A stretch of DNA of 16,655 nucleotides, from the IMG/VR virus record IMGVR_UViG_2619619134_000015, positions 1-16,655 of that record; one strand, written 5' to 3'. Source of the DNA: a virus. Taxonomy: Duplodnaviria; Heunggongvirae; Uroviricota; Caudoviricetes. How positions within the stretch are numbered: position 1 is the stretch's first letter; each line of letters begins with the position of its first letter. The translations under genes and the position numbers were made by a program. The notes under the pieces were generated by a model. The model saw nothing but the letters and a program-made list of their open reading frames with translations. It made no database searches and was not told the DNA's origin. This document shows positions 1 through 16,655 of the stretch, piece after piece.

Positions 1-1314
1 TTAACTTACTGATTTTAATAAGCCTCTGGTGTCACTTTGGTGACTATGGGGCATCATTGGGACATAATCTGTCAGCTTCTGATTCAGCATTGCGATCTGT
101 TCTGCATTGCTGTCAGTCATCCATGCTCCGTATACATTGAATACCATCTGGGCACTTGCATGGCCCATCTGGCTGGCAATGAAGCTTGGGTTTGCTCCGG
201 CAGATAATGACCAGCACGCATAAGTGTGTCGTGACTGGTATGCCTTTCGATGCCTGATCCCTGCACGCTTAATGGCTGTTTCCCATGAGTCACCTACAGA
301 ATCGACTTTGTAGACAAAACCTACCTGTTCGCTTTTTCTAACCACTTGAGGGTTAAACACGAAAGTACATTCATGGTTCACTGAACGTCCATATTCACGT
401 AGTTGCACCTTGATGTTGTACTGCTTACCCAGTCTTGTCATTTCAGCCTGATTTTTCAGGACACTGATAGCGGGCTGGATAAGGTGCACAACCCTGTTTG
501 TGCTTGCTTCAGTTTTCGGTAGAGTGAACTCACCAAGTTTCGTATAATTGCGCCTGATGGTAATTGTTCCTGCCTTCAGATCGATATCTTCCCAGGCCAG
601 GGAGACCAGTTCACCGTGACGCATTCCTGTGTACACAGCCAATGACCACAGGTTTTTCGTCTGCTGATGTCGGCAAGCATCTATCAGGCGAATAAATTCG
701 TCACGAGTTAGCGGATCTGGCTCTGCCCTGGCTCTTTTAAGAGGCTTAATTCCCTGGAAGGGATTTGCTTCTAAGTAACCGTGATCTGCAGCAAACTGAA
801 ACATTCCAGCGATTGTCGTCATGTAATAATTTACAGTAACGACGCTCCGTCCTTTTGCTGCTGCTTTGTTTTTCGTTGAATTCTGATACCCGGTAAGCAA
901 ATCTTTCCTGATATACAGCAATTCCTCTTTGGTTACCGATGACACCAGTCTACTGCCTCCAATTTTCGGAACCATCGTTCTTGCAACGGATTCATAGCGA
1001 TTGAATGCATTTGCAGAGATTTCCATTCGTTTCAGATCCAGCCACTTTTCTTCAAGTTCCTTCACCGTAATTTCTTTTTTACTTACCCCAAAAGCCTGAA
1101 GGTTGGGGGAGTCAGGGAACTGTGCAGCATAATCAAAGCTTCCTGTGCGGATGGCAAAACATACTGATGTCCGCAGTTCCCCGGCGATCTTCCTGTTCTT
1201 GGCAGTGTCAGGGACACCAAGATTTTCCCTGACACGTTTACCTTTAAAATTAAACCAGATGCGTAATGTGCCGCCGTGGTTTTCGACGCCTGTTGGATAT
1301 TTGACTTTATCCAT
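1..1314 (-). CDS. int: Phage integrase, tyrosine site-specific recombinase (437 aa)
   Basis: Complete ORF with the stop at the window edge and an ATG at 1314 preceded by GGAGG. The C-terminal catalytic region has the tyrosine recombinase pattern (RHRKAYQSRHTYA ... Y). It sits at the end of the leftward operon next to an excisionase-like gene. It is not the lambda Int sequence. Confidence 0.9.
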   Translation of the reverse strand: MDKVKYPTGVENHGGTLRIWFNFKGKRVRENLGVPDTAKNRKIAGELRTSVCFAIRTGSFDYAAQFPDSPNLQAFGVSKKEITVKELEEKWLDLKRMEISANAFNRYESVARTMVPKIGGSRLVSSVTKEELLYIRKDLLTGYQNSTKNKAAAKGRSVVTVNYYMTTIAGMFQFAADHGYLEANPFQGIKPLKRARAEPDPLTRDEFIRLIDACRHQQTKNLWSLAVYTGMRHGELVSLAWEDIDLKAGTITIRRNYTKLGEFTLPKTEASTNRVVHLIQPAISVLKNQAEMTRLGKQYNIKVQLREYGRSVNHECTFVFNPQVVRKSEQVGFVYKVDSVGDSWETAIKRAGIRHRKAYQSRHTYACWSLSAGANPSFIASQMGHASAQMVFNVYGAWMTDSNAEQIAMLNQKLTDYVPMMPHSHQSDTRGLLKSVS

Positions 1315-1369
1315 CGATACCTCCAGACGCCCAAGAGCGATACGAGCTTACATATTTCATGATATTAAA

Positions 1370-1606
1370 TCACCTGGGTTGTTTGTTTTTCATTGAGGCG
1401 ACCCAGGCATCTATTGCTTTTCTGTTATACATACATTCACTGGAAGGCTTTGGATTACCGTCTGGTGATACGTGAATATACTCTCTTCCAACCATCCAGC
1501 ATTCTTTCCGGGCCCGAAGAATTGTGCCTGGTTTGAGCCCGGTAATTGCGATAAGAACGCTTTCACAAACCCATTCATTGGGAGCCAGTTGAATCACATT
1601 GCCCAT
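1370..1606 (-). CDS. xis: Excisionase (Xis-like, 78 aa)
   Basis: Small ORF immediately upstream of int on the same strand, with an ATG at 1606 preceded by GAGGT. The motif RARKECWMVGREYIHV resembles lambda Xis VRRWVRECRIFPPPVKDGREYLFHESAV. Confidence 0.7.
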   Translation of the reverse strand: MGNVIQLAPNEWVCESVLIAITGLKPGTILRARKECWMVGREYIHVSPDGNPKPSSECMYNRKAIDAWVASMKNKQPR

Positions 1607-1614
1607 GTATTACC

Positions 1615-1761
1615 TCACACAACACTCAGCCCACGGCAGTGGCAACACACTTCAAACATTCGCTTCACAACTTCACGACAGTAGAAGCCGTCAACATCTC
1701 GCGTCAGGTCATAGCGATTGCCGTAACGCTGGTGGACCCATCGTTCAAATGCTTTATTCAT
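1615..1761 (-). CDS. Hypothetical small Cys-rich protein (48 aa; MNKAFERWVHQRYGNRYDLTRDVDGFYCREVVKRMFEVCCHCRGLSVV)
   Basis: Not in the supplied ORF track because it is under 60 aa. It has an ATG at 1759-1761 preceded by AAGGAAG at good spacing and packs tightly between the neighbouring genes. It contains a C..CCHC cluster. Confidence 0.4.
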   Translation of the reverse strand: MNKAFERWVHQRYGNRYDLTRDVDGFYCREVVKRMFEVCCHCRGLSVV

Positions 1762-1764
1762 TCT

Positions 1765-2007
1765 TTACTTCCTTTTTATGGCTCGTAATTTTTTCAGGTG
1801 CTTTTCCTGCTCAGTGTCCGCGAGAATTTTGCGGTACTCCTGGTGGTCAATATGTTCGAACAGGCAGTTTAACTCACCAATGCGTACCCGCCCGGATCGT
1901 CCGTCCATCCGTCGAAAGAACACTGAGTGCTCAGTGATGCGAGTAATCACCACGGGGTATCCGGCTCTGTCCGTGTATATCTGACCGCGTTGAATCAAAG
2001 CGAACAT
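1765..2007 (-). CDS. Hypothetical small prophage protein (80 aa from the first ATG; resembles small conserved proteins found near xis in enterobacterial prophages, possibly DUF4222-type)
   Basis: The ORF-track start at 2043 is a TTG. The first in-frame ATG is at 2005-2007, preceded by a GGGGA RBS. Family assignment is from memory and unverified. Confidence 0.5.
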   Translation of the reverse strand: MFALIQRGQIYTDRAGYPVVITRITEHSVFFRRMDGRSGRVRIGELNCLFEHIDHQEYRKILADTEQEKHLKKLRAIKRK

Positions 2008-2091
2008 GTGGTTATCCCCATCGACAAATCGAGAACACAACAAACGCTGCTGCGAATACCACCCCCAGAGTTACGATTGCATCAGGCCAGC

Positions 2092-3387
2092 TCATTGATT
2101 CACCTCCTGCCTGTCGTCCGGCATTCGCTCACTACAGCTTATCCAACCATCCGGAGTTACCGGAGAGTTGCCATTTACCAAGTCAGCTCGAACATATAGC
2201 GTGTCATCATGGTGCTGATTGTGGCTGCACCACGTTAATTCGCTTAACTCGCCATCTTCTGGCCATACTCCAGCTGTTTGCAGCCAGATATGGGCTGGCG
2301 CATCTTGGCAAGGTGTATTAACTGGCAACTTGTAAGTTTGGCTTACAGGTTGGCTACCCTGAAGCATGGCAGCGTGGCAGGCATCCTCTACGCCCTTAAC
2401 TGCATCTGCGCAGTAGTTATAGCGATTGCATTCCACTAACTTCTGCTTGAGATTTTCAATTGCTTGCGCGACATCAGCCTGTATTGGCGGAACGGCTGTC
2501 TGCTGCTCTCGAACGTCATTAGTCGCTATCGGTTCTGCTGCCAACTGACTGGCATATTTGTTAATGGTAACGATAAGCTCTTGCTCGGCCTCATCCAGAC
2601 AATCACCGATACCTCGCCTGTCACCGTCAAAATCATCGAAATCGGCACGAATCTTGGCAACCTCCTGGATTGCGGACAACACTTCACCAGGAATAAGCCG
2701 AGAGTTGCCCGATAGTGCATTCTGCTCCAGTGATGCTTTTACAAACCACGCTGCCTGAACTATAACGCCATGAATCCAGCGCAAATCAGCATCGCGATCT
2801 TTCTTTTTCATCTTTTCGCCACTTAAGGCCTTGCTTATGTGGCTGCGTACCAGGTCTTCATGTAATTCCTTCGCCTCCTCAATGGTGAAACCACCAGGCA
2901 GAAGAGCCGGAGTTACCGGAGAGCTGGTTGACGCTTCCGGGATTTCCCGAAAATTATTGGTTGACGAATTCTTGCTTTCCCGAAAGTTTCCGGACTGAAG
3001 CATGGCGGTGCGGCAGGCGTTCCATATTTCGGCAGCAATATCGCGCTCGCTATCGGTTAATTTGTACGTGGAAACATAGCCAGAGAGCATTTCTACGTTT
3101 TCCGGAGTTGCTTCTTCCGGCACTACCGGCGCTGGCGGGGCGGCAAATAGATATCCGCCAAAGTCAGGAAGCTCTCCAATGGCCTGTACGAACTTTTGTT
3201 TGCCTACGTCAACTCCTAATGGGTAATGAGCTATAATCTTTGCCACCGGCTCTGCTGCCAGTGATGCCAGCGCAATCCGTGCCAGCTCTTCCGCTTCTTC
3301 TGCTGGAAGCACAACGTTGCTACCCGGTCCGTATGTTTCGCGCCACTGCTTGATTGTCAGCAGTCGCCCTTTGGTAATAGTGATCAT
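2092..3387 (-). CDS. Hypothetical modular phage protein (431 aa), possibly with a C-terminal DUF551-like domain
   Basis: Long ORF with an ATG at 3387 that overlaps the upstream gene stop (ATGA). It contains a 17-bp perfect direct repeat (ccggagttaccggagag at 2151-2167 and 2907-2923) encoding SPVTP linkers. The DUF551 assignment is from memory and unverified. Confidence 0.6.
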   Translation of the reverse strand: MITITKGRLLTIKQWRETYGPGSNVVLPAEEAEELARIALASLAAEPVAKIIAHYPLGVDVGKQKFVQAIGELPDFGGYLFAAPPAPVVPEEATPENVEMLSGYVSTYKLTDSERDIAAEIWNACRTAMLQSGNFRESKNSSTNNFREIPEASTSSPVTPALLPGGFTIEEAKELHEDLVRSHISKALSGEKMKKKDRDADLRWIHGVIVQAAWFVKASLEQNALSGNSRLIPGEVLSAIQEVAKIRADFDDFDGDRRGIGDCLDEAEQELIVTINKYASQLAAEPIATNDVREQQTAVPPIQADVAQAIENLKQKLVECNRYNYCADAVKGVEDACHAAMLQGSQPVSQTYKLPVNTPCQDAPAHIWLQTAGVWPEDGELSELTWCSHNQHHDDTLYVRADLVNGNSPVTPDGWISCSERMPDDRQEVNQ

Positions 3388-3899
3388 GCCGCGTTTCCTT
3401 CTTTCTTATTAACAATCACACCGTCATATATTTCATTAAGGTGCCCTCTCAACTCCATGCGCCTTAATGCAGATAACATGTAATCGCATTCAACCTGCTT
3501 ATTCCCGGTAAATGGCTTATCGTCAGGATTACCCCAACAGCAATTACCCCTGGGCCATCCATGTACTTTCCGTACTCTTCCGTTAACAACGTGAAGTAAT
3601 CCCCAGCCGGGAGGTAAATCCTCAACTGAAATAATTTCCGGCTCACTAATAAAGAATCGCCAGTCGCCCATGCCAAGTGAGGGATTTTTACGGAAACGCT
3701 TTTTTCTATCTGCCAACAAGTCAGCACGAGAACACTTCGCCTCTATCAGGCATGATGCTGAATTTCTGAATCCCATAGCATCTGGCTGTTCTCCGGTACT
3801 GGTTACAGCAACAAAGCGGTCATGAAAGCAAACCTTGAACCCGTTGCGCTTAAGGAACTTGTACGCAATCTGACAGAGTTCGTGGTGTGTTAACGCCAT
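3384..3899 (-). CDS. Hypothetical protein (171 aa), possible PD-(D/E)XK nuclease-like fold
   Basis: Start chosen at the ATG at 3897-3899, preceded by AAGGAGAG; the ORF-track start at 3941 would overlap the upstream gene. The motif D..(n)..CLIEAKCSRADLL is reminiscent of a PD-(D/E)XK core. This is inference only. Confidence 0.55.
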   Translation of the reverse strand: MALTHHELCQIAYKFLKRNGFKVCFHDRFVAVTSTGEQPDAMGFRNSASCLIEAKCSRADLLADRKKRFRKNPSLGMGDWRFFISEPEIISVEDLPPGWGLLHVVNGRVRKVHGWPRGNCCWGNPDDKPFTGNKQVECDYMLSALRRMELRGHLNEIYDGVIVNKKEGNAA

Positions 3900-3900
3900 A

Positions 3901-4383
3901 TCACTCTCCTTTGATGCGAATGCCAGCGGCGCGGGAATCATTCCATCGCTTTACTTCTTCACGAATTACGTCAATGCATTCTTTCGAATCCATTAGGTAA
4001 TCTTCATCAAAAAGACGTTCCTGTTCGTTTTCTATCGCAACAATGATTGCTTCAACTAACTTTTGTTCCTGAGAATCACTTTCTAACTCTGCTATGCGCT
4101 TACTCCCATCCGAGATAACACCTTCGTAATATTCACGCTGTTCGTTGAGTTTTGATTTTGTCTCCTCAAGCTCAACGCGCAGCTTCCCTACCGTTAGCGC
4201 AATATCCTCGTTCTCCTGGTCGCGGCGTTTGATGTATTGCTGGTTTCTTTCCCGTTCATCCAGCAGTGCCAGCACAACCTGAGGTGTGACTTTCATACGA
4301 AATGCCAGCAATTTTTGAGGCGTTGCTACTGTTTCAATTGCTACTGCCGCCTCACGCAGTGCCTGAGAGTTAATTTCGCTCAC
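3901..4383 (-). CDS. Hypothetical coiled-coil protein (160 aa, E/K/R/Q-rich)
   Basis: GTG start at 4381-4383 preceded by GAGAGG, overlapping the stop of the upstream TraR-like gene (GTGA). Composition is strongly helical and charged. Function unknown. Confidence 0.55.
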   Translation of the reverse strand: MSEINSQALREAAVAIETVATPQKLLAFRMKVTPQVVLALLDERERNQQYIKRRDQENEDIALTVGKLRVELEETKSKLNEQREYYEGVISDGSKRIAELESDSQEQKLVEAIIVAIENEQERLFDEDYLMDSKECIDVIREEVKRWNDSRAAGIRIKGE

Positions 4384-4601
4384 TTCGAACCTCTCTGTTT
4401 ACTGATAAGTTCCAGATCCTCCTGGCAACTTGCACAAGTCCGACAACCCTGAACGGCCAAGCGTCTTCGTTCATCTATCGGATCGCCACACTCACAACAA
4501 TGAGTGGCAGATATAGCCTGGTGGTTCAGGCGGCGCATTTTTATTGCTGTGTTGCGCTGTAATTCTTCAATTTCTGATGCTGAATCAATGATGTCTGCCA
4601 T
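4380..4601 (-). CDS. TraR/DksA-family C4 zinc-finger protein (73 aa)
   Basis: The four-Cys pattern CCECGDPIDERRR...GCRTCASC is typical of phage and plasmid TraR/DksA C4-type zinc fingers. ATG at 4601. Confidence 0.75.
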   Translation of the reverse strand: MADIIDSASEIEELQRNTAIKMRRLNHQAISATHCCECGDPIDERRRLAVQGCRTCASCQEDLELISKQRGSK

Positions 4602-4650
4602 CTTTCATTAATCCCTGAATTGTTGGTTAATACGCTTGAGGGTGAATGCG

Positions 4651-4677
4651 AATAATAAAAAAGGAGCCTGTAGCTCC
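4651..4677 (-). terminator. Rho-independent terminator (leftward)
   Basis: On the minus strand, a GGAGC-TACAG-GCTCC hairpin is followed by TTTTTTATTATT. It lies between the 4700-4915 gene and the TraR-like gene. Confidence 0.55.
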
Positions 4678-4699
4678 CTGATGATTTTGCTTTTCATGT

Positions 4700-4915
4700 T
4701 CATCGCTCCTTAAAGACGCCGTTTAACATGCCGATCGCCAGGCTTAAATGAGTCGGTGTGAATCCCATCAGCGTTACCGTTTCGCGGTGCTTCTTCAGTA
4801 CGCTACGGCAAATGTCATCGACGTTTTTATCCGGAAACTGCTGTCTGGCTTTTTTGATTTCAGAATTAGCCTGACGGGCAATGCTGCGAAGGGCGTTTTC
4901 CTGCTGAGGTGTCAT
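4700..4915 (-). CDS. Hypothetical protein (71 aa from the ATG at 4915; the ORF also has an upstream ATG at 4981)
   Basis: ORF in the lambda orf61 position downstream of orf63. Start is uncertain because neither ATG has a strong RBS. Identity to lambda orf61 is not established. Confidence 0.45.
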   Translation of the reverse strand: MTPQQENALRSIARQANSEIKKARQQFPDKNVDDICRSVLKKHRETVTLMGFTPTHLSLAIGMLNGVFKER

Positions 4916-4991
4916 TGAACAAGTCCCATGTCGGCAAGCATAAGCACACAGAATATGAAGCCCGCTGCCAGAAAAATGCATTCAGTGGTTG

Positions 4992-5183
4992 TCATACCTG
5001 GTCTCTCTCATCTGCTTCTGCTTTCGCCACCATCATTTCCAGCTTTTGTGAAAGGGATGCGGCTAACGTATGAAATACTTCGTCTGTTTCTACTGGTATT
5101 GGCACAAACCTGACTCCAATTTGAGCGAGGCTATGTGCCATCTCGATACTCGTTCTTAACTCAACGGGAGATGCTTTGTGCAT
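4992..5183 (-). CDS. Lambda orf63-like protein (63 aa)
   Basis: Exactly 63 aa, with an ATG at 5183 preceded by GGGGAG. Position relative to exo matches the lambda order exo-orf60a-orf63. Identification is from gene order and size plus partial memory of the sequence. Confidence 0.55.
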   Translation of the reverse strand: MHKASPVELRTSIEMAHSLAQIGVRFVPIPVETDEVFHTLAASLSQKLEMMVAKAEADERDQV

Positions 5184-5338
5184 ACAGCTCCCCGTTTATT
5201 ATTTATCTCCTCAGCCAGCCGCTGTGCTTTCAGGGGATTTCGGATAACAGAAAGGCCGGGAAATACCCAGCCTCGCTTTGTAACGGAGTAGACGAAAGTG
5301 ATCGCGCCTACCCGGATATTATCGTGAGGATGCTTCAT
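5156..5338 (-). CDS. Lambda orf60a-like protein (60 aa)
   Basis: The ATG at 5336-5338 overlaps the exo stop (ATGA), giving a 60-aa product ([16 protein letters not shown]...). It is immediately downstream of exo, as in lambda. Confidence 0.55.
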
Positions 5339-6015
5339 CGCCATTGCTCCCCAAATACAAAACCAATTTCAGCCAGTGCCTCGTCCATTTTTTCGATGAA
5401 CTCCGGCACCATCTCGTCAAAACTCGCCATGTAATTTTCATCCCGCTCAACCACGACATAATGCAGGCCTTCACGCTTCATTCGTGGGTCATAGTTGGCA
5501 AAGTACCAGGCATCTTTTCGCGTCACCCACATGCTGTACTGCACCTGGGCCATGTAAGCTGACTTTATGGCCTCGAAACCACCGAGCCGGAATTTCATGA
5601 AATCCCGGGAGGTAAACGGGCATTTCAGTTCAAGGCCGTTGCCGTCACTGCATAAACCATCGGGAGAGCAGGCGGTGCGCATACTTTCGTCGCGATAGAT
5701 GATCGGGGATTCAGTAACATTCACGCCGGAAGTAAACTCAAACAGGGCTCTGGCGTCGTTCTCGTACTGTTTTCCCCAGGCCAGCGCCTTAGCATTAACT
5801 TCCGGAGCCACACCGGTGCAAACCTCAGCCAGCAGGGTGTGGAAGTAGGACATTTTCATGTCAGGCCACTTCTTTCCTGAGCGGGGCTTTGCTATCACGT
5901 TGTGAACTTCTGAAGCGGTGATGACGCCGAGCAGTAATTTGTGCCATGCATCATCCCCCTGTTCGACAGCTCTCACGTCGATCCCGGTACGCTGCAGGAT
6001 AATGTCCGGTGTCAT
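5335..6015 (-). CDS. exo: Lambda exonuclease (Red-alpha), 226 aa
   Basis: The protein ([43 protein letters not shown] ... FVFGEQWR) matches lambda Exo as remembered. Its start overlaps the bet stop. Confidence 0.95.
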
Positions 6016-6797
6016 GCTGCCACCTTCTGCTCAGTGGCTTTCTGTTTCAGGAATCCAAGAGCTTTCACTGCTTCGGCCTGTGTCAGTTCTGACGATGCGC
6101 GAATGTCGCGGCGAAATATCTGGGAACAGAGCGGCAATAAGTCGTCATCCCATGTTTTATCCAGGGCGATCAGCAGAGTGTTAATCTCCTGCATGGTTTC
6201 ATCGTTAACCGGAGTGATGTCGCGTTCCGGCTGACGTTCTGCAGTGTATGCAGTATTTTCGACAATGCGCTCGGCTTCATCCTTGTCATAGATACCAGCA
6301 AATCCGAAGGCCAGACGGGCACACTGAATCATGGCTTTATGCCGTAACATCCGTTTGGGATGCGACTGCCACGGTCCGGTGATTTCTCTGCCTTCGCGGG
6401 TTTTGAATGGTTCGCGGCGGCATTCATCCATCCACTCGGTAACGCAGATCGGATGATTACGGTCCTTGCGGTAAATCCGGCATGTACATGATTCATTGTC
6501 CTGCTCAAAGTCCATGCCATCAAACTGCTGGTTTTCATTGATGATACGGGACCAGCCATCAACGCCCACCACCGGAACGATGCCGTTCTGCTTGTCAGGG
6601 AAGGCGTAAATTTCTTTCGTCCACGGATTAAGGCCGTACTGGTTGGCGACGATCAACAATGCGATGAACTGCGCATCGCTGGCATCACCTTTAAATGCCG
6701 TCTGGCGAAGAGTGGTGATCAGTTCCTGTGGGTCGACAGAATCCATGCCGACACGTTCAGCCAGCTTCCCAGCCAGCGTTGCGAGTGCTGTACTCAT
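6012..6797 (-). CDS. bet: Lambda Bet single-strand annealing protein (Red-beta), 261 aa
   Basis: The protein ([66 protein letters not shown]...) matches lambda Bet as remembered. Confidence 0.95.
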
Positions 6798-6802
6798 CCG
6801 TT

Positions 6803-7219
6803 TTATACCTCTGAATCAATATCAACCTGGTGGTGAGCAATGGTTTCAACCATGTACCGGATGTGTTCTGCCATGCGCTCCTGAAACTCAACATCGTCAT
6901 CAAACGCACGGGTAATGGCTTTTTTGCTGGCCCCGTGGCGTTGCAAATGATCGATGCATAGCGATTCAAACAGGTGCTAGGGCAGGCTTTTTTCCATGTC
7001 GTCTGCCAGTTCTGCCTCTTTCTCTTCACGGGCGAGCTGCTGGTAGTGACGCGTCCAGCTCTGAGCCTCAAGACGATCCTGAATGTAATAAGCGTTCATG
7101 GCTGAACTCCTGAAATAGCTGTGAAAATATCGCCCGCGAAATGCCGGGCTGATTAGGAAAACAGGAAAGGGGGTTAGTGAATGCTTTTGCTTGATCTCAG
7201 TTTCAGTATTAATATCCAT
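6803..7219 (-). pseudogene. gam: gam (RecBCD inhibitor) interrupted by an in-frame amber codon
   Basis: The locus is 417 nt, equal to the 138-codon lambda gam. The N-terminal 80 codons ([50 protein letters not shown]...DDMEKSLP) end at a TAG at 6977-6979. Downstream, the same frame encodes [57 protein letters not shown], matching the lambda Gam C-terminus, then a TAA at 6803-6805. Confidence 0.85.
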
Positions 7220-7317
7220 TTTTTATAAGCGTCGACGGCCTCACGAAACATCTTTTCATCGCCAATAAAAGTGGCGATAGTGAATTTAGTCTGGATAGCC
7301 ATAAGTGTTTGATCCAT
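7174..7317 (-). CDS. kil: Kil, host cell-division inhibitor (47 aa)
   Basis: [47 protein letters not shown] matches lambda Kil as remembered. It overlaps the gam start and the cIII 3' end, as in lambda. The ORF-track N-terminal extension to 7443 is an artefact. Confidence 0.8.
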
Positions 7318-7450
7318 TTTTTGGGACTCCTGGCTGATTAAGTATGTCGATAAGGCGTTTCCATCCGTCACGTAATTTACGGGTGATTCGTTCAAGTAAA
7401 GATTCGGAAGGGCAGCCAGCAACAGGCCACCCTGCAATGGCATATTGCAT
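7286..7450 (-). CDS. cIII: CIII, FtsH/HflB inhibitor that stabilises CII (54 aa)
   Basis: The ATG at 7448-7450 begins MQYAIAGWPVAGCP..., the lambda CIII N-terminus. The ORF is 165 nt and is absent from the ORF track because it is under 60 aa. Confidence 0.8.
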   Translation of the reverse strand: MQYAIAGWPVAGCPSESLLERITRKLRDGWKRLIDILNQPGVPKNGSNTYGYPD

Positions 7451-7522
7451 GGTGTGCTCCTTATTTATACATAACGAAAAACGCCTCGAGTGAAGCGTTA
7501 TTGGTATGCGGTAACGCCGCGC

Positions 7523-7891
7523 TCAGGCGGCTTTGATAGTCATATCATCTGAATCAAATATTCCTGATGTATCGATATCGGTAATTCTTATTCCTTCGCT
7601 ACCATCCATTGGAGGCCATCCTTCCTGACCGTTTCCATCATTCCAGTCGAACTCACACACAACACCATATGCATTTAAGTCGCTTGAAATTGCTATAAGC
7701 AGAGCATGTTGCGCCAGCATGATTAATACAGCATTTAATACAGAGCCGTGTTTATTGAGTCGGTATTCAGAGTCTGACCAGAAATTATTAATCTGGTAAA
7801 GTTTTTCCTCTGTCATTACGTCATGGTCGATTTCAATTTCTATTGATGCTTTCCAGTCGTAATCAATGATGTATTTTTTGATGTTTGACAT
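7523..7891 (-). CDS. ea10: Ea10-like protein (122 aa)
   Basis: Its size and its position immediately upstream of cIII match lambda ea10. ATG at 7891. Confidence 0.7.
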   Translation of the reverse strand: MSNIKKYIIDYDWKASIEIEIDHDVMTEEKLYQINNFWSDSEYRLNKHGSVLNAVLIMLAQHALLIAISSDLNAYGVVCEFDWNDGNGQEGWPPMDGSEGIRITDIDTSGIFDSDDMTIKAA

Positions 7892-7910
7892 CTATTCATA
7901 TCCTCACAGA

Positions 7911-7937
7911 TAAAAAATCGCCCTCATACTGGAGGGC
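7911..7937 (-). terminator. Rho-independent terminator (leftward) between the accessory cassette and ea10
   Basis: On the minus strand, a GCCCTC-(6 nt)-GAGGGC hairpin (7920-7937) is followed by GATTTTTTAT. Confidence 0.5.
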
Positions 7938-8041
7938 AAAGAAGATTTCCAATAATCAGAACAAGTCGACTCCTGTTTAGTTACGAGCGACATTGCTCCG
8001 TGTATTCACTCGTTGGAATGAATACACAGTGCTTATTCGTA

Positions 8042-8512
8042 CTAATAAAACACCCAGTTTTCTGTTTCTTGGTTGTGTCCAAAGTTATATTCAATATCTG
8101 GTGTTGATGTATCAATATTCTTCATCCCATCAACAAGAGTTGATGCAACAGCCAAATCTTGTTTGATTCTCATTAAATGGTATTTCTTCCGGCGCAATAA
8201 ACTTTCAATGGCAAGTTTCTTCGTTGGGAATGCAAAAGATCTTTCTGCATTTTTTGCTACTTTCTTAATTGCATATCTATTTCTCTTTTGTTTCCATTCC
8301 TGTAACCACTGATTTGGTGCTGGTTTAAAATTAACAATCCAATGCGCAGGAACCAACCATGCATAATGCTCTGTCTGATGAAAAGCTATATATTGAAGTG
8401 CGAATATTTTGATTCCATCTTCTTCAACTGTCGCCTGGAATCTCCAGAAAACAGGCATTCCATCATGTTCAGTTTCTGATTCAGGAAAAGGTACGCTCCA
8501 TGATTTTGTCAT
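8042..8512 (-). CDS. Hypothetical protein (156 aa), accessory cassette gene A
   Basis: ATG at 8512 preceded by GAGGTGA. It lies in an AT-rich segment (judged by eye) in the position of lambda ral/sieB. No recognisable motifs. Confidence 0.6.
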   Translation of the reverse strand: MTKSWSVPFPESETEHDGMPVFWRFQATVEEDGIKIFALQYIAFHQTEHYAWLVPAHWIVNFKPAPNQWLQEWKQKRNRYAIKKVAKNAERSFAFPTKKLAIESLLRRKKYHLMRIKQDLAVASTLVDGMKNIDTSTPDIEYNFGHNQETENWVFY

Positions 8513-8569
8513 ATCTCACCTCAAATAATTCAGTGCAGTGTTTATTCTGTTGCTTATTCCAAAGCAAAT

Positions 8570-8812
8570 TTAACCAGCAACAAACTCTTCTGGTAATTTA
8601 TCAACCACTTGATGGCTTATTATCAGCCATTTGCCATCCTTCGTTCCGTATGCATATTTCTGGTCTTTTATCATCATGTGTTCAGCTACTGCCTTAACTG
8701 CCTGTTCGGTTACATCTTCTTTCTTTCCCACCCACATTCCTTTTTCAGTGTTTAATGTTCCTTGAAAAATACGACCACTTAATGGGCTTGCGCCCATAGT
8801 TTTGATTTTCAT
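8570..8812 (-). CDS. Hypothetical protein (80 aa; MKIKTMGASPLSGRIFQGT...), accessory cassette gene B
   Basis: Start chosen at the ATG at 8810-8812, preceded by GGAGA. The longer ORF-track start at 8875 has no RBS and would overlap gene C. Confidence 0.5.
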   Translation of the reverse strand: MKIKTMGASPLSGRIFQGTLNTEKGMWVGKKEDVTEQAVKAVAEHMMIKDQKYAYGTKDGKWLIISHQVVDKLPEEFVAG

Positions 8813-8820
8813 ATGTCTCC

Positions 8821-8848
8821 TTAAAAATAAAGGCCGATTATGCGGCCT
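8821..8848 (-). terminator. Hairpin plus T-run (leftward) between cassette genes C and B
   Basis: On the minus strand, an AGGCCG-cataat-CGGCCT hairpin (8831-8848) is followed by TTATTTTTAA, immediately before the gene B RBS. Confidence 0.45.
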
Positions 8849-8852
8849 GAAA

Positions 8853-9176
8853 TTAATTAACCAATGATGCTGCATATTCGATAAGGTAAAGCTTTGGGGC
8901 CAGCCAAATTTTTAACCAAGTCATATTGGTTACTGCACCAATAATAAAATCCCCCCACAGAGTCAAAACTCCAACCAATGGCACGATAAGAAGATTAATA
9001 TCACCTTTGCTATCCCAAACCATTGTCGGCCTGTATTTGGGATTTCCTTTCTCCCATGAATATCCTTCATCACCGATTTCACCTGTCTCAACTCTTTGGC
9101 ACTGCTTCTTCATAAACCAGAAAACCAGTGGGATTGTTAGAATGGCTATTAATGTTTTAATCAGACTGTCAACCAT
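8853..9176 (-). CDS. Small membrane protein (107 aa, two predicted TM helices), accessory cassette gene C
   Basis: Start at the ATG at 9174-9176 (the ORF-track start at 9191 is a TTG). Hydrophobic stretches LIKTLIAILTIPLVFWF and INLLIVPLVGVLTLWGDFIIGAV. RBS is weak. Confidence 0.5.
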   Translation of the reverse strand: MVDSLIKTLIAILTIPLVFWFMKKQCQRVETGEIGDEGYSWEKGNPKYRPTMVWDSKGDINLLIVPLVGVLTLWGDFIIGAVTNMTWLKIWLAPKLYLIEYAASLVN

Positions 9177-9442
9177 ATTCCATAGCAGCAACTGATGAAC
9201 AACATCAGGAATCTGTGCCTGGCTAAATGAAACAGCCGCGTCTATTCCATTGCTGGCTTTTTGCAGTAGTTCTACGAGAATCTTGTTTGCTTGTTCTTCC
9301 GTATATCACCTTAAATAGTGGATTGCGGTAGTAAAGATTGTGCCTGTCTTTTAACCACATCGGGCTCGGTGGTTCCTCCACTTTCCACAGTCAAAGGAAA
9401 TGGGTAGACTGTTGTTTCCACAGTCAAAAGAAGGGCTTTGTT

Positions 9443-9607
9443 ATGACAGATATTGTTAATCCCAAAACCAACCCACACGAAGCCGCTCAACAGATTATTG
9501 TTGAGCTTATCAGAGCCGGTAATCTTGCCCCTGGCATTGACGGAAAGCCAAGCACAGTTGTTTATGAAAAAATTCTTGATGAGATTATCAGAATAAACAG
9601 TAAGTAA
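9443..9607 (+). CDS. Hypothetical small protein (54 aa; MTDIVNPKTNPHEAAQQIIVELIRAGNLAPGIDGKPSTVVYEKILDEIIRINSK)
   Basis: First ATG of the 9338..9607 ORF, preceded by AAGAAGGG. It is the only rightward ORF in the left arm and is preceded by two 18-bp direct repeats. Confidence 0.35.
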   Translation: MTDIVNPKTNPHEAAQQIIVELIRAGNLAPGIDGKPSTVVYEKILDEIIRINSK

Positions 9608-9847
9608 TTAAGAGAACAAAATTTCGAATGCCTGGCGGATGGTTGCAACATCTTCGTTCGTCAGTTTTTTTCGTTCATCTGATGACATCGATAACAATGC
9701 ATTCCTCTCAATCAACGTAGCCAGCAGTTTAGATGCTATATTTTGAACGTCAGGGCTTAACTCTAAGAATTTATTTCGACTACGTTCGAGAATAAGTTGT
9801 GTCGCGGGTGTATCTTTTAACTCAGATATTTTTTTTGTCCAATACAT
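9608..9847 (-). CDS. Hypothetical protein (79 aa from the ATG at 9847) immediately downstream of N
   Basis: The ORF-track start at 9871 is a TTG; the first ATG is at 9845-9847 with a weak RBS. It is convergent with the 54-aa plus-strand ORF. Confidence 0.35.
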   Translation of the reverse strand: MYWTKKISELKDTPATQLILERSRNKFLELSPDVQNIASKLLATLIERNALLSMSSDERKKLTNEDVATIRQAFEILFS

Positions 9848-9904
9848 CAAGCATTTCTTTCGTTTTCTCAATTAGTAATTGTTCAATACATGAAATATCC
9901 ATAA

Positions 9905-10213
9905 TTACCTCGCCGTCAGTTGTTTTGATTTCCGATAGCCTGCCACGTAGATGGCTACGTTTGGCAGGCAAATGCTTCCATTGCATTCGTCGGTATTTTG
10001 GTTACGAATGTTGCCGAGTGATATTGCTTTTTCAGAAAGGCTTAAACGCTTTCTCGGTTCTTTCTGAACAGGTTCATCACTGTCTGTACCGAAGATCGAA
10101 TCGATGATGTTGCATATAGCATCACGCTCGATAGCCAGCTTTCTGCGCCGCTCATGACGGCGAGTTTTGGCATTTCCTGTAAATGTTGATTTCCCGTACA
10201 CGATTACCGTCAT
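9905..10213 (-). CDS. N: N-type transcription antiterminator (102 aa), P22 gp24-like
   Basis: Arginine-rich motif GNAKTRRHERRRKLAIERD near the N-terminus, matching my recollection of P22 gp24. It sits between the immunity region and the recombination genes. The nut sites have P22-type GACAA boxB loops. Confidence 0.8.
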   Translation of the reverse strand: MTVIVYGKSTFTGNAKTRRHERRRKLAIERDAICNIIDSIFGTDSDEPVQKEPRKRLSLSEKAISLGNIRNQNTDECNGSICLPNVAIYVAGYRKSKQLTAR

Positions 10214-10392
10214 GATGTTTTCCTCATGTAAAATGGCTTTGGTGGTGAGGTAGGTGGGAGACCCATTTCGACCTGTTTCGGCCTACTTCAATTCGGCAAT
10301 AGTCCCGCAGGCCTCGCCGCTTTACGTGCGACATATTCCCGTCCATGAACCCTTCACCACACCGCCAAACCCATCTCGTTTGGTATCTGTTT

Positions 10393-10426
10393 GCGCTTTG
10401 TCAGCGCCCCATCGAAGTTAAAGAGC
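10393..10426 (-). promoter_or_regulatory. nutL (boxA-like GCTCTTTAA plus boxB hairpin GCGCU-GACAA-AGCGC)
   Basis: Read on the minus strand: boxA-like GCTCTTTAA, a roughly 10-nt spacer, then a perfect 5-bp stem with a GACAA pentaloop. Confidence 0.55.
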
Positions 10427-10776
10427 CCGCCAATCTGTTCCGTTTGGCTTCCAACGTCCTGCTGATGGCGATAATAATGAACCAGTAGTTCGATATTATC
10501 AAGAACTATTGGTACGAATCGTTTATGATTTATTAACTCTACGAAATATGATTTTGATATATAAGGAAATTTATTTTTGTAAATGTTGCGGATGAAGGTT
10601 ATGCGGCAGGGATCAGAATTGCGTGGTTTAGCAAGTTGTATCTATTTATTTTTCAATAAATACAATTGGTTATGTGTTTTTAGATGGTGGATCGGGAGGC
10701 AAAGAAAACTGCTAGGTAGAAAACTGTGGGCACAAAAAAGCTAATGTGGAGTTGTTTGATCTTTTTAGGGGAATAA
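10427..10776 (-). promoter_or_regulatory. Presumed pL/OL region (promoter and operators not resolved)
   Basis: AT-rich non-coding segment between the terminator of the cI-linked module and nutL. Position only; no confident -35/-10 or operator assignment. Confidence 0.3.
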
Positions 10777-10803
10777 GAAAACCCGCCGAAGCGGGTGTTT
10801 TTG
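10777..10803. terminator. Bidirectional rho-independent terminator (AAAACCCGC-CGAA-GCGGGTGTTTTT)
   Basis: GC-rich 6-bp stem with a 4-nt loop flanked by an A-run on one side and a T-run on the other. It lies immediately after the stop of the 40-aa ORF, in the position of the lambda immunity-operon terminator. Confidence 0.7.
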
Positions 10804-10804
10804 G

Positions 10805-10927
10805 TTATGCTGCCATTGGAAGCTTTGATGCTAGCATTTCTGCTTTTCTCTGCTTCATTTCAGCAATAATCTGATTGATTCGATCCGCACTTTTAAGCAT
10901 ATCTTTGATATGTTCAGTTCTAGACAT
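10805..10927 (-). CDS. Hypothetical small protein (40 aa; MSRTEHIKDMLKSADRINQIIAEMKQRKAEMLASKLPMAA)
   Basis: Not in the ORF track because it is under 60 aa. ATG at 10925-10927 preceded by GGAGG at 6-nt spacing, 23 nt after the stop of the 120-aa gene. A TAA stop is followed directly by the terminator. Confidence 0.5.
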   Translation of the reverse strand: MSRTEHIKDMLKSADRINQIIAEMKQRKAEMLASKLPMAA

Positions 10928-10950
10928 GTTTATCCTCCGCTCTGTAAGTG

Positions 10951-11313
10951 TCAAAGACCCGATTTAGCACTCTTGAGTAGTTTTGATCCCTCAGAGCACA
11001 AATCAGGATTCTTTTCTCTTATGTTTTTGATTAAAATCTGTGCAAATATGATGATTTGCTTTAAGTTTAGTTCATTGATTGCATCAGCTTTTTGGTCAAG
11101 TTTCTCTAGCTCTGCATCTAATTCGTCAAGAGATGGGTTTGTTAACTCATGCAACCCTTCAATTCCAAGCTCTTCAAGACTGGTTGTAACAAATTCAATC
11201 AGACCGATTACAGCCTTTTTGACGCTATATATCTGCTTCTCCTCTGCGGAGGCCTCTGCACTTGGAACCAATGCTAAGGTTTTCAGATATTCATTCGTTT
11301 CATCTTGGGTCAC
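10951..11313 (-). CDS. Hypothetical acidic protein (120 aa) in the rexA/rexB position downstream of cI
   Basis: GTG start at 11311-11313 preceded by AAGGAG at 8-nt spacing. Same strand as cI and AT-rich. The overlapping plus-strand ORF 10910..11434 has antisense-like S/F-rich composition. Confidence 0.55.
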   Translation of the reverse strand: MTQDETNEYLKTLALVPSAEASAEEKQIYSVKKAVIGLIEFVTTSLEELGIEGLHELTNPSLDELDAELEKLDQKADAINELNLKQIIIFAQILIKNIREKNPDLCSEGSKLLKSAKSGL

Positions 11314-11479
11314 TAACTATACTCCTTATATATGCTCGATCAACCCATTTTGCAACCGCATTTACTGGGATAGAGCTTTTTTTACAATAGTCTTATGTGT
11401 ATATTTACAACGTTGTTTGTGGATAGGGTTATGATTTGTACCTAAAACCTGTCGCATTTTCGTCTCTATGCTATTGGTA

Positions 11480-12187
11480 TTAATAATTTCTCAGCCACTC
11501 CCTTGCCTCGATGTCATCCAGATGGCGAGATTGCTTCAGAATACCAGCCACATACTCCACCTTTGCTACTTGATGATAAGGCAACGTTATTGGTCTGTGG
11601 TCCTGGTTGATGCTTGTAAATTGGTATTCTCCATCTCTGTCATAGCCAAGAATCTTGATCATGTTGTGTCCTTCGATGGTTCTGACAAACACCTCATCAC
11701 CCGGGAATACTTTGGTGTTAGGCTCAATGAGTACATATTCTCCTGATTTTATTCTGGGCCACATGCTGTCTCCTTTCACACGAAGACCAAAGGCATCTGG
11801 ATCATCGCTATAAATCTTGAGCCACCCATCGCGTTCTTCGGTCATCTCGATGGCACCATCAACACCAAGAATTGCCTCACCAACCACGCGCACTAACCCT
11901 TTTTTTAATTTGCCAACAAATGAAAGAGTATCTTCATCATTCGCTCCATTTAACGAAGTGCCGTGCTGAAGCCAAACAACATCAACGTTTAGAAATTTCG
12001 CAAGCGCATTCATTTTTTCCTGACGCGGTAAAGACTCAGCATTAAACCATTTGCTAACGCCTTTGGACGAAAGAGAAAGGGCACGGGCTATAGCCATTCC
12101 CCTACCATGTTCATCAAGACCAGCTTCTTTACAGGCTTGCGCTAGCCGCTGGGCGAATTCTTTGCGCACTTTTTCATTCTGAACCAT
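11480..12187 (-). CDS. cI: CI-type prophage repressor (235 aa), HTH N-terminal domain plus LexA/S24-like self-cleaving C-terminal domain
   Basis: N-terminal HTH region (GMAIARALSLSSKGVSKWFNAE) and a C-terminal domain with the Ser (GDSMWP) and downstream Lys typical of the S24 peptidase fold. It is divergent from cro. It is not the lambda cI sequence. Confidence 0.85.
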   Translation of the reverse strand: MVQNEKVRKEFAQRLAQACKEAGLDEHGRGMAIARALSLSSKGVSKWFNAESLPRQEKMNALAKFLNVDVVWLQHGTSLNGANDEDTLSFVGKLKKGLVRVVGEAILGVDGAIEMTEERDGWLKIYSDDPDAFGLRVKGDSMWPRIKSGEYVLIEPNTKVFPGDEVFVRTIEGHNMIKILGYDRDGEYQFTSINQDHRPITLPYHQVAKVEYVAGILKQSRHLDDIEAREWLRNY

Positions 12188-12265
12188 GAGTACGATACTA
12201 AAGCACTTGCAAAAACTTTCAGTTCAATCATAATGCGTACTGAAAGTACGAAAAAGGATATTCCT
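12188..12265. promoter_or_regulatory. OR/pR/pRM region between cI and cro
   Basis: Candidate pR: -35 TTGCAA (12207-12212) and -10 CATAAT (12229-12234) at 16-nt spacing. A perfect palindrome CGTACtgaaaGTACG (12235-12249) and inverted 9-mers ACTTTCAGT/ACTGAAAGT are candidate operator elements. Confidence 0.45.
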
Positions 12266-12493
12266 ATGCAAAATCTTGATGAGCCGATTAAAGGTGTCGG
12301 CATACCTGAAGTTGCGAAGGCTTGTGGAGTTAGCGAAAGGGCTGTCTATAAGTGGCTCAAAAACGGCTTCCTCCCTAAGACTGAGTTTTTTGGGAAAACG
12401 AAATACGCCTCAAAAATCGAAGAGATTTCTGGTGGCAAATATCAAGCAAGCGAAATGCTTGAAATAAGTAAAAAGAACCTTCTGGCTGCATAA
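12266..12493 (+). CDS. cro: Cro-type repressor (75 aa)
   Basis: ATG at 12266 preceded by AAGGA. HTH motif AKACGVSERAVYKWLKNG. It is divergent from cI and followed by nutR. Confidence 0.7.
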   Translation: MQNLDEPIKGVGIPEVAKACGVSERAVYKWLKNGFLPKTEFFGKTKYASKIEEISGGKYQASEMLEISKKNLLAA

Positions 12494-12500
12494 GTAACAC

Positions 12501-12535
12501 CGCTCTTTATCAATCTGCACCGCCGACAACGCGGT
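12501..12535 (+). promoter_or_regulatory. nutR (boxA CGCTCTTTA plus boxB-like hairpin with GACAA loop)
   Basis: CGCTCTTTA at 12501-12509, then ACCGCCGACAACGCGGT at 12519-12535. A hairpin/T-rich stretch (cactcatcgaaagatgagtattagtgattattt) follows and is a possible tR1. Confidence 0.55.
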
Positions 12536-12599
12536 AACTAATTAAGCACTCATCGAAAGATGAGTATTAGTGATTATTTACCTATGGAAATAGTAAGAA

Positions 12600-12896
12600 A
12601 TGGAAAGAACAAGTTACAGCAAACTATCACAGCGTGACGTTGATCGCGCAGAAACAGATTTACTTATCAATCTGTCAGCTATTACCCAGCGCGGTCTGGC
12701 AAAGATGATTGGCTGTCATGAATCGAAGATAAGCAGAACGGACTGGCGGTTTATTGCTTCGGTCCTGTGTGCTTTCGGAATGGCATCAGACATCAGTCCG
12801 ATTAGCAGGGCTTTTAAGTATGCGCTTGATGAAATCATCAATAAAAAACGCCCGGCGGCAACCGAGCGTTCTGAACAAATCCAGATGGAATTCTGA
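12600..12896 (+). CDS. cII: CII transcriptional activator (98 aa), chimeric: divergent N-terminal part, lambda-identical C-terminus
   Basis: The C-terminus NKKRPAATERSEQIQMEF is identical to lambda CII. The N-terminal 80 residues are homologous in pattern but divergent. Confidence 0.8.
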   Translation: MERTSYSKLSQRDVDRAETDLLINLSAITQRGLAKMIGCHESKISRTDWRFIASVLCAFGMASDISPISRAFKYALDEIINKKRPAATERSEQIQMEF

Positions 12897-12917
12897 GATC
12901 ATTACTGGATCAATCCA
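12842..12917 (-). ncRNA. oop: OOP antisense RNA with its terminator
   Basis: On the minus strand, the 3' end reads GTTGCCGCCGGGCGTTTTTTAT, the characteristic lambda oop terminator. The body is antisense to the cII 3' end. The 5' end is estimated by lambda homology (GGATTGATCCAGTAATGA...). Confidence 0.6.
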
Positions 12918-12928
12918 CAGGAGTCATT

Positions 12929-13867
12929 ATGACAAATACAGCAAAAATACTCAACTTCTGCAGAGGTAACTTTGCCAAACAGGAGCGTAATGTGGCAGAT
13001 CTCGATGATGGTTACGCCAGACTATCAAATATGCTGATTGAGGCTTATTCAGGCGCAGATCTGACCAAGCGACAGTTTAAAGTGCTGCTTGCCATTCTGC
13101 GTAAAACCTATGGGTGGAATAAACCAATGGACAGAATCACCGATTCTCAACTTAGCGAGATTACAAAGTTACCTGTCAAACGGTGCAATGAAGCCAAGTT
13201 AGAACTCGTCAGAATGAATATTATCAAGCAGCAAGGCGGCATGTTTGGACCAAATAAAAACATCTCAGAATGGTGCATCCCTCAAAACGAGGGAGGTTCC
13301 CCTAAAATGAGGGACATCCCTCAAAACGAGGGAAAATCCCCTAAAACGAGGGATAAAACATCCCTCAAATTAGGGGATTGCTATCCCTCAAAACAGGGGG
13401 ACACAAAAGACACTATTACAAAAGAAAAAAGAAAAGATTATTCGTCCGAGAATTCTGGCGAATCCTCTGACCAGCCAGAAAACGATCTTTCTGTGGTTAA
13501 ACCGGATGCTGCAATTCAGAGCGGCAGCAAGTGGGGAACAGCAGAAGACCTGACCGCCGCAGAGTGGATGTTTGACATGGTGAAGACCATCGCACCATCA
13601 GCCAGAAAACCGAATTTTGCAGGGTGGGCTAACGATATCCGCCTGATGCGTGAACGTGACGGACGTAACCACCGCGACATGTGCGTGCTGTTCCGCTGGG
13701 CATGCCAGGACAACTTCTGGTCCGGTAACGTGCTAAGTCCGGCCAAACTCCGCGACAAGTGGACCCAGCTCGAAATCAACCGTAACAAGCAACAGGCTGG
13801 CGTGACAGCTGGAAAACCAAAACTCGACCTGACAAACACTGACTGGATTTACGGGGTGGATTTATGA
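12929..13867 (+). CDS. O: Replication initiator O (312 aa)
   Basis: MTNTAKILNF...TDWIYGVDL matches lambda O as remembered, except for a 13-aa insertion (GGSPKMRDIPQNE) that corresponds to two extra ori iterons. Confidence 0.95.
   Translation: MTNTAKILNFCRGNFAKQERNVADLDDGYARLSNMLIEAYSGADLTKRQFKVLLAILRKTYGWNKPMDRITDSQLSEITKLPVKRCNEAKLELVRMNIIKQQGGMFGPNKNISEWCIPQNEGGSPKMRDIPQNEGKSPKTRDKTSLKLGDCYPSKQGDTKDTITKEKRKDYSSENSGESSDQPENDLSVVKPDAAIQSGSKWGTAEDLTAAEWMFDMVKTIAPSARKPNFAGWANDIRLMRERDGRNHRDMCVLFRWACQDNFWSGNVLSPAKLRDKWTQLEINRNKQQAGVTAGKPKLDLTNTDWIYGVDL
13278..13401. repeat. ori-lambda-type iteron array within O: six roughly 18-bp iterons (TCCCTCAAAACGAGGGA-like) at about 20-bp periodicity
   Basis: Iterons at approximately 13278, 13298, 13317, 13337, 13361 and 13384, followed by an A-rich region (acaaaagacactattacaaaagaaaaaagaaaag). 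Confidence 0.85.
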
Positions 13868-14565
13868 AAAACATCGCCGCACAGATGGTTAACTTTGACC
13901 GTGAGCAGATGCGTCGGATCGCCAACAACATGCCGGAACAGTACGACGAAAAGCCGCAGGTACAACAGGTAGCGCAGATCATCAACGGTGTGTTCAGCCA
14001 GTTACTGGCAACTTTCCCGGCGAGTCTGGCTAACCGGGACCAGAACGAACTGAATGAAATCCGCCGCCAGTGGGTTCTGGCTTTCCGGGAAAACGGGATC
14101 ACCTCGATGGAACAGGTTAACGCAGGAATGCGCGTAGCCCGTCGGCAGAATCGACCATTTCTTCCATCACCCGGGCAGTTTGTTGCATGGTGCCGGGAAG
14201 AAGCATCCGTTATCGCCGGACTGCCAAACGTCAGCGAGCTGGTTGATATGGTTTACGAGTATTGCCGGAAGCGAGGCCTGTATCCGGATGCAGAGTCTTA
14301 TCCGTGGAAATCGAACGCGCACTACTGGCTGGTTACCAACCTGTACCAGAACATGCGGGCCAATGCGCTGACTGACGCGGAATTACGACGCAAGGCTGCC
14401 GATGAACTGACCTGTATGACAGCGCGAATTAACCGTGGTGAGACGATACCTGAACCAGTAAAACAACTTCCTGTCATGGGCGGCAGACCTCTAAATCGTG
14501 TTCAGGCGCTGGCGAAGATCGCAGAAATTAAAGCTAAGTTCGGACTGAAAGGAGCAAGTGTATGA
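13864..14565 (+). CDS. P: Replication protein P (DnaB helicase loader), 233 aa
   Basis: MKNIAAQMVNFDREQMRRIANNMPEQYDEKPQVQQVAQIINGVFSQLLATFPAS... matches lambda P as remembered. Its start overlaps the O stop (ATGA). Confidence 0.95.
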   Translation: MKNIAAQMVNFDREQMRRIANNMPEQYDEKPQVQQVAQIINGVFSQLLATFPASLANRDQNELNEIRRQWVLAFRENGITSMEQVNAGMRVARRQNRPFLPSPGQFVAWCREEASVIAGLPNVSELVDMVYEYCRKRGLYPDAESYPWKSNAHYWLVTNLYQNMRANALTDAELRRKAADELTCMTARINRGETIPEPVKQLPVMGGRPLNRVQALAKIAEIKAKFGLKGASV

Positions 14566-14852
14566 CGGGCAAAGAGGCAATTATTCATTACCTGGGGACG
14601 CATAATAGCTTCTGTGCGCCGGACGTTGCCGCGCTAACAGGCGCAACAGTAACCAGCATAAATCAGGCTGCGGCTAAAATGGCGCGGGCAGGAATCCTGG
14701 TCATTGATGGTAAGGTCTGGCGAACGGTGTATTACCGGTTTGCTACCAGGGAAGAACGGGAAGGAAAGGTGAGCACGAACCTGATTTTTAAGGAGTGTCG
14801 CCAGAGTGCAGCGATGAAACGGGTATTGGCGGTATATGGAGTTAAAAGATGA
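14562..14852 (+). CDS. ren: Ren (96 aa)
   Basis: MTGKEAIIHYLGTHNSFCAPDVAALTGATVTSINQAAAKMARAGILVIDGKVWRT... matches lambda Ren as remembered. Confidence 0.9.
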   Translation: MTGKEAIIHYLGTHNSFCAPDVAALTGATVTSINQAAAKMARAGILVIDGKVWRTVYYRFATREEREGKVSTNLIFKECRQSAAMKRVLAVYGVKR

Positions 14853-14876
14853 CCATCTACATCACTGAGCTAATAA

Positions 14877-14907
14877 CAGGCCTGCTGGTAATCGCAGGCC
14901 TTTTTAT
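14877..14907 (+). terminator. Rho-independent terminator (tR2-like)
   Basis: AGGCCTGC-tggtaatc-GCAGGCCT hairpin followed by TTTTTATTT, just downstream of ren. Confidence 0.6.
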
Positions 14908-14922
14908 TTGGGGGAGAGGGAA

Positions 14923-15240
14923 GTGAACGATAGCTACCGACAGTTTGAAAACTGGTGGTCAAAAGACAAAAGCCAGTTCACGGGAGACGATGAATTAAAA
15001 GAGTTTGCCTGGGTGATATGGCAGGCATCGCGCTCTGCTATTGAACTGGATATCGACTGGCCCGAATCGAATGACGACTTTTGGAAAGATGGTGAAGAAG
15101 GTGCTTATGCGATGGGTTATGAGGATGGGAGAGACAAAACGGTAATTGCAGTAATGAAAGCTATCAGATCCGCTGGAATTAAAGAGAAGAATTTCGATGA
15201 AGCAAATATACATGCTTCGCAACGAAGCAATCAGAAATAA
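14923..15240 (+). CDS. Hypothetical acidic protein (about 105 aa)
   Basis: GTG start at 14923 preceded by GGGAGAGGG; the ORF-track start at 14908 is a TTG inside the terminator T-run. Its 3' end overlaps the ninB start by about 44 nt in another frame. Confidence 0.45.
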   Translation: MNDSYRQFENWWSKDKSQFTGDDELKEFAWVIWQASRSAIELDIDWPESNDDFWKDGEEGAYAMGYEDGRDKTVIAVMKAIRSAGIKEKNFDEANIHASQRSNQK

Positions 15241-15643
15241 CGCCATAGACGCAATACTCTCACTTCCCATCGACGACAAGTCACCCCACGAAGTCCACCT
15301 TAAAGAACCCAAACGCAGCAAAGCGCAGAATGACCGTATGTGGCCGATGCTGAACGATGTTTCGCGTCAGGTGCTATGGCATGGTCAACGGCTGGCACCG
15401 GAAGACTGGAAAGACCTGTTCACTGCCCTGTGGCTTAAGACCAAAAAACTGGAGCAACGAAGTGTTCCTGGTATCGACGGTGGCGTTGTCATGCTTGGCG
15501 TGCGTACCAGCAAAATGCGAAAGGCCAGCATGACTGAGCTTATCGAAATCATGTTCTGGTTCGGCTCAGAGCGCAACGTGCGGTGGAGTGATGACTCCCG
15601 GCGAGAGTATGAATGGTCACAACGAAAAGGGAAGGCTGCATGA
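15197..15643 (+). CDS. ninB: NinB-like recombination protein (148 aa)
   Basis: Clear but diverged similarity to lambda NinB (QNDRMWPMLNDVSRQVLWHGQRL..., VRWSD..., C-terminal GKAA). Start could be the ATG at 15197 or at 15212. Confidence 0.8.
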   Translation: MKQIYMLRNEAIRNNAIDAILSLPIDDKSPHEVHLKEPKRSKAQNDRMWPMLNDVSRQVLWHGQRLAPEDWKDLFTALWLKTKKLEQRSVPGIDGGVVMLGVRTSKMRKASMTELIEIMFWFGSERNVRWSDDSRREYEWSQRKGKAA

Positions 15644-16167
15644 CTATCAAATCAAATACACCAGCGTCAGATAGGTATCGGCTTATTGAGGATTATCTGT
15701 ATTTAGACGGAGATACAGTCAGATACAAAAAGGACTCGCTAAAACACCCCAACCACAGCCACCGGGCCGGAGATGAAATTAAAACATCGATAAATGGATC
15801 TGGGTATAGACAGGTGTGTTTTGCAGGCATTCAGATGTTTGTTCACGTAGTTGTTTTTGCGCTGCACAACAAAAGAATGCCATTGAAAAATATTGACCAT
15901 ATTAACGGAAACAGGCTGGACAATTCCCCAAAAAATCTTAGGGAGGCAAACCGGATAGCAAACAGCCGAAATCAGAAAACTAAGTGCAATAGCCGTTCTG
16001 GAATAAAAAATGTTTTATGGAACAAGCAAAAAAATAAATGGGCCGTTCAAGTGCGCACAGATTTTGGCCGGTTGCATTTTGGGTTCTATGAAGATCTTGA
16101 GCTTGCTGGTTTGGTTGCCAGTGAGGCTATCAACAAATATCACGGACAATATGCGAGGGTTGAATGA
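15640..16167 (+). CDS. HNH homing-type endonuclease with a C-terminal AP2-like DNA-binding domain (175 aa)
   Basis: HNH core (HNKRMPLKNIDHINGNRLDNSPKNLREANRIANSRN) followed by a segment typical of AP2-like domains in phage HNH endonucleases (SGIKNVLWNKQKNKWAVQV...FGFYEDLELA). Its ATG overlaps the ninB stop (ATGA) and its stop overlaps the next gene start (ATGA). Confidence 0.75.
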   Translation: MTIKSNTPASDRYRLIEDYLYLDGDTVRYKKDSLKHPNHSHRAGDEIKTSINGSGYRQVCFAGIQMFVHVVVFALHNKRMPLKNIDHINGNRLDNSPKNLREANRIANSRNQKTKCNSRSGIKNVLWNKQKNKWAVQVRTDFGRLHFGFYEDLELAGLVASEAINKYHGQYARVE

Positions 16168-16655
16168 TTAAGCATAAATCAGAAACACCAAAAGAAGTTA
16201 GAGACTGCTGGCAAACGCCGCTTTGGCTTTTTGATGCACTGGATATTGAGTTTGGATTCTGGCTGGATTCAGCTGCGAGCGACAAAAACGCTCTGTGCGC
16301 TCACTGGCTAACTGAGGTCGACGACGCGCTCAATTCTGAGTGGGTAAGCCACGGTGCAATCTGGAATAACCCACCGTACAGCAATATCAGGCCGTGGGTG
16401 GAAAAAGCCGCTGAGCAGTGCATACAACAGCGACAGACGGTAGTTATGCTTGTGCCAGAGGATATGTCAGTCGGATGGTTCAGCAAGGCTCTGGAGAGTG
16501 TCGACGAAGTTCGCATTATCACTGATGGACGGATTAATTTTATCGAACCATCGACGGGGCTGGAGAAGAAGGGAAACAGCAAAGGCTCCATGCTGCTGAT
16601 TTGGCGACCGTTCATCAGTCCTCGACGGATGTTTACTACCGTATCCAAAGCGGCA
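16164..16655 (+). CDS. Phage N6-adenine DNA methyltransferase (Dam-like), 3'-truncated by the window end
   Basis: Open frame from the ATG at 16164 to the window end (164 codons). It carries the motif IV NPPY (IWNNPPYSNIRPWV) and sits in the nin region where lambdoid phages commonly carry such an enzyme. It is absent from the ORF track because no stop lies within the window. Confidence 0.8.
   Translation, partial: MIKHKSETPKEVRDCWQTPLWLFDALDIEFGFWLDSAASDKNALCAHWLTEVDDALNSEWVSHGAIWNNPPYSNIRPWVEKAAEQCIQQRQTVVMLVPEDMSVGWFSKALESVDEVRIITDGRINFIEPSTGLEKKGNSKGSMLLIWRPFISPRRMFTTVSKAA

Follow-up and report, generated by a model that had tools for sequence, protein, structure and literature searches.

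A single C-to-T transition has turned glutamine codon 81 of a lambda-type gam gene (codon 41 in the numbering of the short form, GamS) into an amber codon in the stretch of DNA analysed here, which is 16,655 nucleotides long and is referred to as the window throughout. The lesion lies in a wild lambdoid prophage, and the affected protein, Gam, is the inhibitor with which the phage blocks the RecBCD nuclease of its host. We consider it very probable that it leaves the phage with an inactive Gam, and thus Red+ Gam-, that it is neutral as long as the prophage is repressed and that it is carried along with the host clone.

Amber codon in the gam reading frame

The gam reading frame, which corresponds to the long form of the protein (GamL), is located at positions 6803–7219 on the minus strand and is 138 codons in length including the internal stop, as seen from its translation, from alignments and from comparison with the Pfam family PF06064. 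Translation of this frame gives 80 sense codons (MDINTE...MEKSLP), the amber codon and 57 further in-frame codons, which end with DIDSEV and are followed by a normal TAA. The amber occupies positions 6977–6979, where the plus strand reads cta and hence the coding (minus) strand TAG. The changed base is position 6979, an A on the plus strand and a T on the coding strand, and it corresponds to nucleotide 241 of gam.

Nucleotide alignment with the intact gam of the E. coli MB19 prophage (L001) reveals one difference in 417 nt (99.8% identity), located at nucleotide 241, which is T in the window and C in MB19. Lambda gam also has C at this nucleotide, in agreement with the initial annotation, which had placed a Gln codon of lambda there. 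The comparison with lambda that it had proposed as a check gives an identity of 99.0%: besides nucleotide 241, lambda differs from the window gene at three further sites (nucleotides 166, 232 and 301), so that the total is four bases. The three substitutions relative to lambda (A56T, G78S and S101A in GamL numbering) are present in intact natural alleles too, and the three differences other than the stop are also found in the prophage of a poultry isolate.

The codons on the 3′ side of the stop (6806–6976, minus strand; 57 codons) are in frame but no longer translated, and their DNA is identical to that of the intact MB19 allele. The same is true of the frame as a whole, in which all of the remaining 137 codons are sense codons with DNA identical to MB19. 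Therefore, the amber is not chance noise in a decayed frame. The initial annotation had reported an in-frame TAG at codon 81 followed by 57 intact in-frame codons, and both points are borne out by the sequence and its translation. Its further suggestion, that this was a recent single C-to-T nonsense change rather than decay, agrees with the distance of one base from MB19 and with the finding that none of the ten loci bearing the TAG has a further gam lesion.

When Gln is restored at codon 81, residues 41–138 match PF06064 over positions 1–98 of 98 with 210 bits (cut-off 25), and the reconstituted Gam can be aligned in full with the GamS chains of known structure, 5MBV and 2UUZ/2UV1 (E = 3.5e-60). 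The order of the genes, cIII-kil-gam-bet-exo, is the same as in lambda and in MB19, which places gam where it is expected in the early leftward operon. By its profile, its match to solved structures and its gene order, the gene is a lambda-family gam in ancestry. However, its 98-aa GamS frame is interrupted by the TAG at 6977–6979, which leaves only positions 1–40 of the profile translatable, and the gene is therefore a gam pseudogene (a nonsense allele) and not a functional member of the family.

GamL and GamS forms and the truncated product

The form of the inhibitor whose structure has been solved is GamS, comprising residues 41–138 (PMC5218532). In the window, the 138-codon frame is that of GamL while the GamS start is the ATG at 7097–7099, and the RefSeq annotation of the intact MB19 gam is 297 bp in length, i.e. 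98 codons and a stop. Reading of the sequence points to a putative ribosome-binding site, AGGAG (7107–7111, minus strand), situated 7 nt on the 5′ side of this ATG. The translatable remnant from the GamS start (6977–7099, minus strand) consists of 40 codons and the stop, and exactly this 40-aa product is on record. It spans positions 1–40 of the 98 positions of the Pfam Gam profile, the amber having removed the C-terminal 58 residues, that is everything beyond GamS residue 40.

The initial annotation had described the product as an 80-aa N-terminal fragment. This length is correct for translation from the upstream GamL start, but from the GamS start only 40 aa remain. A look-up of the public assembly collection returned no record of the 80-aa product; the 40-aa product is recorded and the 80-aa product is not because gene callers take the GamS start. 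On the 3′ side of the amber there is no ATG with a plausible start before codon 118 that might serve for an in-frame restart. The 47-aa ORF beginning with TTG (6803–6946) was dismissed as a mechanical gene call, as were the small antisense or overlapping ORFs near the amber, for example 6974–7105 (plus strand) and 6757–7071 (minus strand), which are without support. For purposes of annotation, the 40-aa and 47-aa 'Gam' ORFs of such assemblies are the two halves of one pseudogene.

Source of the prophage and authenticity of the allele

The window is 100% identical across 16,655 nt to NCBI contig JNMT01000038.1 of the E. coli draft genome GCA_000700485.1 (L004). In this contig, a 437-aa integrase, whose stop codon forms bases 1–3 of the window, abuts host genes for a DUF72 protein, a MAPEG protein and two methyltransferases. 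We take these genes next to the integrase to be yecE-yecN-cmoA-cmoB, a known lambdoid integration site. The closest matches to the window are relatives of Stx phages, e.g. 933W and AU5Stx1, and the best coverage of the window is at most 63% by any complete E. coli genome and at most 60% by any phage record (59–60% for the best phage). The layout of the prophage is that of a 933W-like immunity and replication region combined with a lambda-like kil-gam-bet-exo. The source is a wild mosaic lambdoid prophage of a natural human-gut E. coli lineage, and it is neither lambda nor a cloning vector.

The initial annotation had raised the alternative of a laboratory gam-amber phage, and contamination by a vector belongs to the same line of thought. 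Lambda gam amber alleles, such as gam210, do exist in laboratory stocks (PMC2082072). However, the lambda genetic background of a gam210-type laboratory allele is not what is found here. The gene has three natural differences from lambda, which are common to the prophage of the poultry isolate, the window is a mosaic with the limited coverage given above, its integrase adjoins host chromosomal genes, and the sources of the allele are wild isolates and gut metagenomes. We therefore reject a laboratory stock as the origin of the sequence and regard its probability as negligible.

The chance that the TAG is a sequencing or assembly error appears to be just as minute. Such errors are most often substitutions of a single base. 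However, the same base is present in ten loci retrieved from independent assemblies, including NCBI isolates, Logan assemblies and ENA metagenome assemblies from different BioSamples. Precisely this 40-aa product is indexed in 115 blocks of the public assembly collection and is known from 68 contigs. It appears at NCBI as the Gam of E. coli 7-233-03_S3_C2 and 3-073-06_S4_C1, and further copies come from Logan assemblies of SRA runs and ENA assemblies of gut metagenomes, representing several BioSamples. An error at this position, which the initial annotation had named as a result that would overturn its reading, is thus effectively excluded by the occurrence of the allele in many independent assemblies.

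Rarity, origin and spread of the allele

The allele was searched for with a 55-nt query in which position 28 is the mutated base, which forces each 28-nt megablast seed to contain it. Neither the 5,426 complete E. coli genomes nor the 50,697 phage records contain a match to the TAG 55-mer, whereas the CAG control 55-mer is found at 2,641 places in 2,226 of the same complete genomes. Exact-pattern scans for the TAG allele gave no match in IMG/VR or in the JGI metagenomes, and a 35-mer of the allele found nothing in GTDB contigs representing one genome per species. A 20-mer across the amber has a single match among the GTDB representatives, in an Aeromonadaceae MAG (L003, 924–943), within a 510-aa oxidoreductase-like ORF without similarity to gam. 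This match was rejected as chance, because a scan of both strands of 596 Gb is expected to give about 1.1 matches of this kind.

Among the ten TAG-bearing loci no base differs within 5934–10780, wherever this region is covered, and a host flank of 3,080 nt is identical in the three loci which reach that far. The identity of the ten loci over this region indicates a single mutational event, after which the allele appears to have been inherited mainly with one host lineage while gam has not decayed further. A look-up of the 47-aa C-terminal fragment for independent disruptions of gam yielded extra contigs, but these were discarded as gam copies cut by contig ends. Short 'partial' Gam entries which cluster with the 47-aa fragment end at various positions, are labelled partial and were likewise set aside.

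The differences that exist among the ten TAG loci form short dense patches (5404–5933, 11549–11726, 14370–14863 and 16271–16409), which fall in exo, cI, P/ren and dam and look like gene conversion between lambdoid prophages.

One metagenome contig, ERZ1743094 NODE_36 (L009, 1–5838, about 5x coverage), carries the TAG-bearing block from exo to DUF7446 together with a different integrase of 387 aa. The host genes beside this integrase were taken as ynfG-ynfH-dmsD-clcB from their Pfam families. L009 may show the allele in a second prophage context, or it may be an assembly chimera. If the junction is genuine, horizontal movement of the allele has taken place as well, and pure clonal hitch-hiking may be an incomplete description of its spread.

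Probable consequences for Gam function

GamS purifies and acts as a dimer which mimics duplex DNA and is placed over the duplex-DNA site on the arm of RecB, while one long N-terminal helical extension of GamS fills the 3′-ssDNA channel of RecB, burying about 2,500 square angstroms (PMC5218532). The remnant encoded in the window corresponds to the N-terminal part of GamS, including the helix that enters RecB, and it may have some residual weak binding. We infer from the crystal structure that the 58 missing C-terminal residues presumably form the dimeric DNA-mimic body. Because this part is missing, the 40-aa product is almost certainly inactive against RecBCD, and the phage would be Red+ Gam-.

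The sequence suggests the following course of events. Translation from the GamS start would halt after 40 residues (80 from the upstream start), with loss of RecBCD inhibition. Upon induction, RecBCD would stay active and rolling-circle concatemers would be attacked, so that packaging would have to rely on multimers made by Red or RecA. The phage would be viable with a burst that is probably smaller, like gam- red+ lambda. Attack of RecBCD on the concatemers, packaging of multimers made by Red or RecA, a smaller burst and viability are all predicted by the established genetics of lambda. In the lysogen, cI represses the early leftward operon; with this operon silent, the allele is expected to be neutral for the host and to ride with the host clone. 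When plated, gam- red+ lambda forms small plaques (10.64898/2026.07.10.737580). Rho-dependent polarity of the amber on bet and exo should be limited, since the operon is N-antiterminated, N being present at 9905–10213, and bet has its own GAGG.

It might be argued that the amber is read through, either by a host suppressor tRNA, a possibility which the initial annotation had mentioned, or by a near-cognate tRNA-Gln at a weak Pro-UAG-C context, which would make the allele a knock-down and not a null. The context of the stop is CCC TAG CAC. Both a C after the stop and a Pro before it reportedly lead to poor termination, as is said to have been found by Poole, Brown and Tate in 1995 and by Hayes, Bose and Sauer in 2002. 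It is conceivable that near-cognate readthrough would restore the original Gln and supply a trickle of intact Gam. SuII is a suppressor that inserts Gln. The laboratory amber gam210 is suppressible by SuII as well as by SuIII (PMC2082072).

However, no tRNA gene is present in the window or in L004, L005 and L009, and the sister prophage L014, whose right arm is almost identical, has only Met(CAT), Arg(TCG) and Arg(TCT) tRNAs. TAG is also an ordinary stop in this phage, as it ends orf156, which matches phrog_1636 over 156 of 156 positions. The usual level of natural readthrough is 1% or below, phages with an amber in gam behave as Gam- in Su- hosts, and a chromosomal amber suppressor is unusual in wild E. 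coli. We consider appreciable rescue of Gam by readthrough very unlikely. A phage in which TAG is recoded as Gln was rejected as well, given that none of the 32 other genes called in the window contains an internal stop and that orf156 ends with TAG. The gene table on which this count is based has 35 rows, three of which are fragments of gam.

Possible selection for the loss of Gam

A further explanation accepts the same molecular lesion and differs only in the reason for its persistence. According to this explanation, the gam knock-out has been selected, allowing the phage to avoid abortive infection triggered by RecBCD inhibition, as in the case of retron Ec48 and P2 OLD. In its favour, escapers of Ec48 arise by gam frameshifts: in five of six lambda-vir escapers a single gam frameshift was the only mutation, and the sixth also had a gam frameshift (10.1101/2020.06.21.156273). 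P2 OLD is escaped in a comparable manner, gam- red+ lambda being able to plate on OLD+ cells (10.64898/2026.07.10.737580). Because the Ec48 and OLD escapers are gam-, Red+ Gam- is a genotype that defences can select, and it is exactly the genotype of the window phage. The allele has also been sampled often (68 contigs) and possibly in a second prophage context (L009).

However, the allele has one mutational origin and shows no recurrence, the look-up of the 47-aa fragment having given only gam copies cut by contig ends; this check covered calls of the 47-aa C-terminal fragment and not other kinds of gam disruption. In addition, the allele is absent from the 5,426 complete E. coli genomes and the 50,697 phage records, and the identical host flank fits simple clonal inheritance. 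Selection for escape therefore appears rather unlikely to us. We are slightly more doubtful about its fullest version, in which the amber is a naturally selected knock-out or knock-down (perhaps with leaky Gln readthrough) that dodges the guards of RecBCD while Red is kept, and in which the block has spread to an L009-type prophage. If selection did operate, the allele would illustrate in the field a trade-off known until now only from laboratory escape mutants. Our preferred explanation is that of an inactivated Gam which is neutral in the repressed prophage and inherited with the host clone.

Comparison with known gam alleles

The window gene resembles lambda Gam (GamS/GamL; PF06064; PDB 2UUZ, 2UV1 and 5MBV) in its 99.0% DNA identity and in its place between kil and bet-exo. 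It differs from lambda Gam in having a stop at codon 81/41, which limits the product to 40 of the 98 GamS residues, and in the three further substitutions. The intact gam of MB19 is like that of the window except for the C/T difference at nucleotide 241, and it encodes the full 98-aa Gam. L014 is like the window over 7174–16655 with two SNPs, and in contrast to the window it also encodes the full 98-aa protein.

With gam210 and other laboratory gam ambers, the window allele shares an amber nonsense codon in gam and the expected phenotype, namely Gam- in non-suppressing hosts with restoration by a Gln- or Tyr-inserting suppressor (PMC2082072). However, the window allele has arisen in a wild mosaic prophage and not in lambda. 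In the searchable literature, no statement of the codon mutated in gam210 was found, PMC2082072 giving the phenotype only. The lambda-vir escapers of Ec48 and lambda1191 (gam- red+, which escapes P2 OLD) are similar in being Red+ Gam- by way of a small gam lesion, but these were obtained under laboratory selection by a defined defence, whereas the window allele sits in a resident prophage.

By analogy with these mutants, the window allele would be expected to work like the classical gam amber and gam-null alleles. Lambdoid phages lacking Gam have been familiar for decades as mutants that remain viable. The gam of the window is an inherited knock-out of a well-known, dispensable gene and belongs to ordinary prophage variation, not to a new kind of element. 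As a nonsense mutation in a gene that ranks among the best studied in phages, it matters little alone. However, as a natural Red+ Gam- prophage it can be used to ask whether defences that guard RecBCD drive the loss of Gam in wild phages.

Neighbouring genes and related prophages

The genes on either side of gam are intact. On the minus strand, bet (RecT family, 6012–6797, 261 aa) has its ATG 5 nt past the TAA of gam, with its own GAGG lying within the 3′ end of gam, and it is followed by exo (YqaJ/lambda exonuclease family, 5335–6015, 226 aa). On the other side, and on the same strand, the GamL frame overlaps kil (7174–7317, 47 aa) by its first 15 codons, and cIII is located at 7286–7450 (54 aa). 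None of bet, exo, kil, cIII, N, cI, cII, O and P has an internal stop. No defence function was revealed when the adjacent unannotated ORFs were scanned with PADLOC and PHROG.

An ORF of 431 aa (2092–3387, minus strand) is situated between the Ead/Ea22 region and the integrase module. It has no Pfam match and no PADLOC match, and appears in PHROG comparisons as a patchwork of families of unknown function (phrog_14306, phrog_60 and others). For the gene at 8853–9281 (minus strand), the public call of 142 aa would begin at ATT, while the mechanical ORF from a canonical start (TTG), 8853–9191, is 112 aa in length and the calls in relatives are 56 or 107 aa long, which makes the position of its start uncertain.

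A free-standing HNH_3 endonuclease ORF of 175 aa (15640–16167, plus strand) is present between ninB (15197–15643) and dam (16164 to the end of the window), with an overlap of 4 nt with each. Look-ups with the HNH_3 protein and with NinB led to other prophages. In eight of the ten loci retrieved with NinB (L021–L023 and L025–L029), ninB is followed directly by dam. Because most of these relatives have ninB directly before dam, the HNH_3 gene looks like a mobile presence/absence insertion.

Two sister prophages are closely related to the window over long stretches. The first, L014 (GCA_012535255.1), which differs from the window by two SNPs over 7174–16655, has its intact 98-aa Gam on a different gam-bet-exo patch. 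Its three tRNA genes (15121–15370) lie between an N6_N4 methyltransferase gene and a DUF1737/SASA gene, an arrangement which we take to be typical of the late regions of Stx phages, and no gene with a Shiga-toxin Pfam family was called in the L014 late region. The second, L017 (CM127658.1), is 100% identical to the window over 8189–13226. In L017, an IS66-family element (5124–7549) occupies the expected place of the replication gene O, and downstream of Q there is a porin gene (12936–14018), both of which are also seen in L030. The presence of the IS66-family element and the porin gene in L017 shows ongoing decay and cargo gain in this prophage family.

Follow-up and report, generated by a model that had tools for sequence, protein, structure and literature searches.

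Three accessory genes between ea10 and N of a lambdoid prophage are probably unrelated mosaic modules, one of them an allele without its start codon

Results

The window, i.e., the whole stretch of 16,655 nucleotides analyzed in this study, contains a group of leftward genes between an ea10-like gene and the gene encoding the antiterminator N. The list of open reading frames (ORFs) of the window confirmed the three minus-strand ORFs that had been reported in a preliminary description of this DNA, at 8042-8512, 8570-8812, and 8853-9191 (herein genes A, B, and C, respectively). They are not the only ORFs between ea10 and N; two further ORFs were found between gene C and N, both of which have gene annotations in two public contigs that are nearly identical to the window. 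The first (9608-9871, minus strand; 79 or 87 aa) lies directly downstream of N and gave only a weak helix-turn-helix-like PHROG match. The second (9443-9607, plus strand; 54 aa) matches phrog_27767, is convergent with leftward transcription, and falls inside the ea10-N interval, beyond the three genes previously described.

The three genes had also been said to replace ral and sieB. No homologue of ral or sieB was found in the scanned ORFs of the ea10-N interval, and neither genes A, B, and C nor the two extra ORFs gave a Ral match in Pfam, PHROGs, or NCBIfam; the ral probe was validated by its performance in tblastn, where it picked up ral beside gene C homologues in other loci. The placement of A, B, and C as accessory genes at the ral/sieB position of the lambdoid early-left operon holds up. 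Gene C homologues, however, often accompany ral or sieB (24 of 80 loci) and do not replace them. Scans of genes A, B, and C and of the extra ORFs against Pfam, PHROGs, and NCBIfam returned only DUF7446 and PHROGs to which no function is assigned. Moreover, PDB sequence searches gave no match below E 0.4, and the matches of A, B, and C in PADLOC-DB were at chance level only (E about 0.01, 13-15 bits). An Rfam scan of the window yielded the cIII thermoregulator as its sole match.

The base composition of the region was then compared with that of exo/bet (GC 0.52), relative to which the three genes had appeared AT-rich by eye. GC content was 0.363, 0.391, and 0.404 for genes A, B, and C, respectively, and 0.46 for the whole window. 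The difference from exo/bet is thus real, but it is not specific to these genes; low GC (about 0.35-0.46) spans the entire segment from ~7050 to 10050, in which both the ea10-like gene (0.385) and the ORF beside N (0.371) lie. Two hairpin/T-run terminators noted earlier were also verified, both on the minus strand. The one downstream of gene A (7908-7939; stem 7939-7918) has an 8-bp stem with 5 GC pairs and a TTTTTTAT tail (-12.9 kcal/mol, z -3.4). The other (8821-8848; stem 8848-8831; -9.7 kcal/mol, z -2.4) follows directly after the gene C stop codon. No downstream terminator of its own was seen for gene B. Across the region, 5 terminator-like sites were observed, compared with 2.8 +/- 1.5 in shuffled sequences. 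The terminator downstream of gene A is part of a mosaic module common to phage 933W, whose match starts at position 7900 of the window, and the terminator downstream of gene C moves together with the module of that gene; the T-run of this terminator contains the mosaic junction between B and C (8823-8835).

Upstream of these genes, the minus strand carries a pL-like promoter (10474-10502; TTGATA, a 17-nt spacer, and CATTAT), followed by nutL (10393-10427, with approximate coordinates at the boxA end) and the gene for the 102-aa antiterminator N (9905-10213; Pfam N_peptide, 130.9 bits). In nutL, a boxA-like GCTCTTTAA precedes the boxB hairpin. The latter, GGCGCTGACAAAGCGC, has the same sequence as the nutL boxB annotated in 933W. 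In a simple consensus scan, which can miss weak or non-canonical promoters, the pL-like site was the only minus-strand sigma-70-like match in 7400-10700, and none was found in 7400-10470. When the three spacers upstream of A, B, and C were inspected by eye, the best promoter likeness had 7 of 12 matches. Given that pL, nutL, and N are intact upstream and that no internal promoter was predicted, N-dependent lytic expression is implied. Transcription would start at pL (10502-10474), would be modified by N at nutL, and would then pass both intrinsic terminators (8848-8831, then 7939-7918). From this arrangement of sites we infer that A, B, and C would be delayed-early lytic genes, silent in the lysogen.

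Gene A (8042-8512, minus strand), which is preceded by the Shine-Dalgarno sequence GAGGTG, encodes a 156-aa soluble protein that matches phrog_1636 over its full length (E 3e-111, positions 1-156 of 156). It corresponds to HK97 gp45, 933W L0079, phi24B vb_24B_11c, and an ORF of H-19B (98-99% identical), the protein identity being 98.1% to HK97 gp45 and 98.7% to the 933W protein. As in these phages, gene A is leftward and downstream of N; moreover, its downstream terminator and ea10-like neighbour are both the same in 933W, and no difference of substance separates it from the HK97 gp45/933W L0079 family. Gene A stands alone after N in 933W and phi24B, and adjoins xis/int in Pectobacterium. The protein has no hydrophobic segment and a K/R-rich central region. 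The AF2 models were of moderate confidence (pLDDT 67 and 71); the model of gene A (pLDDT 67) consists of an N-terminal beta-sheet and a long helix at 98-131, and gave no fold match in structure comparison. Pfam scans of each member of the gene A alignment at E<=1 likewise gave no consistent weak match. Literature searches found no paper for L0079 or vb_24B_11c, and the term "HK97 gp45" yielded unrelated papers only. A 158-aa gene beside a DUF7446 paralogue in a Yersinia prophage was also tested as a homologue of gene A, and proved not to be homologous.

Gene B (8570-8812, minus strand; strong Shine-Dalgarno AAGGAG) encodes a soluble protein of 80 aa counted from its ATG; the open frame reaches 8875, and homologues begin MKIKTMGASPL. 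The protein belongs to phrog_1578 and to the Pfam family DUF7446 (PF24233), which it matched with 97.2 bits (cutoff 24.1) over profile positions 2-70 of 70. It has every invariant residue of the family alignment and no hydrophobic segment, and PF24233 is carried by all 57 of 57 gene B homologues. The family occurs in ~260 records of virulent Ackermannviridae, whose homologues are 50-61% identical. In P22-like phages the gene lies beside ral and sieB, which it adjoins and does not replace; in Yersinia prophages it has other neighbours. In both of the public contigs mentioned above (99.5% identical), gene B carries a W62-stop. No papers were found for DUF7446, PF24233, or the PHROG identifiers.

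Gene C had been described as encoding a 107-aa protein with two transmembrane (TM) segments. The ORF at 8853-9191 encodes 112 aa when read from a TTG (9191), or 107 aa when read from the ATG at 9176. However, the frame is open up to 9305, and the homologues examined all start 42 codons upstream of the 107-aa ATG. Judged from these alignments, the 107/112-aa ORF is the C-terminal three-quarters of a start-less, 149-codon gene C allele (8853-9302, minus strand; phrog_3054), in which ACG (9300-9302) replaces the ATG start of the family through one T>C substitution (position 9301, coding strand). The two hydrophobic segments of the earlier account were retained (centred near residues 52-56 and 111-116 of the 149-aa protein), and topology analysis also predicted two TM segments; the length was not. 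The Shine-Dalgarno GGTG is kept 5 nt upstream of the ACG, and the frame is closed by a TGA two codons upstream. In an IMG/VR scan that covered only close relatives of gene C (73-97% identity) and that was used for both start-codon and neighbour counts, the start was ATG in 78 of 80 homologue loci and ACG in none. The ACG is also present in the two public contigs mentioned above, L006 and L007 of E. coli. Because its start codon has been lost, gene C probably yields no more than trace amounts of protein. ACG can start translation in E. coli at a very low level, and gene C may here not be completely null. The shared ACG, together with the W62-stop of gene B in the sister contigs, points to relaxed selection in this lineage.

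Over its full length, the 149-codon frame can be aligned with intact family members (95-96% identity); about 1 residue separates it from the nearest ATG allele. Homologues numbered 515, and nearly all of the 120 listed were exactly 149 aa long. Residues 1-41 are the best conserved part of the family, which comprises >2400 clusters at 50% identity. Met43, at which the 107-aa reading starts, is not conserved (F or L in many homologues), and no Shine-Dalgarno sequence was seen before it. The family layout starts with an acidic, conserved helix at the N terminus, which is followed by TM1, a K/R-rich loop of variable sequence, TM2, and the conserved C-terminal motif WLKIWLAPKLYLIEYAASL; gene C matches phrog_3054 in full, including the N-terminal helix, both TM segments, and the C-terminal APKLYLIEYAASL motif. 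By the positive-inside rule, the conserved termini are predicted to be periplasmic and the hypervariable loop cytoplasmic. Among temperate phages, members occur in lambdoid and P22-like types, and among virulent ones in phi92-like and N4-like phages and in Vibrio and Ralstonia jumbo phages. Homologues are also located at late-operon positions, after lysis cassettes and in a P22-like structural gene cluster. Gene C and its homologues gave no Pfam match, scans of individual members (E<=1) and of ten distant relatives were likewise without a consistent match, and the searchable literature contained no mention of the family.

The distribution of the three genes was examined in 5426 complete E. coli genomes. 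Gene A was present in 2259 of these (42%), gene B in 45, and the gene C family in 778, and A, B, and C together were absent both from these genomes and from GenBank phage records. In the 80 IMG/VR viral contigs with close gene C homologues, gene A followed gene C in 5 and gene B in 0; in the same loci, ral or sieB was adjacent in 24 (ral in 16, sieB in 8), and lysozyme-Rz...Nu1 in 6. The A-B-C order recurs in L006 and L007. Because these contigs are near-identical to the window, the shared order reflects common descent, not independent association. Mosaic junctions were mapped to the intergenic spacers at 8529-8563 and 8823-8835; at the latter, the match to Gally/HF4s begins at 8823, and the match to SE16 (gene B) stops at 8835. 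Taken together, the differing frequencies, rare adjacency, separate contexts, and spacer junctions suggest that the modules are independent.

Discussion

The combined data make it likely that the interval between ea10 and N consists of three mosaic modules in a row, each a single gene unrelated to the others, and is not one functional system. With comparable assurance, the host element can be taken as a Stx-phage/HK97-like lambdoid prophage, in which the modules lie inside the N-antiterminated pL (early-left) operon. Homology searches placed all three proteins, none of which had been recognized before, in phrog_1636 (A), DUF7446 (B), and phrog_3054 (C), while structure comparison gave no fold match; all three are already catalogued as hypothetical proteins (A as HK97 gp45/933W L0079). 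The region is ordinary lambdoid mosaic DNA and carries little significance for this window, and the gene that had made it attractive, gene C, is a start-codon mutant. The C and DUF7446 families are nevertheless common to temperate and virulent enterobacterial phages, and gene A is present in 42% of the complete E. coli genomes; because A, B, and C are uncharacterized, they are reasonable targets for systematic screens of phage gene function.

The arrangement resembles the ral-sieB segment of lambda and P22 in its position between N and ea10/cIII, its small, dispensable-looking genes, its AT-rich sequence, the terminators between genes, and the logic of N-dependent expression. In contrast, A, B, and C are unrelated in sequence to Ral and SieB, and all three run in the direction of pL, while sieB lies on the opposite strand in the records examined; moreover, gene C often coexists with ral or sieB. 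Gene C was also considered as a SieB candidate, and was rejected when hhalign of the C-family profile with SieB of ETEC H10407 returned a probability of 0.7% and no Pfam match was found. The region had further been likened to a moron, which in the HK97 genome paper is reportedly an autonomous promoter-gene-terminator unit of deviant composition. Genes A and C each have their own terminator travelling with the module, as a moron would. However, no promoter of its own was found upstream of A, B, or C at the threshold of the consensus scan. The GC content of 0.36-0.40 is lower than that of exo/bet and the same as that of the ea10-like gene and the N-adjacent ORF.

The roles proposed here were derived from the genomic position of the three genes, from phage host range, and from predicted topology. 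Papers on the early-left operon leave most of its genes without a known function. By analogy with the characterized neighbours Ral, Gam, Kil, and CIII, which act on the host, A and B probably do so while the phage grows lytically, serving host take-over or counter-defence, although our confidence in this assignment is low. A more specific version, in which A and/or B are early counter-defence proteins analogous to Ral, Gam, or Abc and directed against host restriction or abortive infection, is a tentative possibility. It would fit the location of both genes among early-left genes of that type, the position of A immediately after N in HK97 and the Stx phages, and the retention of B in virulent Ackermannviridae, and the K/R-rich centre and long helix of A suggest nucleic-acid or protein binding. 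Against it, neither protein has homology to a known anti-defence protein or a structural match, and the searchable literature holds no experimental data on them. This proposal refines our best explanation and is not a replacement for it.

For intact members of the C family, predicted topology and phage distribution are consistent with a probable function at the cell envelope in the lytic cycle, e.g., in superinfection exclusion or lysis timing; this too is put forward with low confidence. T4 Imm, Sp, and RI and HK97 gp15 are small inner-membrane proteins of superinfection exclusion or lysis control. By analogy only, the C family is comparable in being small, having two TM segments, and occurring in temperate and virulent phages, and some of its members are at the ends of lysis cassettes or at moron hot spots. 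However, the family showed no sequence or fold similarity to the Pfam holin, Imm, or SieB families or to BFVD models, and, unlike those proteins, the copy in the window has no start codon. Some C homologues also occupy the post-lysis, pre-terminase hot spot in which tai genes lie, Tai/Ati being the tail-assembly-interference system of phi80 (PMC11364771). TaiEcA (about 200 aa) is encoded on the opposite strand (PMC11364771), and a tblastn comparison of A, B, and C with the phi80 tai/ati region gave no match, which led us to reject them as Tai/Ati relatives. That the C family as a whole represents a widespread, undescribed envelope-acting phage factor of the exclusion or lysis-timing kind seems rather improbable but conceivable, and, if it does, the window itself holds only a start-less copy.

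Whether gene C is still functional in this genome is a separate matter. A functional product might be the 107/112-aa protein, or might arise by low-level initiation at the ACG or at the ATT chosen by the NCBI annotation pipeline PGAP; we consider this doubtful, and equally so that such a product would act on its own at the envelope, in exclusion or in the control of lysis. All 149 codons are open and encode a protein that departs from its nearest ATG counterpart at about one residue, and the ACG allele keeps its Shine-Dalgarno sequence and persists in at least 2 independent genomes. There is also a precedent at the same locus, P22 sieB/esc, where an internal in-frame start yields a functional shorter product. 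However, the short product of gene C would have lost the N-terminal 41 residues, the best-conserved part of the family, and would start at a Met43 that is neither conserved nor preceded by a Shine-Dalgarno sequence. Moreover, the full-length frame would depend on a start codon found in none of the 80 related loci, 78 of which use ATG, and in the sister contigs decay extends to the adjacent gene B.

Much less probable is the reading suggested in the preliminary description, that A, B, and C form one prophage system for exclusion or abortive infection. The membrane protein would then be the effector or sensor, and the two soluble proteins would be its cytoplasmic partners. Lambda and P22 do keep sieB and ral at this locus, and the three genes are contiguous, co-stranded, and AT-rich, in an order that is found in two public contigs. 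In the E. coli genomes, however, their frequencies (2259, 45, and 778 of 5426) are far from equal and adjacency is near zero, and each gene is found singly in other contexts. Homologues of B and C are present in virulent phages, and those of C in late operons as well; the consensus scan predicted no promoter for lysogenic expression, and PADLOC gave nothing above chance level. Finally, gene C has lost its start codon here, and gene B has acquired a nonsense codon in the sister contigs. We therefore favour independent modules over a cassette.

A sequencing or assembly error that would leave gene C a normal 149-aa gene is highly improbable, since, although the allele is one base away from its closest relative, the same base is found in an NCBI assembly and a Logan assembly whose flanks differ (14 mismatches over 2.8 kb, and another gene left of A). 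A single T>C change thus made a 149-aa gene look like a gene of 107 aa, and small-ORF calls need to be checked against the length of the family.

Organization of the early-left region

Judged from its sequence, the window is a portion of a lambdoid phage or prophage, and it is closest to the Stx-converting phages AU5Stx1 and 933W (best matches of 96-97% identity across 56-60% of the window). On the minus strand, a promoter scan predicted a pL-like promoter (10502-10474), followed by nutL (~10427-10393), with a boxA-like GCTCTTTAA and a boxB hairpin the same as the annotated 933W nutL boxB, and by N (10213-9905; Pfam N_peptide). ORF analysis found the three leftward genes reported previously, namely gene A (8042-8512, 156 aa), gene B (8570-8812, 80 aa) and the frame of gene C (8853-9302). 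Leftward of gene A lie an ea10-like DUF2528 gene (7891-7523, minus strand) and cIII, followed by kil, gam, bet and exo; the Rfam Lambda_thermo element (cIII thermoregulator; 7463-7405, minus strand; 88.5 bits vs a gathering score of 50) is located at the 5' end of cIII, matching the lambda arrangement. Two ORFs between gene C and N were missing from the preliminary description: a 79/87-aa ORF directly after N (9871-9608, minus strand; weak helix-turn-helix-like match to phrog_517, E 0.005) and a 54-aa ORF convergent with pL transcription (9443-9607, plus strand; phrog_27767, E 1e-9). Both are annotated as genes in L006 and L007, two public E. coli contigs.

The two hairpin/T-run terminators were recovered by a terminator scan, after gene A (7939-7918) and after gene C (8848-8831), with folding energies of -12.9 and -9.7 kcal/mol and z-scores vs shuffles of -3.4 and -2.4, respectively. 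A plus-strand terminator-like hairpin (8782-8797; ATGGGCTTGCGCCCAT, then a T-rich tail) inside the 5' end of gene B may be a simple by-product of its coding sequence. The AT-richness ascribed to the cassette was borne out insofar as genes A, B and C have lower GC contents (0.363, 0.391 and 0.404) than exo/bet (0.52); however, GC is low across the whole of ~7050-10050, including the ea10-like gene and the ORF adjoining N, and AT-richness is thus a trait of this operon section rather than of the cassette.

Genes A, B and C are independently mobile

The preliminary description regarded the three genes as one cassette, in which a small membrane protein with partner proteins stands in place of ral/sieB. 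When 5426 complete E. coli genomes were searched by megablast, DNA of gene A was found in 2259, of gene C in 778, and of gene B in 45. Coverage of all three genes was found in none of these genomes and in no GenBank phage record; the best partial combinations were A and C without B (three genomes), or A and B without C. Moreover, the module boundaries fall in intergenic spacers. The A module, common to 933W, HK97 and H-19B, extends to 8529-8563; the B module (common to P22-like Salmonella phages) spans 8546-8835, and the C module (common to Gally, HF4s and ETEC H10407) starts at 8823, within the T-run of the post-C terminator.

Gene neighborhoods also differed between genomes. Gene A directly follows N in 933W and phi24B and adjoins xis/int in a Pectobacterium prophage; gene B adjoins ral and sieB in phage SE16, and in Yersinia prophages lies downstream of N among quite different neighbors. 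One Yersinia prophage contig carries, in a single early-left operon, two divergent DUF7446 (gene B family) paralogues (1814-2083 and 3501-3758) separated by two unrelated genes and ~32% identical to each other's closest window match. In ETEC H10407, gene C lies between ral and an ea10-like gene, and sieB is also there. Among 80 IMG/VR loci with close gene C homologues, the neighbors of gene C included ral in 16, sieB in 8, gene A in 5 and gene B in none. Given these co-occurrence and neighbor data, gene C neither replaces ral or sieB nor has A and B as partners; the three-gene block is a chance juxtaposition of independently mobile phage genes, one of them defective here.

Gene C has lost its start codon

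The length of 107 aa first assigned to gene C proved to be a mis-measurement. The annotated homologue in Gally is 149 aa, and translation of the window from 9302 gave an identical length of 149 codons with zero stops, codon 1 being ACG in place of a start. DNA alignment with the closest relatives attributed this to one T>C change in ...GGTGATATATGGAA... A database search returned 515 homologues, and among the 120 listed nearly all were exactly 149 aa. Residues 1-41 are the best-conserved part of the family alignments, in which every other full-length sequence has Met at column 1. At residue 43, the Met from which the 107-aa version began, many homologues have Phe or Leu; it is therefore no conserved internal start. 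In the 80 IMG/VR loci the start codon was ATG in 78, GTG in 1 and ACG in none.

A private sequencing error was ruled out, as the ACG is shared by L006 and L007 (one an NCBI assembly of E. coli, the other a Logan assembly; 99.5% identity to window 7898-10700), where gene callers reported proteins of 142 aa (ATT start) and 107 aa. Gene B, intact in the window, carries a premature stop (W62*) in both contigs (6001-6243 in L006; 1467-1706 in L007) and is annotated there as 61 aa. Together, the start-codon evidence, the shared ACG and W62* suggest that, in this prophage lineage, selection on these accessory genes has been relaxed. The window copy of gene C is a start-codon-null allele, one that probably makes no contribution.

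Distribution, topology and possible roles

Hydrophobicity analysis revealed two strong hydrophobic segments in gene C and none in genes A and B. The gene C family has a constant layout: a conserved, acidic helix at the N terminus leads into TM1, and then come a sequence-variable loop (0-76 residues), TM2 and a near-invariant C-terminal W[LI]KIW[IL]APKLYLIEYAASL. The 15 residues that follow TM1 had a mean K+R of 3.0, vs 0.6 before it, from which the positive-inside rule predicts a cytoplasmic loop and periplasmic conserved termini. An AF2 model (pLDDT 71) gave the expected helix-TM-loop-TM-helix, for which structure comparison against BFVD returned no match.

Searches of Pfam, NCBIfam, PADLOC and PDB sequences linked neither gene A nor gene C to a characterized family. 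Relationships to SieB (hhalign) and to the phi80 tai/ati region (tblastn) were likewise rejected. Within the searchable literature no paper naming these families was found, and reviews of early-left operons describe the majority of their genes as lacking a known function.

Searching 1.84 billion cluster representatives with a gene C family profile retrieved 2472 clusters at E<=1e-3. Members were located within a P22-like structural gene cluster and in the Ralstonia jumbo phage RsoM2USA, phi92-like myoviruses, the N4-like Ithacavirus and many Vibrio phages. Homologues of 60-68% identity also end prophage lysis cassettes: in E. coli (L013-L016, 4001-4450) gene C is flanked by Rz and the terminase gene Nu1, and the Pantoea stewartii cassettes run holin, lysozyme, Rz/Rz1, C, with the start of C overlapping the Rz1 stop, an overlap that suggests translational coupling with the spanin genes. 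The Pantoea loci (L009-L012) span ~4768-5453, and the overlapped stop is that of an Rz1-like LysC gene. Gene B homologues (50-61% identity) were found in ~260 records of virulent Ackermannviridae; gene A is mostly restricted to lambdoid phages. Families that obligately lytic phages share are unlikely candidates for defense genes expressed in the lysogen.

Genes A, B and C lie downstream of intact pL, nutL and N, are co-oriented with pL and have good Shine-Dalgarno sequences; no promoter of their own was predicted, and two of the three (A and C) have an intrinsic terminator downstream. They would be transcribed only when N-modified RNA polymerase passes these terminators, which would make them delayed-early lytic genes like their characterized neighbors Ral, CIII, Kil and Gam. 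Most plausibly, although with low confidence, A and B are host-directed early proteins for take-over or counter-defense, and intact gene C members are envelope-acting lytic-cycle proteins for superinfecting-phage exclusion or lysis timing. All three are already catalogued, uncharacterized phage genes, and the interest of this region in the window is low. The large gene C family is the sole part possibly worth pursuit, for which intact copies from other phages are better starting material than the window allele.

More promising than genes A, B and C as a moron expressed in the lysogen is a 111-aa ORF (10951-11286, minus strand). It is located between pL/N and cI (11480-12187, minus strand), the slot that rexAB takes in lambda and stk in 933W. 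It had no Pfam match and a sole PHROG match (phrog_16322, E 1e-6). The ORF shares the strand of cI and is overlapped by a plus-strand ORF (10910-11434); this stretch is AT-rich (GC 0.35-0.39), and a sharp positive GC-skew peak was observed at 10501-10800.

Follow-up and report, generated by a model that had tools for sequence, protein, structure and literature searches.

What are two nearly identical direct repeats doing immediately upstream of a small plus-strand open reading frame (ORF) in the left arm of a lambdoid prophage? The window, that is, the whole 16,655-nt stretch of DNA analyzed here, comprises the left arm and immunity region of such a prophage and carries genes for an integrase, a YqaJ exonuclease, RecT, a DUF2528 protein, N, and an S24/HTH repressor, as well as lambda-type origin iterons. 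As reported in the preliminary description, it contains two 18-bp direct repeats with a 33-bp period: TTTCCACAGTCAAAGGAA and TTTCCACAGTCAAAAGAA are identical at 17 of 18 positions, start 33 bp apart, and end 10 nt ahead of the ATG at 9443. A search for the repeat elsewhere, which had been proposed at the same time, found these two sites alone in the 16.6-kb window when up to three mismatches were allowed. The repeats are not a chance occurrence; two matches to the motif were seen in 0 of 200 dinucleotide-preserving shuffles (shuffle mean 0.04). The repeats and their neighbors are as follows.

9382-9399, plus strand: repeat copy 1, with its core TTCCACAGTCAA at 9383-9394; it runs over the -35 position TTTCCA (9382-9387) and into the upstream spacer of the cargo promoter and, on the minus strand, is the sequence of hairpin B (see below).
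9415-9432, plus strand: repeat copy 2, with its core at 9416-9427; predicted first ~12 nt of the cargo mRNA.
9443-9607, plus strand: cargo ORF, 54 aa, phrog_27767, a family with no assigned function.
9608-9847, minus strand: ORF downstream of N, 79 aa from the ATG, or 87 aa from a TTG at 9871.
9905-10213, minus strand: N antiterminator gene (Pfam N_peptide, E 2.8e-38).
11480-12187: cI-like repressor, a 235-aa cI candidate.

The 54-aa cargo ORF and the 79-aa ORF are convergent and meet stop to stop, as had been noted. The further remark that the former is the only rightward small ORF in the left arm has to be narrowed: a mechanical ORF list contains many plus-strand ORFs, and it is in the RefSeq annotation of E. 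coli 214-4, whose DNA is 100% identical to the window over 9302-9950, that the cargo (WP_164997364.1, hypothetical protein) is the sole plus-strand coding sequence between ral and N. No match to the 54-aa protein was found in Pfam, PADLOC, or NCBIfam, and its homologues consist of near-identical proteins plus a single one with 59% identity. The top match of an exhaustive search with this protein, P0004 (1696 aa), is repetitive and eukaryotic-looking, matches at 'PGIDGK', and was discarded as spurious. The family of the 79-aa ORF, recognized by the motif MKFEELP...Q.IAA..L...VR.AF..LY, is encoded behind several cargo types and was seen at the equivalent place in 43 loci; it does not accompany every cassette. 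A weak PHROG match to an HTH protein was also obtained for this family (E 0.0045).

The analogy to lambda sieB that had been drawn for this ORF proved to be exact. In the window, lambda, and P22 alike, a plus-strand gene lies between the early-left genes on the ral side and the N/24 antiterminator gene, with which it is convergent, and this sieB slot is the one filled by the repeats and their cargo. Window positions 9300-9375 are homologous to lambda 34357-34432. In a megablast search against phages, homology extended from 8823 to ~9375 and was found again from 9909, a break that identifies 9376-9908 as a mosaic insert.

Lambda (NC_001416) 34482-35036, plus strand: sieB, adjoining N.
P22 (NC_002371) 29758-30336, plus strand: sieB coding sequence, 192-aa SieB, adjoining gene 24.

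Both reference phages carry repeats of their own at this place. In lambda, two exact 10-bp copies of ACCCCTACAG (34,437-46 and 34,471-80; positions 438-447 and 472-481 of our locus L129) lie 34 bp apart directly before sieB, and in P22, ACCCCTACAGCGAGAAA (29,693-29,709) and ACCCCTACAGAGAGTAA (29,727-29,743; locus L358) are likewise 34 bp apart. In the two phages, copy 1 starts 22 nt before a TAAACT hexamer and copy 2 starts 7 nt after it. The RefSeq record of P22 annotates a sieB promoter at 29690-29720 and a 'sieB RNA start site' at 29727, the position at which repeat 2 begins. Scanning with only the lambda/P22 spacer, and hence without bias toward the repeats, retrieved ~30 unique loci, all of which have ACCCCTACA in both places; the 6 nt between the -10 and copy 2 are variable in these lambda/P22-type loci. 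In a five-way alignment, the sequences are collinear over the whole stretch that leads from the upstream structure to the ATG. To our knowledge, neither a lambda sas RNA nor the lambda repeats have been described, and a literature search returned no description of either.

The P22 sieB/esc/sas module, reportedly described by Ranade and Poteete in 1993, is the natural term of comparison. It resembles the window in slot and orientation and in the order of its parts: pseudoknot, repeat 1, -10, repeat 2, leader, and ATG. It differs in the sequence of the repeats and leader (TTCCACAGTCAA in the window versus ACCCCTACAG in P22 and lambda), in the repeat period (33 bp versus 34 bp), and in the cargo, an unrelated 54-aa protein in the window versus the 192-aa SieB. 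The region upstream of lambda sieB (34,400-34,481) likewise has the same pseudoknot sequence as the window and two repeats around its TAAACT, and is unlike it in repeat sequence and cargo. The window cargo, a phrog_27767 protein, is not a SieB with an in-frame internal Esc; the locus is therefore filed as a variant of the sieB/sas module and not as a sieB locus, and since no internal Esc frame is evident in this cargo, a translation switch of the P22 style would probably not work in the same way here.

How widespread is this arrangement? We defined the cassette as CTTTCCACAGTCAA-N21-TTCCACAGTCAA-N14-17-ATG. A sensitive search with the insert 9376-9908 gave a single phage match, Salmonella phage MS2 LVA, over the repeats only; there, both cores precede a different ORF of 93 aa, and in E. 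coli prophages the cassette is also found ahead of a third ORF type of 84 aa. The exact two-core pattern occurs in at least 119 IMG/VR contigs and in 25 species-representative genomes from ~17 genera of Enterobacterales, among them Pseudescherichia, Providencia, Proteus, Klebsiella, Mixta, Yersinia, Photorhabdus, Rahnella, Izhakiella, Trabulsiella, Xenorhabdus, Serratia, Pantoea, Erwinia, Enterobacter, and Leclercia. The E. coli form is present in 12 of 5,426 complete E. coli genomes. Across 96 unique cassettes, the block CTTTCCACAGTCAA-RGRAAA is kept, the 21-nt spacer takes 59 different forms, and sequence conservation drops to background at the start codon.

Because both cores were fixed in this first scan, two further scans were run with half of each core fixed. 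With CTTTCCAC...TTCCAC fixed and the 3' halves free, AGTCAA/AGTCAA was recovered in 123 of 138 regex-matched cassettes. The converse scan, with CAGTCAA...CAGTCAA fixed and the 5' parts free, gave TTCCA/TTCCA in 123 of ~124, with locus L253 as the one exception. Some loci have changed both copies jointly: six loci, whose downstream ORFs have 4 different starts, carry AGACAA/AGACAA, L150 has AGTCGA/AGTCGA, and L187 has AGCC/AGCC. Changes confined to one copy mostly affect the last core position, position 12 (L188, L199, and L192); others fall at position 4 (L253) or at position 10 (lambda/P22-type loci), and the commonest variable core position is T9. The core TTCCACAGTCAA is under selection, its copies being kept identical while the spacer diverges. 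The selected repeat is this 12-nt core only, as the purine-rich bases that follow it differ in role between the copies: after copy 1 they enter the arm of an RNA hairpin, and after copy 2 they belong to the ribosome-binding region, with a Shine-Dalgarno candidate, GAAGGG, at 9430-9435. A natural one-copy form was found in E. coli 203740 (L007, ~1236-1300), an exact 33-bp collapse by which the -10 is removed.

What follows the cassette is far less uniform. Taking as cargo the first ORF after the cassette (loci L010-L128 and L333-L357), at least 14 unrelated BLASTP clusters, one of them that of the 54-aa window cargo, were found among 92 distinct first ORFs of 32-138 aa in the matches listed, and copy 2 lies 14-17 nt from the ATG in 129 of the 154 cassettes listed. 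The cargos behind the TTCCACAGTCAA cassette are unrelated to SieB; this version thus comes with at least 14 cargo clusters in ~17 genera, as compared with SieB for the P22 module. The largest cluster is GhoS-like (Pfam PF11080, 22.7 bits for a cut-off of 21) and resembles the NCBIfam YmfI family (E 3e-16, below the family cut-off). The other clusters include coiled-coil 84-mers, zinc-ribbon proteins, and two helical families. In a PADLOC search of the cargo clusters, none was matched, weak coiled-coil matches aside. In the e14 element of E. coli K-12 (L479, 5420-5500), a pseudoknot and one degenerate copy, TCACACAGCCAGCAAGCAAGGAAAC, are followed by ymfI, itself a GhoS-like cargo, with no TAnnnT hexamer upstream; this second natural one-copy form would place the e14 gene ymfI in a sieB-type cassette slot.

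The spacer holds the conserved -10 of a predicted promoter for the cargo. Counted from the first core base, position 22 is T in 96/96 of the unique cassettes, position 23 is A in 95/96, and position 27 is T in 96/96; positions 24 and 25 are near random. This TAnnnT pattern characterizes sigma-70 -10 hexamers and is in many cases of the extended type, with TG one base 5' of the -10 in 68 of 96 cassettes and G after it in 91 of 96. The -35 position, TTTCCA, begins one base 5' of the core. In the window, the copy 1 core starts 22 nt before the -10 and the copy 2 core 6 nt after it, and TAGACT aligns with the TAAACT of the annotated P22 sieB promoter.

9405-9410, plus strand: TAGACT, the -10 hexamer of the cargo promoter, at a spacing of 17 bp from TTTCCA.
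9417 +/-1 nt, plus strand: predicted transcription start, 7 nt after the -10 and within the first bases of copy 2.

In the five-way alignment, window position 9417 coincides with the P22 'sieB RNA start site' at 29727, and by this analogy copy 2 would form the 5' end of the cargo mRNA. A consensus promoter scan of 8800-10400 on both strands returned no site; the cargo promoter was missed there because its score is only 8/12.

Alternatively, the repeats might act on the plus strand only, as RNA polymerase contacts or as a 5' leader element that affects the stability or translation of the mRNA, the second copy being a relic of the tandem duplication that built the promoter. Copy 1 does hold the -35 position and copy 2 the predicted transcript start, the collapse in L007 takes out exactly one 33-bp unit, and in many variants the 5' UUCC of the mRNA can pair with GGAA of the ribosome-binding region. 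This pairing is, however, absent from copy 2 of the window, and a relic would not keep its copies identical while the spacer diverged into 59 forms, nor would its copies change jointly. The plus-strand explanation also leaves unexplained the wobble pairs of hairpin B that are specific to the minus strand, as well as the adjoining pseudoknot, both presented below. We consider this explanation quite unlikely.

The minus strand was compared with the sas RNA of P22. In reviews, sas is an antisense RNA, ~105 nt in length, by which the translation of sieB is switched; the switch in P22 is between SieB and the internal product Esc. We cite the sieB/esc/sas module through PMC12197685 and PMC13397905. 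P22 sas has been sequenced and is 127 nt long (PMC13397905, Table 2), and it reads in order the complement of the sieB start codon, the leader, copy 2, the -10, copy 1, AACCACCGAGCCUGACGUGGUUAAAAGACAGGC, and a short tail (PMC13397905). The last 52 nt of this RNA are identical to the minus strand of the window (9376-9325) at 49 of 52 positions. Its 5' half is collinear with the window and diverged, as expected if it is matched to a different leader. The preliminary description had also offered that the repeats could be part of a small RNA, and this suggestion fits well: the sequenced P22 sas covers the equivalent stretch, and a covarying hairpin and pseudoknot are predicted on the minus strand of the window.

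9325-9447, minus strand: putative sas-like antisense RNA, its extent estimated from the sequenced P22 sas and the 49/52 identity at the 3' end; it would contain the complement of the start codon, the Shine-Dalgarno region, copy 2, the -10, and copy 1, followed by hairpin B and the pseudoknot and, at the end, a tail of 17 nt.
9376-9396, minus strand: hairpin B, stem CUUUGACU / AGUGGAG, loop GUGGAA, from an RNAalifold consensus.
9342-9374, minus strand: predicted H-type pseudoknot, stem S1 AACCAC (9374-9369) with GUGGUU (9358-9353), stem S2 GCCCG (9365-9361) with CAGGC (9346-9342), loop 3 AAAAGA; S2 has one C.A mismatch in the window.

By homology with P22, a sas-like RNA with approximately these ends would be made by the window phage. 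Leftward transcripts from pL that pass through N would include the minus strand of the cassette, and as no promoter for the antisense RNA was found in the window, the RNA must be assumed to be processed from pL transcripts. Two candidate minus-strand promoters were rejected: one with TTGACT of the repeat as -35 had no acceptable -10 at 16-18 bp, and a TATWTT over the 5' edge of copy 2' (primes denote complements of the repeat copies) is present in only ~60% of cassettes and would place the RNA start too far downstream. Rfam returned no relevant match for window 8500-10800 or 9250-9500 or for P22 29500-29900 at E values of up to 10, and sas itself is absent from Rfam. It should be noted that many loci, including L010, L333, and L338, have a terminator-like hairpin, GGTCGCTTAGGCGGCC, followed by TTTTTT on the minus strand 10-25 nt beyond the pseudoknot, which would set a defined 3' end of the sas-like RNA in those phages; in the window, there is no terminator-like site until 8848-8831.

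In hairpin B, the loop GUGGAA is the complement of nucleotides 1-6 of the cargo mRNA when counted from the core start (9416-9421), or of nucleotides 1-5 if the start is 9417, and together with UUGACU of the 5' arm it is the complement of the whole 12-nt core. In the pair counts, 98.2% of cells were paired versus 37-53% with the partners slid, and five pairs of the whole structure, including three of hairpin B, have changed on both sides. Many of the U.G pairs of the hairpin would be C.A on the plus strand; the window hairpin has three G.U pairs. Core position T9 is the bulged base of the hairpin, and the change at A11 in L150 is compensated in its 3' arm (pair 52/66, C-G). A comparable fold is obtained for P22 sas, whose loop contains GGGG, the complement of nucleotides 2-5 of the sieB mRNA. 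The mean unpaired probability of GUGGAA is 0.62 in copy 1' versus 0.42 in copy 2', a modest gap from folding that ignores the pseudoknot. An alternative hairpin over copy 1', UUUCC/GGAAA, had 94% of cells paired and no both-side changes, which is weaker support than for hairpin B, and a further hairpin, ACAGTC/GACTGT, between the repeats and the -10 region is confined to spacers of the TAGACT class.

The pseudoknot lies directly beyond hairpin B. Under H-type loop rules (L1 0-3 nt, L2 0-2 nt, L3 at most 10 nt), a perfect parse was obtained for 94 of 103 unique sequences on the minus strand versus 45 of 103 on the plus strand. Its stems vary widely among phages, with 25 S1 and 11 S2 types in a first parse of 88 sequences: S1 is CCACG/CGUGG, CGCGC/GCGCG, AACCCGC/GCGGGUU, or ACAGGG/CCCUGU in other phages, and S2, GCCUG/CAGGC, is replaced elsewhere by GCCGGG/CCCGGC or GCUGGG/CCCAGC. 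At S2 pair 84/102, G-C is found in 14 of 28 sequences and U-A in 13, and loop 3 is 63% A. The modeled pairing shows a covarying H-type pseudoknot on the minus strand, with compensatory changes in both stems. The same element is found in lambda (~34,400-34,432) and in P22 (29,653-29,685), where it is the 3' domain of sas, and corresponds to no Rfam family.

These data bear directly on the earlier proposal that the repeats are binding sites for a regulator, cI or a host factor, which is not supported. In a broader form, and as the main rival to an RNA-based explanation, this proposal holds that the 12-bp cores are operators of one DNA-binding protein, of phage or host, that represses or gates the cargo promoter. 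The sites would occupy -34 to -23 and about +1 to +12 on the same helix face (33 bp), bracketing the -10 in the classic way of a repressor; the fixed 33-bp period and the joint changes of both copies would fit a co-evolving protein, and a block of 20 bp is conserved around copy 1. CTTTCCACA also resembles the DnaA box TTWTNCACA with one mismatch, in a comparison by eye. However, no neighboring protein family is common to all loci, and the cassette co-occurs with annotated repressors that differ in length and annotation: the cI candidate of the window has 235 aa versus 216 aa for the LexA-family proteins of L002 and L003. No third copy and no complementary copy of the repeat was found within ~7 kb in the loci, so that a phage regulator would have this one target only. 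The exact 12-mer occurs from Proteus to Escherichia, while lambda and P22 have another sequence in the same geometry, a distribution expected neither for a single host factor nor for a single phage factor. The cores lack palindromic symmetry. The flanks of copy 1 vary as RNA pairing requires, with compensatory changes and with wobbles that are allowed on the minus strand only, a kind of variation that a protein site does not predict; joint changes of the copies are likewise expected for base pairing.

Among known regulators, no operator pair for cI, LexA, DnaA, CRP, or IHF was recognized; the consensus comparison was made by eye and gave an 8/9 match to the DnaA box and no LexA, CRP, or IHF match. 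The DnaA box leaves the conserved GTCAA unexplained. For LexA, the spacing CTGT-N7-ACAG is wrong and the box is absent in other variants, and direct repeats of the CRP, FNR, IHF, IclR, GalR, or response-regulator kind gave no convincing match, again by eye. Judged on their sequence, the repeats are probably not cI or host-factor operators, and we regard a protein operator pair as unlikely.

A third possibility is that the block is a 'boundary sequence' for the exchange of cargos by recombination among lambdoid phages, in which the repeat has no regulatory role. The homology to many phages does end right after the pseudoknot and resume in N, the left flank is shared by at least 14 cargo clusters, and repeat-mediated deletion occurs. 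Against this, the 12-bp cores are too short for homologous exchange, the position-specific conservation of TAnnnT and the structured covariation point to a function in transcription or RNA, and for the homologous P22 unit, the promoter has been mapped and an RNA detected. This possibility appears very improbable.

The explanation that we favor, with a probability of roughly 60%, is that the repeats belong to a control module of the sieB-sas type that operates on two strands, in which copy 2 is the 5' end of the mRNA and is captured by copy 1'. It explains why the copies are identical and vary jointly, why lambda and P22 have a different repeat in the same geometry, and why covariation is seen on the minus strand. 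In this module, a sigma-70 promoter with its -35-like TTTCCA in copy 1 and its -10 TAGACT would drive the 54-aa ORF, presumably in lysogens, and a transcript starting at ~9417 would carry copy 2 as its 5' end, just 5' of the ribosome-binding site. Leftward transcription through N would yield a sas-like antisense RNA of ~105-130 nt. This RNA would complement the leader over its full length, together with the ribosome-binding site and the start codon, and would continue beyond the mRNA start and over the promoter. There, the complement of copy 1 would form a hairpin presenting a second complement of the first 12 nt of the mRNA, and the RNA would end in the H-type pseudoknot. Lytic or superinfecting leftward transcription would then likely silence, through antisense pairing, the translation of a cargo expressed from the prophage. 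Even without this second site at copy 1', the RNA would be fully antisense to the leader. Copy 1' may lie exposed and capture the 5' end of the mRNA, much like the RNA-OUT loop of IS10 and its target RNA-IN.

In IS10, the RNA-OUT loop presents the complement of the extreme 5' end of RNA-IN, and pairing spreads down the arm and blocks the ribosome-binding site. The likeness would be one of working and not of descent, and the arrangement differs: the IS10 loop lies inside the true overlap of the two RNAs, whereas the copy 1' hairpin lies outside it, as a duplicated site followed by a pseudoknot. Other phage systems such as lambda OOP/cII, P22 sar/ant, and anti-Q resemble the window in that a short antisense RNA of one developmental state silences a gene of the other. 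In those systems, however, the RNA is annotated with a promoter and terminator of its own and the target site is not duplicated; no promoter of its own was found for the window RNA.

One further step can be taken tentatively. The 12-nt core may be an exchangeable 'address tag', such that any small gene put behind the common leader is expressed from the prophage and is silenced by the sas-like RNA of a phage with the same tag, incoming or induced; we consider this possible and somewhat doubtful. If it were true, the tag hairpin and pseudoknot would be a dedicated capture-and-stability domain, the tags TTCCACAGTCAA, ..AGACAA, ..AGTCGA, and ACCCCTACAG would define cross-silencing groups of lambdoid phages, and the cargo clusters, at least 14 in number, would be a reservoir of exclusion or host-modulating proteins under one generic RNA switch.

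The P22 sieB-sas module as a kind is already known. A literature search, which did not reach the 1993 P22 papers, returned no description of the TTCCACAGTCAA tag type with many cargos, of a duplicated 5'-end complement as a design common to lambda and P22 (those papers may mention the P22 repeats), or of the pseudoknot, and a search for the repeat sequence gave nothing relevant. If the two-strand module is right, the P22 sieB-sas switch would not be a one-off but one version of a widespread modular cassette with which lambdoid prophages in many enterobacterial genera carry and control interchangeable small genes. The conserved promoter and leader could then serve to find prophage-expressed 'moron' genes, nearly all of the cargo clusters lacking an assigned function. 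The antisense RNA would be structured, with a covarying pseudoknot that lambda carries too and that is absent from Rfam, and the module offers a testable hypothesis for the duplication of an mRNA 5' end beside its own promoter.

Several observations concern the surroundings of the cassette. In E. coli 214-4 (L001, 4040-6465), an IS66-family element, ISEc43, lies just upstream of N toward the repressor side; with the element in this position, N and the cassette would be separated from pL in that strain. ISEc43 is absent from the window. On the other side, the start codon of the equivalent of lambda orf28 is lost at 9300-9302, where CAT of lambda is CGT (ATG to ACG on the minus strand), and the next minus-strand gene is a 112-aa phrog_3054 ORF at 8853-9191. 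A plus-strand ORF of 174 aa (10910-11434) lies between N and the cI-like repressor, roughly at the position of lambda rexAB and on the opposite strand; it gave no match in Pfam, PADLOC, or NCBIfam. Finally, four iterons of 17-19 bp (ATCCCTCAAAACGAGGG) at 13276-13400 mark a lambda-type replication origin inside an O-like gene.

What the first reader, a model, noticed from the sequence alone, without database searches (positions are those of the whole stretch)
10393..12535. Mosaic control circuitry: P22-type N and nut sites driving lambda-type Red/kil/cIII and O/P genes
Both nut sites have boxB hairpins with GACAA pentaloops, the P22 N-binding type (nutL GCGCUGACAAAGCGC). The N N-terminus resembles P22 gp24. 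The downstream genes (exo, bet, gam, kil, cIII, ea10, O, P, ren) are lambda-type, and int/xis and cI/cro are of yet other types. This documents module exchange at the nut and immunity boundaries.
Basis: partly seen in the sequence, partly recalled or inferred. Interest (0 to 1): 0.35.

Follow-up and report, generated by a model that had tools for sequence, protein, structure and literature searches.

The report
Ordinary lambdoid mosaic with P22-type N
This is the early control region of a lambda-family E. coli prophage that pairs a P22-type antiterminator (N and its two RNA target sites) with 933W-type immunity and lambda-type recombination and replication genes; the module shuffling is real but well known, and the only new item is a small two-gene cassette of unknown function beside the repressor gene.

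Summary
nutL (10393-10427, - strand) and nutR (12501-12535, + strand) carry boxA plus boxB elements identical to the P22 boxB sequences. N (9905-10213, -) has the P22 gp24 arginine-rich motif unchanged.

The flanking genes are 94-100% identical to lambda at protein level: exo, bet, kil, cIII and ea10 on the left, O, P and ren on the right. They are equally close or closer to Stx phage 933W.

No phage or complete E. coli genome covers 80% or more of the window, so the mosaic claim stands. It is ordinary, though:
- 933W itself already combines a GACAA boxB with lambda-type Red and O/P genes.
- The isolated coliphage Lambda_ev203 has the same N/nut + imm933W + Red + O/P circuitry.
- The nutL-PL-cI-cro-nutR-cII block recurs at 98-99.5% identity in at least five other backgrounds.

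Extras:
- gam carries an amber codon.
- An HNH endonuclease gene is inserted in the nin region.
- The cI-to-N "rex slot" holds a rare, conserved, uncharacterised cassette (orf120 + orf40 + terminator). This is the only potentially novel element.

The parts
9905..10213 (-). N antiterminator gene (102 aa). It has a P22 gp24-type arginine-rich motif and N-terminal region, and a 933W/P22-type C-terminus.
   Evidence: Pfam PF25694 at 130.9 bits. PHROG 271 N-like. Alignment with P22, 933W and lambda N. Identity table.
10393..10427 (-). nutL: boxA GGCTCTTTA (10419-10427), an 11-nt spacer, and boxB GCGCTGACAAAGCGC (10393-10407).
   Evidence: The boxB is identical to P22 nutL.
10466..10515 (-). PL promoter (-35 TTGATA 10497-10502; -10 CATTAT 10474-10479; inferred start at ATCAGCAGGACG, 10466) and 933W-like OL operator half-sites.
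   Evidence: Promoter scan. Inverted repeats. Alignment with the 933W PL/OL region.
10781..10796 (-). Intrinsic terminator that ends the cI-orf120-orf40 transcription unit (the counterpart of lambda t_imm).
   Evidence: An equivalent terminator follows the cassette in all 8 relatives examined.
10805..10927 (-). orf40: a conserved 40-aa basic helical peptide, partner of orf120.
   Evidence: No family hit.
10951..11313 (-). orf120: an acidic all-helical protein of unknown function in the cI-N 'rex slot'. It is preceded by a conserved promoter-like/SD element at 11314-11360.
   Evidence: There is no DNA match in the phage collection.
11480..12187 (-). cI repressor (235 aa, HTH + Peptidase_S24), 933W type.
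   Evidence: 98% aa identity to 933W CI.
12180..12250 (+). OR3 (12180-12194), OR2 (12212-12226) and OR1 (12236-12250), each identical to the 933W operator. PR: -35 at 12207-12212, -10 at 12229-12234.
12266..12493 (+). cro (75 aa), 100% identical to 933W Cro.
   Evidence: The start was chosen by homology with the 933W and RefSeq annotations.
12501..12535 (+). nutR: boxA CGCTCTTTA (12501-12509), a 9-nt spacer, and boxB ACCGCCGACAACGCGGT (12519-12535).
   Evidence: The boxB is identical to P22 nutR. This roughly 70-bp patch (about 12505-12575) is the only part of cro-cII that diverges from 933W (68% identity in that bin).
12548..12565 (+). Hairpin ACTCATC-GAAA-GATGAGT downstream of boxB, in the tR1 position. 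P22, 933W and lambda each have a hairpin of different sequence here.
   Evidence: Read from the sequence and the alignment. Its function is inferred.
12600..12896 (+). cII (98 aa), with the oop terminator (12845-12872, -) and the oop promoter (12926-12954, -).
   Evidence: Pfam Phage_CII. Scans. 85% identical to 933W CII.
12929..14852 (+). O (12929-13867), P (13864-14565) and ren (14562-14852): lambda/933W-type replication module.
14878..14901 (+). tR2-like intrinsic terminator. N-modified polymerase must read through it to reach the nin genes.
   Evidence: The region is conserved with the annotated P22 terminator at 34703-34728.
5335..7891 (-). Lambda-type PL-operon genes: exo (5335-6015), bet (6012-6797), gam (6803-7219, with an amber codon at 6977-6979), kil (7174-7317), cIII (7286-7450, with its RNA thermoregulator at 7405-7463) and ea10 (7523-7891).
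1..1606 (-). int (1-1314) and xis (1370-1606), phiP27/PhiR49_2 type.
   Evidence: 99.8% to PhiR49_2, 94.3% to phiP27.. Only 68% aa identity to 933W Int.

Best explanation
The window is the early (int-to-nin) region of a natural E. coli lambdoid prophage assembled from modules that circulate in the enterobacterial lambdoid pool.

Its regulatory core spans 9905-12936 and contains N, nutL, PL/OL, a two-gene cargo, cI, OR/PR, cro, nutR and cII. Two parts of this core define its specificities:
- Immunity is 933W-type: the 933W-type repressor, Cro and operators.
- Antitermination is P22 gp24 class: N with the P22 arginine-rich motif, and boxB hairpins identical to those of P22.

How it works is inferred from lambda and P22. 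After the repressor is lost, PL and PR fire. N is the first PL product. Its arginine-rich motif binds the GACAA boxB in the nascent nutL and nutR RNAs, while boxA recruits NusB/NusE. The modified polymerase then reads through downstream terminators. On the left these are the terminator-like sites at 7918-7939 and 7480-7499, giving expression of ea10, cIII, kil, bet, exo, xis and int. On the right they are the tR1 region and tR2 (14878-14901), giving expression of cII, O, P, ren and the nin genes.

Because N acts only through RNA sites next to the promoters, the downstream cargo can be of any type. That is why this N/nut set sits in front of lambda/933W-type genes here and in front of P22-like erf/abc2/primase genes elsewhere.

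Shown here: the sequences, their identities, the gene order and the module boundaries. Inferred: promoter use, N binding and antitermination.
For: nut sites and N ARM:
- Both match P22 (PMC11480772 for the solved P22 N-peptide/boxB pair).
- N belongs to Pfam N_peptide.

Positions are canonical: nutL lies between PL and N, and nutR between cro and cII.

Immunity is 933W-type: cI 98%, cro 100%, OR1-3 identical.

The neighbouring genes are lambda/933W-type (Rfam cIII element). Terminators lie downstream.

Modularity:
- The block 10353-12936 is 98-99.5% identical in contigs L004-L007 and in E. coli 214-4, where the flanks differ (erf/abc2, Toprim or DnaB replication, Rad52/ssb).
- Phage Lambda_ev203 has the same N/nut + imm933W + Red + O/P layout.
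- Junctions from 10246 to 12936 are each spanned by independent records.

Literature:
- Lambdoid mosaicism extends down to protein domains (PMC3202840).
- gp24 specificity lies in the N-terminal 75 aa and the C-terminus is exchangeable (PMC8022706).
Against: No functional data exist for this phage.
- The nutL boxA has G instead of C at position 1 (GGCTCTTTA).
- nutR boxB has a C.C closing mismatch, although P22 has the same.
- gam carries an amber codon, and the prophage may be defective elsewhere, since only 16.7 kb is visible.
- 933W N has a different ARM but the same nutL boxB. The 'P22-type' label therefore describes a specificity class broader than P22 itself. Cross-reactivity between these N proteins is untested here.
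Confidence: 0.88

Rival explanations
1. This is not an exchange with P22. The window is simply a 933W-family (Stx-phage-like) early region carrying one of several N/nut alleles that are endemic in E. coli lambdoid phages. The resemblance to P22 reflects a shared ancient allele family, not a lambda x P22 hybrid event.
For: - Nucleotide identity to P22 is only 72% over the 5' half of N plus nutL. By contrast it is 90-94% to E. coli phages such as Lambda_ev203, the O121 Stx2a phages and L004.
- 284 phage records, mostly from Escherichia and Stx phages, encode a related N.
- The 933W nutL boxB is the same 15-mer.
- The N leader, PL/OL, cI, cro, O, P and ninB are all 933W-like.
Against: This refines the main explanation more than it contradicts it. 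The ARM and both boxB elements are still identical to P22, so the functional class is the same.
Confidence: 0.6
2. The mosaic is an assembly chimera: reads from several co-resident lambdoid prophages were joined at shared sequences.
For: Lambdoid prophages share long near-identical stretches, and E. coli genomes hold up to 12 matching places each. The junctions at about 2030-2180, 2700-3170, 3850-4150, 8750-9350 and 15150-16275 are not spanned by any locus I held.
Against: Every junction inside the finding (10246, 10353, 10709, 11485, 12500, 12936) is spanned at 98-99% identity by independent records. One of these is a closed E. coli chromosome (L011) and another is a separate metagenome contig (L014). 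Lambda_ev203 independently shows the same order. Reading frames are intact across the junctions.
Confidence: 0.05
3. The N/nut system is a decaying remnant in a defective prophage and no longer drives anything.
For: gam has a nonsense codon. In E. coli 214-4 the same block has an IS66 element inserted between nutL and N.
Against: The N ORF, its SD, the ARM, both nut sites, PL, PR, the operators, cI, cro, cII, O and P are all intact and are 96-100% identical to those of functional phages.
Confidence: 0.1

Closest known systems
Salmonella phage P22 gene 24 protein with its nutL/nutR sites (N-peptide/boxB complex, PDB 1A4T)
   Same: ARM residues 14-30 are identical. The nutL boxB is identical at 15/15 and the nutR boxB at 17/17. 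The boxA-spacer-boxB layout and the positions relative to PL/N and cro/c1 are the same (PMC11480772).
   Different: Overall N identity is only 65%, and nucleotide identity is 72%. The N C-terminus is closer to 933W N (20/22 identical, against 15/22 for P22). The surrounding genes are not P22-like: there is no erf, abc, c2 or 18/12.
Escherichia phage Lambda_ev203 (LR597650, genus Jouyvirus)
   Same: It has the same circuitry. N is 86% identical at aa level. nutR is identical and nutL is P22-type. cI/cro are imm933W. The lambda-type Red genes are 97.6% identical over 4406-8032. cI through ren is 95.5% identical over 11485-14924.
   Different: int/xis and the ea genes differ. The 8033-9900 region differs. 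The cargo between cI and N is a single 299-aa hypothetical protein. There is no HNH insertion. It covers only about half of the window.
Stx2 phage 933W (and H-19B-type N/nut)
   Same: The following are 96-100% identical: exo, bet, kil, cIII, ea10, cI, cro, the OR operators, O, P, ren and ninB. The nutL boxB 15-mer is the same.
   Different: 933W N is 127 aa with a different ARM. Its nut sites have an extra spacer hairpin and a degenerate boxA. It carries the stk cargo instead of orf120/orf40. Its cII is 85% and its int 68% identical.
Phage lambda N/nut and the laboratory lambda-immP22 hybrids
   Same: The architecture and logic are the same: PL-nutL-N, and PR-cro-nutR-cII-O-P. The Red, kil, cIII and O/P genes are 95-100% identical at protein level. 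From my own knowledge (not verified with the tools): lambda-P22 hybrids showed decades ago that P22 gene 24 with its own nut sites can drive lambda genes.
   Different: Lambda N is only 27% identical over 52 aa. The lambda boxB loops are GAAGA/GAAAA. Lambda immunity and rexAB are absent.
Cargo loci downstream of the repressor: lambda rexAB and BTP1 bstA
   Same: orf120/orf40 occupies the same slot, directly downstream of cI and ending in a terminator before PL. PMC8585504 describes this interval as a mosaic hotspot that holds abortive-infection genes.
   Different: There is no sequence, profile or fold similarity to RexA/B, BstA, Stk or any PADLOC model. The proteins are much smaller and have no membrane segment.

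Membership tests
Lambdoid N/nut antitermination, P22 gp24 specificity class | [quoted passage not shown] | tested here: met
   GNAKTRRHERRRKLAIER is identical. Pfam N_peptide scores 130.9 bits against a cut-off of 27.9.
Lambdoid N/nut antitermination, P22 gp24 specificity class | boxB hairpins with a GACAA loop in both nutL and nutR. | tested here: met
   The nutL 15-mer and the nutR 17-mer are identical to P22. The nutR loop is closed by a C.C mismatch, as in P22.
Lambdoid N/nut antitermination, P22 gp24 specificity class | boxA (CGCUCUUUA) a few nucleotides 5' of boxB. | tested here: met
   nutR has CGCTCTTTA exactly. nutL has GGCTCTTTA, one mismatch that leaves the GCUCUUUA core intact.
Lambdoid N/nut antitermination, P22 gp24 specificity class | nutL lies between PL and N, nutR lies between cro and cII, and terminators lie downstream. 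| tested here: met
Lambdoid N/nut antitermination, P22 gp24 specificity class | N- and Nus-dependent read-through of terminators. | not testable with these tools
   This needs reporter or transcriptome experiments.
imm933W immunity group | CI and Cro near-identical to those of 933W, with the same operator sequences. | tested here: met
   cI 98%, cro 100%. OR1, OR2 and OR3 each have 0 mismatches. The OL region is 82% identical with the half-sites conserved.
Lambda Red recombination module | Intact exo, bet and gam genes. | tested here: not met
   exo is 97% and bet 100% identical and both are intact. gam has a TAG at codon 81 of the long form, which is codon 41 of the 98-aa form.
Lambda-type O/P replication module | Phage_rep_O initiator plus Phage_lambda_P helicase loader, followed by ren. 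| tested here: met
   Pfam hits. O is 95%/99% and P 97%/100% identical to lambda/933W.
Known anti-phage defence systems (for orf120/orf40) | Profile match to a described defence protein. | tested here: not met
   PADLOC gives only AbiEi at E=0.004 and 14.8 bits, which I treat as chance. There is no Pfam or NCBIfam hit. Foldseek against PDB and BFVD finds nothing below E=0.3.
Lysogen-expressed repressor-linked cargo (rexAB/bstA-like locus) | Located directly downstream of the prophage repressor, on the same strand, and closed by a terminator. | tested here: met
   This holds for the window, for the metagenome contigs L004, L006 and L007, and for 7 of the 8 further loci examined in Serratia, Raoultella and other hosts. 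The exception is a Pantoea prophage remnant.

The most novel reading that the evidence does not exclude
The orf120 + orf40 cassette (10775-11360, - strand) may be a previously undescribed, portable, prophage-encoded superinfection-exclusion or abortive-infection system.

It consists of an acidic helical-bundle protein, a 40-aa basic helical partner, a conserved promoter-like/SD element of its own, and a terminator. It would be expressed in lysogens from the repressor operon or from its own promoter, and so would be functionally analogous to rexAB or bstA.

It is rare: 21 clusters among 5.8 billion. It is conserved as a pair across Escherichia, Serratia, Pectobacterium, Pantoea, Raoultella, Edwardsiella and Salmonella prophages that carry unrelated repressors.
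Probability: 0.35. Interest if true: 0.5.

Novelty: new member of a known kind. Interest (0 to 1): 0.2.

Why it matters
As a mosaic, it matters little. It is a clean textbook case of the modular theory of lambdoid phage evolution, and it illustrates three known points:
- The N ARM and both nut sites travel together.
- The immunity cassette cI-OR-cro can be exchanged between them.
- The N C-terminus can itself be swapped.

It may be useful as a natural test set for N/boxB specificity, because 933W-type and P22-type N proteins here share a boxB.

The more useful lead is the uncharacterised two-gene cassette in the repressor-N hotspot. That site has already yielded RexAB, Stk and BstA. If the cassette is a defence system, it would add a very small new one.

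Tried and rejected
- **Rfam scan**: no family covers nut sites. Only the lambda cIII thermoregulator was significant. The snR191, mir-2 and rliG hits fell below their gathering scores and were dismissed.
- **PDB sequence search with N**: it returned only a chance hit (E=0.64). I assume, without checking, that the 1A4T peptide is too short to be in that library. I used the literature sequence instead.
- **Looking for the source or a collinear record:**
  - Megablast of the whole window against phages and complete E. coli genomes found none with 80% or more coverage.
  - Exact junction probes found one partial contig in IMG/VR, a single 2,999-bp contig in metagenomes, and nothing in the GTDB genomes.
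- **Function of orf120:**
  - Pfam, NCBIfam and PADLOC gave nothing; the only PHROG match (phrog_16322, E=1.7e-6) is a family of unknown function.
  - A profile search of 1.84 billion representatives found only 29 small stand-alone relatives.
  - The AlphaFold model is of moderate quality (pLDDT 68.6).
  - Foldseek against PDB and BFVD returned only generic or designed four-helix bundles and HPt-like domains at E>0.3. These are not interpretable.
- **AbiEi PADLOC hit** (14.8 bits): rejected as chance.
- **The scan's promoter call TTGATC-16-TATAGT** immediately upstream of the orf120 GTG: rejected, because transcription would start beyond the start codon.
- **Literature search for 'Lambda_ev' phages**: found nothing.
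Full report
**What is in the window**

ORF listing and profile searches show a complete lambdoid early region.
- On the - strand: int (1-1314), xis (1370-1606), ea-type genes, exo, bet, gam, kil, cIII, ea10, several small genes, N (9905-10213), two small ORFs (10805-10927 and 10951-11313) and cI (11480-12187).
- On the + strand: cro (12266-12493), cII (12600-12896), O, P, ren, ninB, an HNH endonuclease gene and the start of a DNA methyltransferase gene.

**Check of the observation**

*nutL.* The 15-mer GCGCTGACAAAGCGC occurs once, at 10393-10407 (-). Only 0.04 matches are expected by chance, even allowing two mismatches. It lies 11 nt downstream of GGCTCTTTA. It folds as a 5-bp stem with a GACAA loop. 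It is the exact P22 boxB-left RNA of the solved P22 N-peptide complex (PMC11480772; P22 record).

*nutR.* This is CGCTCTTTA, 9 nt, then ACCGCCGACAACGCGGT at 12501-12535 (+). Its boxB is identical to P22 nutR. As in P22, the GACAA is flanked by a C.C mismatch, so the computed loop is 7 nt.

*N.* It matches Pfam N_peptide over its full length (130.9 bits). It is 40/44 identical to gp24 at the N-terminus, and residues 14-30 (GNAKTRRHERRRKLAIER) are unchanged.

**Module map**

| Window region | Content | Closest relative and identity |
|---|---|---|
| 1-2032 | int, xis | Escherichia phage PhiR49_2 99.8%; phiP27 94%; 933W Int only 68% (aa) |
| 4091-8032 | orf61 to ea10 | lambda 96.9% nt; 933W 97.5% nt over 4344-8528 |
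| 8528-9290 | small genes | other phages (Gally, HF4s, Oslo) |
| 9291 to about 12700 | N, nutL, cargo, cI, cro, nutR, cII | about 100% to a prophage of E. coli 214-4, where an IS66 element separates N from nutL |
| 12900-14600 | O, P, ren | about 100% to 933W; 94.6% to lambda over 12835-14924 |

At protein level, identities to lambda/933W are:
- exo 97/97%
- bet 100/100%
- kil 100/98%
- cIII 100/98%
- ea10 99/98%
- O 95/99%
- P 97/100%
- ren 96/97%

Rfam finds the lambda cIII thermoregulator at 7405-7463 (88.5 bits).

The "other type" cI/cro is 933W immunity. cI is 98% and Cro 100% identical, and OR1, OR2 and OR3 each match the annotated 933W operators with no mismatch. The PL/OL region and the N leader are also 933W-like (82% nt).

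**Where the breakpoints lie**

Relative to 933W, identity is 96-100% through cI and cro. It collapses inside boxA of nutR, at about 12505 (68% in that 100-bp bin). It is intermediate in cII and returns to about 100% at the start of O. On the other side, identity ends exactly at the cI stop codon (11485) and resumes at 10709, downstream of the cargo.

Relative to metagenome contigs L004-L007, one 2.58-kb block (10353-12936) is 98.1-99.5% identical. This block contains nutL, PL, the cargo, cI, cro, nutR and cII. The flanks of those contigs are P22-like: erf, abc2 and Toprim or DnaB replication genes.

So nut sites do mark boundaries when the comparison is with 933W. In other comparisons, the whole nut-to-nut immunity block plus cII is what moves.

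All junctions between 10246 and 12936 are spanned by independent records, including a closed chromosome. The core is therefore not an assembly chimera.

**N is itself mosaic**

The window and L004 combine the P22-type N-terminal two-thirds with a 933W-like C-terminus (..CLPNVAIYxAGYRKSKQLTAR). L007 and the O121 Stx2a prophage combine the same N-terminal part with a lambda-like C-terminus (..RKPRSEMGVTCxGRQK..).

This matches what is published for phage L versus P22. There, the N-terminal 75 residues and the boxB sites are conserved, the C-termini are unrelated, and the proteins are interchangeable (PMC8022706).

**How unusual is the combination?**

No single record is collinear with the window: 0 records with 80% or more coverage among 50,697 phage records and 5,426 complete E. 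coli genomes. However:
- The 933W nutL boxB is the same 15-mer, so a GACAA boxB ahead of lambda-type Red and O/P genes has been on record since 933W was sequenced.
- tblastn finds related N genes in 284 phage records, mostly Escherichia and Stx phages.
- The isolated coliphage Lambda_ev203 (LR597650) has the same circuitry. Its N is 86% identical, its nutL is P22-type and its nutR is identical. It has imm933W. Its Red genes are 97.6% identical. Its cI-to-ren segment is 95.5% identical.

Nucleotide identity to P22 itself is only 72%. The N allele therefore belongs to a family endemic in E. coli phages, and a recent import from P22 is unlikely. Pervasive mosaicism of lambdoid phages, down to protein domains, is established (PMC3202840).

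**Mechanism** (inferred from lambda and P22)

PL is assigned to TTGATA-17-CATTAT at 10474-10502, with the conserved ATCAGCAGGACG start. PR is assigned to 12207-12234. Both are controlled by the 933W-type repressor.

N binds boxB in the nascent nutL and nutR RNAs. With the Nus factors recruited at boxA, it makes the polymerase terminator-resistant. Candidate terminators on the N-dependent paths are:
- 7918-7939 and 7480-7499 (- strand)
- the tR1-position hairpin at 12548-12565
- the tR2 homologue at 14878-14901 (+ strand)

None of this is tested here.

**The cargo inside the finding's coordinates**

Between cI and PL lies a 775-bp segment (10710-11484) with no DNA match in the phage collection, even at low stringency. 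It encodes three elements:
- orf120: GTG start with a strong SD, pI 4.6, five predicted helices, pLDDT 68.6.
- orf40: pI 9.8, with no hydrophobic segment.
- an intrinsic terminator at 10781-10796.

Only 21 clusters in 5.8 billion proteins are homologous to orf120. A profile search of 1.84 billion representatives finds 29.

I examined eight further loci, from Serratia, Raoultella, Pantoea and unnamed assemblies.
- All eight keep the pair and a terminator.
- Seven have the pair directly downstream of a Peptidase_S24 repressor. These repressors are of different types, 212-257 aa.
- The eighth, in Pantoea, lies in a prophage remnant with no repressor gene upstream.

A conserved element, TTGAAA-17-TATATA-AGGAGTATAGTTAGTG, precedes orf120 in all of the aligned loci.

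No Pfam, NCBIfam, PADLOC or fold match gives a function.

The slot corresponds to rexAB in lambda, stk in 933W, NYN/DUF3024 in O121 phages and bstA in BTP1. It has been described as a mosaic hotspot that holds abortive-infection genes (PMC8585504). A defence or exclusion role is therefore a reasonable but untested guess.

**Verdict**

The phenomenon is ordinary for lambdoid phages, and this circuitry already exists in a sequenced isolate. Interest is low (0.2). The uncharacterised cassette is the one item worth an experiment.

Noticed in passing
window 10775-11360 (- strand): A rare two-gene cassette, orf120 (acidic, helical) plus orf40 (basic peptide) plus a terminator, sits in the cI-N 'rex slot'. 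It has no known family or fold. The pair is conserved downstream of unrelated CI-type repressors in prophages of several enterobacterial genera. A conserved promoter-like/SD element lies upstream.
   Followed up: partly
window 6977-6979 (- strand), within gam 6803-7219: gam is 99% identical to lambda/933W gam but carries a CAG-to-TAG change (Q81* in the long form, Q41* in the 98-aa form). It is therefore a nonsense allele or a sequencing error.
   Followed up: partly
window 15613-16167 (+ strand): A 184-aa HNH endonuclease gene (PHROG 99) lies between ninB and the DNA methyltransferase gene, which are adjacent in 933W. It looks like a homing-endonuclease-type insertion. A NUMOD4 protein occupies the same place in the O121 Stx2a prophage (L012).
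   Followed up: no
N genes of L007 (6749-7174) and L012 (8868-9209), compared with window 9905-10213: N is recombinant within the gene. The same P22-type N-terminal two-thirds is joined to a lambda-like C-terminus in L007 and the O121 Stx2a phage, but to a 933W/P22-like C-terminus in the window, L004 and Lambda_ev203.
   Followed up: partly
L011 (E. coli 214-4, NZ_CP025840) locus 9545-11970: This prophage is about 100% identical to window 9291-12700, but an IS66-family element (ISEc43) is inserted between nutL and the N start codon. That should uncouple N from PL.
   Followed up: no
window 10608-10709: A roughly 100-bp stretch lies upstream of OL and just downstream of the cargo terminator. 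It is conserved with both lambda (85% nt identity in the BLAST alignment, between OL3 and rexB) and 933W. It marks the left edge of the variable cargo slot. Its function was not examined.
   Followed up: no
window 12548-12565 (+ strand): The hairpin ACTCATC-GAAA-GATGAGT lies just after nutR boxB. P22, 933W and lambda each have a hairpin of different sequence at the same place, so the form is conserved but the sequence is not. This is probably the tR1 region.
   Followed up: no

Follow-up and report, generated by a model that had tools for sequence, protein, structure and literature searches.

A mobile two-gene cassette downstream of a lambdoid cI repressor gene and its putative role as a proteolysis-gated conflict module

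What do the two small genes between the cI repressor gene and N of a lambdoid phage do for the lysogen that carries them? The cI-N interval is among the best-documented sites of lysogen-protecting genes, including rexAB, nun, BstA, and RemAIN, and to our knowledge most of its cargo families are still uncharacterized. The interval is a mosaic hotspot with rexAB and BstA (PMC8585504), and the Gifsy immunity regions carry RemAIN and gipd474 (PMC8585504, PMC12724215, PMC9879122). Cargo in this slot also covers functions other than defense. The window analyzed here is the 16,655-nt stretch of the Caudoviricetes record IMGVR_UViG_2619619134_000015, in which a sequence-only reading had picked out the two genes as a possible undescribed exclusion or defense module.

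Results

Layout and Transcription Signals of the Cassette

The cassette is ~560 bp in size and lies directly downstream of cI; cro, cII, and O are found rightward of cI. Its features and their surroundings are as follows.

11480-12187, minus strand: cI-type repressor gene with HTH_3 and Peptidase_S24 domains (Pfam, S24 E = 4.2e-16); context, outside the cassette
11314-11479, minus strand: AT-rich spacer of 166 nt from the cI stop to the 120-aa gene, holding the promoter-like motif
11350-11355, minus strand: -35-like hexamer TTGCAA of the promoter-like motif, a motif conserved across loci
11327-11332, minus strand: -10-like hexamer TATATA, sharing one base with the Shine-Dalgarno sequence (the first of the latter)
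11322-11327, minus strand: Shine-Dalgarno sequence AAGGAG of the 120-aa gene, as read from the sequence, 8 nt 5' of the GTG and kept across loci
10951-11313, minus strand: gene for the 120-aa acidic protein, GTG start (11313-11311) and TGA stop
10934-10938, minus strand: Shine-Dalgarno sequence GGAGG of the 40-aa gene, likewise a sequence reading, 6 nt 5' of the ATG
10805-10927, minus strand: gene for the 40-aa peptide, product MSRTEHIKDMLKSADRINQIIAEMKQRKAEMLASKLPMAA, ATG at 10927-10925
10781-10796, both strands: bidirectional intrinsic terminator, stem ACCCGC-TTCG-GCGGGT
9905-10213, minus strand: N antiterminator gene (PF25694, E = 2.8e-38); context only
10502-10474, minus strand: pL-like promoter (promoter scan); context only
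10502-10516: operator-like palindrome (palindrome search), by itself not above chance

The elements described in the sequence-only reading are in place: the 120-aa acidic ORF with a GTG start and an AAGGAG ribosome-binding site, co-oriented with cI and 3' of it; behind it, the 40-aa ORF with an ATG and a GGAGG site; and, right after that ORF, the GC-rich terminator, which scored as such on both strands and consists of a 6-bp GC-rich stem and a TTCG loop with an A-run 5' and a T-run 3'. The map also bears out the assignment to the rexA/rexB position, as the cassette is located between cI and pL/N (the pL-like promoter at 10502-10474 and the N gene at 9905-10213). Like lambda RexAB, it extends from cI toward pL/N, is co-oriented with cI, and has a terminator at its end. 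The segment 10777-11479 had further been called AT-rich relative to its flanks, which is true but modest: its GC content is 38.5%, compared with 46.0% for the whole window and 45.1% for cI, and falls within the lowest 8% of windows of equal size. The 166-nt spacer has a GC content of 34.9%.

No terminator-like hairpin was found in the spacer (11314-11479), and apart from the terminator no structured RNA was detected in the spacer or the operon (z = -0.64); the sole match in an Rfam scan of the window was a cIII thermoregulator located elsewhere. Since the spacer contains neither a terminator-like site nor notable RNA structure, read-through from the cI promoter into the cassette is possible. 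Cassette expression need not rely on it, given the conserved promoter-like motif before the 120-aa gene. In the main-clade loci, a -35-like hexamer (TTGAAA, TTGCAA, TTGTAA, or TTGATA) lies exactly 17 nt 5' of TATATA (16 nt in one locus), the intervening sequences being unrelated among loci, and most loci keep a TTGAAA-17 nt-TATATA motif adjoining the ribosome-binding site. The -10/ribosome-binding site/start block, (C)TATATAAGGAGTATAGTTA-GTG, persists even at loci whose coding DNA is only 65-70% identical or escapes detection by blastn. We regard the motif as a putative promoter of the cassette's own. Used as read, it would put the predicted transcript start no earlier than the Shine-Dalgarno sequence of the 120-aa gene, which is hard to reconcile with the GTG start of that gene. 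This motif, the KAA end of the peptide, and the copies of the pair at sites other than cI were all absent from the sequence-only reading.

Pairing and Distribution

The pair recurs in ~75 loci of many Enterobacterales and one Aeromonas phage. The 40-aa ORF was found directly after the big gene in all 18 tabulated distinct loci and in 9 further loci with called genes, and it still follows the big gene where big-protein identity has fallen to 25-28%. GGAG-type sites lie 5' of the small ORF in other loci, a terminator lies no more than 60 nt from the stop codon of the small ORF in 18/18 distinct loci, and the order of big gene, small gene, and terminator is kept in every distinct locus examined. 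Both ORFs are real genes rather than products of chance, and the two form an obligate pair. In one natural allele, codon 95 of the big gene is a nonsense codon and the small gene is intact, so the peptide is at least tolerated without its full-length partner. The antisense 174-aa ORF (10910-11434, plus strand) is spurious, being open in no homologous locus.

Nearly all copies are co-oriented with, and immediately 3' of, an S24-type repressor. By length and type, at least nine kinds of repressor adjoin the cassette; the neighboring S24 repressors range from 210 to 257 aa and come with varied cro and replication modules, and a single Yersinia module allele was found beside three different repressors. 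The cI-N placement occurs in phages of Serratia, Yersinia, Cronobacter, Morganella, and Klebsiella and in E. coli. Away from cI, the pair was found beside lambda-type tail genes, in an int-DinI context, beside a colicin/pyocin S operon, and beside a RepL-like replication gene, with no repressor nearby in the copies next to the tail genes and the RepL-like gene; one copy is on a probable small plasmid. In Aeromonas phage AsXd-1, a DinI-family gene lies directly upstream of the pair. In Salmonella houtenae, a Cloacin/Pyocin_S gene and a presumed immunity gene precede the pair by ~580 nt, and a DinI-family gene is found 3.3 kb upstream of the pair.

Complete E. coli genomes contain the cassette in 4 of 5426 cases and a distant variant of it in 32; in other E. 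coli prophages the same slot holds alternative cargo, including an SDH/Clp-fold protease. A megablast search of the phage collection gave no DNA match, tblastn retrieved only two isolated phages, Aeromonas AsXd-1 and Klebsiella vB_Kpn_RAH1, and a scan of GTDB species representatives returned one locus only, in E. albertii. Horizontal acquisition, which had been suggested from base composition, gains support from the presence of the same module beside many repressors and on other mobile elements and from its occurrence in 4/5426 E. coli genomes; such behavior is in keeping with a horizontally mobile cassette. Two candidates for a third component were rejected: the convergent small genes past the terminator come from at least four families that are unrelated to one another, none of them represented in the window, and only some loci have YoaK-like small membrane ORFs in the gap from cI to the cassette.

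The 120-aa Acidic Protein

The 120-aa protein, labeled hypothetical by NCBI PGAP (WP_000189752.1), has a pI of 4.6 and a net charge of -9.4, and the big protein is acidic in 18/18 pairs (pI 4.4-5.2). Its family comprises 21 clusters at 90% identity and just 30 representatives at 50% identity among 1.84 billion proteins; members are 59-135 aa in length, and no fused or multidomain relatives were found in this set. The broad alignment is too divergent to yield search patterns, and its only invariant residues are G50, P60, and S61, within a GI.GLHELTNPSLDEL motif, a set of Gly, Pro, and Ser that does not suggest an enzyme. A HEPN-type RNase toxin was ruled out, as the family has neither an Rx4-6H motif nor an invariant charged residue. 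AlphaFold2 placed helices at residues 3-12, 23-57, 61-79, 82-99, and 103-119 (pLDDT 73), and two models of the big protein were all-helical at moderate confidence (pLDDT 71-73). The protein is therefore predicted, with moderate confidence, to be a helical bundle. No transmembrane segment was detected in the big proteins (maximum 19-residue Kyte-Doolittle hydropathy ≤1.71).

The 40-aa Peptide and Its Ala-Ala End

The 40-aa peptide, also called hypothetical by PGAP (WP_256204659.1), is an amphipathic helix along which a heptad-like hydrophobic stripe is conserved; a short variable tail with an Ala-Ala-COOH end follows. The exact window peptide, which was found on 446 contigs, terminates in MAA. 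Among 46 peptide clusters, 44 end in AA and 41 in KAA, the two without an AA end being frameshifted. The five residues preceding the KAA end are variable, and remote members end in RKAA, KKAA, or QKVA. Synonymous differences between the peptide genes are twice as frequent as nonsynonymous ones (mean pS 0.68 vs. mean pN 0.33, 91 pairs), which points to purifying selection on the 40-aa ORF. As in the big proteins, no transmembrane segment was detected in the peptides (maximum 19-residue Kyte-Doolittle hydropathy ≤0.82).

In the parts of a degron screen in E. coli that we draw on here, ClpXP-dependent degrons at the C terminus have as their critical determinant a terminal Ala-Ala, which is required for degradation but does not suffice by itself; at the antepenultimate position Leu is favored, and Pro, His, Gly, and short polar residues are disfavored (PMC10862746). 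The terminal Ala-Ala-COOH of ssrA-like degrons is present in the cassette peptides (44/46 clusters; MAA in the window). Their antepenultimate residue is Lys, or Met in the window, while ssrA-like tags favor Leu. The ends of ssrA (LAA), RseA(1-108) (VAA), and LexA(1-84) (VAA) likewise carry Ala-Ala-COOH on an apparently flexible tail, and in the cassette peptide this end is conserved far above the neighboring residues. Two differences stand out: the antepenultimate Leu or Val of the ssrA-like degrons is replaced by Lys (Met in the window), and those degrons are added by tmRNA or exposed by cleavage, whereas the putative degron here is gene-encoded on a dedicated small protein. We read the K-A-A-COOH tail as a candidate ssrA-like ClpXP degron.

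Searches for Known Relatives

The two window proteins gave no match in Pfam, NCBIfam, or PADLOC and no functional annotation in PHROGs, and Pfam and PADLOC searches with all 39 family members returned no known family, whether of defense proteins, toxins, or antitoxins. PHROG 16322, of unknown function, matched the big protein of the window (E = 1.7e-6) and 24 of the 39 family members (best E 8.2e-89). The best PADLOC-DB v2 match, AbiEi, was obtained with 4/39 members (E = 0.004, 14.8 bits) and, being inconsistent across the family, was rejected as noise; other matches to that database among the 39 members were single, weak, and at noise level. Neither the window protein nor the 39 members matched RexA in PADLOC or Pfam. 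A profile search against PDB sequences found no relative, and Foldseek comparisons of the two AlphaFold2 models with the PDB and BFVD retrieved generic or designed four-helix bundles only (best E 0.2-0.4). No RHH, HTH, or AbrB domain was detected in either protein. Neither in sequence nor in fold was there a resemblance to DinI, PsiB, RecX, or antirepressors (Pfam, PDB profile, Foldseek), and no similarity to colicin or pyocin immunity families was seen (Pfam, PDB profile). Neither of the two sequences points to a particular effector activity. The WP accession was not found in the literature searched or in the DefensePredictor supplements. The earlier description of the module as undescribed and without an assignable motif thus holds across Pfam, NCBIfam, PADLOC, PDB sequences, and PDB and BFVD folds, and the HMM- and structure-based searches it had proposed revealed no homology to a known structural or regulatory protein.

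Discussion

A Self-Contained Accessory Unit in the rex Slot

The slot, anatomy, conservation, pairing, and mobility of the cassette are established by the loci described above, and we are confident that it is a real, autonomous, paired accessory unit. With lambda rexA-rexB it shares the slot co-oriented 3' of cI and before oL/pL-N, the arrangement of two genes and a terminator, and presumably expression from this slot in lysogens; more loosely, its promoter-like motif could bypass the cI promoter, as pLIT does for rexB. In contrast, there is no sequence similarity between the Rex and cassette proteins, and while RexA has ~280 aa and RexB is a polytopic membrane protein, the cassette products are small, soluble, helical, and free of transmembrane segments. 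BstA of Salmonella BTP1 and relatives, RemAIN, and gipd474 are likewise lysogen-expressed cargo directly 3' of a prophage repressor, and BstA has its own Rho-independent terminator and some homologs outside prophages or on plasmids (PMC8585504, PMC12724215, PMC9879122). However, BstA and gipd474 are single large proteins and RemAIN comprises three genes (840, 309, and 663 bp), compared with two small genes here; none of them is related to the cassette proteins or has a degron-tailed partner peptide.

The hotspot position provides only circumstantial evidence for defense, and the organization of the unit is that of a "moron" of lambdoid prophages and other Enterobacterales mobile elements, with a promoter-like motif in front, two genes that are translated separately, and an intrinsic terminator at the end. 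Morons, in the concept of Hendrix and Juhala, are autonomous promoter-gene-terminator insertions with deviant base composition. The cassette has the promoter-like motif, a terminator of its own (18/18 loci), a lower GC content (38.5% vs. 46%), and patchy presence among otherwise related phages, but it differs from lambdoid morons in being a two-gene unit and in the unusual overlap of its promoter motif with a ribosome-binding site.

A Possible Proteolysis-Gated Switch and Its Alternatives

The cassette is most likely a proteolysis-gated two-protein conflict module, although the full statement, which joins this function to an autonomous paired cassette, is offered tentatively, as plausible rather than probable. 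The genes would be expressed in lysogens from their own promoter, by read-through from the cI promoter, or both. The 120-aa product would be a non-enzymatic, acidic helical-bundle protein, onto which the 40-aa amphipathic helix most likely docks, as suggested by strict co-inheritance and the conserved heptad-like hydrophobic stripe. If ClpXP degrades the KAA-tailed peptide, the latter may be the labile, constantly resynthesized half of a two-protein switch. Should its synthesis or turnover be disturbed, as might happen when a phage superinfects or the element is lost, the balance between free and peptide-bound acidic protein would shift, and the acidic protein could then bind and block a target. 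The output may be superinfection exclusion or abortive infection, or addiction to the element. A doubtful variant is an undescribed kind of conflict system in which a dedicated 40-residue helix, bearing a gene-encoded ssrA-like K-A-A tail and constantly destroyed by ClpXP, either masks a non-enzymatic effector, the acidic helical bundle, or hands it over to the protease, so that altered peptide supply or ClpXP capacity flips the switch. Such flips could be caused by phage shut-off of host synthesis, by phage substrates of ClpXP, or by element loss and might lead to exclusion, abortive infection, or post-segregational arrest.

It is unlikely that the pair instead tunes the lysis-lysogeny switch or SOS/RecA induction rather than acting against other phages, with RecA filaments or the conserved S24 domain as the target of the acidic protein and the AA-COOH of the peptide mimicking the product end of LexA-type self-cleavage. 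DinI is a small, acidic protein, as is the big protein, a DinI-family gene lies near the pair in two non-cI contexts (AsXd-1 and S. houtenae), and the cassette is nearly always directly 3' of an S24 repressor; lambda RexA/RexB were also reported to aid the lysogeny-to-lytic transition (bioRxiv 10.1101/2021.04.19.439022). However, DinI-like genes are common phage cargo, and this adjacency may be a coincidence; neither sequence nor fold resembles DinI, PsiB, RecX, or antirepressors. Moreover, the cassette moves among many repressor and cro alleles that are unrelated to one another, and the copies beside tail genes and the RepL-like gene have no repressor nearby.

Rather unlikely is a classical toxin-antitoxin addiction pair that stabilizes the prophage or plasmid and has no role in phage defense. 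The sequence-only reading had raised a toxin/antitoxin-like pair, and the comparison fits loosely: there are two small adjacent genes, the first acidic and the second basic, but no recognizable toxin fold, DNA-binding antitoxin domain, or candidate catalytic residues. Phd/Doc of P1, a type II system, has a protease-controlled partner degraded by ClpXP, and in the type VI system SocAB the antitoxin hands the toxin to ClpXP. The cassette resembles these systems in being a two-gene mobile-element unit of an acidic and a mostly basic protein, on phages and a probable small plasmid and in one transcription unit, with one partner apparently built for degradation by an AAA+ protease; a putative protease tag is what labile antitoxins carry. 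It differs in that no conserved catalytic residues mark a toxin, no RHH, HTH, or AbrB domain is available for autoregulation, and the putative labile partner is a single helix of 40 aa. The natural allele with a nonsense codon in the big gene (position 95) and an intact small gene also argues against addiction, as does rarity in E. coli (4/5426 complete genomes, with the distant variant in 32), although rarity is compatible with it.

A role as host-fitness cargo outside phage conflict is distinctly unlikely; the cassette could then, for example, provide an orphan immunity or neutralizing protein against a bacteriocin or contact-dependent toxin or modulate a host protease or stress response. 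Nuclease-colicin immunity proteins are typically small acidic helical bundles, the S. houtenae pair has a Cloacin/Pyocin_S gene with a presumed immunity gene close by, and the peptide with its ssrA-like end could compete for ClpXP. Yet bacteriocin genes are neighbors at just one of ~75 loci, similarity to colicin/pyocin immunity families is lacking, and immunity proteins have no counterpart of the obligate partner peptide.

That the ORFs arose by chance, or are what is left of decayed genes within an AT-rich spacer, as their shortness, the GTG start of the big gene, the AT-rich region, and their purely "hypothetical" annotation might suggest, is hardly credible, and conservation refutes it: across genera, the family retains the pair, ribosome-binding sites, and terminator, the 40-aa ORF is under purifying selection, and the antisense frame is not conserved.

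The cassette is thus a testable candidate for a new phage-defense or toxin-antitoxin-like switch, encoded by an apparently self-contained two-gene family conserved from Escherichia to Aeromonas. The Lys-Ala-Ala C terminus of the peptide is a sharply defined, easily mutated feature. If the tail is a ClpXP degron, proteolysis-gated control would be achieved in minimal form by two very small non-enzymatic proteins, and the cassette could reveal a new effector target, since some binding partner is required for the acidic bundle to act. Should the cassette turn out to have no part in defense, the functional "dark matter" of prophage immunity regions still gains a well-delimited family. In the E. 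coli genomes with the distant variant, the 40-aa gene is left unannotated by PGAP, and the conservation of the pair is a reason to annotate it.

A two-gene cassette in the rexAB position

The window corresponds to the early region of a lambda-type prophage, and a match to the cIII thermoregulator RNA confirms its lambda-type pL operon. The features are as follows.

7405-7463, minus strand: lambda cIII thermoregulator RNA (RF01804, 88.5 bits)
9905-10213, minus strand: N antiterminator gene (PF25694, E = 2.8e-38)
10502-10474, minus strand: pL-like promoter
10781-10796: terminator, a GC-rich hairpin with an A-run on one side and a T-run on the other, 9 bases past the small gene, with an intrinsic-terminator score on both strands
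10927-10805, minus strand: small gene, 40 codons
23-nt intergenic gap containing GGAGG
11313-10951, minus strand: big gene, 120 codons, GTG start at 11313 with AAGGAG 8 bases upstream
11355-11350 and 11332-11327, minus strand: hexamers of a conserved candidate promoter motif
166-nt spacer between cI and the big gene
11480-12187, minus strand: cI-type repressor (HTH_3 and Peptidase_S24)
plus strand: cro, cII (PF05269), and O

The cassette thus sits between cI and the pL-like promoter and N, the rexAB-type slot proposed in an earlier, sequence-only reading. Every element which that reading had placed there (spacer, both ORFs, GTG with AAGGAG, GGAGG, bidirectional terminator) was found. The segment was also described as AT-rich; its GC content is 38.5% versus 46.0% for the window, which puts it in the lowest 8% of stretches of equal size, low without being extreme. 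The ~260 AT-rich nt that separate the terminator from the pL-like promoter (10517-10780) contain no convincing gene. Positions 10605-10709 are 84% identical to the equivalent region in E. coli prophages with a distant variant of the cassette (locus L041) and therefore belong to the backbone, not the cassette.

Both genes are genuine

At the 90%-cluster level the big protein has 21 relatives, from Serratia, Pectobacterium, Edwardsiella, Pantoea, Photorhabdus, Raoultella, and Salmonella. When 1.84 billion representatives were searched with a profile, only 30 proteins came back, all of 59 to 135 aa; the family is thus small, confined to short proteins, and never fused. Among 59 loci fetched, 18 distinct ones were tabulated, including two isolated phages (Aeromonas AsXd-1 and Klebsiella vB_Kpn_RAH1). 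In all 18, a 33- to 50-codon ORF with a GGAG-type ribosome-binding site follows 12 to 69 nt past the big gene, and an intrinsic terminator lies ≤60 nt from its stop. The same gene order recurs in 9 further loci found via the peptide and in three very remote branches. Across fourteen 40-codon versions of the small gene, synonymous differences are twice as frequent as nonsynonymous ones (pS 0.68, pN 0.33). Both genes are annotated by PGAP as hypothetical proteins. They are genuine, and an artifactual origin of the ORFs is excluded. The longest frame of the region, a 174-aa antisense ORF (10910-11434, plus strand), is a shadow ORF; none of the homologous loci keeps it open, and their longest antisense frames span 45 to 111 aa.

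Distribution and mobility

In Serratia, Yersinia, Cronobacter, Morganella, Klebsiella phage RAH1, and E. coli, the cassette is flanked by an S24 repressor on one side and N on the other. The adjacent repressors differ (210 to 257 aa), as do cro and the replication modules, and one Yersinia allele adjoins three different repressors. Elsewhere the cassette has no repressor nearby. In Aeromonas phage AsXd-1 it follows int and a gene of the DinI family, and in Salmonella houtenae it lies ~580 nt past the pair formed by a Cloacin/Pyocin_S gene and the gene presumed to confer immunity. Other copies adjoin lambda-type tail genes, a weak RepL-like gene, or ppx. The cassette is self-contained and mobile, and we are confident that it is a real, autonomous, paired accessory cassette.

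A role in modulating the lysis-lysogeny switch or the SOS response is suggested by the tight linkage to S24 repressors, the DinI neighbors, and recent RexA/RexB findings (bioRxiv 10.1101/2021.04.19.439022), whereas portability among unrelated repressors and the repressor-free contexts argue against it. A DinI-family gene or fragment precedes the cassette in two of those contexts (3386-3649 in the AsXd-1 locus, 616-726 in the S. houtenae locus), which may be coincidence, DinI-like genes being common phage cargo, or may hint at an SOS link.

Among 5,426 complete E. coli genomes the exact module occurs in 4, and a variant with a 25 to 28% identical big protein occurs in 32 complete E. coli genomes; the cassette is therefore rare in this species. 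The exact peptide is encoded on 446 contigs of a large assembly collection. In E. coli 214-4 (L001, 9093-11518), whose cassette is 100% identical to that of the window, an IS66-family element, ISEc43, directly adjoins the cassette on its pL/N side, where no N gene is annotated. Other E. coli prophages, whose cI matches that of the window only over its last 36 nt, carry different uncharacterized cargo in the slot (CP53, L061 2343-3394; STEC346, L062 2328-3329): one has a pair of 144- and 206-aa hypothetical proteins and the other a 333-aa SDH/Clp-fold (ClpP-like) serine protease. The common 36 nt resemble a junction left by mosaic recombination. The cI-N interval is a hotspot of mosaic diversity that holds rexAB and BstA, and defense genes occur in Gifsy immunity regions (PMC8585504, PMC12724215, PMC9879122).

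An acidic, predicted helical protein and a peptide ending in Ala-Ala

As had been noted for the window, the big protein is acidic, and this holds in all 18 pairs (net charge −4 to −11, pI 4.4 to 5.2). No transmembrane segment was found in it. AlphaFold2 gave the same five-helix model at two alignment depths, with a long helix at residues 23-58 (pLDDT 71 to 73). Only G50, P60, and S61 are invariant among 39 sequences, inside GI.GLHELTNPSLDEL, a motif that looks like a structural helix-turn-helix-cap rather than a catalytic site. The earlier impression that neither protein has an assignable motif was borne out: curated families gave no match, and PHROG 16322, a distant branch of the big-protein family, is of unknown function. 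Sequence and fold searches with the big protein, where a known structural or regulatory homolog would have told against a new module, returned only generic or designed helical bundles (E > 0.07).

The peptide, on the whole hydrophilic, has conserved residues in a stripe (positions 7, 10/11, 14, 17, 20/21, 24, 28, and 31/32) spaced as one face of a predicted α-helix. Five variable residues, often including Pro, separate the stripe from a terminal Lys-Ala-Ala. Ala-Ala ends 44 of the 46 peptide clusters and Lys-Ala-Ala 41; the two that lack Ala-Ala show evident frameshifts or truncation. The window peptide ends in PMAA and remote members in RKAA, KKAA, or QKVA. For C-terminal degrons of the ssrA type, which E. 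coli ClpXP degrades, the critical determinant is a terminal Ala-Ala-COOH; it does not suffice alone, and Leu is favored as the antepenultimate residue (PMC10862746).

Candidate promoter and transcription

In most loci the big gene is preceded by TTGAAA (or TTGCAA, TTGTAA, or TTGATA) 17 nt from TATATA (16 in one locus). The motif persists where the coding DNA is 65 to 70% identical or undetectable by blastn, while the spacer bases between the hexamers are unrelated. Conserved hexamers at a fixed spacing with a free spacer form a σ70-type signature and mark a candidate promoter. TATATA abuts the ribosome-binding site, and the start predicted ~7 nt past it coincides with AAGGAG or lies downstream of it. 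The start site may be atypical; alternatively, promoter transcripts may be poorly translated for the big protein and yield mainly peptide, with cI read-through transcripts supplying both. Transcripts from the cI promoter could plausibly read through into the cassette, as no terminator was found between it and cI.

In the window (11311-11355, minus strand) the candidate motif touches the Shine-Dalgarno sequence or overlaps it; another −10-like element, TATAGT/TATAAT, lies between the Shine-Dalgarno sequence and GTG. The description also applies upstream of the big gene in L002, L005, L008, L014, L020, L022, L023, L034, L035, L040, L060, and L064 to L072. The Shine-Dalgarno sequence, which in the Morganella variant lies just past the predicted transcription start, is bracketed by a small inverted repeat (CTATA...TATAG).

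Relation to known systems and possible function

RexAB and BstA occupy the same genomic place and probably share the expression regime of the cassette, but it belongs to neither family; sequence and membrane tests set its proteins apart from RexA/RexB, and PADLOC gave no match for them. As in morons, accessory promoter-gene-terminator insertions, there are a terminator, a deviating composition, and a presence/absence pattern. The candidate TTGAAA-17-TATATA motif in most loci may serve as a promoter. The cassette is a genuine, uncharacterized, compact two-gene unit with an unusual feature, and it is of a known kind, the repressor-adjacent prophage accessory or conflict cassettes.

Beyond this anatomy, the mechanism is what we infer. 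A small docking protein built to expose a protease tag would be expected to combine a conserved binding face with a variable linker and an unchanging Ala-Ala terminus, as the peptide appears to do, which is why we take it to be the labile partner in a two-protein switch. It would dock on the big protein and expose its putative tag, and the activity of the acidic bundle, a presumed nonenzymatic binder, would depend on that peptide. That the cassette moves across phages and a probable plasmid and has its home in a hotspot beside the repressor suggests a conflict function, with superinfection exclusion, abortive infection, or addiction as possible outputs. The whole proposal, including a proteolysis-gated conflict module, is tentative, with chances slightly short of even, and a switch gated specifically by ClpXP with a defense or addiction phenotype is unlikely.

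A plain addiction module, the toxin/antitoxin-like pair raised by the sequence-only reading, fits the two genes, the acidic and basic proteins, and the putatively labile partner. Of the type II hallmarks only the two-gene architecture is present, without any toxin or DNA-binding domain. A natural allele also speaks against addiction: in L056 (IMG/VR contig 2531839336_000007, ~6250) a distant-variant big gene has a TCA-to-TAA nonsense change at codon 95 while small gene and terminator are intact, so the peptide is tolerated without a full-length partner. That the cassette is an orphan bacteriocin immunity determinant is an unlikely reading, with a single locus in its favor.

Neighboring small genes

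Tiny hydrophobic ORFs lie between repressor and cassette in some loci; the 166-nt spacer of the window has no counterpart.

L005-L007, 3607-3711: YoaK family, 34 aa (Serratia)
L060, 3550-3699: 49 aa (Klebsiella phage RAH1)
L072, 3270-3362: 30 aa (Morganella)

Small convergent genes beyond the bidirectional terminator, absent from the window, are present in many loci, including the following.

L002, 6571-6786
L014, 6586-6777
L023, 6693-6896
L060, 4537-4740
L067, 4209-4553

They encode mostly acidic proteins of 63 to 114 aa from at least four unrelated families, DUF2767 among them, and are probably separate accessory genes using the common terminator.

Follow-up and report, generated by a model that had tools for sequence, protein, structure and literature searches.

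Is the cII gene of this lambdoid early region inherited as one piece, or is it a composite whose last codons have a different history from the rest? The question arises from a first-pass annotation that placed a mosaic crossover inside cII near codon 80, and we examined it within the window, by which we mean the whole 16,655-nt stretch of viral DNA that was analysed. The list of open reading frames gives an early region in the order cI (on the minus strand), cro, cII, O, and P. A cI-like repressor gene lies at 11480-12187 (minus strand) and cro at 12233-12493, followed by cII at 12600..12896 on the plus strand, which encodes a 98-aa CII-family transcriptional activator and is annotated as cII or CII in homologous records. 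Replication gene O (12929..13867, plus strand) is of the lambda/933W type, and P occupies 13864-14565. When the whole window is compared with the databases, its best relatives belong to the 933W group of Stx-converting phages (96-97% identity across roughly 56-60% of its length), and the closest relatives of the cro-cII-O stretch are 933W, P27, 1H12, and related phages. As part of the overall explanation developed below, it is very probable that the window carries the early region of a lambdoid phage or prophage resembling 933W (Stx-type). On the minus strand at 7405-7463, Rfam also matches the lambda cIII thermoregulator element (RF01804, Lambda_thermo; 88.5 bits) over its full length, which probably marks the start of a cIII gene.

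The O gene is 97-100 per cent identical to that of lambda and 99-100 per cent identical to that of 933W. Relative to lambda it carries a 39-bp tandem duplication at 13276-13353, which gives the ori six O-binding iterons where lambda has four and accounts for the extra length of the product (312 aa, against 299 aa in lambda). This six-iteron arrangement agrees with the annotation in 933W and AU5Stx1. Of 5426 complete E. coli genomes, 2011 (37%) contain the region from 12560 to 12960. None of the 5426 matched it over its full length at more than 96.5 per cent identity, and the window's exact allele combination is absent from the complete E. coli genome collection searched.

The product of cII clearly belongs to the CII family. 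It matches the Pfam profile Phage_CII (PF05269) with E = 9.6e-32 and 109.5 bits (cut-off 21.3) over residues 1-92 of 98 and profile positions 1-91 of 91, and its gene lies where a cII gene is expected, between cro/nutR-tR1 and the replication genes. At the nucleotide level the body of the gene (codons 1-78, 12600..12834, plus strand) is of the type found in phage 21, HK97, HK022, and 933W, with 88-100 per cent identity to 933W, phage 21, ev207, and P27 and a noise-level 50-62 per cent to lambda. At the protein level, BLASTP of the 80-residue CII body against lambda CII residues 1-79 gave no alignment even at E ≤ 100, in keeping with the earlier claim that the first 80 or so residues differ from lambda. 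Since BLASTP did not align the CII bodies, distant homology was established with Pfam.

Identity to lambda (NC_001416) was then measured by gapped alignment in 30-nt sliding windows and by aligning the two sequences without gaps from the stop codon. Across cro and cII to about 12830, the 30-nt windows are 43-67 per cent identical to lambda, which is the noise level that optimised gapped alignment yields for unrelated DNA. Identity is 100 per cent from 12844 and stays at 87-100 per cent through O and P past 14650, save for the 39-bp insertion in O. In the ungapped comparison, identity to lambda is unbroken over 12839-12889, with a single mismatch at 12838 and a TCA at 12835-12837 common to both sequences. 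Sixty of the final 62 nt of cII are identical to lambda, as are 57 of the final 58, and the difference in mismatch density between the body and the tail of the gene is highly significant (Fisher's test, P = 3e-8). The sliding windows thus give a step rather than uniform divergence, and the step is abrupt, passing from noise to 100 per cent within 5 nt, as at a lambdoid module boundary. The per-position match profile of 74 unique haplotypes jumps at 12835-12840. Taken together, alignments, BLAST HSP ends, contig ends, and this match profile place the junction at 12834..12839.

These results support a true mosaic boundary within the cII reading frame at codons 79-80. The proposal of a crossover near codon 80 therefore stands, though the interval originally assigned to it began 55 nt too far to the left. 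The 18 C-terminal residues of CII, NKKRPAATERSEQIQMEF, equal lambda CII residues 80-97 at all eighteen positions, again as proposed. The tail as a whole (12835..12896, plus strand; codons 79-98 and the stop codon) encodes (I)INKKRPAATERSEQIQMEF and is 96.8 per cent identical to both lambda and P27 and 98.4 per cent identical to ev207.

Several smaller features of the cII body were noted along the way. A pattern match at the start of the gene (12609..12622, minus strand) gives a candidate CII-binding/pRE -35 site, TTGCTGTAACTTGT, of the TTGC-N6-TTGC type. The count of such matches is by itself not above chance, and phage 21 has its annotated CII site, ttgynnnnnnttgy, at the corresponding position. 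Codons 1-34 (12600-12700) are 100 per cent identical to ev207 and 82-92 per cent identical to 933W, 21, P27, and 1H12. The cro gene of ev207 is unrelated, and its homology to the window begins near 12575; this comparison suggests a further joint directly upstream of cII. At the other end of the body, codons 77-80 (12830-12839), which adjoin the conserved tail, are hypervariable among alleles of the 21/933W type (D-E/G-I/L-T/I-N/K), and the DEII version carried by the window is a singleton among the 74 haplotypes.

What does the step adjoin? It lies 3-8 nt beyond the 3′ end (12842) of the predicted oop RNA. Coordinates for oop were carried over from lambda (38675-38599) with an offset of 25757, lambda cII ending at 38653, and they place a 77-nt antisense RNA gene on the minus strand at 12842..12918, overlapping the last 55 nt of cII (expected, about 52-55). 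In lambda, OOP is described as 77 nt long, its 3′ end overlapping cII over the 55 C-terminal nt of that gene, stop codon included (Hayes et al. 2012, PMC3349717). A terminator scan identified the oop intrinsic terminator tO inside the 3′ end of cII at 12843..12872 (minus strand), with a hairpin at 12872..12845 and a U-run (U6) at 12848-12843. Both elements are the same in lambda, which bears out the statement in the first-pass annotation that the terminator is lambda-identical. On the same strand, a promoter scan found a pO promoter-like site at 12926..12954 (-35 TTGAGT, a 17-nt spacer, and -10 CATAAT with TG), a leftward sigma-70-type promoter overlapping the start of the replication gene. 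Its position matches lambda pO, whose -10 ATTAT at 38684-38688 (PMC3349717) corresponds to 12927-12931 of the window.

The predicted oop RNA folds into two hairpins (z = -3.3), and the 102 nt from 12835 to 12936 are 97 per cent identical to lambda/HK633. The terminator hairpin is maintained across the five tail types compared, each represented by one sequence; in tails of the 933W type and the HK97 type, two compensatory base-pair changes (C-G to U-A and G-C to C-G) preserve the pairing. An Rfam scan of the window at gathering thresholds returned Lambda_thermo only and no oop match; Rfam may hold no oop family. In lambda the oop transcript down-regulates cII via RNase III (PMC3349717, PMC5869508, PMC12197685), and a 2025 review lists OOP as a feature of lambda and Stx phages (PMC12197685). 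By analogy with the lambda work, oop would be expressed and would regulate cII in this element as well.

The same segment encodes the part of CII that governs its stability in lambda. There, the C-terminal tail is reported to be the FtsH degradation signal, with the tag in residues 82-97 (Kobiler et al. 2002, as cited in PMC5869508). CII 1-81 is reported to be active and CII 1-80 inactive (Kobiler et al., as cited in PMC5869508), and the last seventeen residues are described as dispensable for activity and required for OOP regulation (PMC3349717). The window's CII shares its eighteen C-terminal residues with the lambda CII of structures 1XWR, 1ZPQ, and 8IGR, but here the tag sits on a body without BLASTP similarity to lambda CII, and we infer its function as an FtsH degron from lambda. 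Activation of pRE and pI and degradation by FtsH via the tail are likewise known for lambda, and in this element they are suggested by the identity of the tail sequence. At the joint, the 3′ end of oop on one strand coincides with the point where the degradation tail begins on the other. The joint therefore sits at a gene boundary and at a protein-domain boundary, and is a functional module boundary rather than an arbitrary point in cII.

We next compared the window with a panel of other phages. Homology to lambda and 434 begins at 12835 and runs on through O/P. HK633 is homologous over 12835-12936 only and Dewey over 12835-12892 only, and epsilon34 over 12840-12894 and part of O. The left ends of the BLAST HSPs thus fall at 12835 in four phages (lambda, 434, HK633, and Dewey) and at 12840 in epsilon34. 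Stx2_PV06-102 is homologous from 12200 to 12892 and divergent beyond, HK97 from 12610 to 12936, phage 21 from 12594 onward, and P22 over 12904-12936 only. Right ends cluster at 12892-12894, at the cII stop codon, or at 12936, where the next gene begins. An island of 58-102 bp is in this way common to phages that differ from the window in one or both flanks (HK633, Dewey, epsilon34, and Stx2_PV06-102). The same joint is also present in cII genes of phage 21, of the HK97/HK022 type, and of Stx phages, as well as in 37 of 119 IMG/VR contigs with the lambda-type terminator. The crossover proposed by the first-pass annotation is thus a true boundary in the cII reading frame, but it is not private to this sequence, and the joint is widely shared.

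The boundary also has precedents in the literature. In the lambda/21 hybrids known as lambda imm21, the right-hand boundary of the substitution lies inside cII, to the left of oop, and the window's step is at the same place. The published description has the imm21/lambda boundary inside cII, to the left of oop, and the oop region conserved in twenty-three lambdoid phages (cf. PMC3349717). Phage 21 itself shares the window's cII body family (82-96% nucleotide identity) and has lambda-like O and P to the right of the step. It differs in its tail (KKKRPVCKTERSEQIQMEF), where five bases are changed and 3 nt are inserted in the terminator loop, whereas the window's tail is almost purely of lambda type; cI and cro of the window are of the 933W type, not the 21 type. 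With respect to the conserved oop/pO region (Hayes et al. 2012, Fig. S1, PMC3349717; 'sequence 5' of Clark et al. 2001, HK620), the window has the 33-nt pO/oop 5′ sequence and the terminator, and its homology blocks with HK97, HK633, and P22 stop at 12936, where the downstream gene starts. It is one more instance of this region, with no substantive difference.

A separate observation concerns Dewey (L009) and L057/L120. In these, the cII body is itself chimeric, with an N-terminal half like P22 c1 (MELTSTRKKANAITS...) joined to a lambda-type C-terminal half (LLAVLEWGVVDDDMARLARQVASILT) and a lambda-type tail, and a second recurrent joint in mid-cII appears likely in some phages.

To survey body and tail alleles more widely, IMG/VR was scanned for the exact 26-nt core of the lambda-type terminator, which yielded the 119 contigs mentioned above. 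This sample contains many near-identical prophages and was not de-replicated, and all counts drawn from it are of sequences, not of independent events. Under stricter parameters, homology to the window ends at 12839-12843 in 83 of the 119. The contigs carry at least three body families (lambda type, 21/933W type, and epsilon34 type) whose nucleotide sequences cannot be aligned with one another, together with the chimeric Dewey-type body and three divergent singletons. All body families carry the tail (N/K)KKRPAATERS(E/D)QIQM(E/D)F at the same position. Because the three main families all match Pfam Phage_CII, their bodies are distant homologues rather than analogues.

Each contig was assigned a body class from 12640-12830, a tail haplotype from 12839-12896, and a downstream-gene class from 12940-13140. 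Bodies B1-B4, the tail haplotypes, and right flanks R1-R8 occur in more than thirty combinations that share the boundary. For measures of association, the table was limited to the common classes (B1/B2, T1-T3, and R1-R4; n = 89), given that Cramer's V over all classes is dominated by singletons and uninformative. Within this set, which was not de-replicated, tail haplotypes follow the replication module downstream of them (Cramer's V = 0.79; mutual information 0.97 bit of 1.55) and not the cII body (V = 0.26, 0.05 bit), and body and downstream class are unassociated (V = 0.20). When only unique combinations are counted, the association of tail and replication module is not significant in an underpowered comparison (n = 9, P = 0.07). 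All four combinations of B1/B2 with T1/T3 occur. T1 and T3 are six nucleotides apart, and since each is found with both lambda-type and 21/933W-type bodies, the bodies and the distal tail have been exchanged repeatedly, and recurrent mutation does not account for the pattern.

Comparison with 933W modified this picture. The early region of 933W resembles that of the window in its cI-cro-cII-O-P order and in its 312-aa, six-iteron O, and identity is high over oR/cro (98%), cII codons 1-34 (88%), cII codons 35-78 (95%), and O (99-100%). It falls to 68 per cent in the nutR-tR1 spacer and to 71 per cent in the cII tail, where 933W has its own tail and terminator allele ending in KKKSPVAAGDSKQIDMQF (44 of 62 nt identical to the window). 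The tail is significantly more divergent than its flanks in this comparison (Fisher's test, P = 1e-5 against the left flank and 6e-10 against the right). The HK97 cII gene ends in KKKSPAATEDFKQIDMQF, and the 933W and HK97 tails, both about 71 per cent identical to the window's, encode other peptides. The idea of a lambda tail common to all cII genes of the 21/933W type was rejected on these grounds. What had looked like one boundary became a patch with two: compared with 933W, the closest well-known relative, the window has as its tail a 62-bp lambda-type segment with 933W-like DNA on both sides. The Stx phage P27 and phage ev207 have the same tail type as the window. As 933W and HK97 demonstrate that the tail is able to diverge, common descent, and not only constraint, underlies its near-identity to lambda.

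The nutR-tR1 spacer between cro and cII (12494-12599) is a further point of difference among these relatives. It is 68 per cent identical to 933W and P27 and 98 per cent identical to 1H12, beside a cro gene that is 98 per cent identical to all three alike. The spacer is probably another small mosaic patch.

The explanation that we favour, and hold to be very probably correct, is that the cII-tail/oop cassette is a module seam that is reassorted by homologous recombination, with the resulting joints filtered by viability. The window's cII would then be a composite of a body from the 21/HK97/933W family (12600-12834) and a short lambda-type cassette making up the final 62 bp or so (12835-12896). 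This cassette would play a triple role, as the flexible CII tail (the FtsH signal in lambda), as the 3′ part of the antisense oop RNA that pairs with cII mRNA, and as the oop terminator, and it would lie where the immunity module (cI-cro-cII body) meets the replication module (oop-O-P). Many lambdoid phages that otherwise differ from one another carry related versions of it, which would supply short homology for recombination that reassorts the modules. If viability requires that the CII fold, the tail, oop, and the terminator all be kept, surviving joints should pile up right outside the 3′ end of oop. The window would be one product of this process, with cI/cro of the 933W type, a cII body of the 21/933W type, tail and oop of the lambda type, and O-P of the 933W/lambda type. 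Homologous exchange inside the island of about 55-100 bp is the route that we propose for it.

How would the same data look if no recombination had taken place? Under simple vertical descent, a body free to drift would stand beside a tail held nearly identical by its triple constraint as degron, antisense RNA, and terminator. The common ancestry of the bodies is real (all families fall within Phage_CII), the tail segment does overlap oop and its terminator, and compensatory changes preserve the hairpin in other tail types. Yet the 97-100 per cent identity to lambda goes on for about 1.8 kb through O and P, intergenic positions included, the 933W and HK97 tails have diverged to about 71 per cent with different peptides, and each of the four pairings of body and tail haplotypes is found. 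Against 933W, moreover, the tail is the most divergent segment rather than the most conserved. Vertical descent is contradicted by these observations and hardly credible. A recent crossover of one lambda-like with one 933W-like phage, private to the window's immediate ancestry as a literal reading of the proposal would have it, fares little better and is quite unlikely, even though it would fit the tail being a patch relative to 933W, the exact allele (DEII junction codons with tail T1) being a singleton among the 74 haplotypes, and the lack of any complete E. coli genome above 96.5 per cent over the whole of 12560-12960. The same body with a lambda-type tail is found in ev207 (98.4% tail identity), P27 (96.8%), 1H12, and thirty-seven IMG/VR contigs, and phage 21, isolated in the 1950s, has its body/tail boundary at this position. 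The flanking O gene is also as near to 933W as to lambda, so a lambda parent is unnecessary.

A stronger competitor to reassortment by homologous recombination, if still clearly the less probable of the two, attributes the joints to illegitimate recombination at random positions followed by selection for a functional boundary, with the island as a consequence and not a substrate. Three body families share no nucleotide homology to the left of the joint, and their first union with the tail thus cannot have drawn on homology there; joint positions also vary by a few nucleotides (12834/12835 in the lambda type and 12839/12840 in the epsilon34 type). This leaves the later free reassortment of joined bodies with tail and replication alleles unexplained, for which homologous exchange is simpler. 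The two mechanisms are not mutually exclusive: illegitimate events followed by selection may first have united unrelated bodies with the tail, which is compatible with later homologous reshuffling. A narrower idea, which we regard as doubtful, is that the 62-bp tail/terminator segment is an independently exchangeable mini-cassette whose alleles (lambda, 933W, HK97, and 21 types) travel with the replication module rather than with cII. If it were true, the oop/tO/CII-degron allele would be co-adapted with O-ori, for example through the reported interplay of oop and ori in replication inhibition, and a tail swap would retune CII half-life, oop pairing, and the lysis-lysogeny set-point in Stx phages.

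The joint in this cII gene is real, ordinary, and already known, being a classical module boundary that is widely shared by lambda-like phages. It has little weight as a discovery and stands as a clean, textbook case of lambdoid mosaicism, in which the joint respects the degradation tail, the antisense RNA, and the terminator. In practical terms, annotation of the window should add oop on the minus strand, and the body and tail of cII alleles in Stx-type phages should be typed separately. The tail allele, which is of the lambda type here and of another type in 933W, could affect how stable CII is and how OOP pairs, and through these lysogeny and the induction of Stx phages.

Follow-up and report, generated by a model that had tools for sequence, protein, structure and literature searches.

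The feature embedded in the O gene described here is almost certainly the theta-replication origin of a lambdoid prophage of the 933W (Stx-phage) type. The window, by which we mean the whole stretch of 16,655 nucleotides that was analysed, comprises the left arm and the early region of a mosaic lambdoid prophage, with genes in the order int, Ea22-region genes, exo, bet, gam, kil/cIII, N, cI, cro, cII, O, P, ren and ninB. Its origin is of the lambda O/P type: the iterons lie inside O, an AT-rich tract lies to their right and P follows directly downstream. The elements are listed below, with the designations of the 933W record in brackets.

12929-13867, plus strand: O gene, encoding the 312-aa replication initiator, with the origin inside it (ORF call, Pfam and PHROG).
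13276-13314, plus strand: 39-bp segment missing in lambda, encoding 13 extra O residues.
13278-13294, plus strand: iteron 1'' ('ori iteron 1'), extra, TCCCTCAAAACGAGGGA, the same as lambda iteron 1.
13298-13314, plus strand: iteron 1' ('ori iteron 2'), extra, TCCCCTAAAATGAGGGA, with C changed to T relative to lambda iteron 2.
13317-13333, plus strand: iteron 1 ('ori iteron 3'), identical to lambda iteron 1.
13337-13353, plus strand: iteron 2 ('ori iteron 4'), identical to lambda iteron 2.
13361-13377, plus strand: iteron 3 ('ori iteron 5'), TCCCTCAAATTAGGGGA, with one A/G difference from lambda iteron 3.
13384-13400, plus strand: iteron 4 ('ori iteron 6'), identical to lambda iteron 4 and with one mismatch to the pattern TCCCYYAAAWYRRGGGA.
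13401-13443, plus strand: AT-rich, purine-skewed tract adjoining the iterons, the presumed unwinding element, the same as in lambda and 933W.
13864-14565, plus strand: P gene, encoding the helicase-loader partner of O (Pfam PF06992, Phage_lambda_P, E 2e-61).

Residues 22-115 of the O protein match the Pfam family PF04492 (Phage_rep_O, E 1e-35) and its full length matches PHROG 277, 'replication initiation O-like' (E 1e-155). A sequence search for a solved structure of O found none. The O and P reading frames overlap by 4 nt (13864-13867), and the P protein is 97% identical to that of lambda and 100% identical to that of 933W.

Six direct copies of a dyad-symmetric 17-nt element occupy positions 13278-13400, in frame within the O reading frame, which continues through the array uninterrupted over its 312 codons. 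Their start-to-start spacings are 20, 19, 20, 24 and 23 bp, about two helical turns. Iterons 1'', 1 and 3, as read from the sequence, carry perfect 6-bp inverted arms, either TCCCTC/GAGGGA or a near variant. When the degenerate pattern TCCCYYAAAWYRRGGGA was searched over the 16,655-bp window with at most one mismatch allowed, it matched the six iterons and no other site, a seventh match being the reverse strand of site 5. The array is not due to chance, since the same pattern had no match in 200 dinucleotide-preserving shuffles. Tandem Repeats Finder reports the first four iterons (13276-13353) as 2.0 copies of a 39-nt period with 89% matches. The first-pass annotation had placed an origin with six iterons at 13278-13401 within a lambda-like O gene, and both the pattern search and the alignments described below bear out the number and the range.

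To the right of the array, the 40-nt bin at 13400-13439 has a GC content of 0.25 and an AT skew of 0.67 (A over T). That such a tract serves as the unwinding element is known from established work on lambda, as summarised in Kozlowska et al. 2020 (PMC7466680). A repeat finder run at seed 6 detected no inverted repeat on the right of the tract.

The lambda record NC_001416 (O at 38686-39585) has the same arrangement, with iterons and AT-rich tract in the middle of O and P downstream, and it annotates four ori iterons inside O. This is the number given for lambda in the first-pass annotation, and alignment with the lambda O gene and origin agrees with it. Four of the six iterons of the window correspond one-to-one to those of lambda, three being identical and one differing by a single nucleotide, and the AT-rich tract is identical. 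The two differ in that lambda has four iterons and an O protein of 299 aa, whereas the window has six iterons and an O protein of 312 aa. The whole of this difference lies in one place. [quoted passage not shown] The proposal that the additional pair of iterons encodes a 13-aa insertion in O is thus confirmed. The single-nucleotide difference is in iteron 3, where the window and 933W read AAATTAGGGGA and lambda reads AAATTGGGGGA; the A in place of G is a variant specific to the Stx phages, and it is also remarked upon in the 2020 study (PMC7466680).

The segment at 13276-13314 is identical to the adjoining segment at 13315-13353 at 35 of 39 positions. This similarity identifies it as the product of an in-frame tandem duplication of the iteron 1 plus iteron 2 pair, the copies of which have since diverged. 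Removal of 13276-13314 from O leaves 23 mismatches to lambda O in 900 nt (97.4% identity), while the other deletion registers that were tried leave 24 or 27. The leftmost, promoter-proximal pair is therefore the best candidate for the extra one. The peptide named in the first-pass annotation, GGSPKMRDIPQNE, and that chosen by the aligner, IPQNEGGSPKMRD, are equivalent registers of one and the same indel, because IPQNEG is repeated.

At the protein level the insertion corresponds to O residues 117-129, directly after the Pfam Phage_rep_O domain. The segment made up of residues 116-189 lies between the N- and C-terminal homology blocks, and 84% of its residues are polar, charged, Gly or Pro. Judging by the domain boundaries and this composition, the extra pair adds its 13 residues to a hydrophilic linker just past the N-terminal DNA-binding domain. 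Iteron-containing plasmid origins, such as the gamma ori of R6K, share with the lambdoid origins a general plan in which binding sites for the initiator are repeated in tandem beside an AT-rich element that unwinds. Their initiators belong to a family unrelated to lambdoid O. In the lambdoid phages the iterons lie inside the coding sequence of the initiator, so that any change in the number of repeats alters the protein as well. The R6K gamma ori served as helper origin in the experiments of PMC7466680 that are described below.

The closest known systems are the origins and O genes of the phages 933W, P27, VT1-Sakai, AU5Stx1 and Stx2 converting phage I. Over 321 nt, including the iterons, the AT-rich tract and the flanks, the origin region is 100% identical to that of 933W, and the O gene has 99.7% nucleotide identity to O of 933W and of dozens of other Stx-converting phages. 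The features that set the 933W/P27 variant apart are all found in the window, namely promoter-proximal extra iterons 1'' and 1', 13 additional O residues and the A in iteron 3. The gene order cI-cro-cII-O-P-ren is likewise shared with 933W. The window differs from 933W in its mosaic left arm, which has a phiP27-like integrase and other Ea22-region genes. The six-iteron origin as such is already known. The 933W record (AF125520; NC_000924) lists 'ori iteron 1' through 'ori iteron 6' as binding sites for O, the AU5Stx1 record annotates six iterons with notes on which of them equal those of lambda, and the VT1-Sakai record has six O-binding features. In 2020 the origin was studied by biochemical and genetic means (PMC7466680). 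PMC8044961 makes no mention of iterons.

The O gene departs from that of 933W at three nucleotides, two of which cause the substitutions G11C and E17K while the third is silent. We considered and rejected the notion that these substitutions define a new O allele, as both variants occur naturally, in O proteins of 299 aa as well as of 312 aa, and the exact 312-aa protein is common, being indexed in 271 blocks of a public assembly collection.

No stx gene is present within the window, which ends in the nin region, before the late region. For this reason it cannot be called an Stx phage, the stx genes of which lie downstream of the Q antiterminator. Nor is a six-iteron origin by itself a sign of stx, since it is also found in prophages of many E. 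coli genomes.

The distribution of the array was followed with a 44-nt query spanning a junction found in the six-iteron form alone. Perfect matches to it occur in 72 phage records, almost all named as Stx-converting, as well as in 362 of the 5426 complete E. coli genomes, where one genome may have as many as four. Assemblies can go wrong at short tandem repeats, and the first-pass annotation had itself named misassembly of the repeats as a concern. The true number of iterons would then be four, and a collapsed or expanded repeat would have produced six. The chance that the array is such an assembly or sequencing artefact is negligible. The two 39-nt copies differ at 4 positions and are not confusable, the reading frame is preserved, and the junction recurs in the independent phage records and E. 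coli genomes just mentioned, as does the protein in its 271 assembly blocks. On the strength of these independent occurrences, misassembly was rejected.

What the extra pair does has been approached by Kozlowska and colleagues, whose 2020 paper (PMC7466680) reports that the origins of Stx phages have six iterons versus four in lambda, with 13 additional residues in O. The comparison of four- and six-iteron origins suggested in the first-pass annotation is essentially contained in that work. According to their DMS footprints on four- and six-iteron templates, strong binding is limited to the four iterons nearest the AT-rich tract, and the outcome is alike for the O proteins of lambda, P27 and 933W. 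Iterons 1' and 1'' are reported as weakly bound, 1'' being very weakly protected. The O proteins of Stx phages bind iterons more weakly than lambda O does, according to the same source. Synonymous mutations that disrupt iteron 1 or 1' abolished transformation by a P27-derived plasmid (Table 2 of PMC7466680). The Stx phages are also described there as differing from lambda in their dependence on DnaA and on transcriptional activation, a lower dependence on host factors being reported for them. The authors propose that the additional sites increase the concentration of O locally or make the O-some more stable. They also propose that the 13 residues form a 'space barrier' resulting in a less packed O-some. 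The secondary structure that they predict suggests that the extra segment of O makes no DNA contact.

The first-pass annotation had suggested that iteron number affects O-some assembly and may change origin specificity. The first part finds support in PMC7466680, insofar as O-some formation is described there as different in the Stx phages. The second part, a change of specificity, is not supported: the iterons agree in sequence, and in the same source lambda O binds the same sites as Stx-phage O.

When these results are transferred to the window, they point to the following scheme, the outline of which is drawn from work on lambda and on Stx phages. Dimers of O would bind the dyad-symmetric iterons through their N-terminal domain and build a bent O-some, which would destabilise the neighbouring AT-rich tract. 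The C-terminal domain of O would recruit P bound to the host DnaB helicase, and transcription from pR through the region would activate the origin. The in-frame 39-bp duplication would have added two promoter-proximal iterons while lengthening the interdomain linker of O by 13 residues. Judging from the published experiments, the core O-some would be made up of the four iterons closest to the AT-rich tract, and the extra ones would be weakly occupied; plasmid replication would nevertheless require at least iteron 1'. This is probably because the extra sites increase the O concentration locally, or because they stabilise an O-some built from a weaker-binding O protein. The anatomy of the origin, its identity to 933W and its exact difference from lambda were established on the sequence of the window itself, whereas how O binds, how the tract unwinds and what the extra pair does are attributed to it by analogy and from the literature. 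O-iteron binding and firing in vivo are reported in PMC7466680 for the sequence-identical origins of 933W and P27, and would presumably extend to the present origin, the O allele of which differs from that of 933W by G11C and E17K.

A different emphasis places the change mainly in the protein, so that the 13-residue linker would alter how the O-some is packed and how far initiation depends on host factors and transcriptional activation. The 'space barrier' proposal of the authors of PMC7466680 speaks for this reading, as does the position of the insertion, which separates the DNA-binding domain from the remainder of the protein. It is nevertheless rather doubtful as the principal explanation. 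In the experiments of PMC7466680, plasmid replication was lost when the DNA sites were changed and the protein sequence was kept, which indicates that the DNA sites matter in their own right, and the extra segment is predicted there to lie clear of the DNA. An effect of the linker is in any case compatible with a role of the extra sites in supporting the O-some and does not exclude it.

It could also be supposed that the extra pair is the neutral remnant of slippage or unequal crossing-over, carried in frame in a tolerant linker and without any role in initiation. The pair is indeed a simple 39-bp tandem copy situated in a hydrophilic linker, its sites are weakly footprinted according to PMC7466680, and lambda tolerates the loss of iterons: Moore et al. 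1981, as cited in PMC7466680, found that lambda grows normally with three. Four- and six-iteron forms, furthermore, coexist with O genes that are otherwise near-identical and that share N-terminal polymorphisms. Against this stands the synonymous mutation of iteron 1' that abolished transformation by the P27-derived plasmid (PMC7466680, Table 2). Among 24 six-iteron loci the 34 nt of the extra iteron cores contain a single variant, in one locus, but these loci are too few and too close in descent to demonstrate constraint. Over 190 nt the same 24 loci have six variable sites, too few for any conclusion on selective constraint. Given the plasmid result, neutrality is an unlikely account, and we favour a contribution of the extra sites to the O-some. 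Since lambda is normal with three iterons, the need for the extra ones may depend on context.

Iteron number varies among related prophages. Among the IMG/VR matches listed for the lambda-type iteron pair, at least 94 arrays have four iterons and at least 18 have six, with a few arrays of three or five; the array of the window is the commonest six-iteron sequence type among these matches. It has been considered whether the 39-bp indel is a recurrently lost polymorphism, by which prophages switch between six and four iterons and so tune the vigour of replication or its dependence on host factors. Recombination between the identical 19-bp CATCCCTCAAAACGAGGGA repeats would, on such a reading, restore exactly the lambda-like four-iteron origin. 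The occurrence of C11 and K17 in both the 299-aa and the 312-aa proteins is compatible with recurrent loss, but ordinary mosaic recombination explains it equally well. We regard this switch as very improbable. The diagnostic differences in the extra pair are shared by every six-iteron allele seen, and this indicates a single ancient gain.

The few odd arrays in IMG/VR are of several kinds. One with five iterons (L114) carries iteron 3 twice, through a 23-nt duplication that would put O out of frame. Another with five iterons (L020) has unrelated sequence on the left of iteron 1', and a third (L113), scored as five, is flanked directly on the left by what looks like the tail of one more iteron, missed by the pattern. 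Two have three iterons followed by unrelated sequence, the iterons of one of them (L098) being of the six-iteron type (the other is L034). In five contigs (L011, L012, L048, L105 and L121) the A-runs of the AT-rich tract (AAAAGAAAAAAGAAAAG, window 13420-13437) vary in length by 1 nt or 7 nt, and O is truncated to 174-194 aa in four of them (L011, L012, L105 and L121). Such length changes and truncated O genes could reflect homopolymer sequencing errors or defective prophages.

In species-representative genomes, the lambda iteron pair gave 24 matches (L123-L146), all with four iterons. They are located mostly on short or low-coverage contigs assigned to unrelated taxa, Bradyrhizobium, Pseudoxanthomonas, Lactobacillus and Mycobacterium among others; in Shewanella and Pseudomonas assemblies there are matching contigs about 48.4-48.5 kb long. 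Most of these look like contamination with lambda DNA and not like true prophages. The matches in Siccibacter and Citrobacter may be genuine.

Several observations were made elsewhere in the window. At its mosaic left end (1-4400), the integrase gene (1-1314, minus strand) encodes Arm-DNA-bind_2 and Phage_integrase domains. The integrase and xis region resembles that of phiP27 (94%) and PhiR49_2 (99%), not that of 933W. A 431-aa ORF (2092-3387) and its neighbours are genes of the Ea22/DUF551 type that also match phage P7. The Rfam family Lambda_thermo, the thermoregulator of the cIII mRNA, matches at 7405-7463 on the minus strand. The match scores 88.5 bits, the gathering score being 50, and lies where the cIII/kil region begins, which is the place expected in the early-left operon of a lambdoid phage.

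The segment between N and cI (10214-11480) contains two overlapping ORFs, one on the plus strand (10910-11434, 174 aa) and one on the minus strand (10951-11313, 120 aa). Pfam has no match for either of them, and in PHROG the minus-strand ORF alone has a weak match, to a family of unknown function. This minus-strand ORF is also called by gene callers in related assemblies. In 933W the segment between N and cI includes stk.

The minus strand has a sigma-70-like promoter, TTGAGT-17-CATAAT, where O begins (12954-12926). Some 55-80 nt downstream of it, inside the 3' end of cII, lies a strong hairpin with a T-run resembling an intrinsic terminator (12872-12845, minus strand). The two have the position and layout of the lambda pO promoter and the oop antisense RNA. 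An Rfam search had no match at this promoter and hairpin (12954-12845).

Beyond ninB there is an ORF for a 184-aa HNH endonuclease (15613-16167, plus strand; PHROG 99, E 7e-43). In 933W and AU5Stx1, dam directly follows ninB, without an HNH gene between them, whereas several assemblies with the identical O protein also have the HNH gene between ninB and dam. Because it is absent from this position in some phages and present in others, the HNH gene looks like a mobile insertion in the nin region.

As one more prophage with a six-iteron origin, the window adds nothing new to what is known of this class. The wider importance of these origins comes from the toxin genes carried by Stx prophages. 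According to PMC7466680, replication of an Stx prophage after induction drives the dosage and the expression of the Shiga-toxin genes, and this is why the differences between such origins and that of lambda are of medical interest.

Follow-up and report, generated by a model that had tools for sequence, protein, structure and literature searches.

A candidate homing endonuclease gene of the HNH-AP2 type at the 5' end of dam in lambdoid prophages

Described HNH homing genes and the ninB/dam locus

Free-standing homing endonuclease genes (HEGs) of the T4 type, such as SegF, SegG and MobE, home without an intron; they cut the HEG-less allele near the insertion point and are copied together with co-conversion of flanking polymorphisms, and in phage Aeh1 the gene nrdA is split by MobE. 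These HEGs occupy intergenic or gene-proximal positions and an adjacent polymorphism of the target site is presumed to be protective, as may be the case at the locus described here, but they are of the GIY-YIG or other HNH types, belong to lytic phages and usually bring their own expression signals, whereas the element between ninB and dam uses the translation start of its presumed target and donates a substitute start. The best structural and profile match of its protein (residues about 27–110) is I-HmuI, the HNH nicking enzyme of Bacillus phage SPO1 (PDB 1u3e), and the catalytic D-H...N...N residues of the two proteins align with identical spacing. A group I intron encodes I-HmuI, whose C-terminal DNA-binding region is of the helix-turn-helix type, whereas the gene studied here has no intron and carries an AP2 domain.

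The combination of HNH and AP2 has been described as a homing endonuclease (Magnani, Sjolander & Hake 2004, Plant Cell 16:2265, as cited in PMC10448857) and is represented by the 'IPA-HNH' HEGs of ICP1-like vibriophages (Barth et al. 2023, PMC10448857). With these the ninB/dam element shares the I-HmuI-like HNH N-terminal part and the AP2 C-terminal part as well as the nature of a small, free-standing and sporadic phage gene at a boundary of genetic exchange (PMC10448857), but it resides in the nin region of a temperate lambdoid prophage and begins, in frame, with the first nine codons of the gene presumed to be its target. Fusion of this kind has a parallel in another lambdoid (P22-like) phage, Salmonella phage epsilon34, in which gene 31 consists of an eaE-like N-terminus fused in frame to a putative HNH homing endonuclease, i.e. 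an HNH HEG joined to the N-terminus of a neighbouring gene; that gene is located in the early-left operon, is of another HNH lineage and is described with no replacement 5' end (PMC2629481). In actinophages the 'ShiLan domain', an HNH endonuclease hidden within a DNA methylase gene, is likewise an HNH homing element lodged in a phage methylase ORF that it does not destroy, but there the methylase frame continues through the element, whose HNH is encoded in another frame (PMC11855218), while in our case separate ORFs follow each other and the methylase is given a new head instead of being expanded. A literature search found no paper on the HNH element at ninB/dam.

The element was studied in a stretch of 16,655 nt, the whole of which is called the window (IMG/VR virus record IMGVR_UViG_2619619134_000015). 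The reading we favour, with a probability of about 0.68, is that the gene is a free-standing, intron-less homing endonuclease gene with an I-HmuI-like HNH part and an AP2 part, and that it is at home at the 5' end of dam in lambdoid phages.

Gene context and protein architecture

The window holds the left half of a lambdoid prophage, from int to the nin region, with the gene order integrase, exo/bet homologues, cI-like repressor, cII, O, P, ren and then the nin region. The features around the element are the following.

14878..14901, + strand, terminator-like hairpin with T-run, upstream of the nin region (sequence scan)
15197..15643, + strand, ninB, Orf-family recombination mediator and upstream neighbour of the HNH ORF (Pfam NinB 4e-48)
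15640..16167, + strand, HNH-AP2 endonuclease ORF, 175 codons, intact (Pfam HNH_3 2.2e-10; PHROG 99, 1.6e-42)
16203..16655, + strand, body of dam, a phage N-6-adenine methyltransferase, of ordinary type A sequence (Pfam Dam 1.5e-63; TIGR01712 3.8e-76)

The Dam-family N6-adenine methyltransferase gene starts at 16164 on the + strand and runs off the window end. The HNH gene had originally been predicted from the sequence at 15640–16167 with ATGA overlaps to ninB and dam, coordinates that proved to be exact: the left overlap (15640–15643) joins the ninB stop codon TGA (15641–15643) to the HNH start codon ATG (15640–15642), and the right one (16164–16167) joins the HNH stop codon TGA (16165–16167) to the dam start codon ATG (16164–16166). 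An alternative in-frame ATG is located upstream, at 15613, while the start at 15640 is common to all alleles compared, one of which uses GTG. The start of dam is placed inconsistently by annotation pipelines at this locus. For the HNH gene, 'HNH endonuclease' is the routine annotation, and its family is already known.

The flanks formed by ninB and dam show ~97.6% DNA identity to phage records of the 933W type. Of the complete E. coli genomes, none matches more than 63% of the window. A GC content of 0.408 was found for the insert (delimited below) compared to 0.517 for ninB and 0.519 for the dam body, in agreement with the predicted AT-richness of the gene relative to its neighbours, although this is a local contrast only since the window is a mosaic with a mean GC of 0.460 in which 17% of the 537-nt segments are as low as the insert. 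A promoter scan from 14800 to the window end gave no promoter-like site and no Rfam intron family was found at E<=1 in 14800–16655, which, judged by general lambda biology, points to expression by an early-right read-through transcript together with translational coupling. The hairpin at 14878–14901 may correspond to a terminator of the lambda tR2 type. When considered as a possible intron or intein, the HNH ORF was found to have its own stop codon and dam its own start codon, with no Rfam intron at the locus.

Analysis of the protein placed two domains on the sequence.

15838..15969, + strand, HNH (beta-beta-alpha-Me) nuclease motif, aa 67–110 (residues H69, D86, H87, N99 and N108)
15997..16152, + strand, AP2-like DNA-binding domain of three strands and a helix, about aa 120–171 (profile and structure)

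A profile built from 43 homologues matched I-HmuI (1u3e) over the N-terminal two-thirds (E=6e-8) and plant AP2 domains over the C-terminal third (WRI1, E=1.4e-5; TEM1). The residues H69, D86, H87, N99 and N108 align with H56, D74, H75, N87 and N96 of I-HmuI at identical spacing, so that the catalytic Asp-His, the structural Asn and the metal-binding Asn of an HNH motif are all found, and all seven family-invariant residues (7/7) are present in the protein of the window. The C-terminal AP2 DNA-binding domain expected of the HNH-AP2 family was likewise recovered with profile and structure; this assignment is based on the family profile and the structure and not on single-sequence Pfam, by which the AP2 domain went undetected in the single protein even at E<=10, and a phmmer search with the single protein against PDB gave no match. 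The only residue peculiar to the copy in the window is N104, which is Ser in the other alleles and Asn in 10 of the 43 family members. In the predicted structure the N-terminal leader appears disordered, with a pLDDT of <50 for residues 1–5, and homology to the family starts at about residue 12. By its architecture the protein belongs to the HNH-AP2 family, and the copy in the window looks intact; the proposal that it is a protein of the homing-endonuclease type is thereby borne out by the HNH_3, PHROG 99 and I-HmuI/AP2 profile matches. We infer both its nuclease activity and its target.

Some phage HNH proteins assist packaging or degrade DNA of the host (PMC11855218), and the gene could by analogy encode a packaging-associated HNH protein aiding the terminase (HK97 gp74 type) or a general nuclease degrading host DNA. 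Its location between ninB and dam, in the early-right nin region near genes for replication and recombination and with no adjacent terminase or portal gene, excludes the role of a terminase helper, the HNH_3/I-HmuI plus AP2 architecture is typical of site-specific homing enzymes, and the gene is dispensable in nearly all relatives, all of which makes this the most improbable of the explanations weighed here.

Junctions inside dam and the alleles of the locus

To define what had been inserted, the window was compared with 933W and 80 other loci carrying the ordinary empty allele, here called type A. The comparison gave these features.

15640..15665, + strand, captured 5' end of an ancestral type A dam, start codon and first codons (MTIKSNTPA), 26/26 identity to 933W dam
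15666..16202, + strand, true insert relative to the empty type A allele, 537 nt in place of the 10 nt ACACGACAAG, net +527 nt (junction comparison)
16155..16159, + strand, GAGGG, a Shine-Dalgarno-like motif for dam, located in the 3'-terminal part of the HNH ORF (sequence reading; presumed function)
16164..16202, + strand, type B patch, a replacement dam 5' end of 39 nt with ATG and 12 recoded codons (MIKHKSETPKEVR), which comes with the element

The empty type A allele reads ninB...GGGCTGC-ATGA-CTATCAAATCAAATAC(A/G)CCAGC-ACACGACAAG-GACTGCTGG and encodes the Dam N-terminus MTIKSNTPAHDKDCW, while the allele of the window reads ninB...GGCTGC-ATGA-CTATCAAATCAAATACACCAGC, followed by the insert (GTCAGATAGG...HNH...GCGAGGGTTGA-ATGA-TTAAGCATAAATCAGAAACACCAAAAGAAGTTAGA) and then by GACTGCTGG, downstream of which dam is of ordinary type A sequence. 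Thus the HNH ORF opens with 26 nt that form the 5' end of an ordinary type A dam, and the junctions lie inside the dam ORF, one after dam nt 26 and the other before GACTGCTGG at dam codon 13/14; they are identical in 21 of 21 filled loci. In a megablast search the span was 932 nt for a query of 1459 nt, and this length difference of 527 nt agrees with the size of the insert. The original prediction had placed the insertion between ninB and the methyltransferase at the ATGA motifs, a point that has to be revised: judged from the allele comparison, the ATGA overlaps are not the insertion junctions, the left one being the ancestral overlap of ninB and dam and the right one having arrived with the element. 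The ribosome-binding site, the start codon and the first nine codons of dam have, by the same comparison, evidently been taken over by the HNH ORF.

The last 48 nt of the insert provide dam with the GAGGG motif, a new start overlapped by the HNH stop codon, and the recoded codons, 13 together with the start, which make the dam ORF complete again. With the in-frame splice and the donated start the operon has therefore received neither a gap nor a promoter or terminator from the element. Within the window the dam 5' end still occurs in two recognisably similar copies, seen as a repeat (D2) at 15649–15663 and 16176–16190, 527 nt apart, and the junction alignment score of the two copies was reached by 10 of 2000 shuffles. 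The possibility that type A is itself a deletion derivative of the filled allele was rejected because its 10-nt junction sequence is missing from the filled allele and because its N-terminus matches other Dam N-termini codon for codon.

The search for an empty site suggested with the original prediction was carried out, and ninB and dam were found directly adjacent in very many genomes: the empty ninB-ATGA-dam junction is present in 1458 of 5426 complete E. coli genomes and in 284 phage records, including 933W, BP-4795, mEp213, vB_SosS_Oslo and many Stx phages, with both flanks in the phage records ~97–98% identical to those of the window. The HNH gene is carried by 34 of the 5426 complete E. 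coli genomes and 16 further filled loci were found in IMG/VR prophage contigs, so that close relatives are polymorphic for its presence or absence at one defined site, a distribution like that of free-standing homing genes. Polylysogens retain type A sites beside filled ones; one genome has 5 junctions of which 2 are filled. Among 50,697 phage genome records no relative of the protein with >60% identity was found, the best near-full-length phage match being 38% or lower (up to ~46% over partial alignments), and the GTDB species representatives include no close relative, the match there being a partial one at 38%. Both this absence from the phage records and the rarity of the gene, which fills ~2.5% of ninB-dam junctions, are not what would be expected of a strongly driving element.

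The type B patch was found only together with the HNH gene or its deletion derivatives, both in the 5426 E. coli genomes and in IMG/VR. In E. coli 42 genomes have it, at 50 places; in 34 of these genomes it accompanies the HNH gene and in 8 a deletion derivative. Two of the latter have an in-frame internal deletion between two CTATCAA repeats that leaves a 14-codon mini-ORF and the patch, in one genome ninB is fused to the last 30-odd nt of the HNH gene with the patch retained, and in five genomes with the patch ninB ends ...GGGAGGGTTGA, which fits a deletion between GAGGG repeats. An exact-match scan for the patch in IMG/VR gave 18 loci, 14 filled and 4 deletion derivatives (one of the GAGGG type, two of the fusion type and one exactly between both ATGA motifs). 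Four kinds of deletion allele are thus known, at ATGA, at GAGGG, at CTATCAA and at one further junction, and the GAGGG motif is kept in three deletion alleles (L007, L008 and L006). The patch-bearing empty alleles are regarded as deletions because each has a short direct repeat at its junction; taking them as ancestral was rejected, as the 26-nt identity to type A at the HNH start would then lack an explanation, although the clean ATGA allele (L128) could still conceivably be ancestral instead of a deletion derivative. The four patch-bearing empty forms are accordingly best read, from their sequences, as independent losses of the nuclease gene that probably left the patch behind.

The adjacency of the HNH gene to dam raises the question of a pair, in which the HNH protein would attack DNA lacking Dam modification, for restriction-modification, exclusion or the killing of competitors, and Dam would protect the phage DNA. 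The HNH gene was indeed found beside dam in every case, in the cluster of 98–100% identical genes as well as in its closest diverged relative, which is 77% identical and located on a 5-kb metagenome contig. There the gene is preceded by a DUF1367 gene and overlaps, by ATGA, the highly divergent Dam-family gene that follows directly. The adjoining dam starts with MIKHKSQTPIESRDCW, which is type B-like, and the lineage from which the element originates therefore has the type B 5' end as its native one. The N-terminus of the 77% relative, MTDKSEQ..., resembles a Dam N-terminus, and there are hints in these sequences that the capture of the dam leader is older than the 98–100% cluster. More distant relatives (35–40% identity) adjoin holin, ninG or other genes and not methylases: they are found upstream of ninG in Stx1 phage AU6Stx1, beside the holin gene in Salmonella phages of the Jersey type and, as several copies, in T5-like phages. 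A separate site for each lineage is the pattern of homing endonucleases and not that of a nuclease-methylase partnership, and the conserved adjacency to dam is better explained by dam being the homing site. Further, dam occurs alone in close relatives (the 1458 genomes and 284 phage records with empty junctions), at variance with a type II restriction-modification system; in PADLOC its best match is an orphan MTase (2.1e-20) while the HNH protein matches HEase weakly (0.002); HNH copies decay while dam stays intact; and GATC is missing from the 45-nt type A junction stretch. The suggestion made with the original prediction, that the nuclease cooperates with or is countered by the methyltransferase, finds no support in view of the solitary dam genes, the orphan-MTase match and the lack of GATC in the presumed target, and we regard such a pair as very improbable.

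Spread, decay and a proposed mechanism

That the insertion is mobile, as had been proposed, is upheld by the very numerous empty-site alleles and by the finding of the same HNH gene (98–100% identical) behind at least four unrelated upstream sequences. They comprise two families of ninB alleles and a third variant, besides a gene other than ninB that ends in an overlap with a GTG start (GTGA). The mean pairwise identity among 18 filled loci is 99.1% for the HNH gene and 98.2% for dam but 51% for the upstream 440 nt and 71% for the downstream 900 nt. Two leader SNPs, ACA/ACG (nt 21) and CCA/CCG (nt 24), are also found as polymorphisms among type A dam alleles that follow the same ninB alleles, and recipient-type sequence is therefore kept to within 3–6 nt of the heterology boundary. 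Such a pattern would be predicted by break-initiated repair and not by random crossovers, though the shared SNPs could be homoplasy at third codon positions.

When the dam body was analysed, the 23 patch-bearing alleles were scattered among 81 type A haplotypes (nearest type A 1–8 differences away, farthest patch-bearing allele up to 17), which indicates that there is no linkage past the patch; the 41 informative sites are strongly reticulate and ordinary recombination could also explain the scatter. In a clade test on the dam body the HNH+ alleles did not form a clade, a result for which homing and ordinary exchange are inseparable given the high recombination of dam. The observations resembling co-conversion are that the 39-nt patch always accompanies the gene and that recipient SNPs reach up to the left boundary, in a dam that recombines freely, and both sharp junctions may date to a single ancestral event.

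Among 21 filled loci, 15 encode intact 175-aa proteins and one a 174-aa protein, while 5 are disrupted, twice by the same A-run frameshift, once by a premature stop and twice by IS100. Of the variable codons in the intact copies, 12 alter the encoded residue and 5 show silent differences only; the dN/dS of the HNH gene against the 77% relative is 0.095. A history of gain, decay and loss is visible in the degenerate copies together with the four kinds of deletion allele. Long-term selection for function followed by recent relaxation is the probable reading of these sequences, and is what would be expected of a homing gene.

The same data bear on the explanation that the gene is a passive part of the lambdoid mosaic, i.e. 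an inactive or no longer homing relic that entered dam once by illegitimate recombination and was then shuffled among lambdoid prophages solely by homologous exchange, for which the 3' end of ninB and the dam flanks offer conserved sequence. The low frequency of the gene and its absence from sequenced phages would fit such a relic, as would the disruption of ~25% of the copies, the near-neutral look of the recent substitutions and the persistence of empty type A sites in cells with filled ones, and with strongly reticulate dam haplotypes recombination is frequent anyway. A relic is at odds with the low dN/dS and the intact catalytic residues, which speak for selection for a working protein until recently, with the adjacency to dam that holds in the 77% relative despite an unrelated upstream gene and a divergent dam, and with recipient SNPs up to 3–6 nt from the boundary, as predicted by break-initiated repair; we consider it unlikely, yet clearly more plausible than the partnership with the methylase. 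A point against homing is that dam is highly recombinogenic, so that ordinary homologous exchange in its conserved flanks would also be able to carry the cassette from one background to another.

Returning to the homing endonuclease, we propose the following course. The nuclease would be translated from the ribosome-binding site and start of dam itself, coupled to ninB via the ancestral ATGA, and, like the rest of the nin region, would be expressed in lytic growth from the antiterminated pR transcript. It would nick or cut the type A dam of a co-infecting phage or a co-resident prophage, with a predicted site at or near dam codons 9–13, within or beside ACGCCAGCACACGACAAGGACTGCTGG. The break would be repaired from the HNH+ genome, the left homology arm consisting of ninB and the 26-nt dam 5' end and the right one of the dam body, and the repair would copy the nuclease gene and the recoded patch together, the patch probably rendering the HNH+ allele uncuttable. 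Later decay, or deletion between short repeats, would leave patch-bearing empty sites. Going one step further, the element may lead a life of swapping the head of its target gene, entering dam in frame, taking over its ribosome-binding site, start and coupling to ninB, and bringing a recoded 5' end as immunity to cleavage, so that a patch remaining after loss marks former carriers; this extension is tentative and we rate it at somewhat less than even odds.

If the 26-nt dam leader is an obligatory left arm, both the expression signals and a recombination arm of the element would be borrowed target sequence. Virgin, filled and decayed alleles, together with four kinds of scar, form a natural series by which the probable homing site is narrowed down to ~40 nt where a very widespread prophage gene begins, a candidate site that provides a testable substrate for an uncharacterised HNH-AP2 enzyme. 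The locus would also serve as an example of a selfish gene residing inside a translationally coupled operon at no polar cost, and in lambdoid prophages, those of the Shiga-toxin type included, HNH genes of this kind may mark the boundaries of exchange within the nin region.

Disrupted and related copies of the HNH gene

The HNH-AP2 endonuclease gene (HNH gene) between ninB and dam is interrupted in its 5' part by IS100 (IS21 family) in the compared loci L005 and L026, where the insertion parts it from ninB and the remainder of the gene is additionally frameshifted. An identical frameshift within a run of A was found in two independent loci, L009 and L025. The run is apparently a hot spot for slippage, which cuts the nuclease off from its AP2 domain. 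A similar truncation is seen in several proteins from the databases (P0002, P0005 and P0006).

L005 633-2434 (E. coli 503440, NZ_CP025881), also L026: IS100 insertion in the HNH gene
Window about 16003-16012: A-run GGAATAAAAAATG, frameshifted in L009 and L025

In the Stx1 phage AU6Stx1, ninG is directly preceded and overlapped by an HNH relative with 38% identity (L011 2402-3007; NC_049921 18711-19316). The protein family here occupies another place in the nin region than the one between ninB and dam.

Start and body of dam

In filled alleles (ninB-HNH-dam) and in some scar alleles (deletion derivatives keeping the patch, the recoded dam 5' end), RefSeq/PGAP places the dam start at an ATT one codon 3' of the ATG, and where this is done the end coordinate of HNH equals the start coordinate of dam. 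In 933W, by contrast, dam is annotated from the ATG within the ATGA overlap, so that the annotation of the dam start is inconsistent at this locus.

Window 16164-16169; L002 3125-3130; further RefSeq loci: dam start codons ATG/ATT
Window about 16328-16344: patch-associated dam variants, offsets +125 to +141 after GACTGCTGG

Of the 23 patch-bearing alleles, 6 carry a few variants in the dam body, such as A at offset +141, that are absent from all 81 sampled type A alleles (ordinary dam, no HNH gene), a sample biased towards 933W-like dam. The variants between +125 and +141 may be leftovers of longer co-conversion tracts, originating from the donor lineage.

Upstream region and prophage background

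Two features precede ninB.

14878-14901, + strand: strong terminator-like hairpin, AGGCCTGC...GCAGGCCT then TTTTATTT, between ren and the nin region
14908-15240, + strand: ORF of 110 codons, TTG start, overlapping the ninB start

The hairpin presumably occupies the position of the lambda tR2-type terminator. No Pfam or NCBIfam family was found for the ORF, which in 933W and its relatives is replaced at the same position by a Lar-like restriction-alleviation gene or DUF7301.

None of the complete E. coli genomes in the collection covered more than 63% of the window, the best matches being O157:H7-type prophages at about 96% identity. This prophage is mosaic in make-up and has no counterpart as a whole among these genomes; a nearly identical HNH protein is on record from Escherichia albertii and Salmonella enterica as well.
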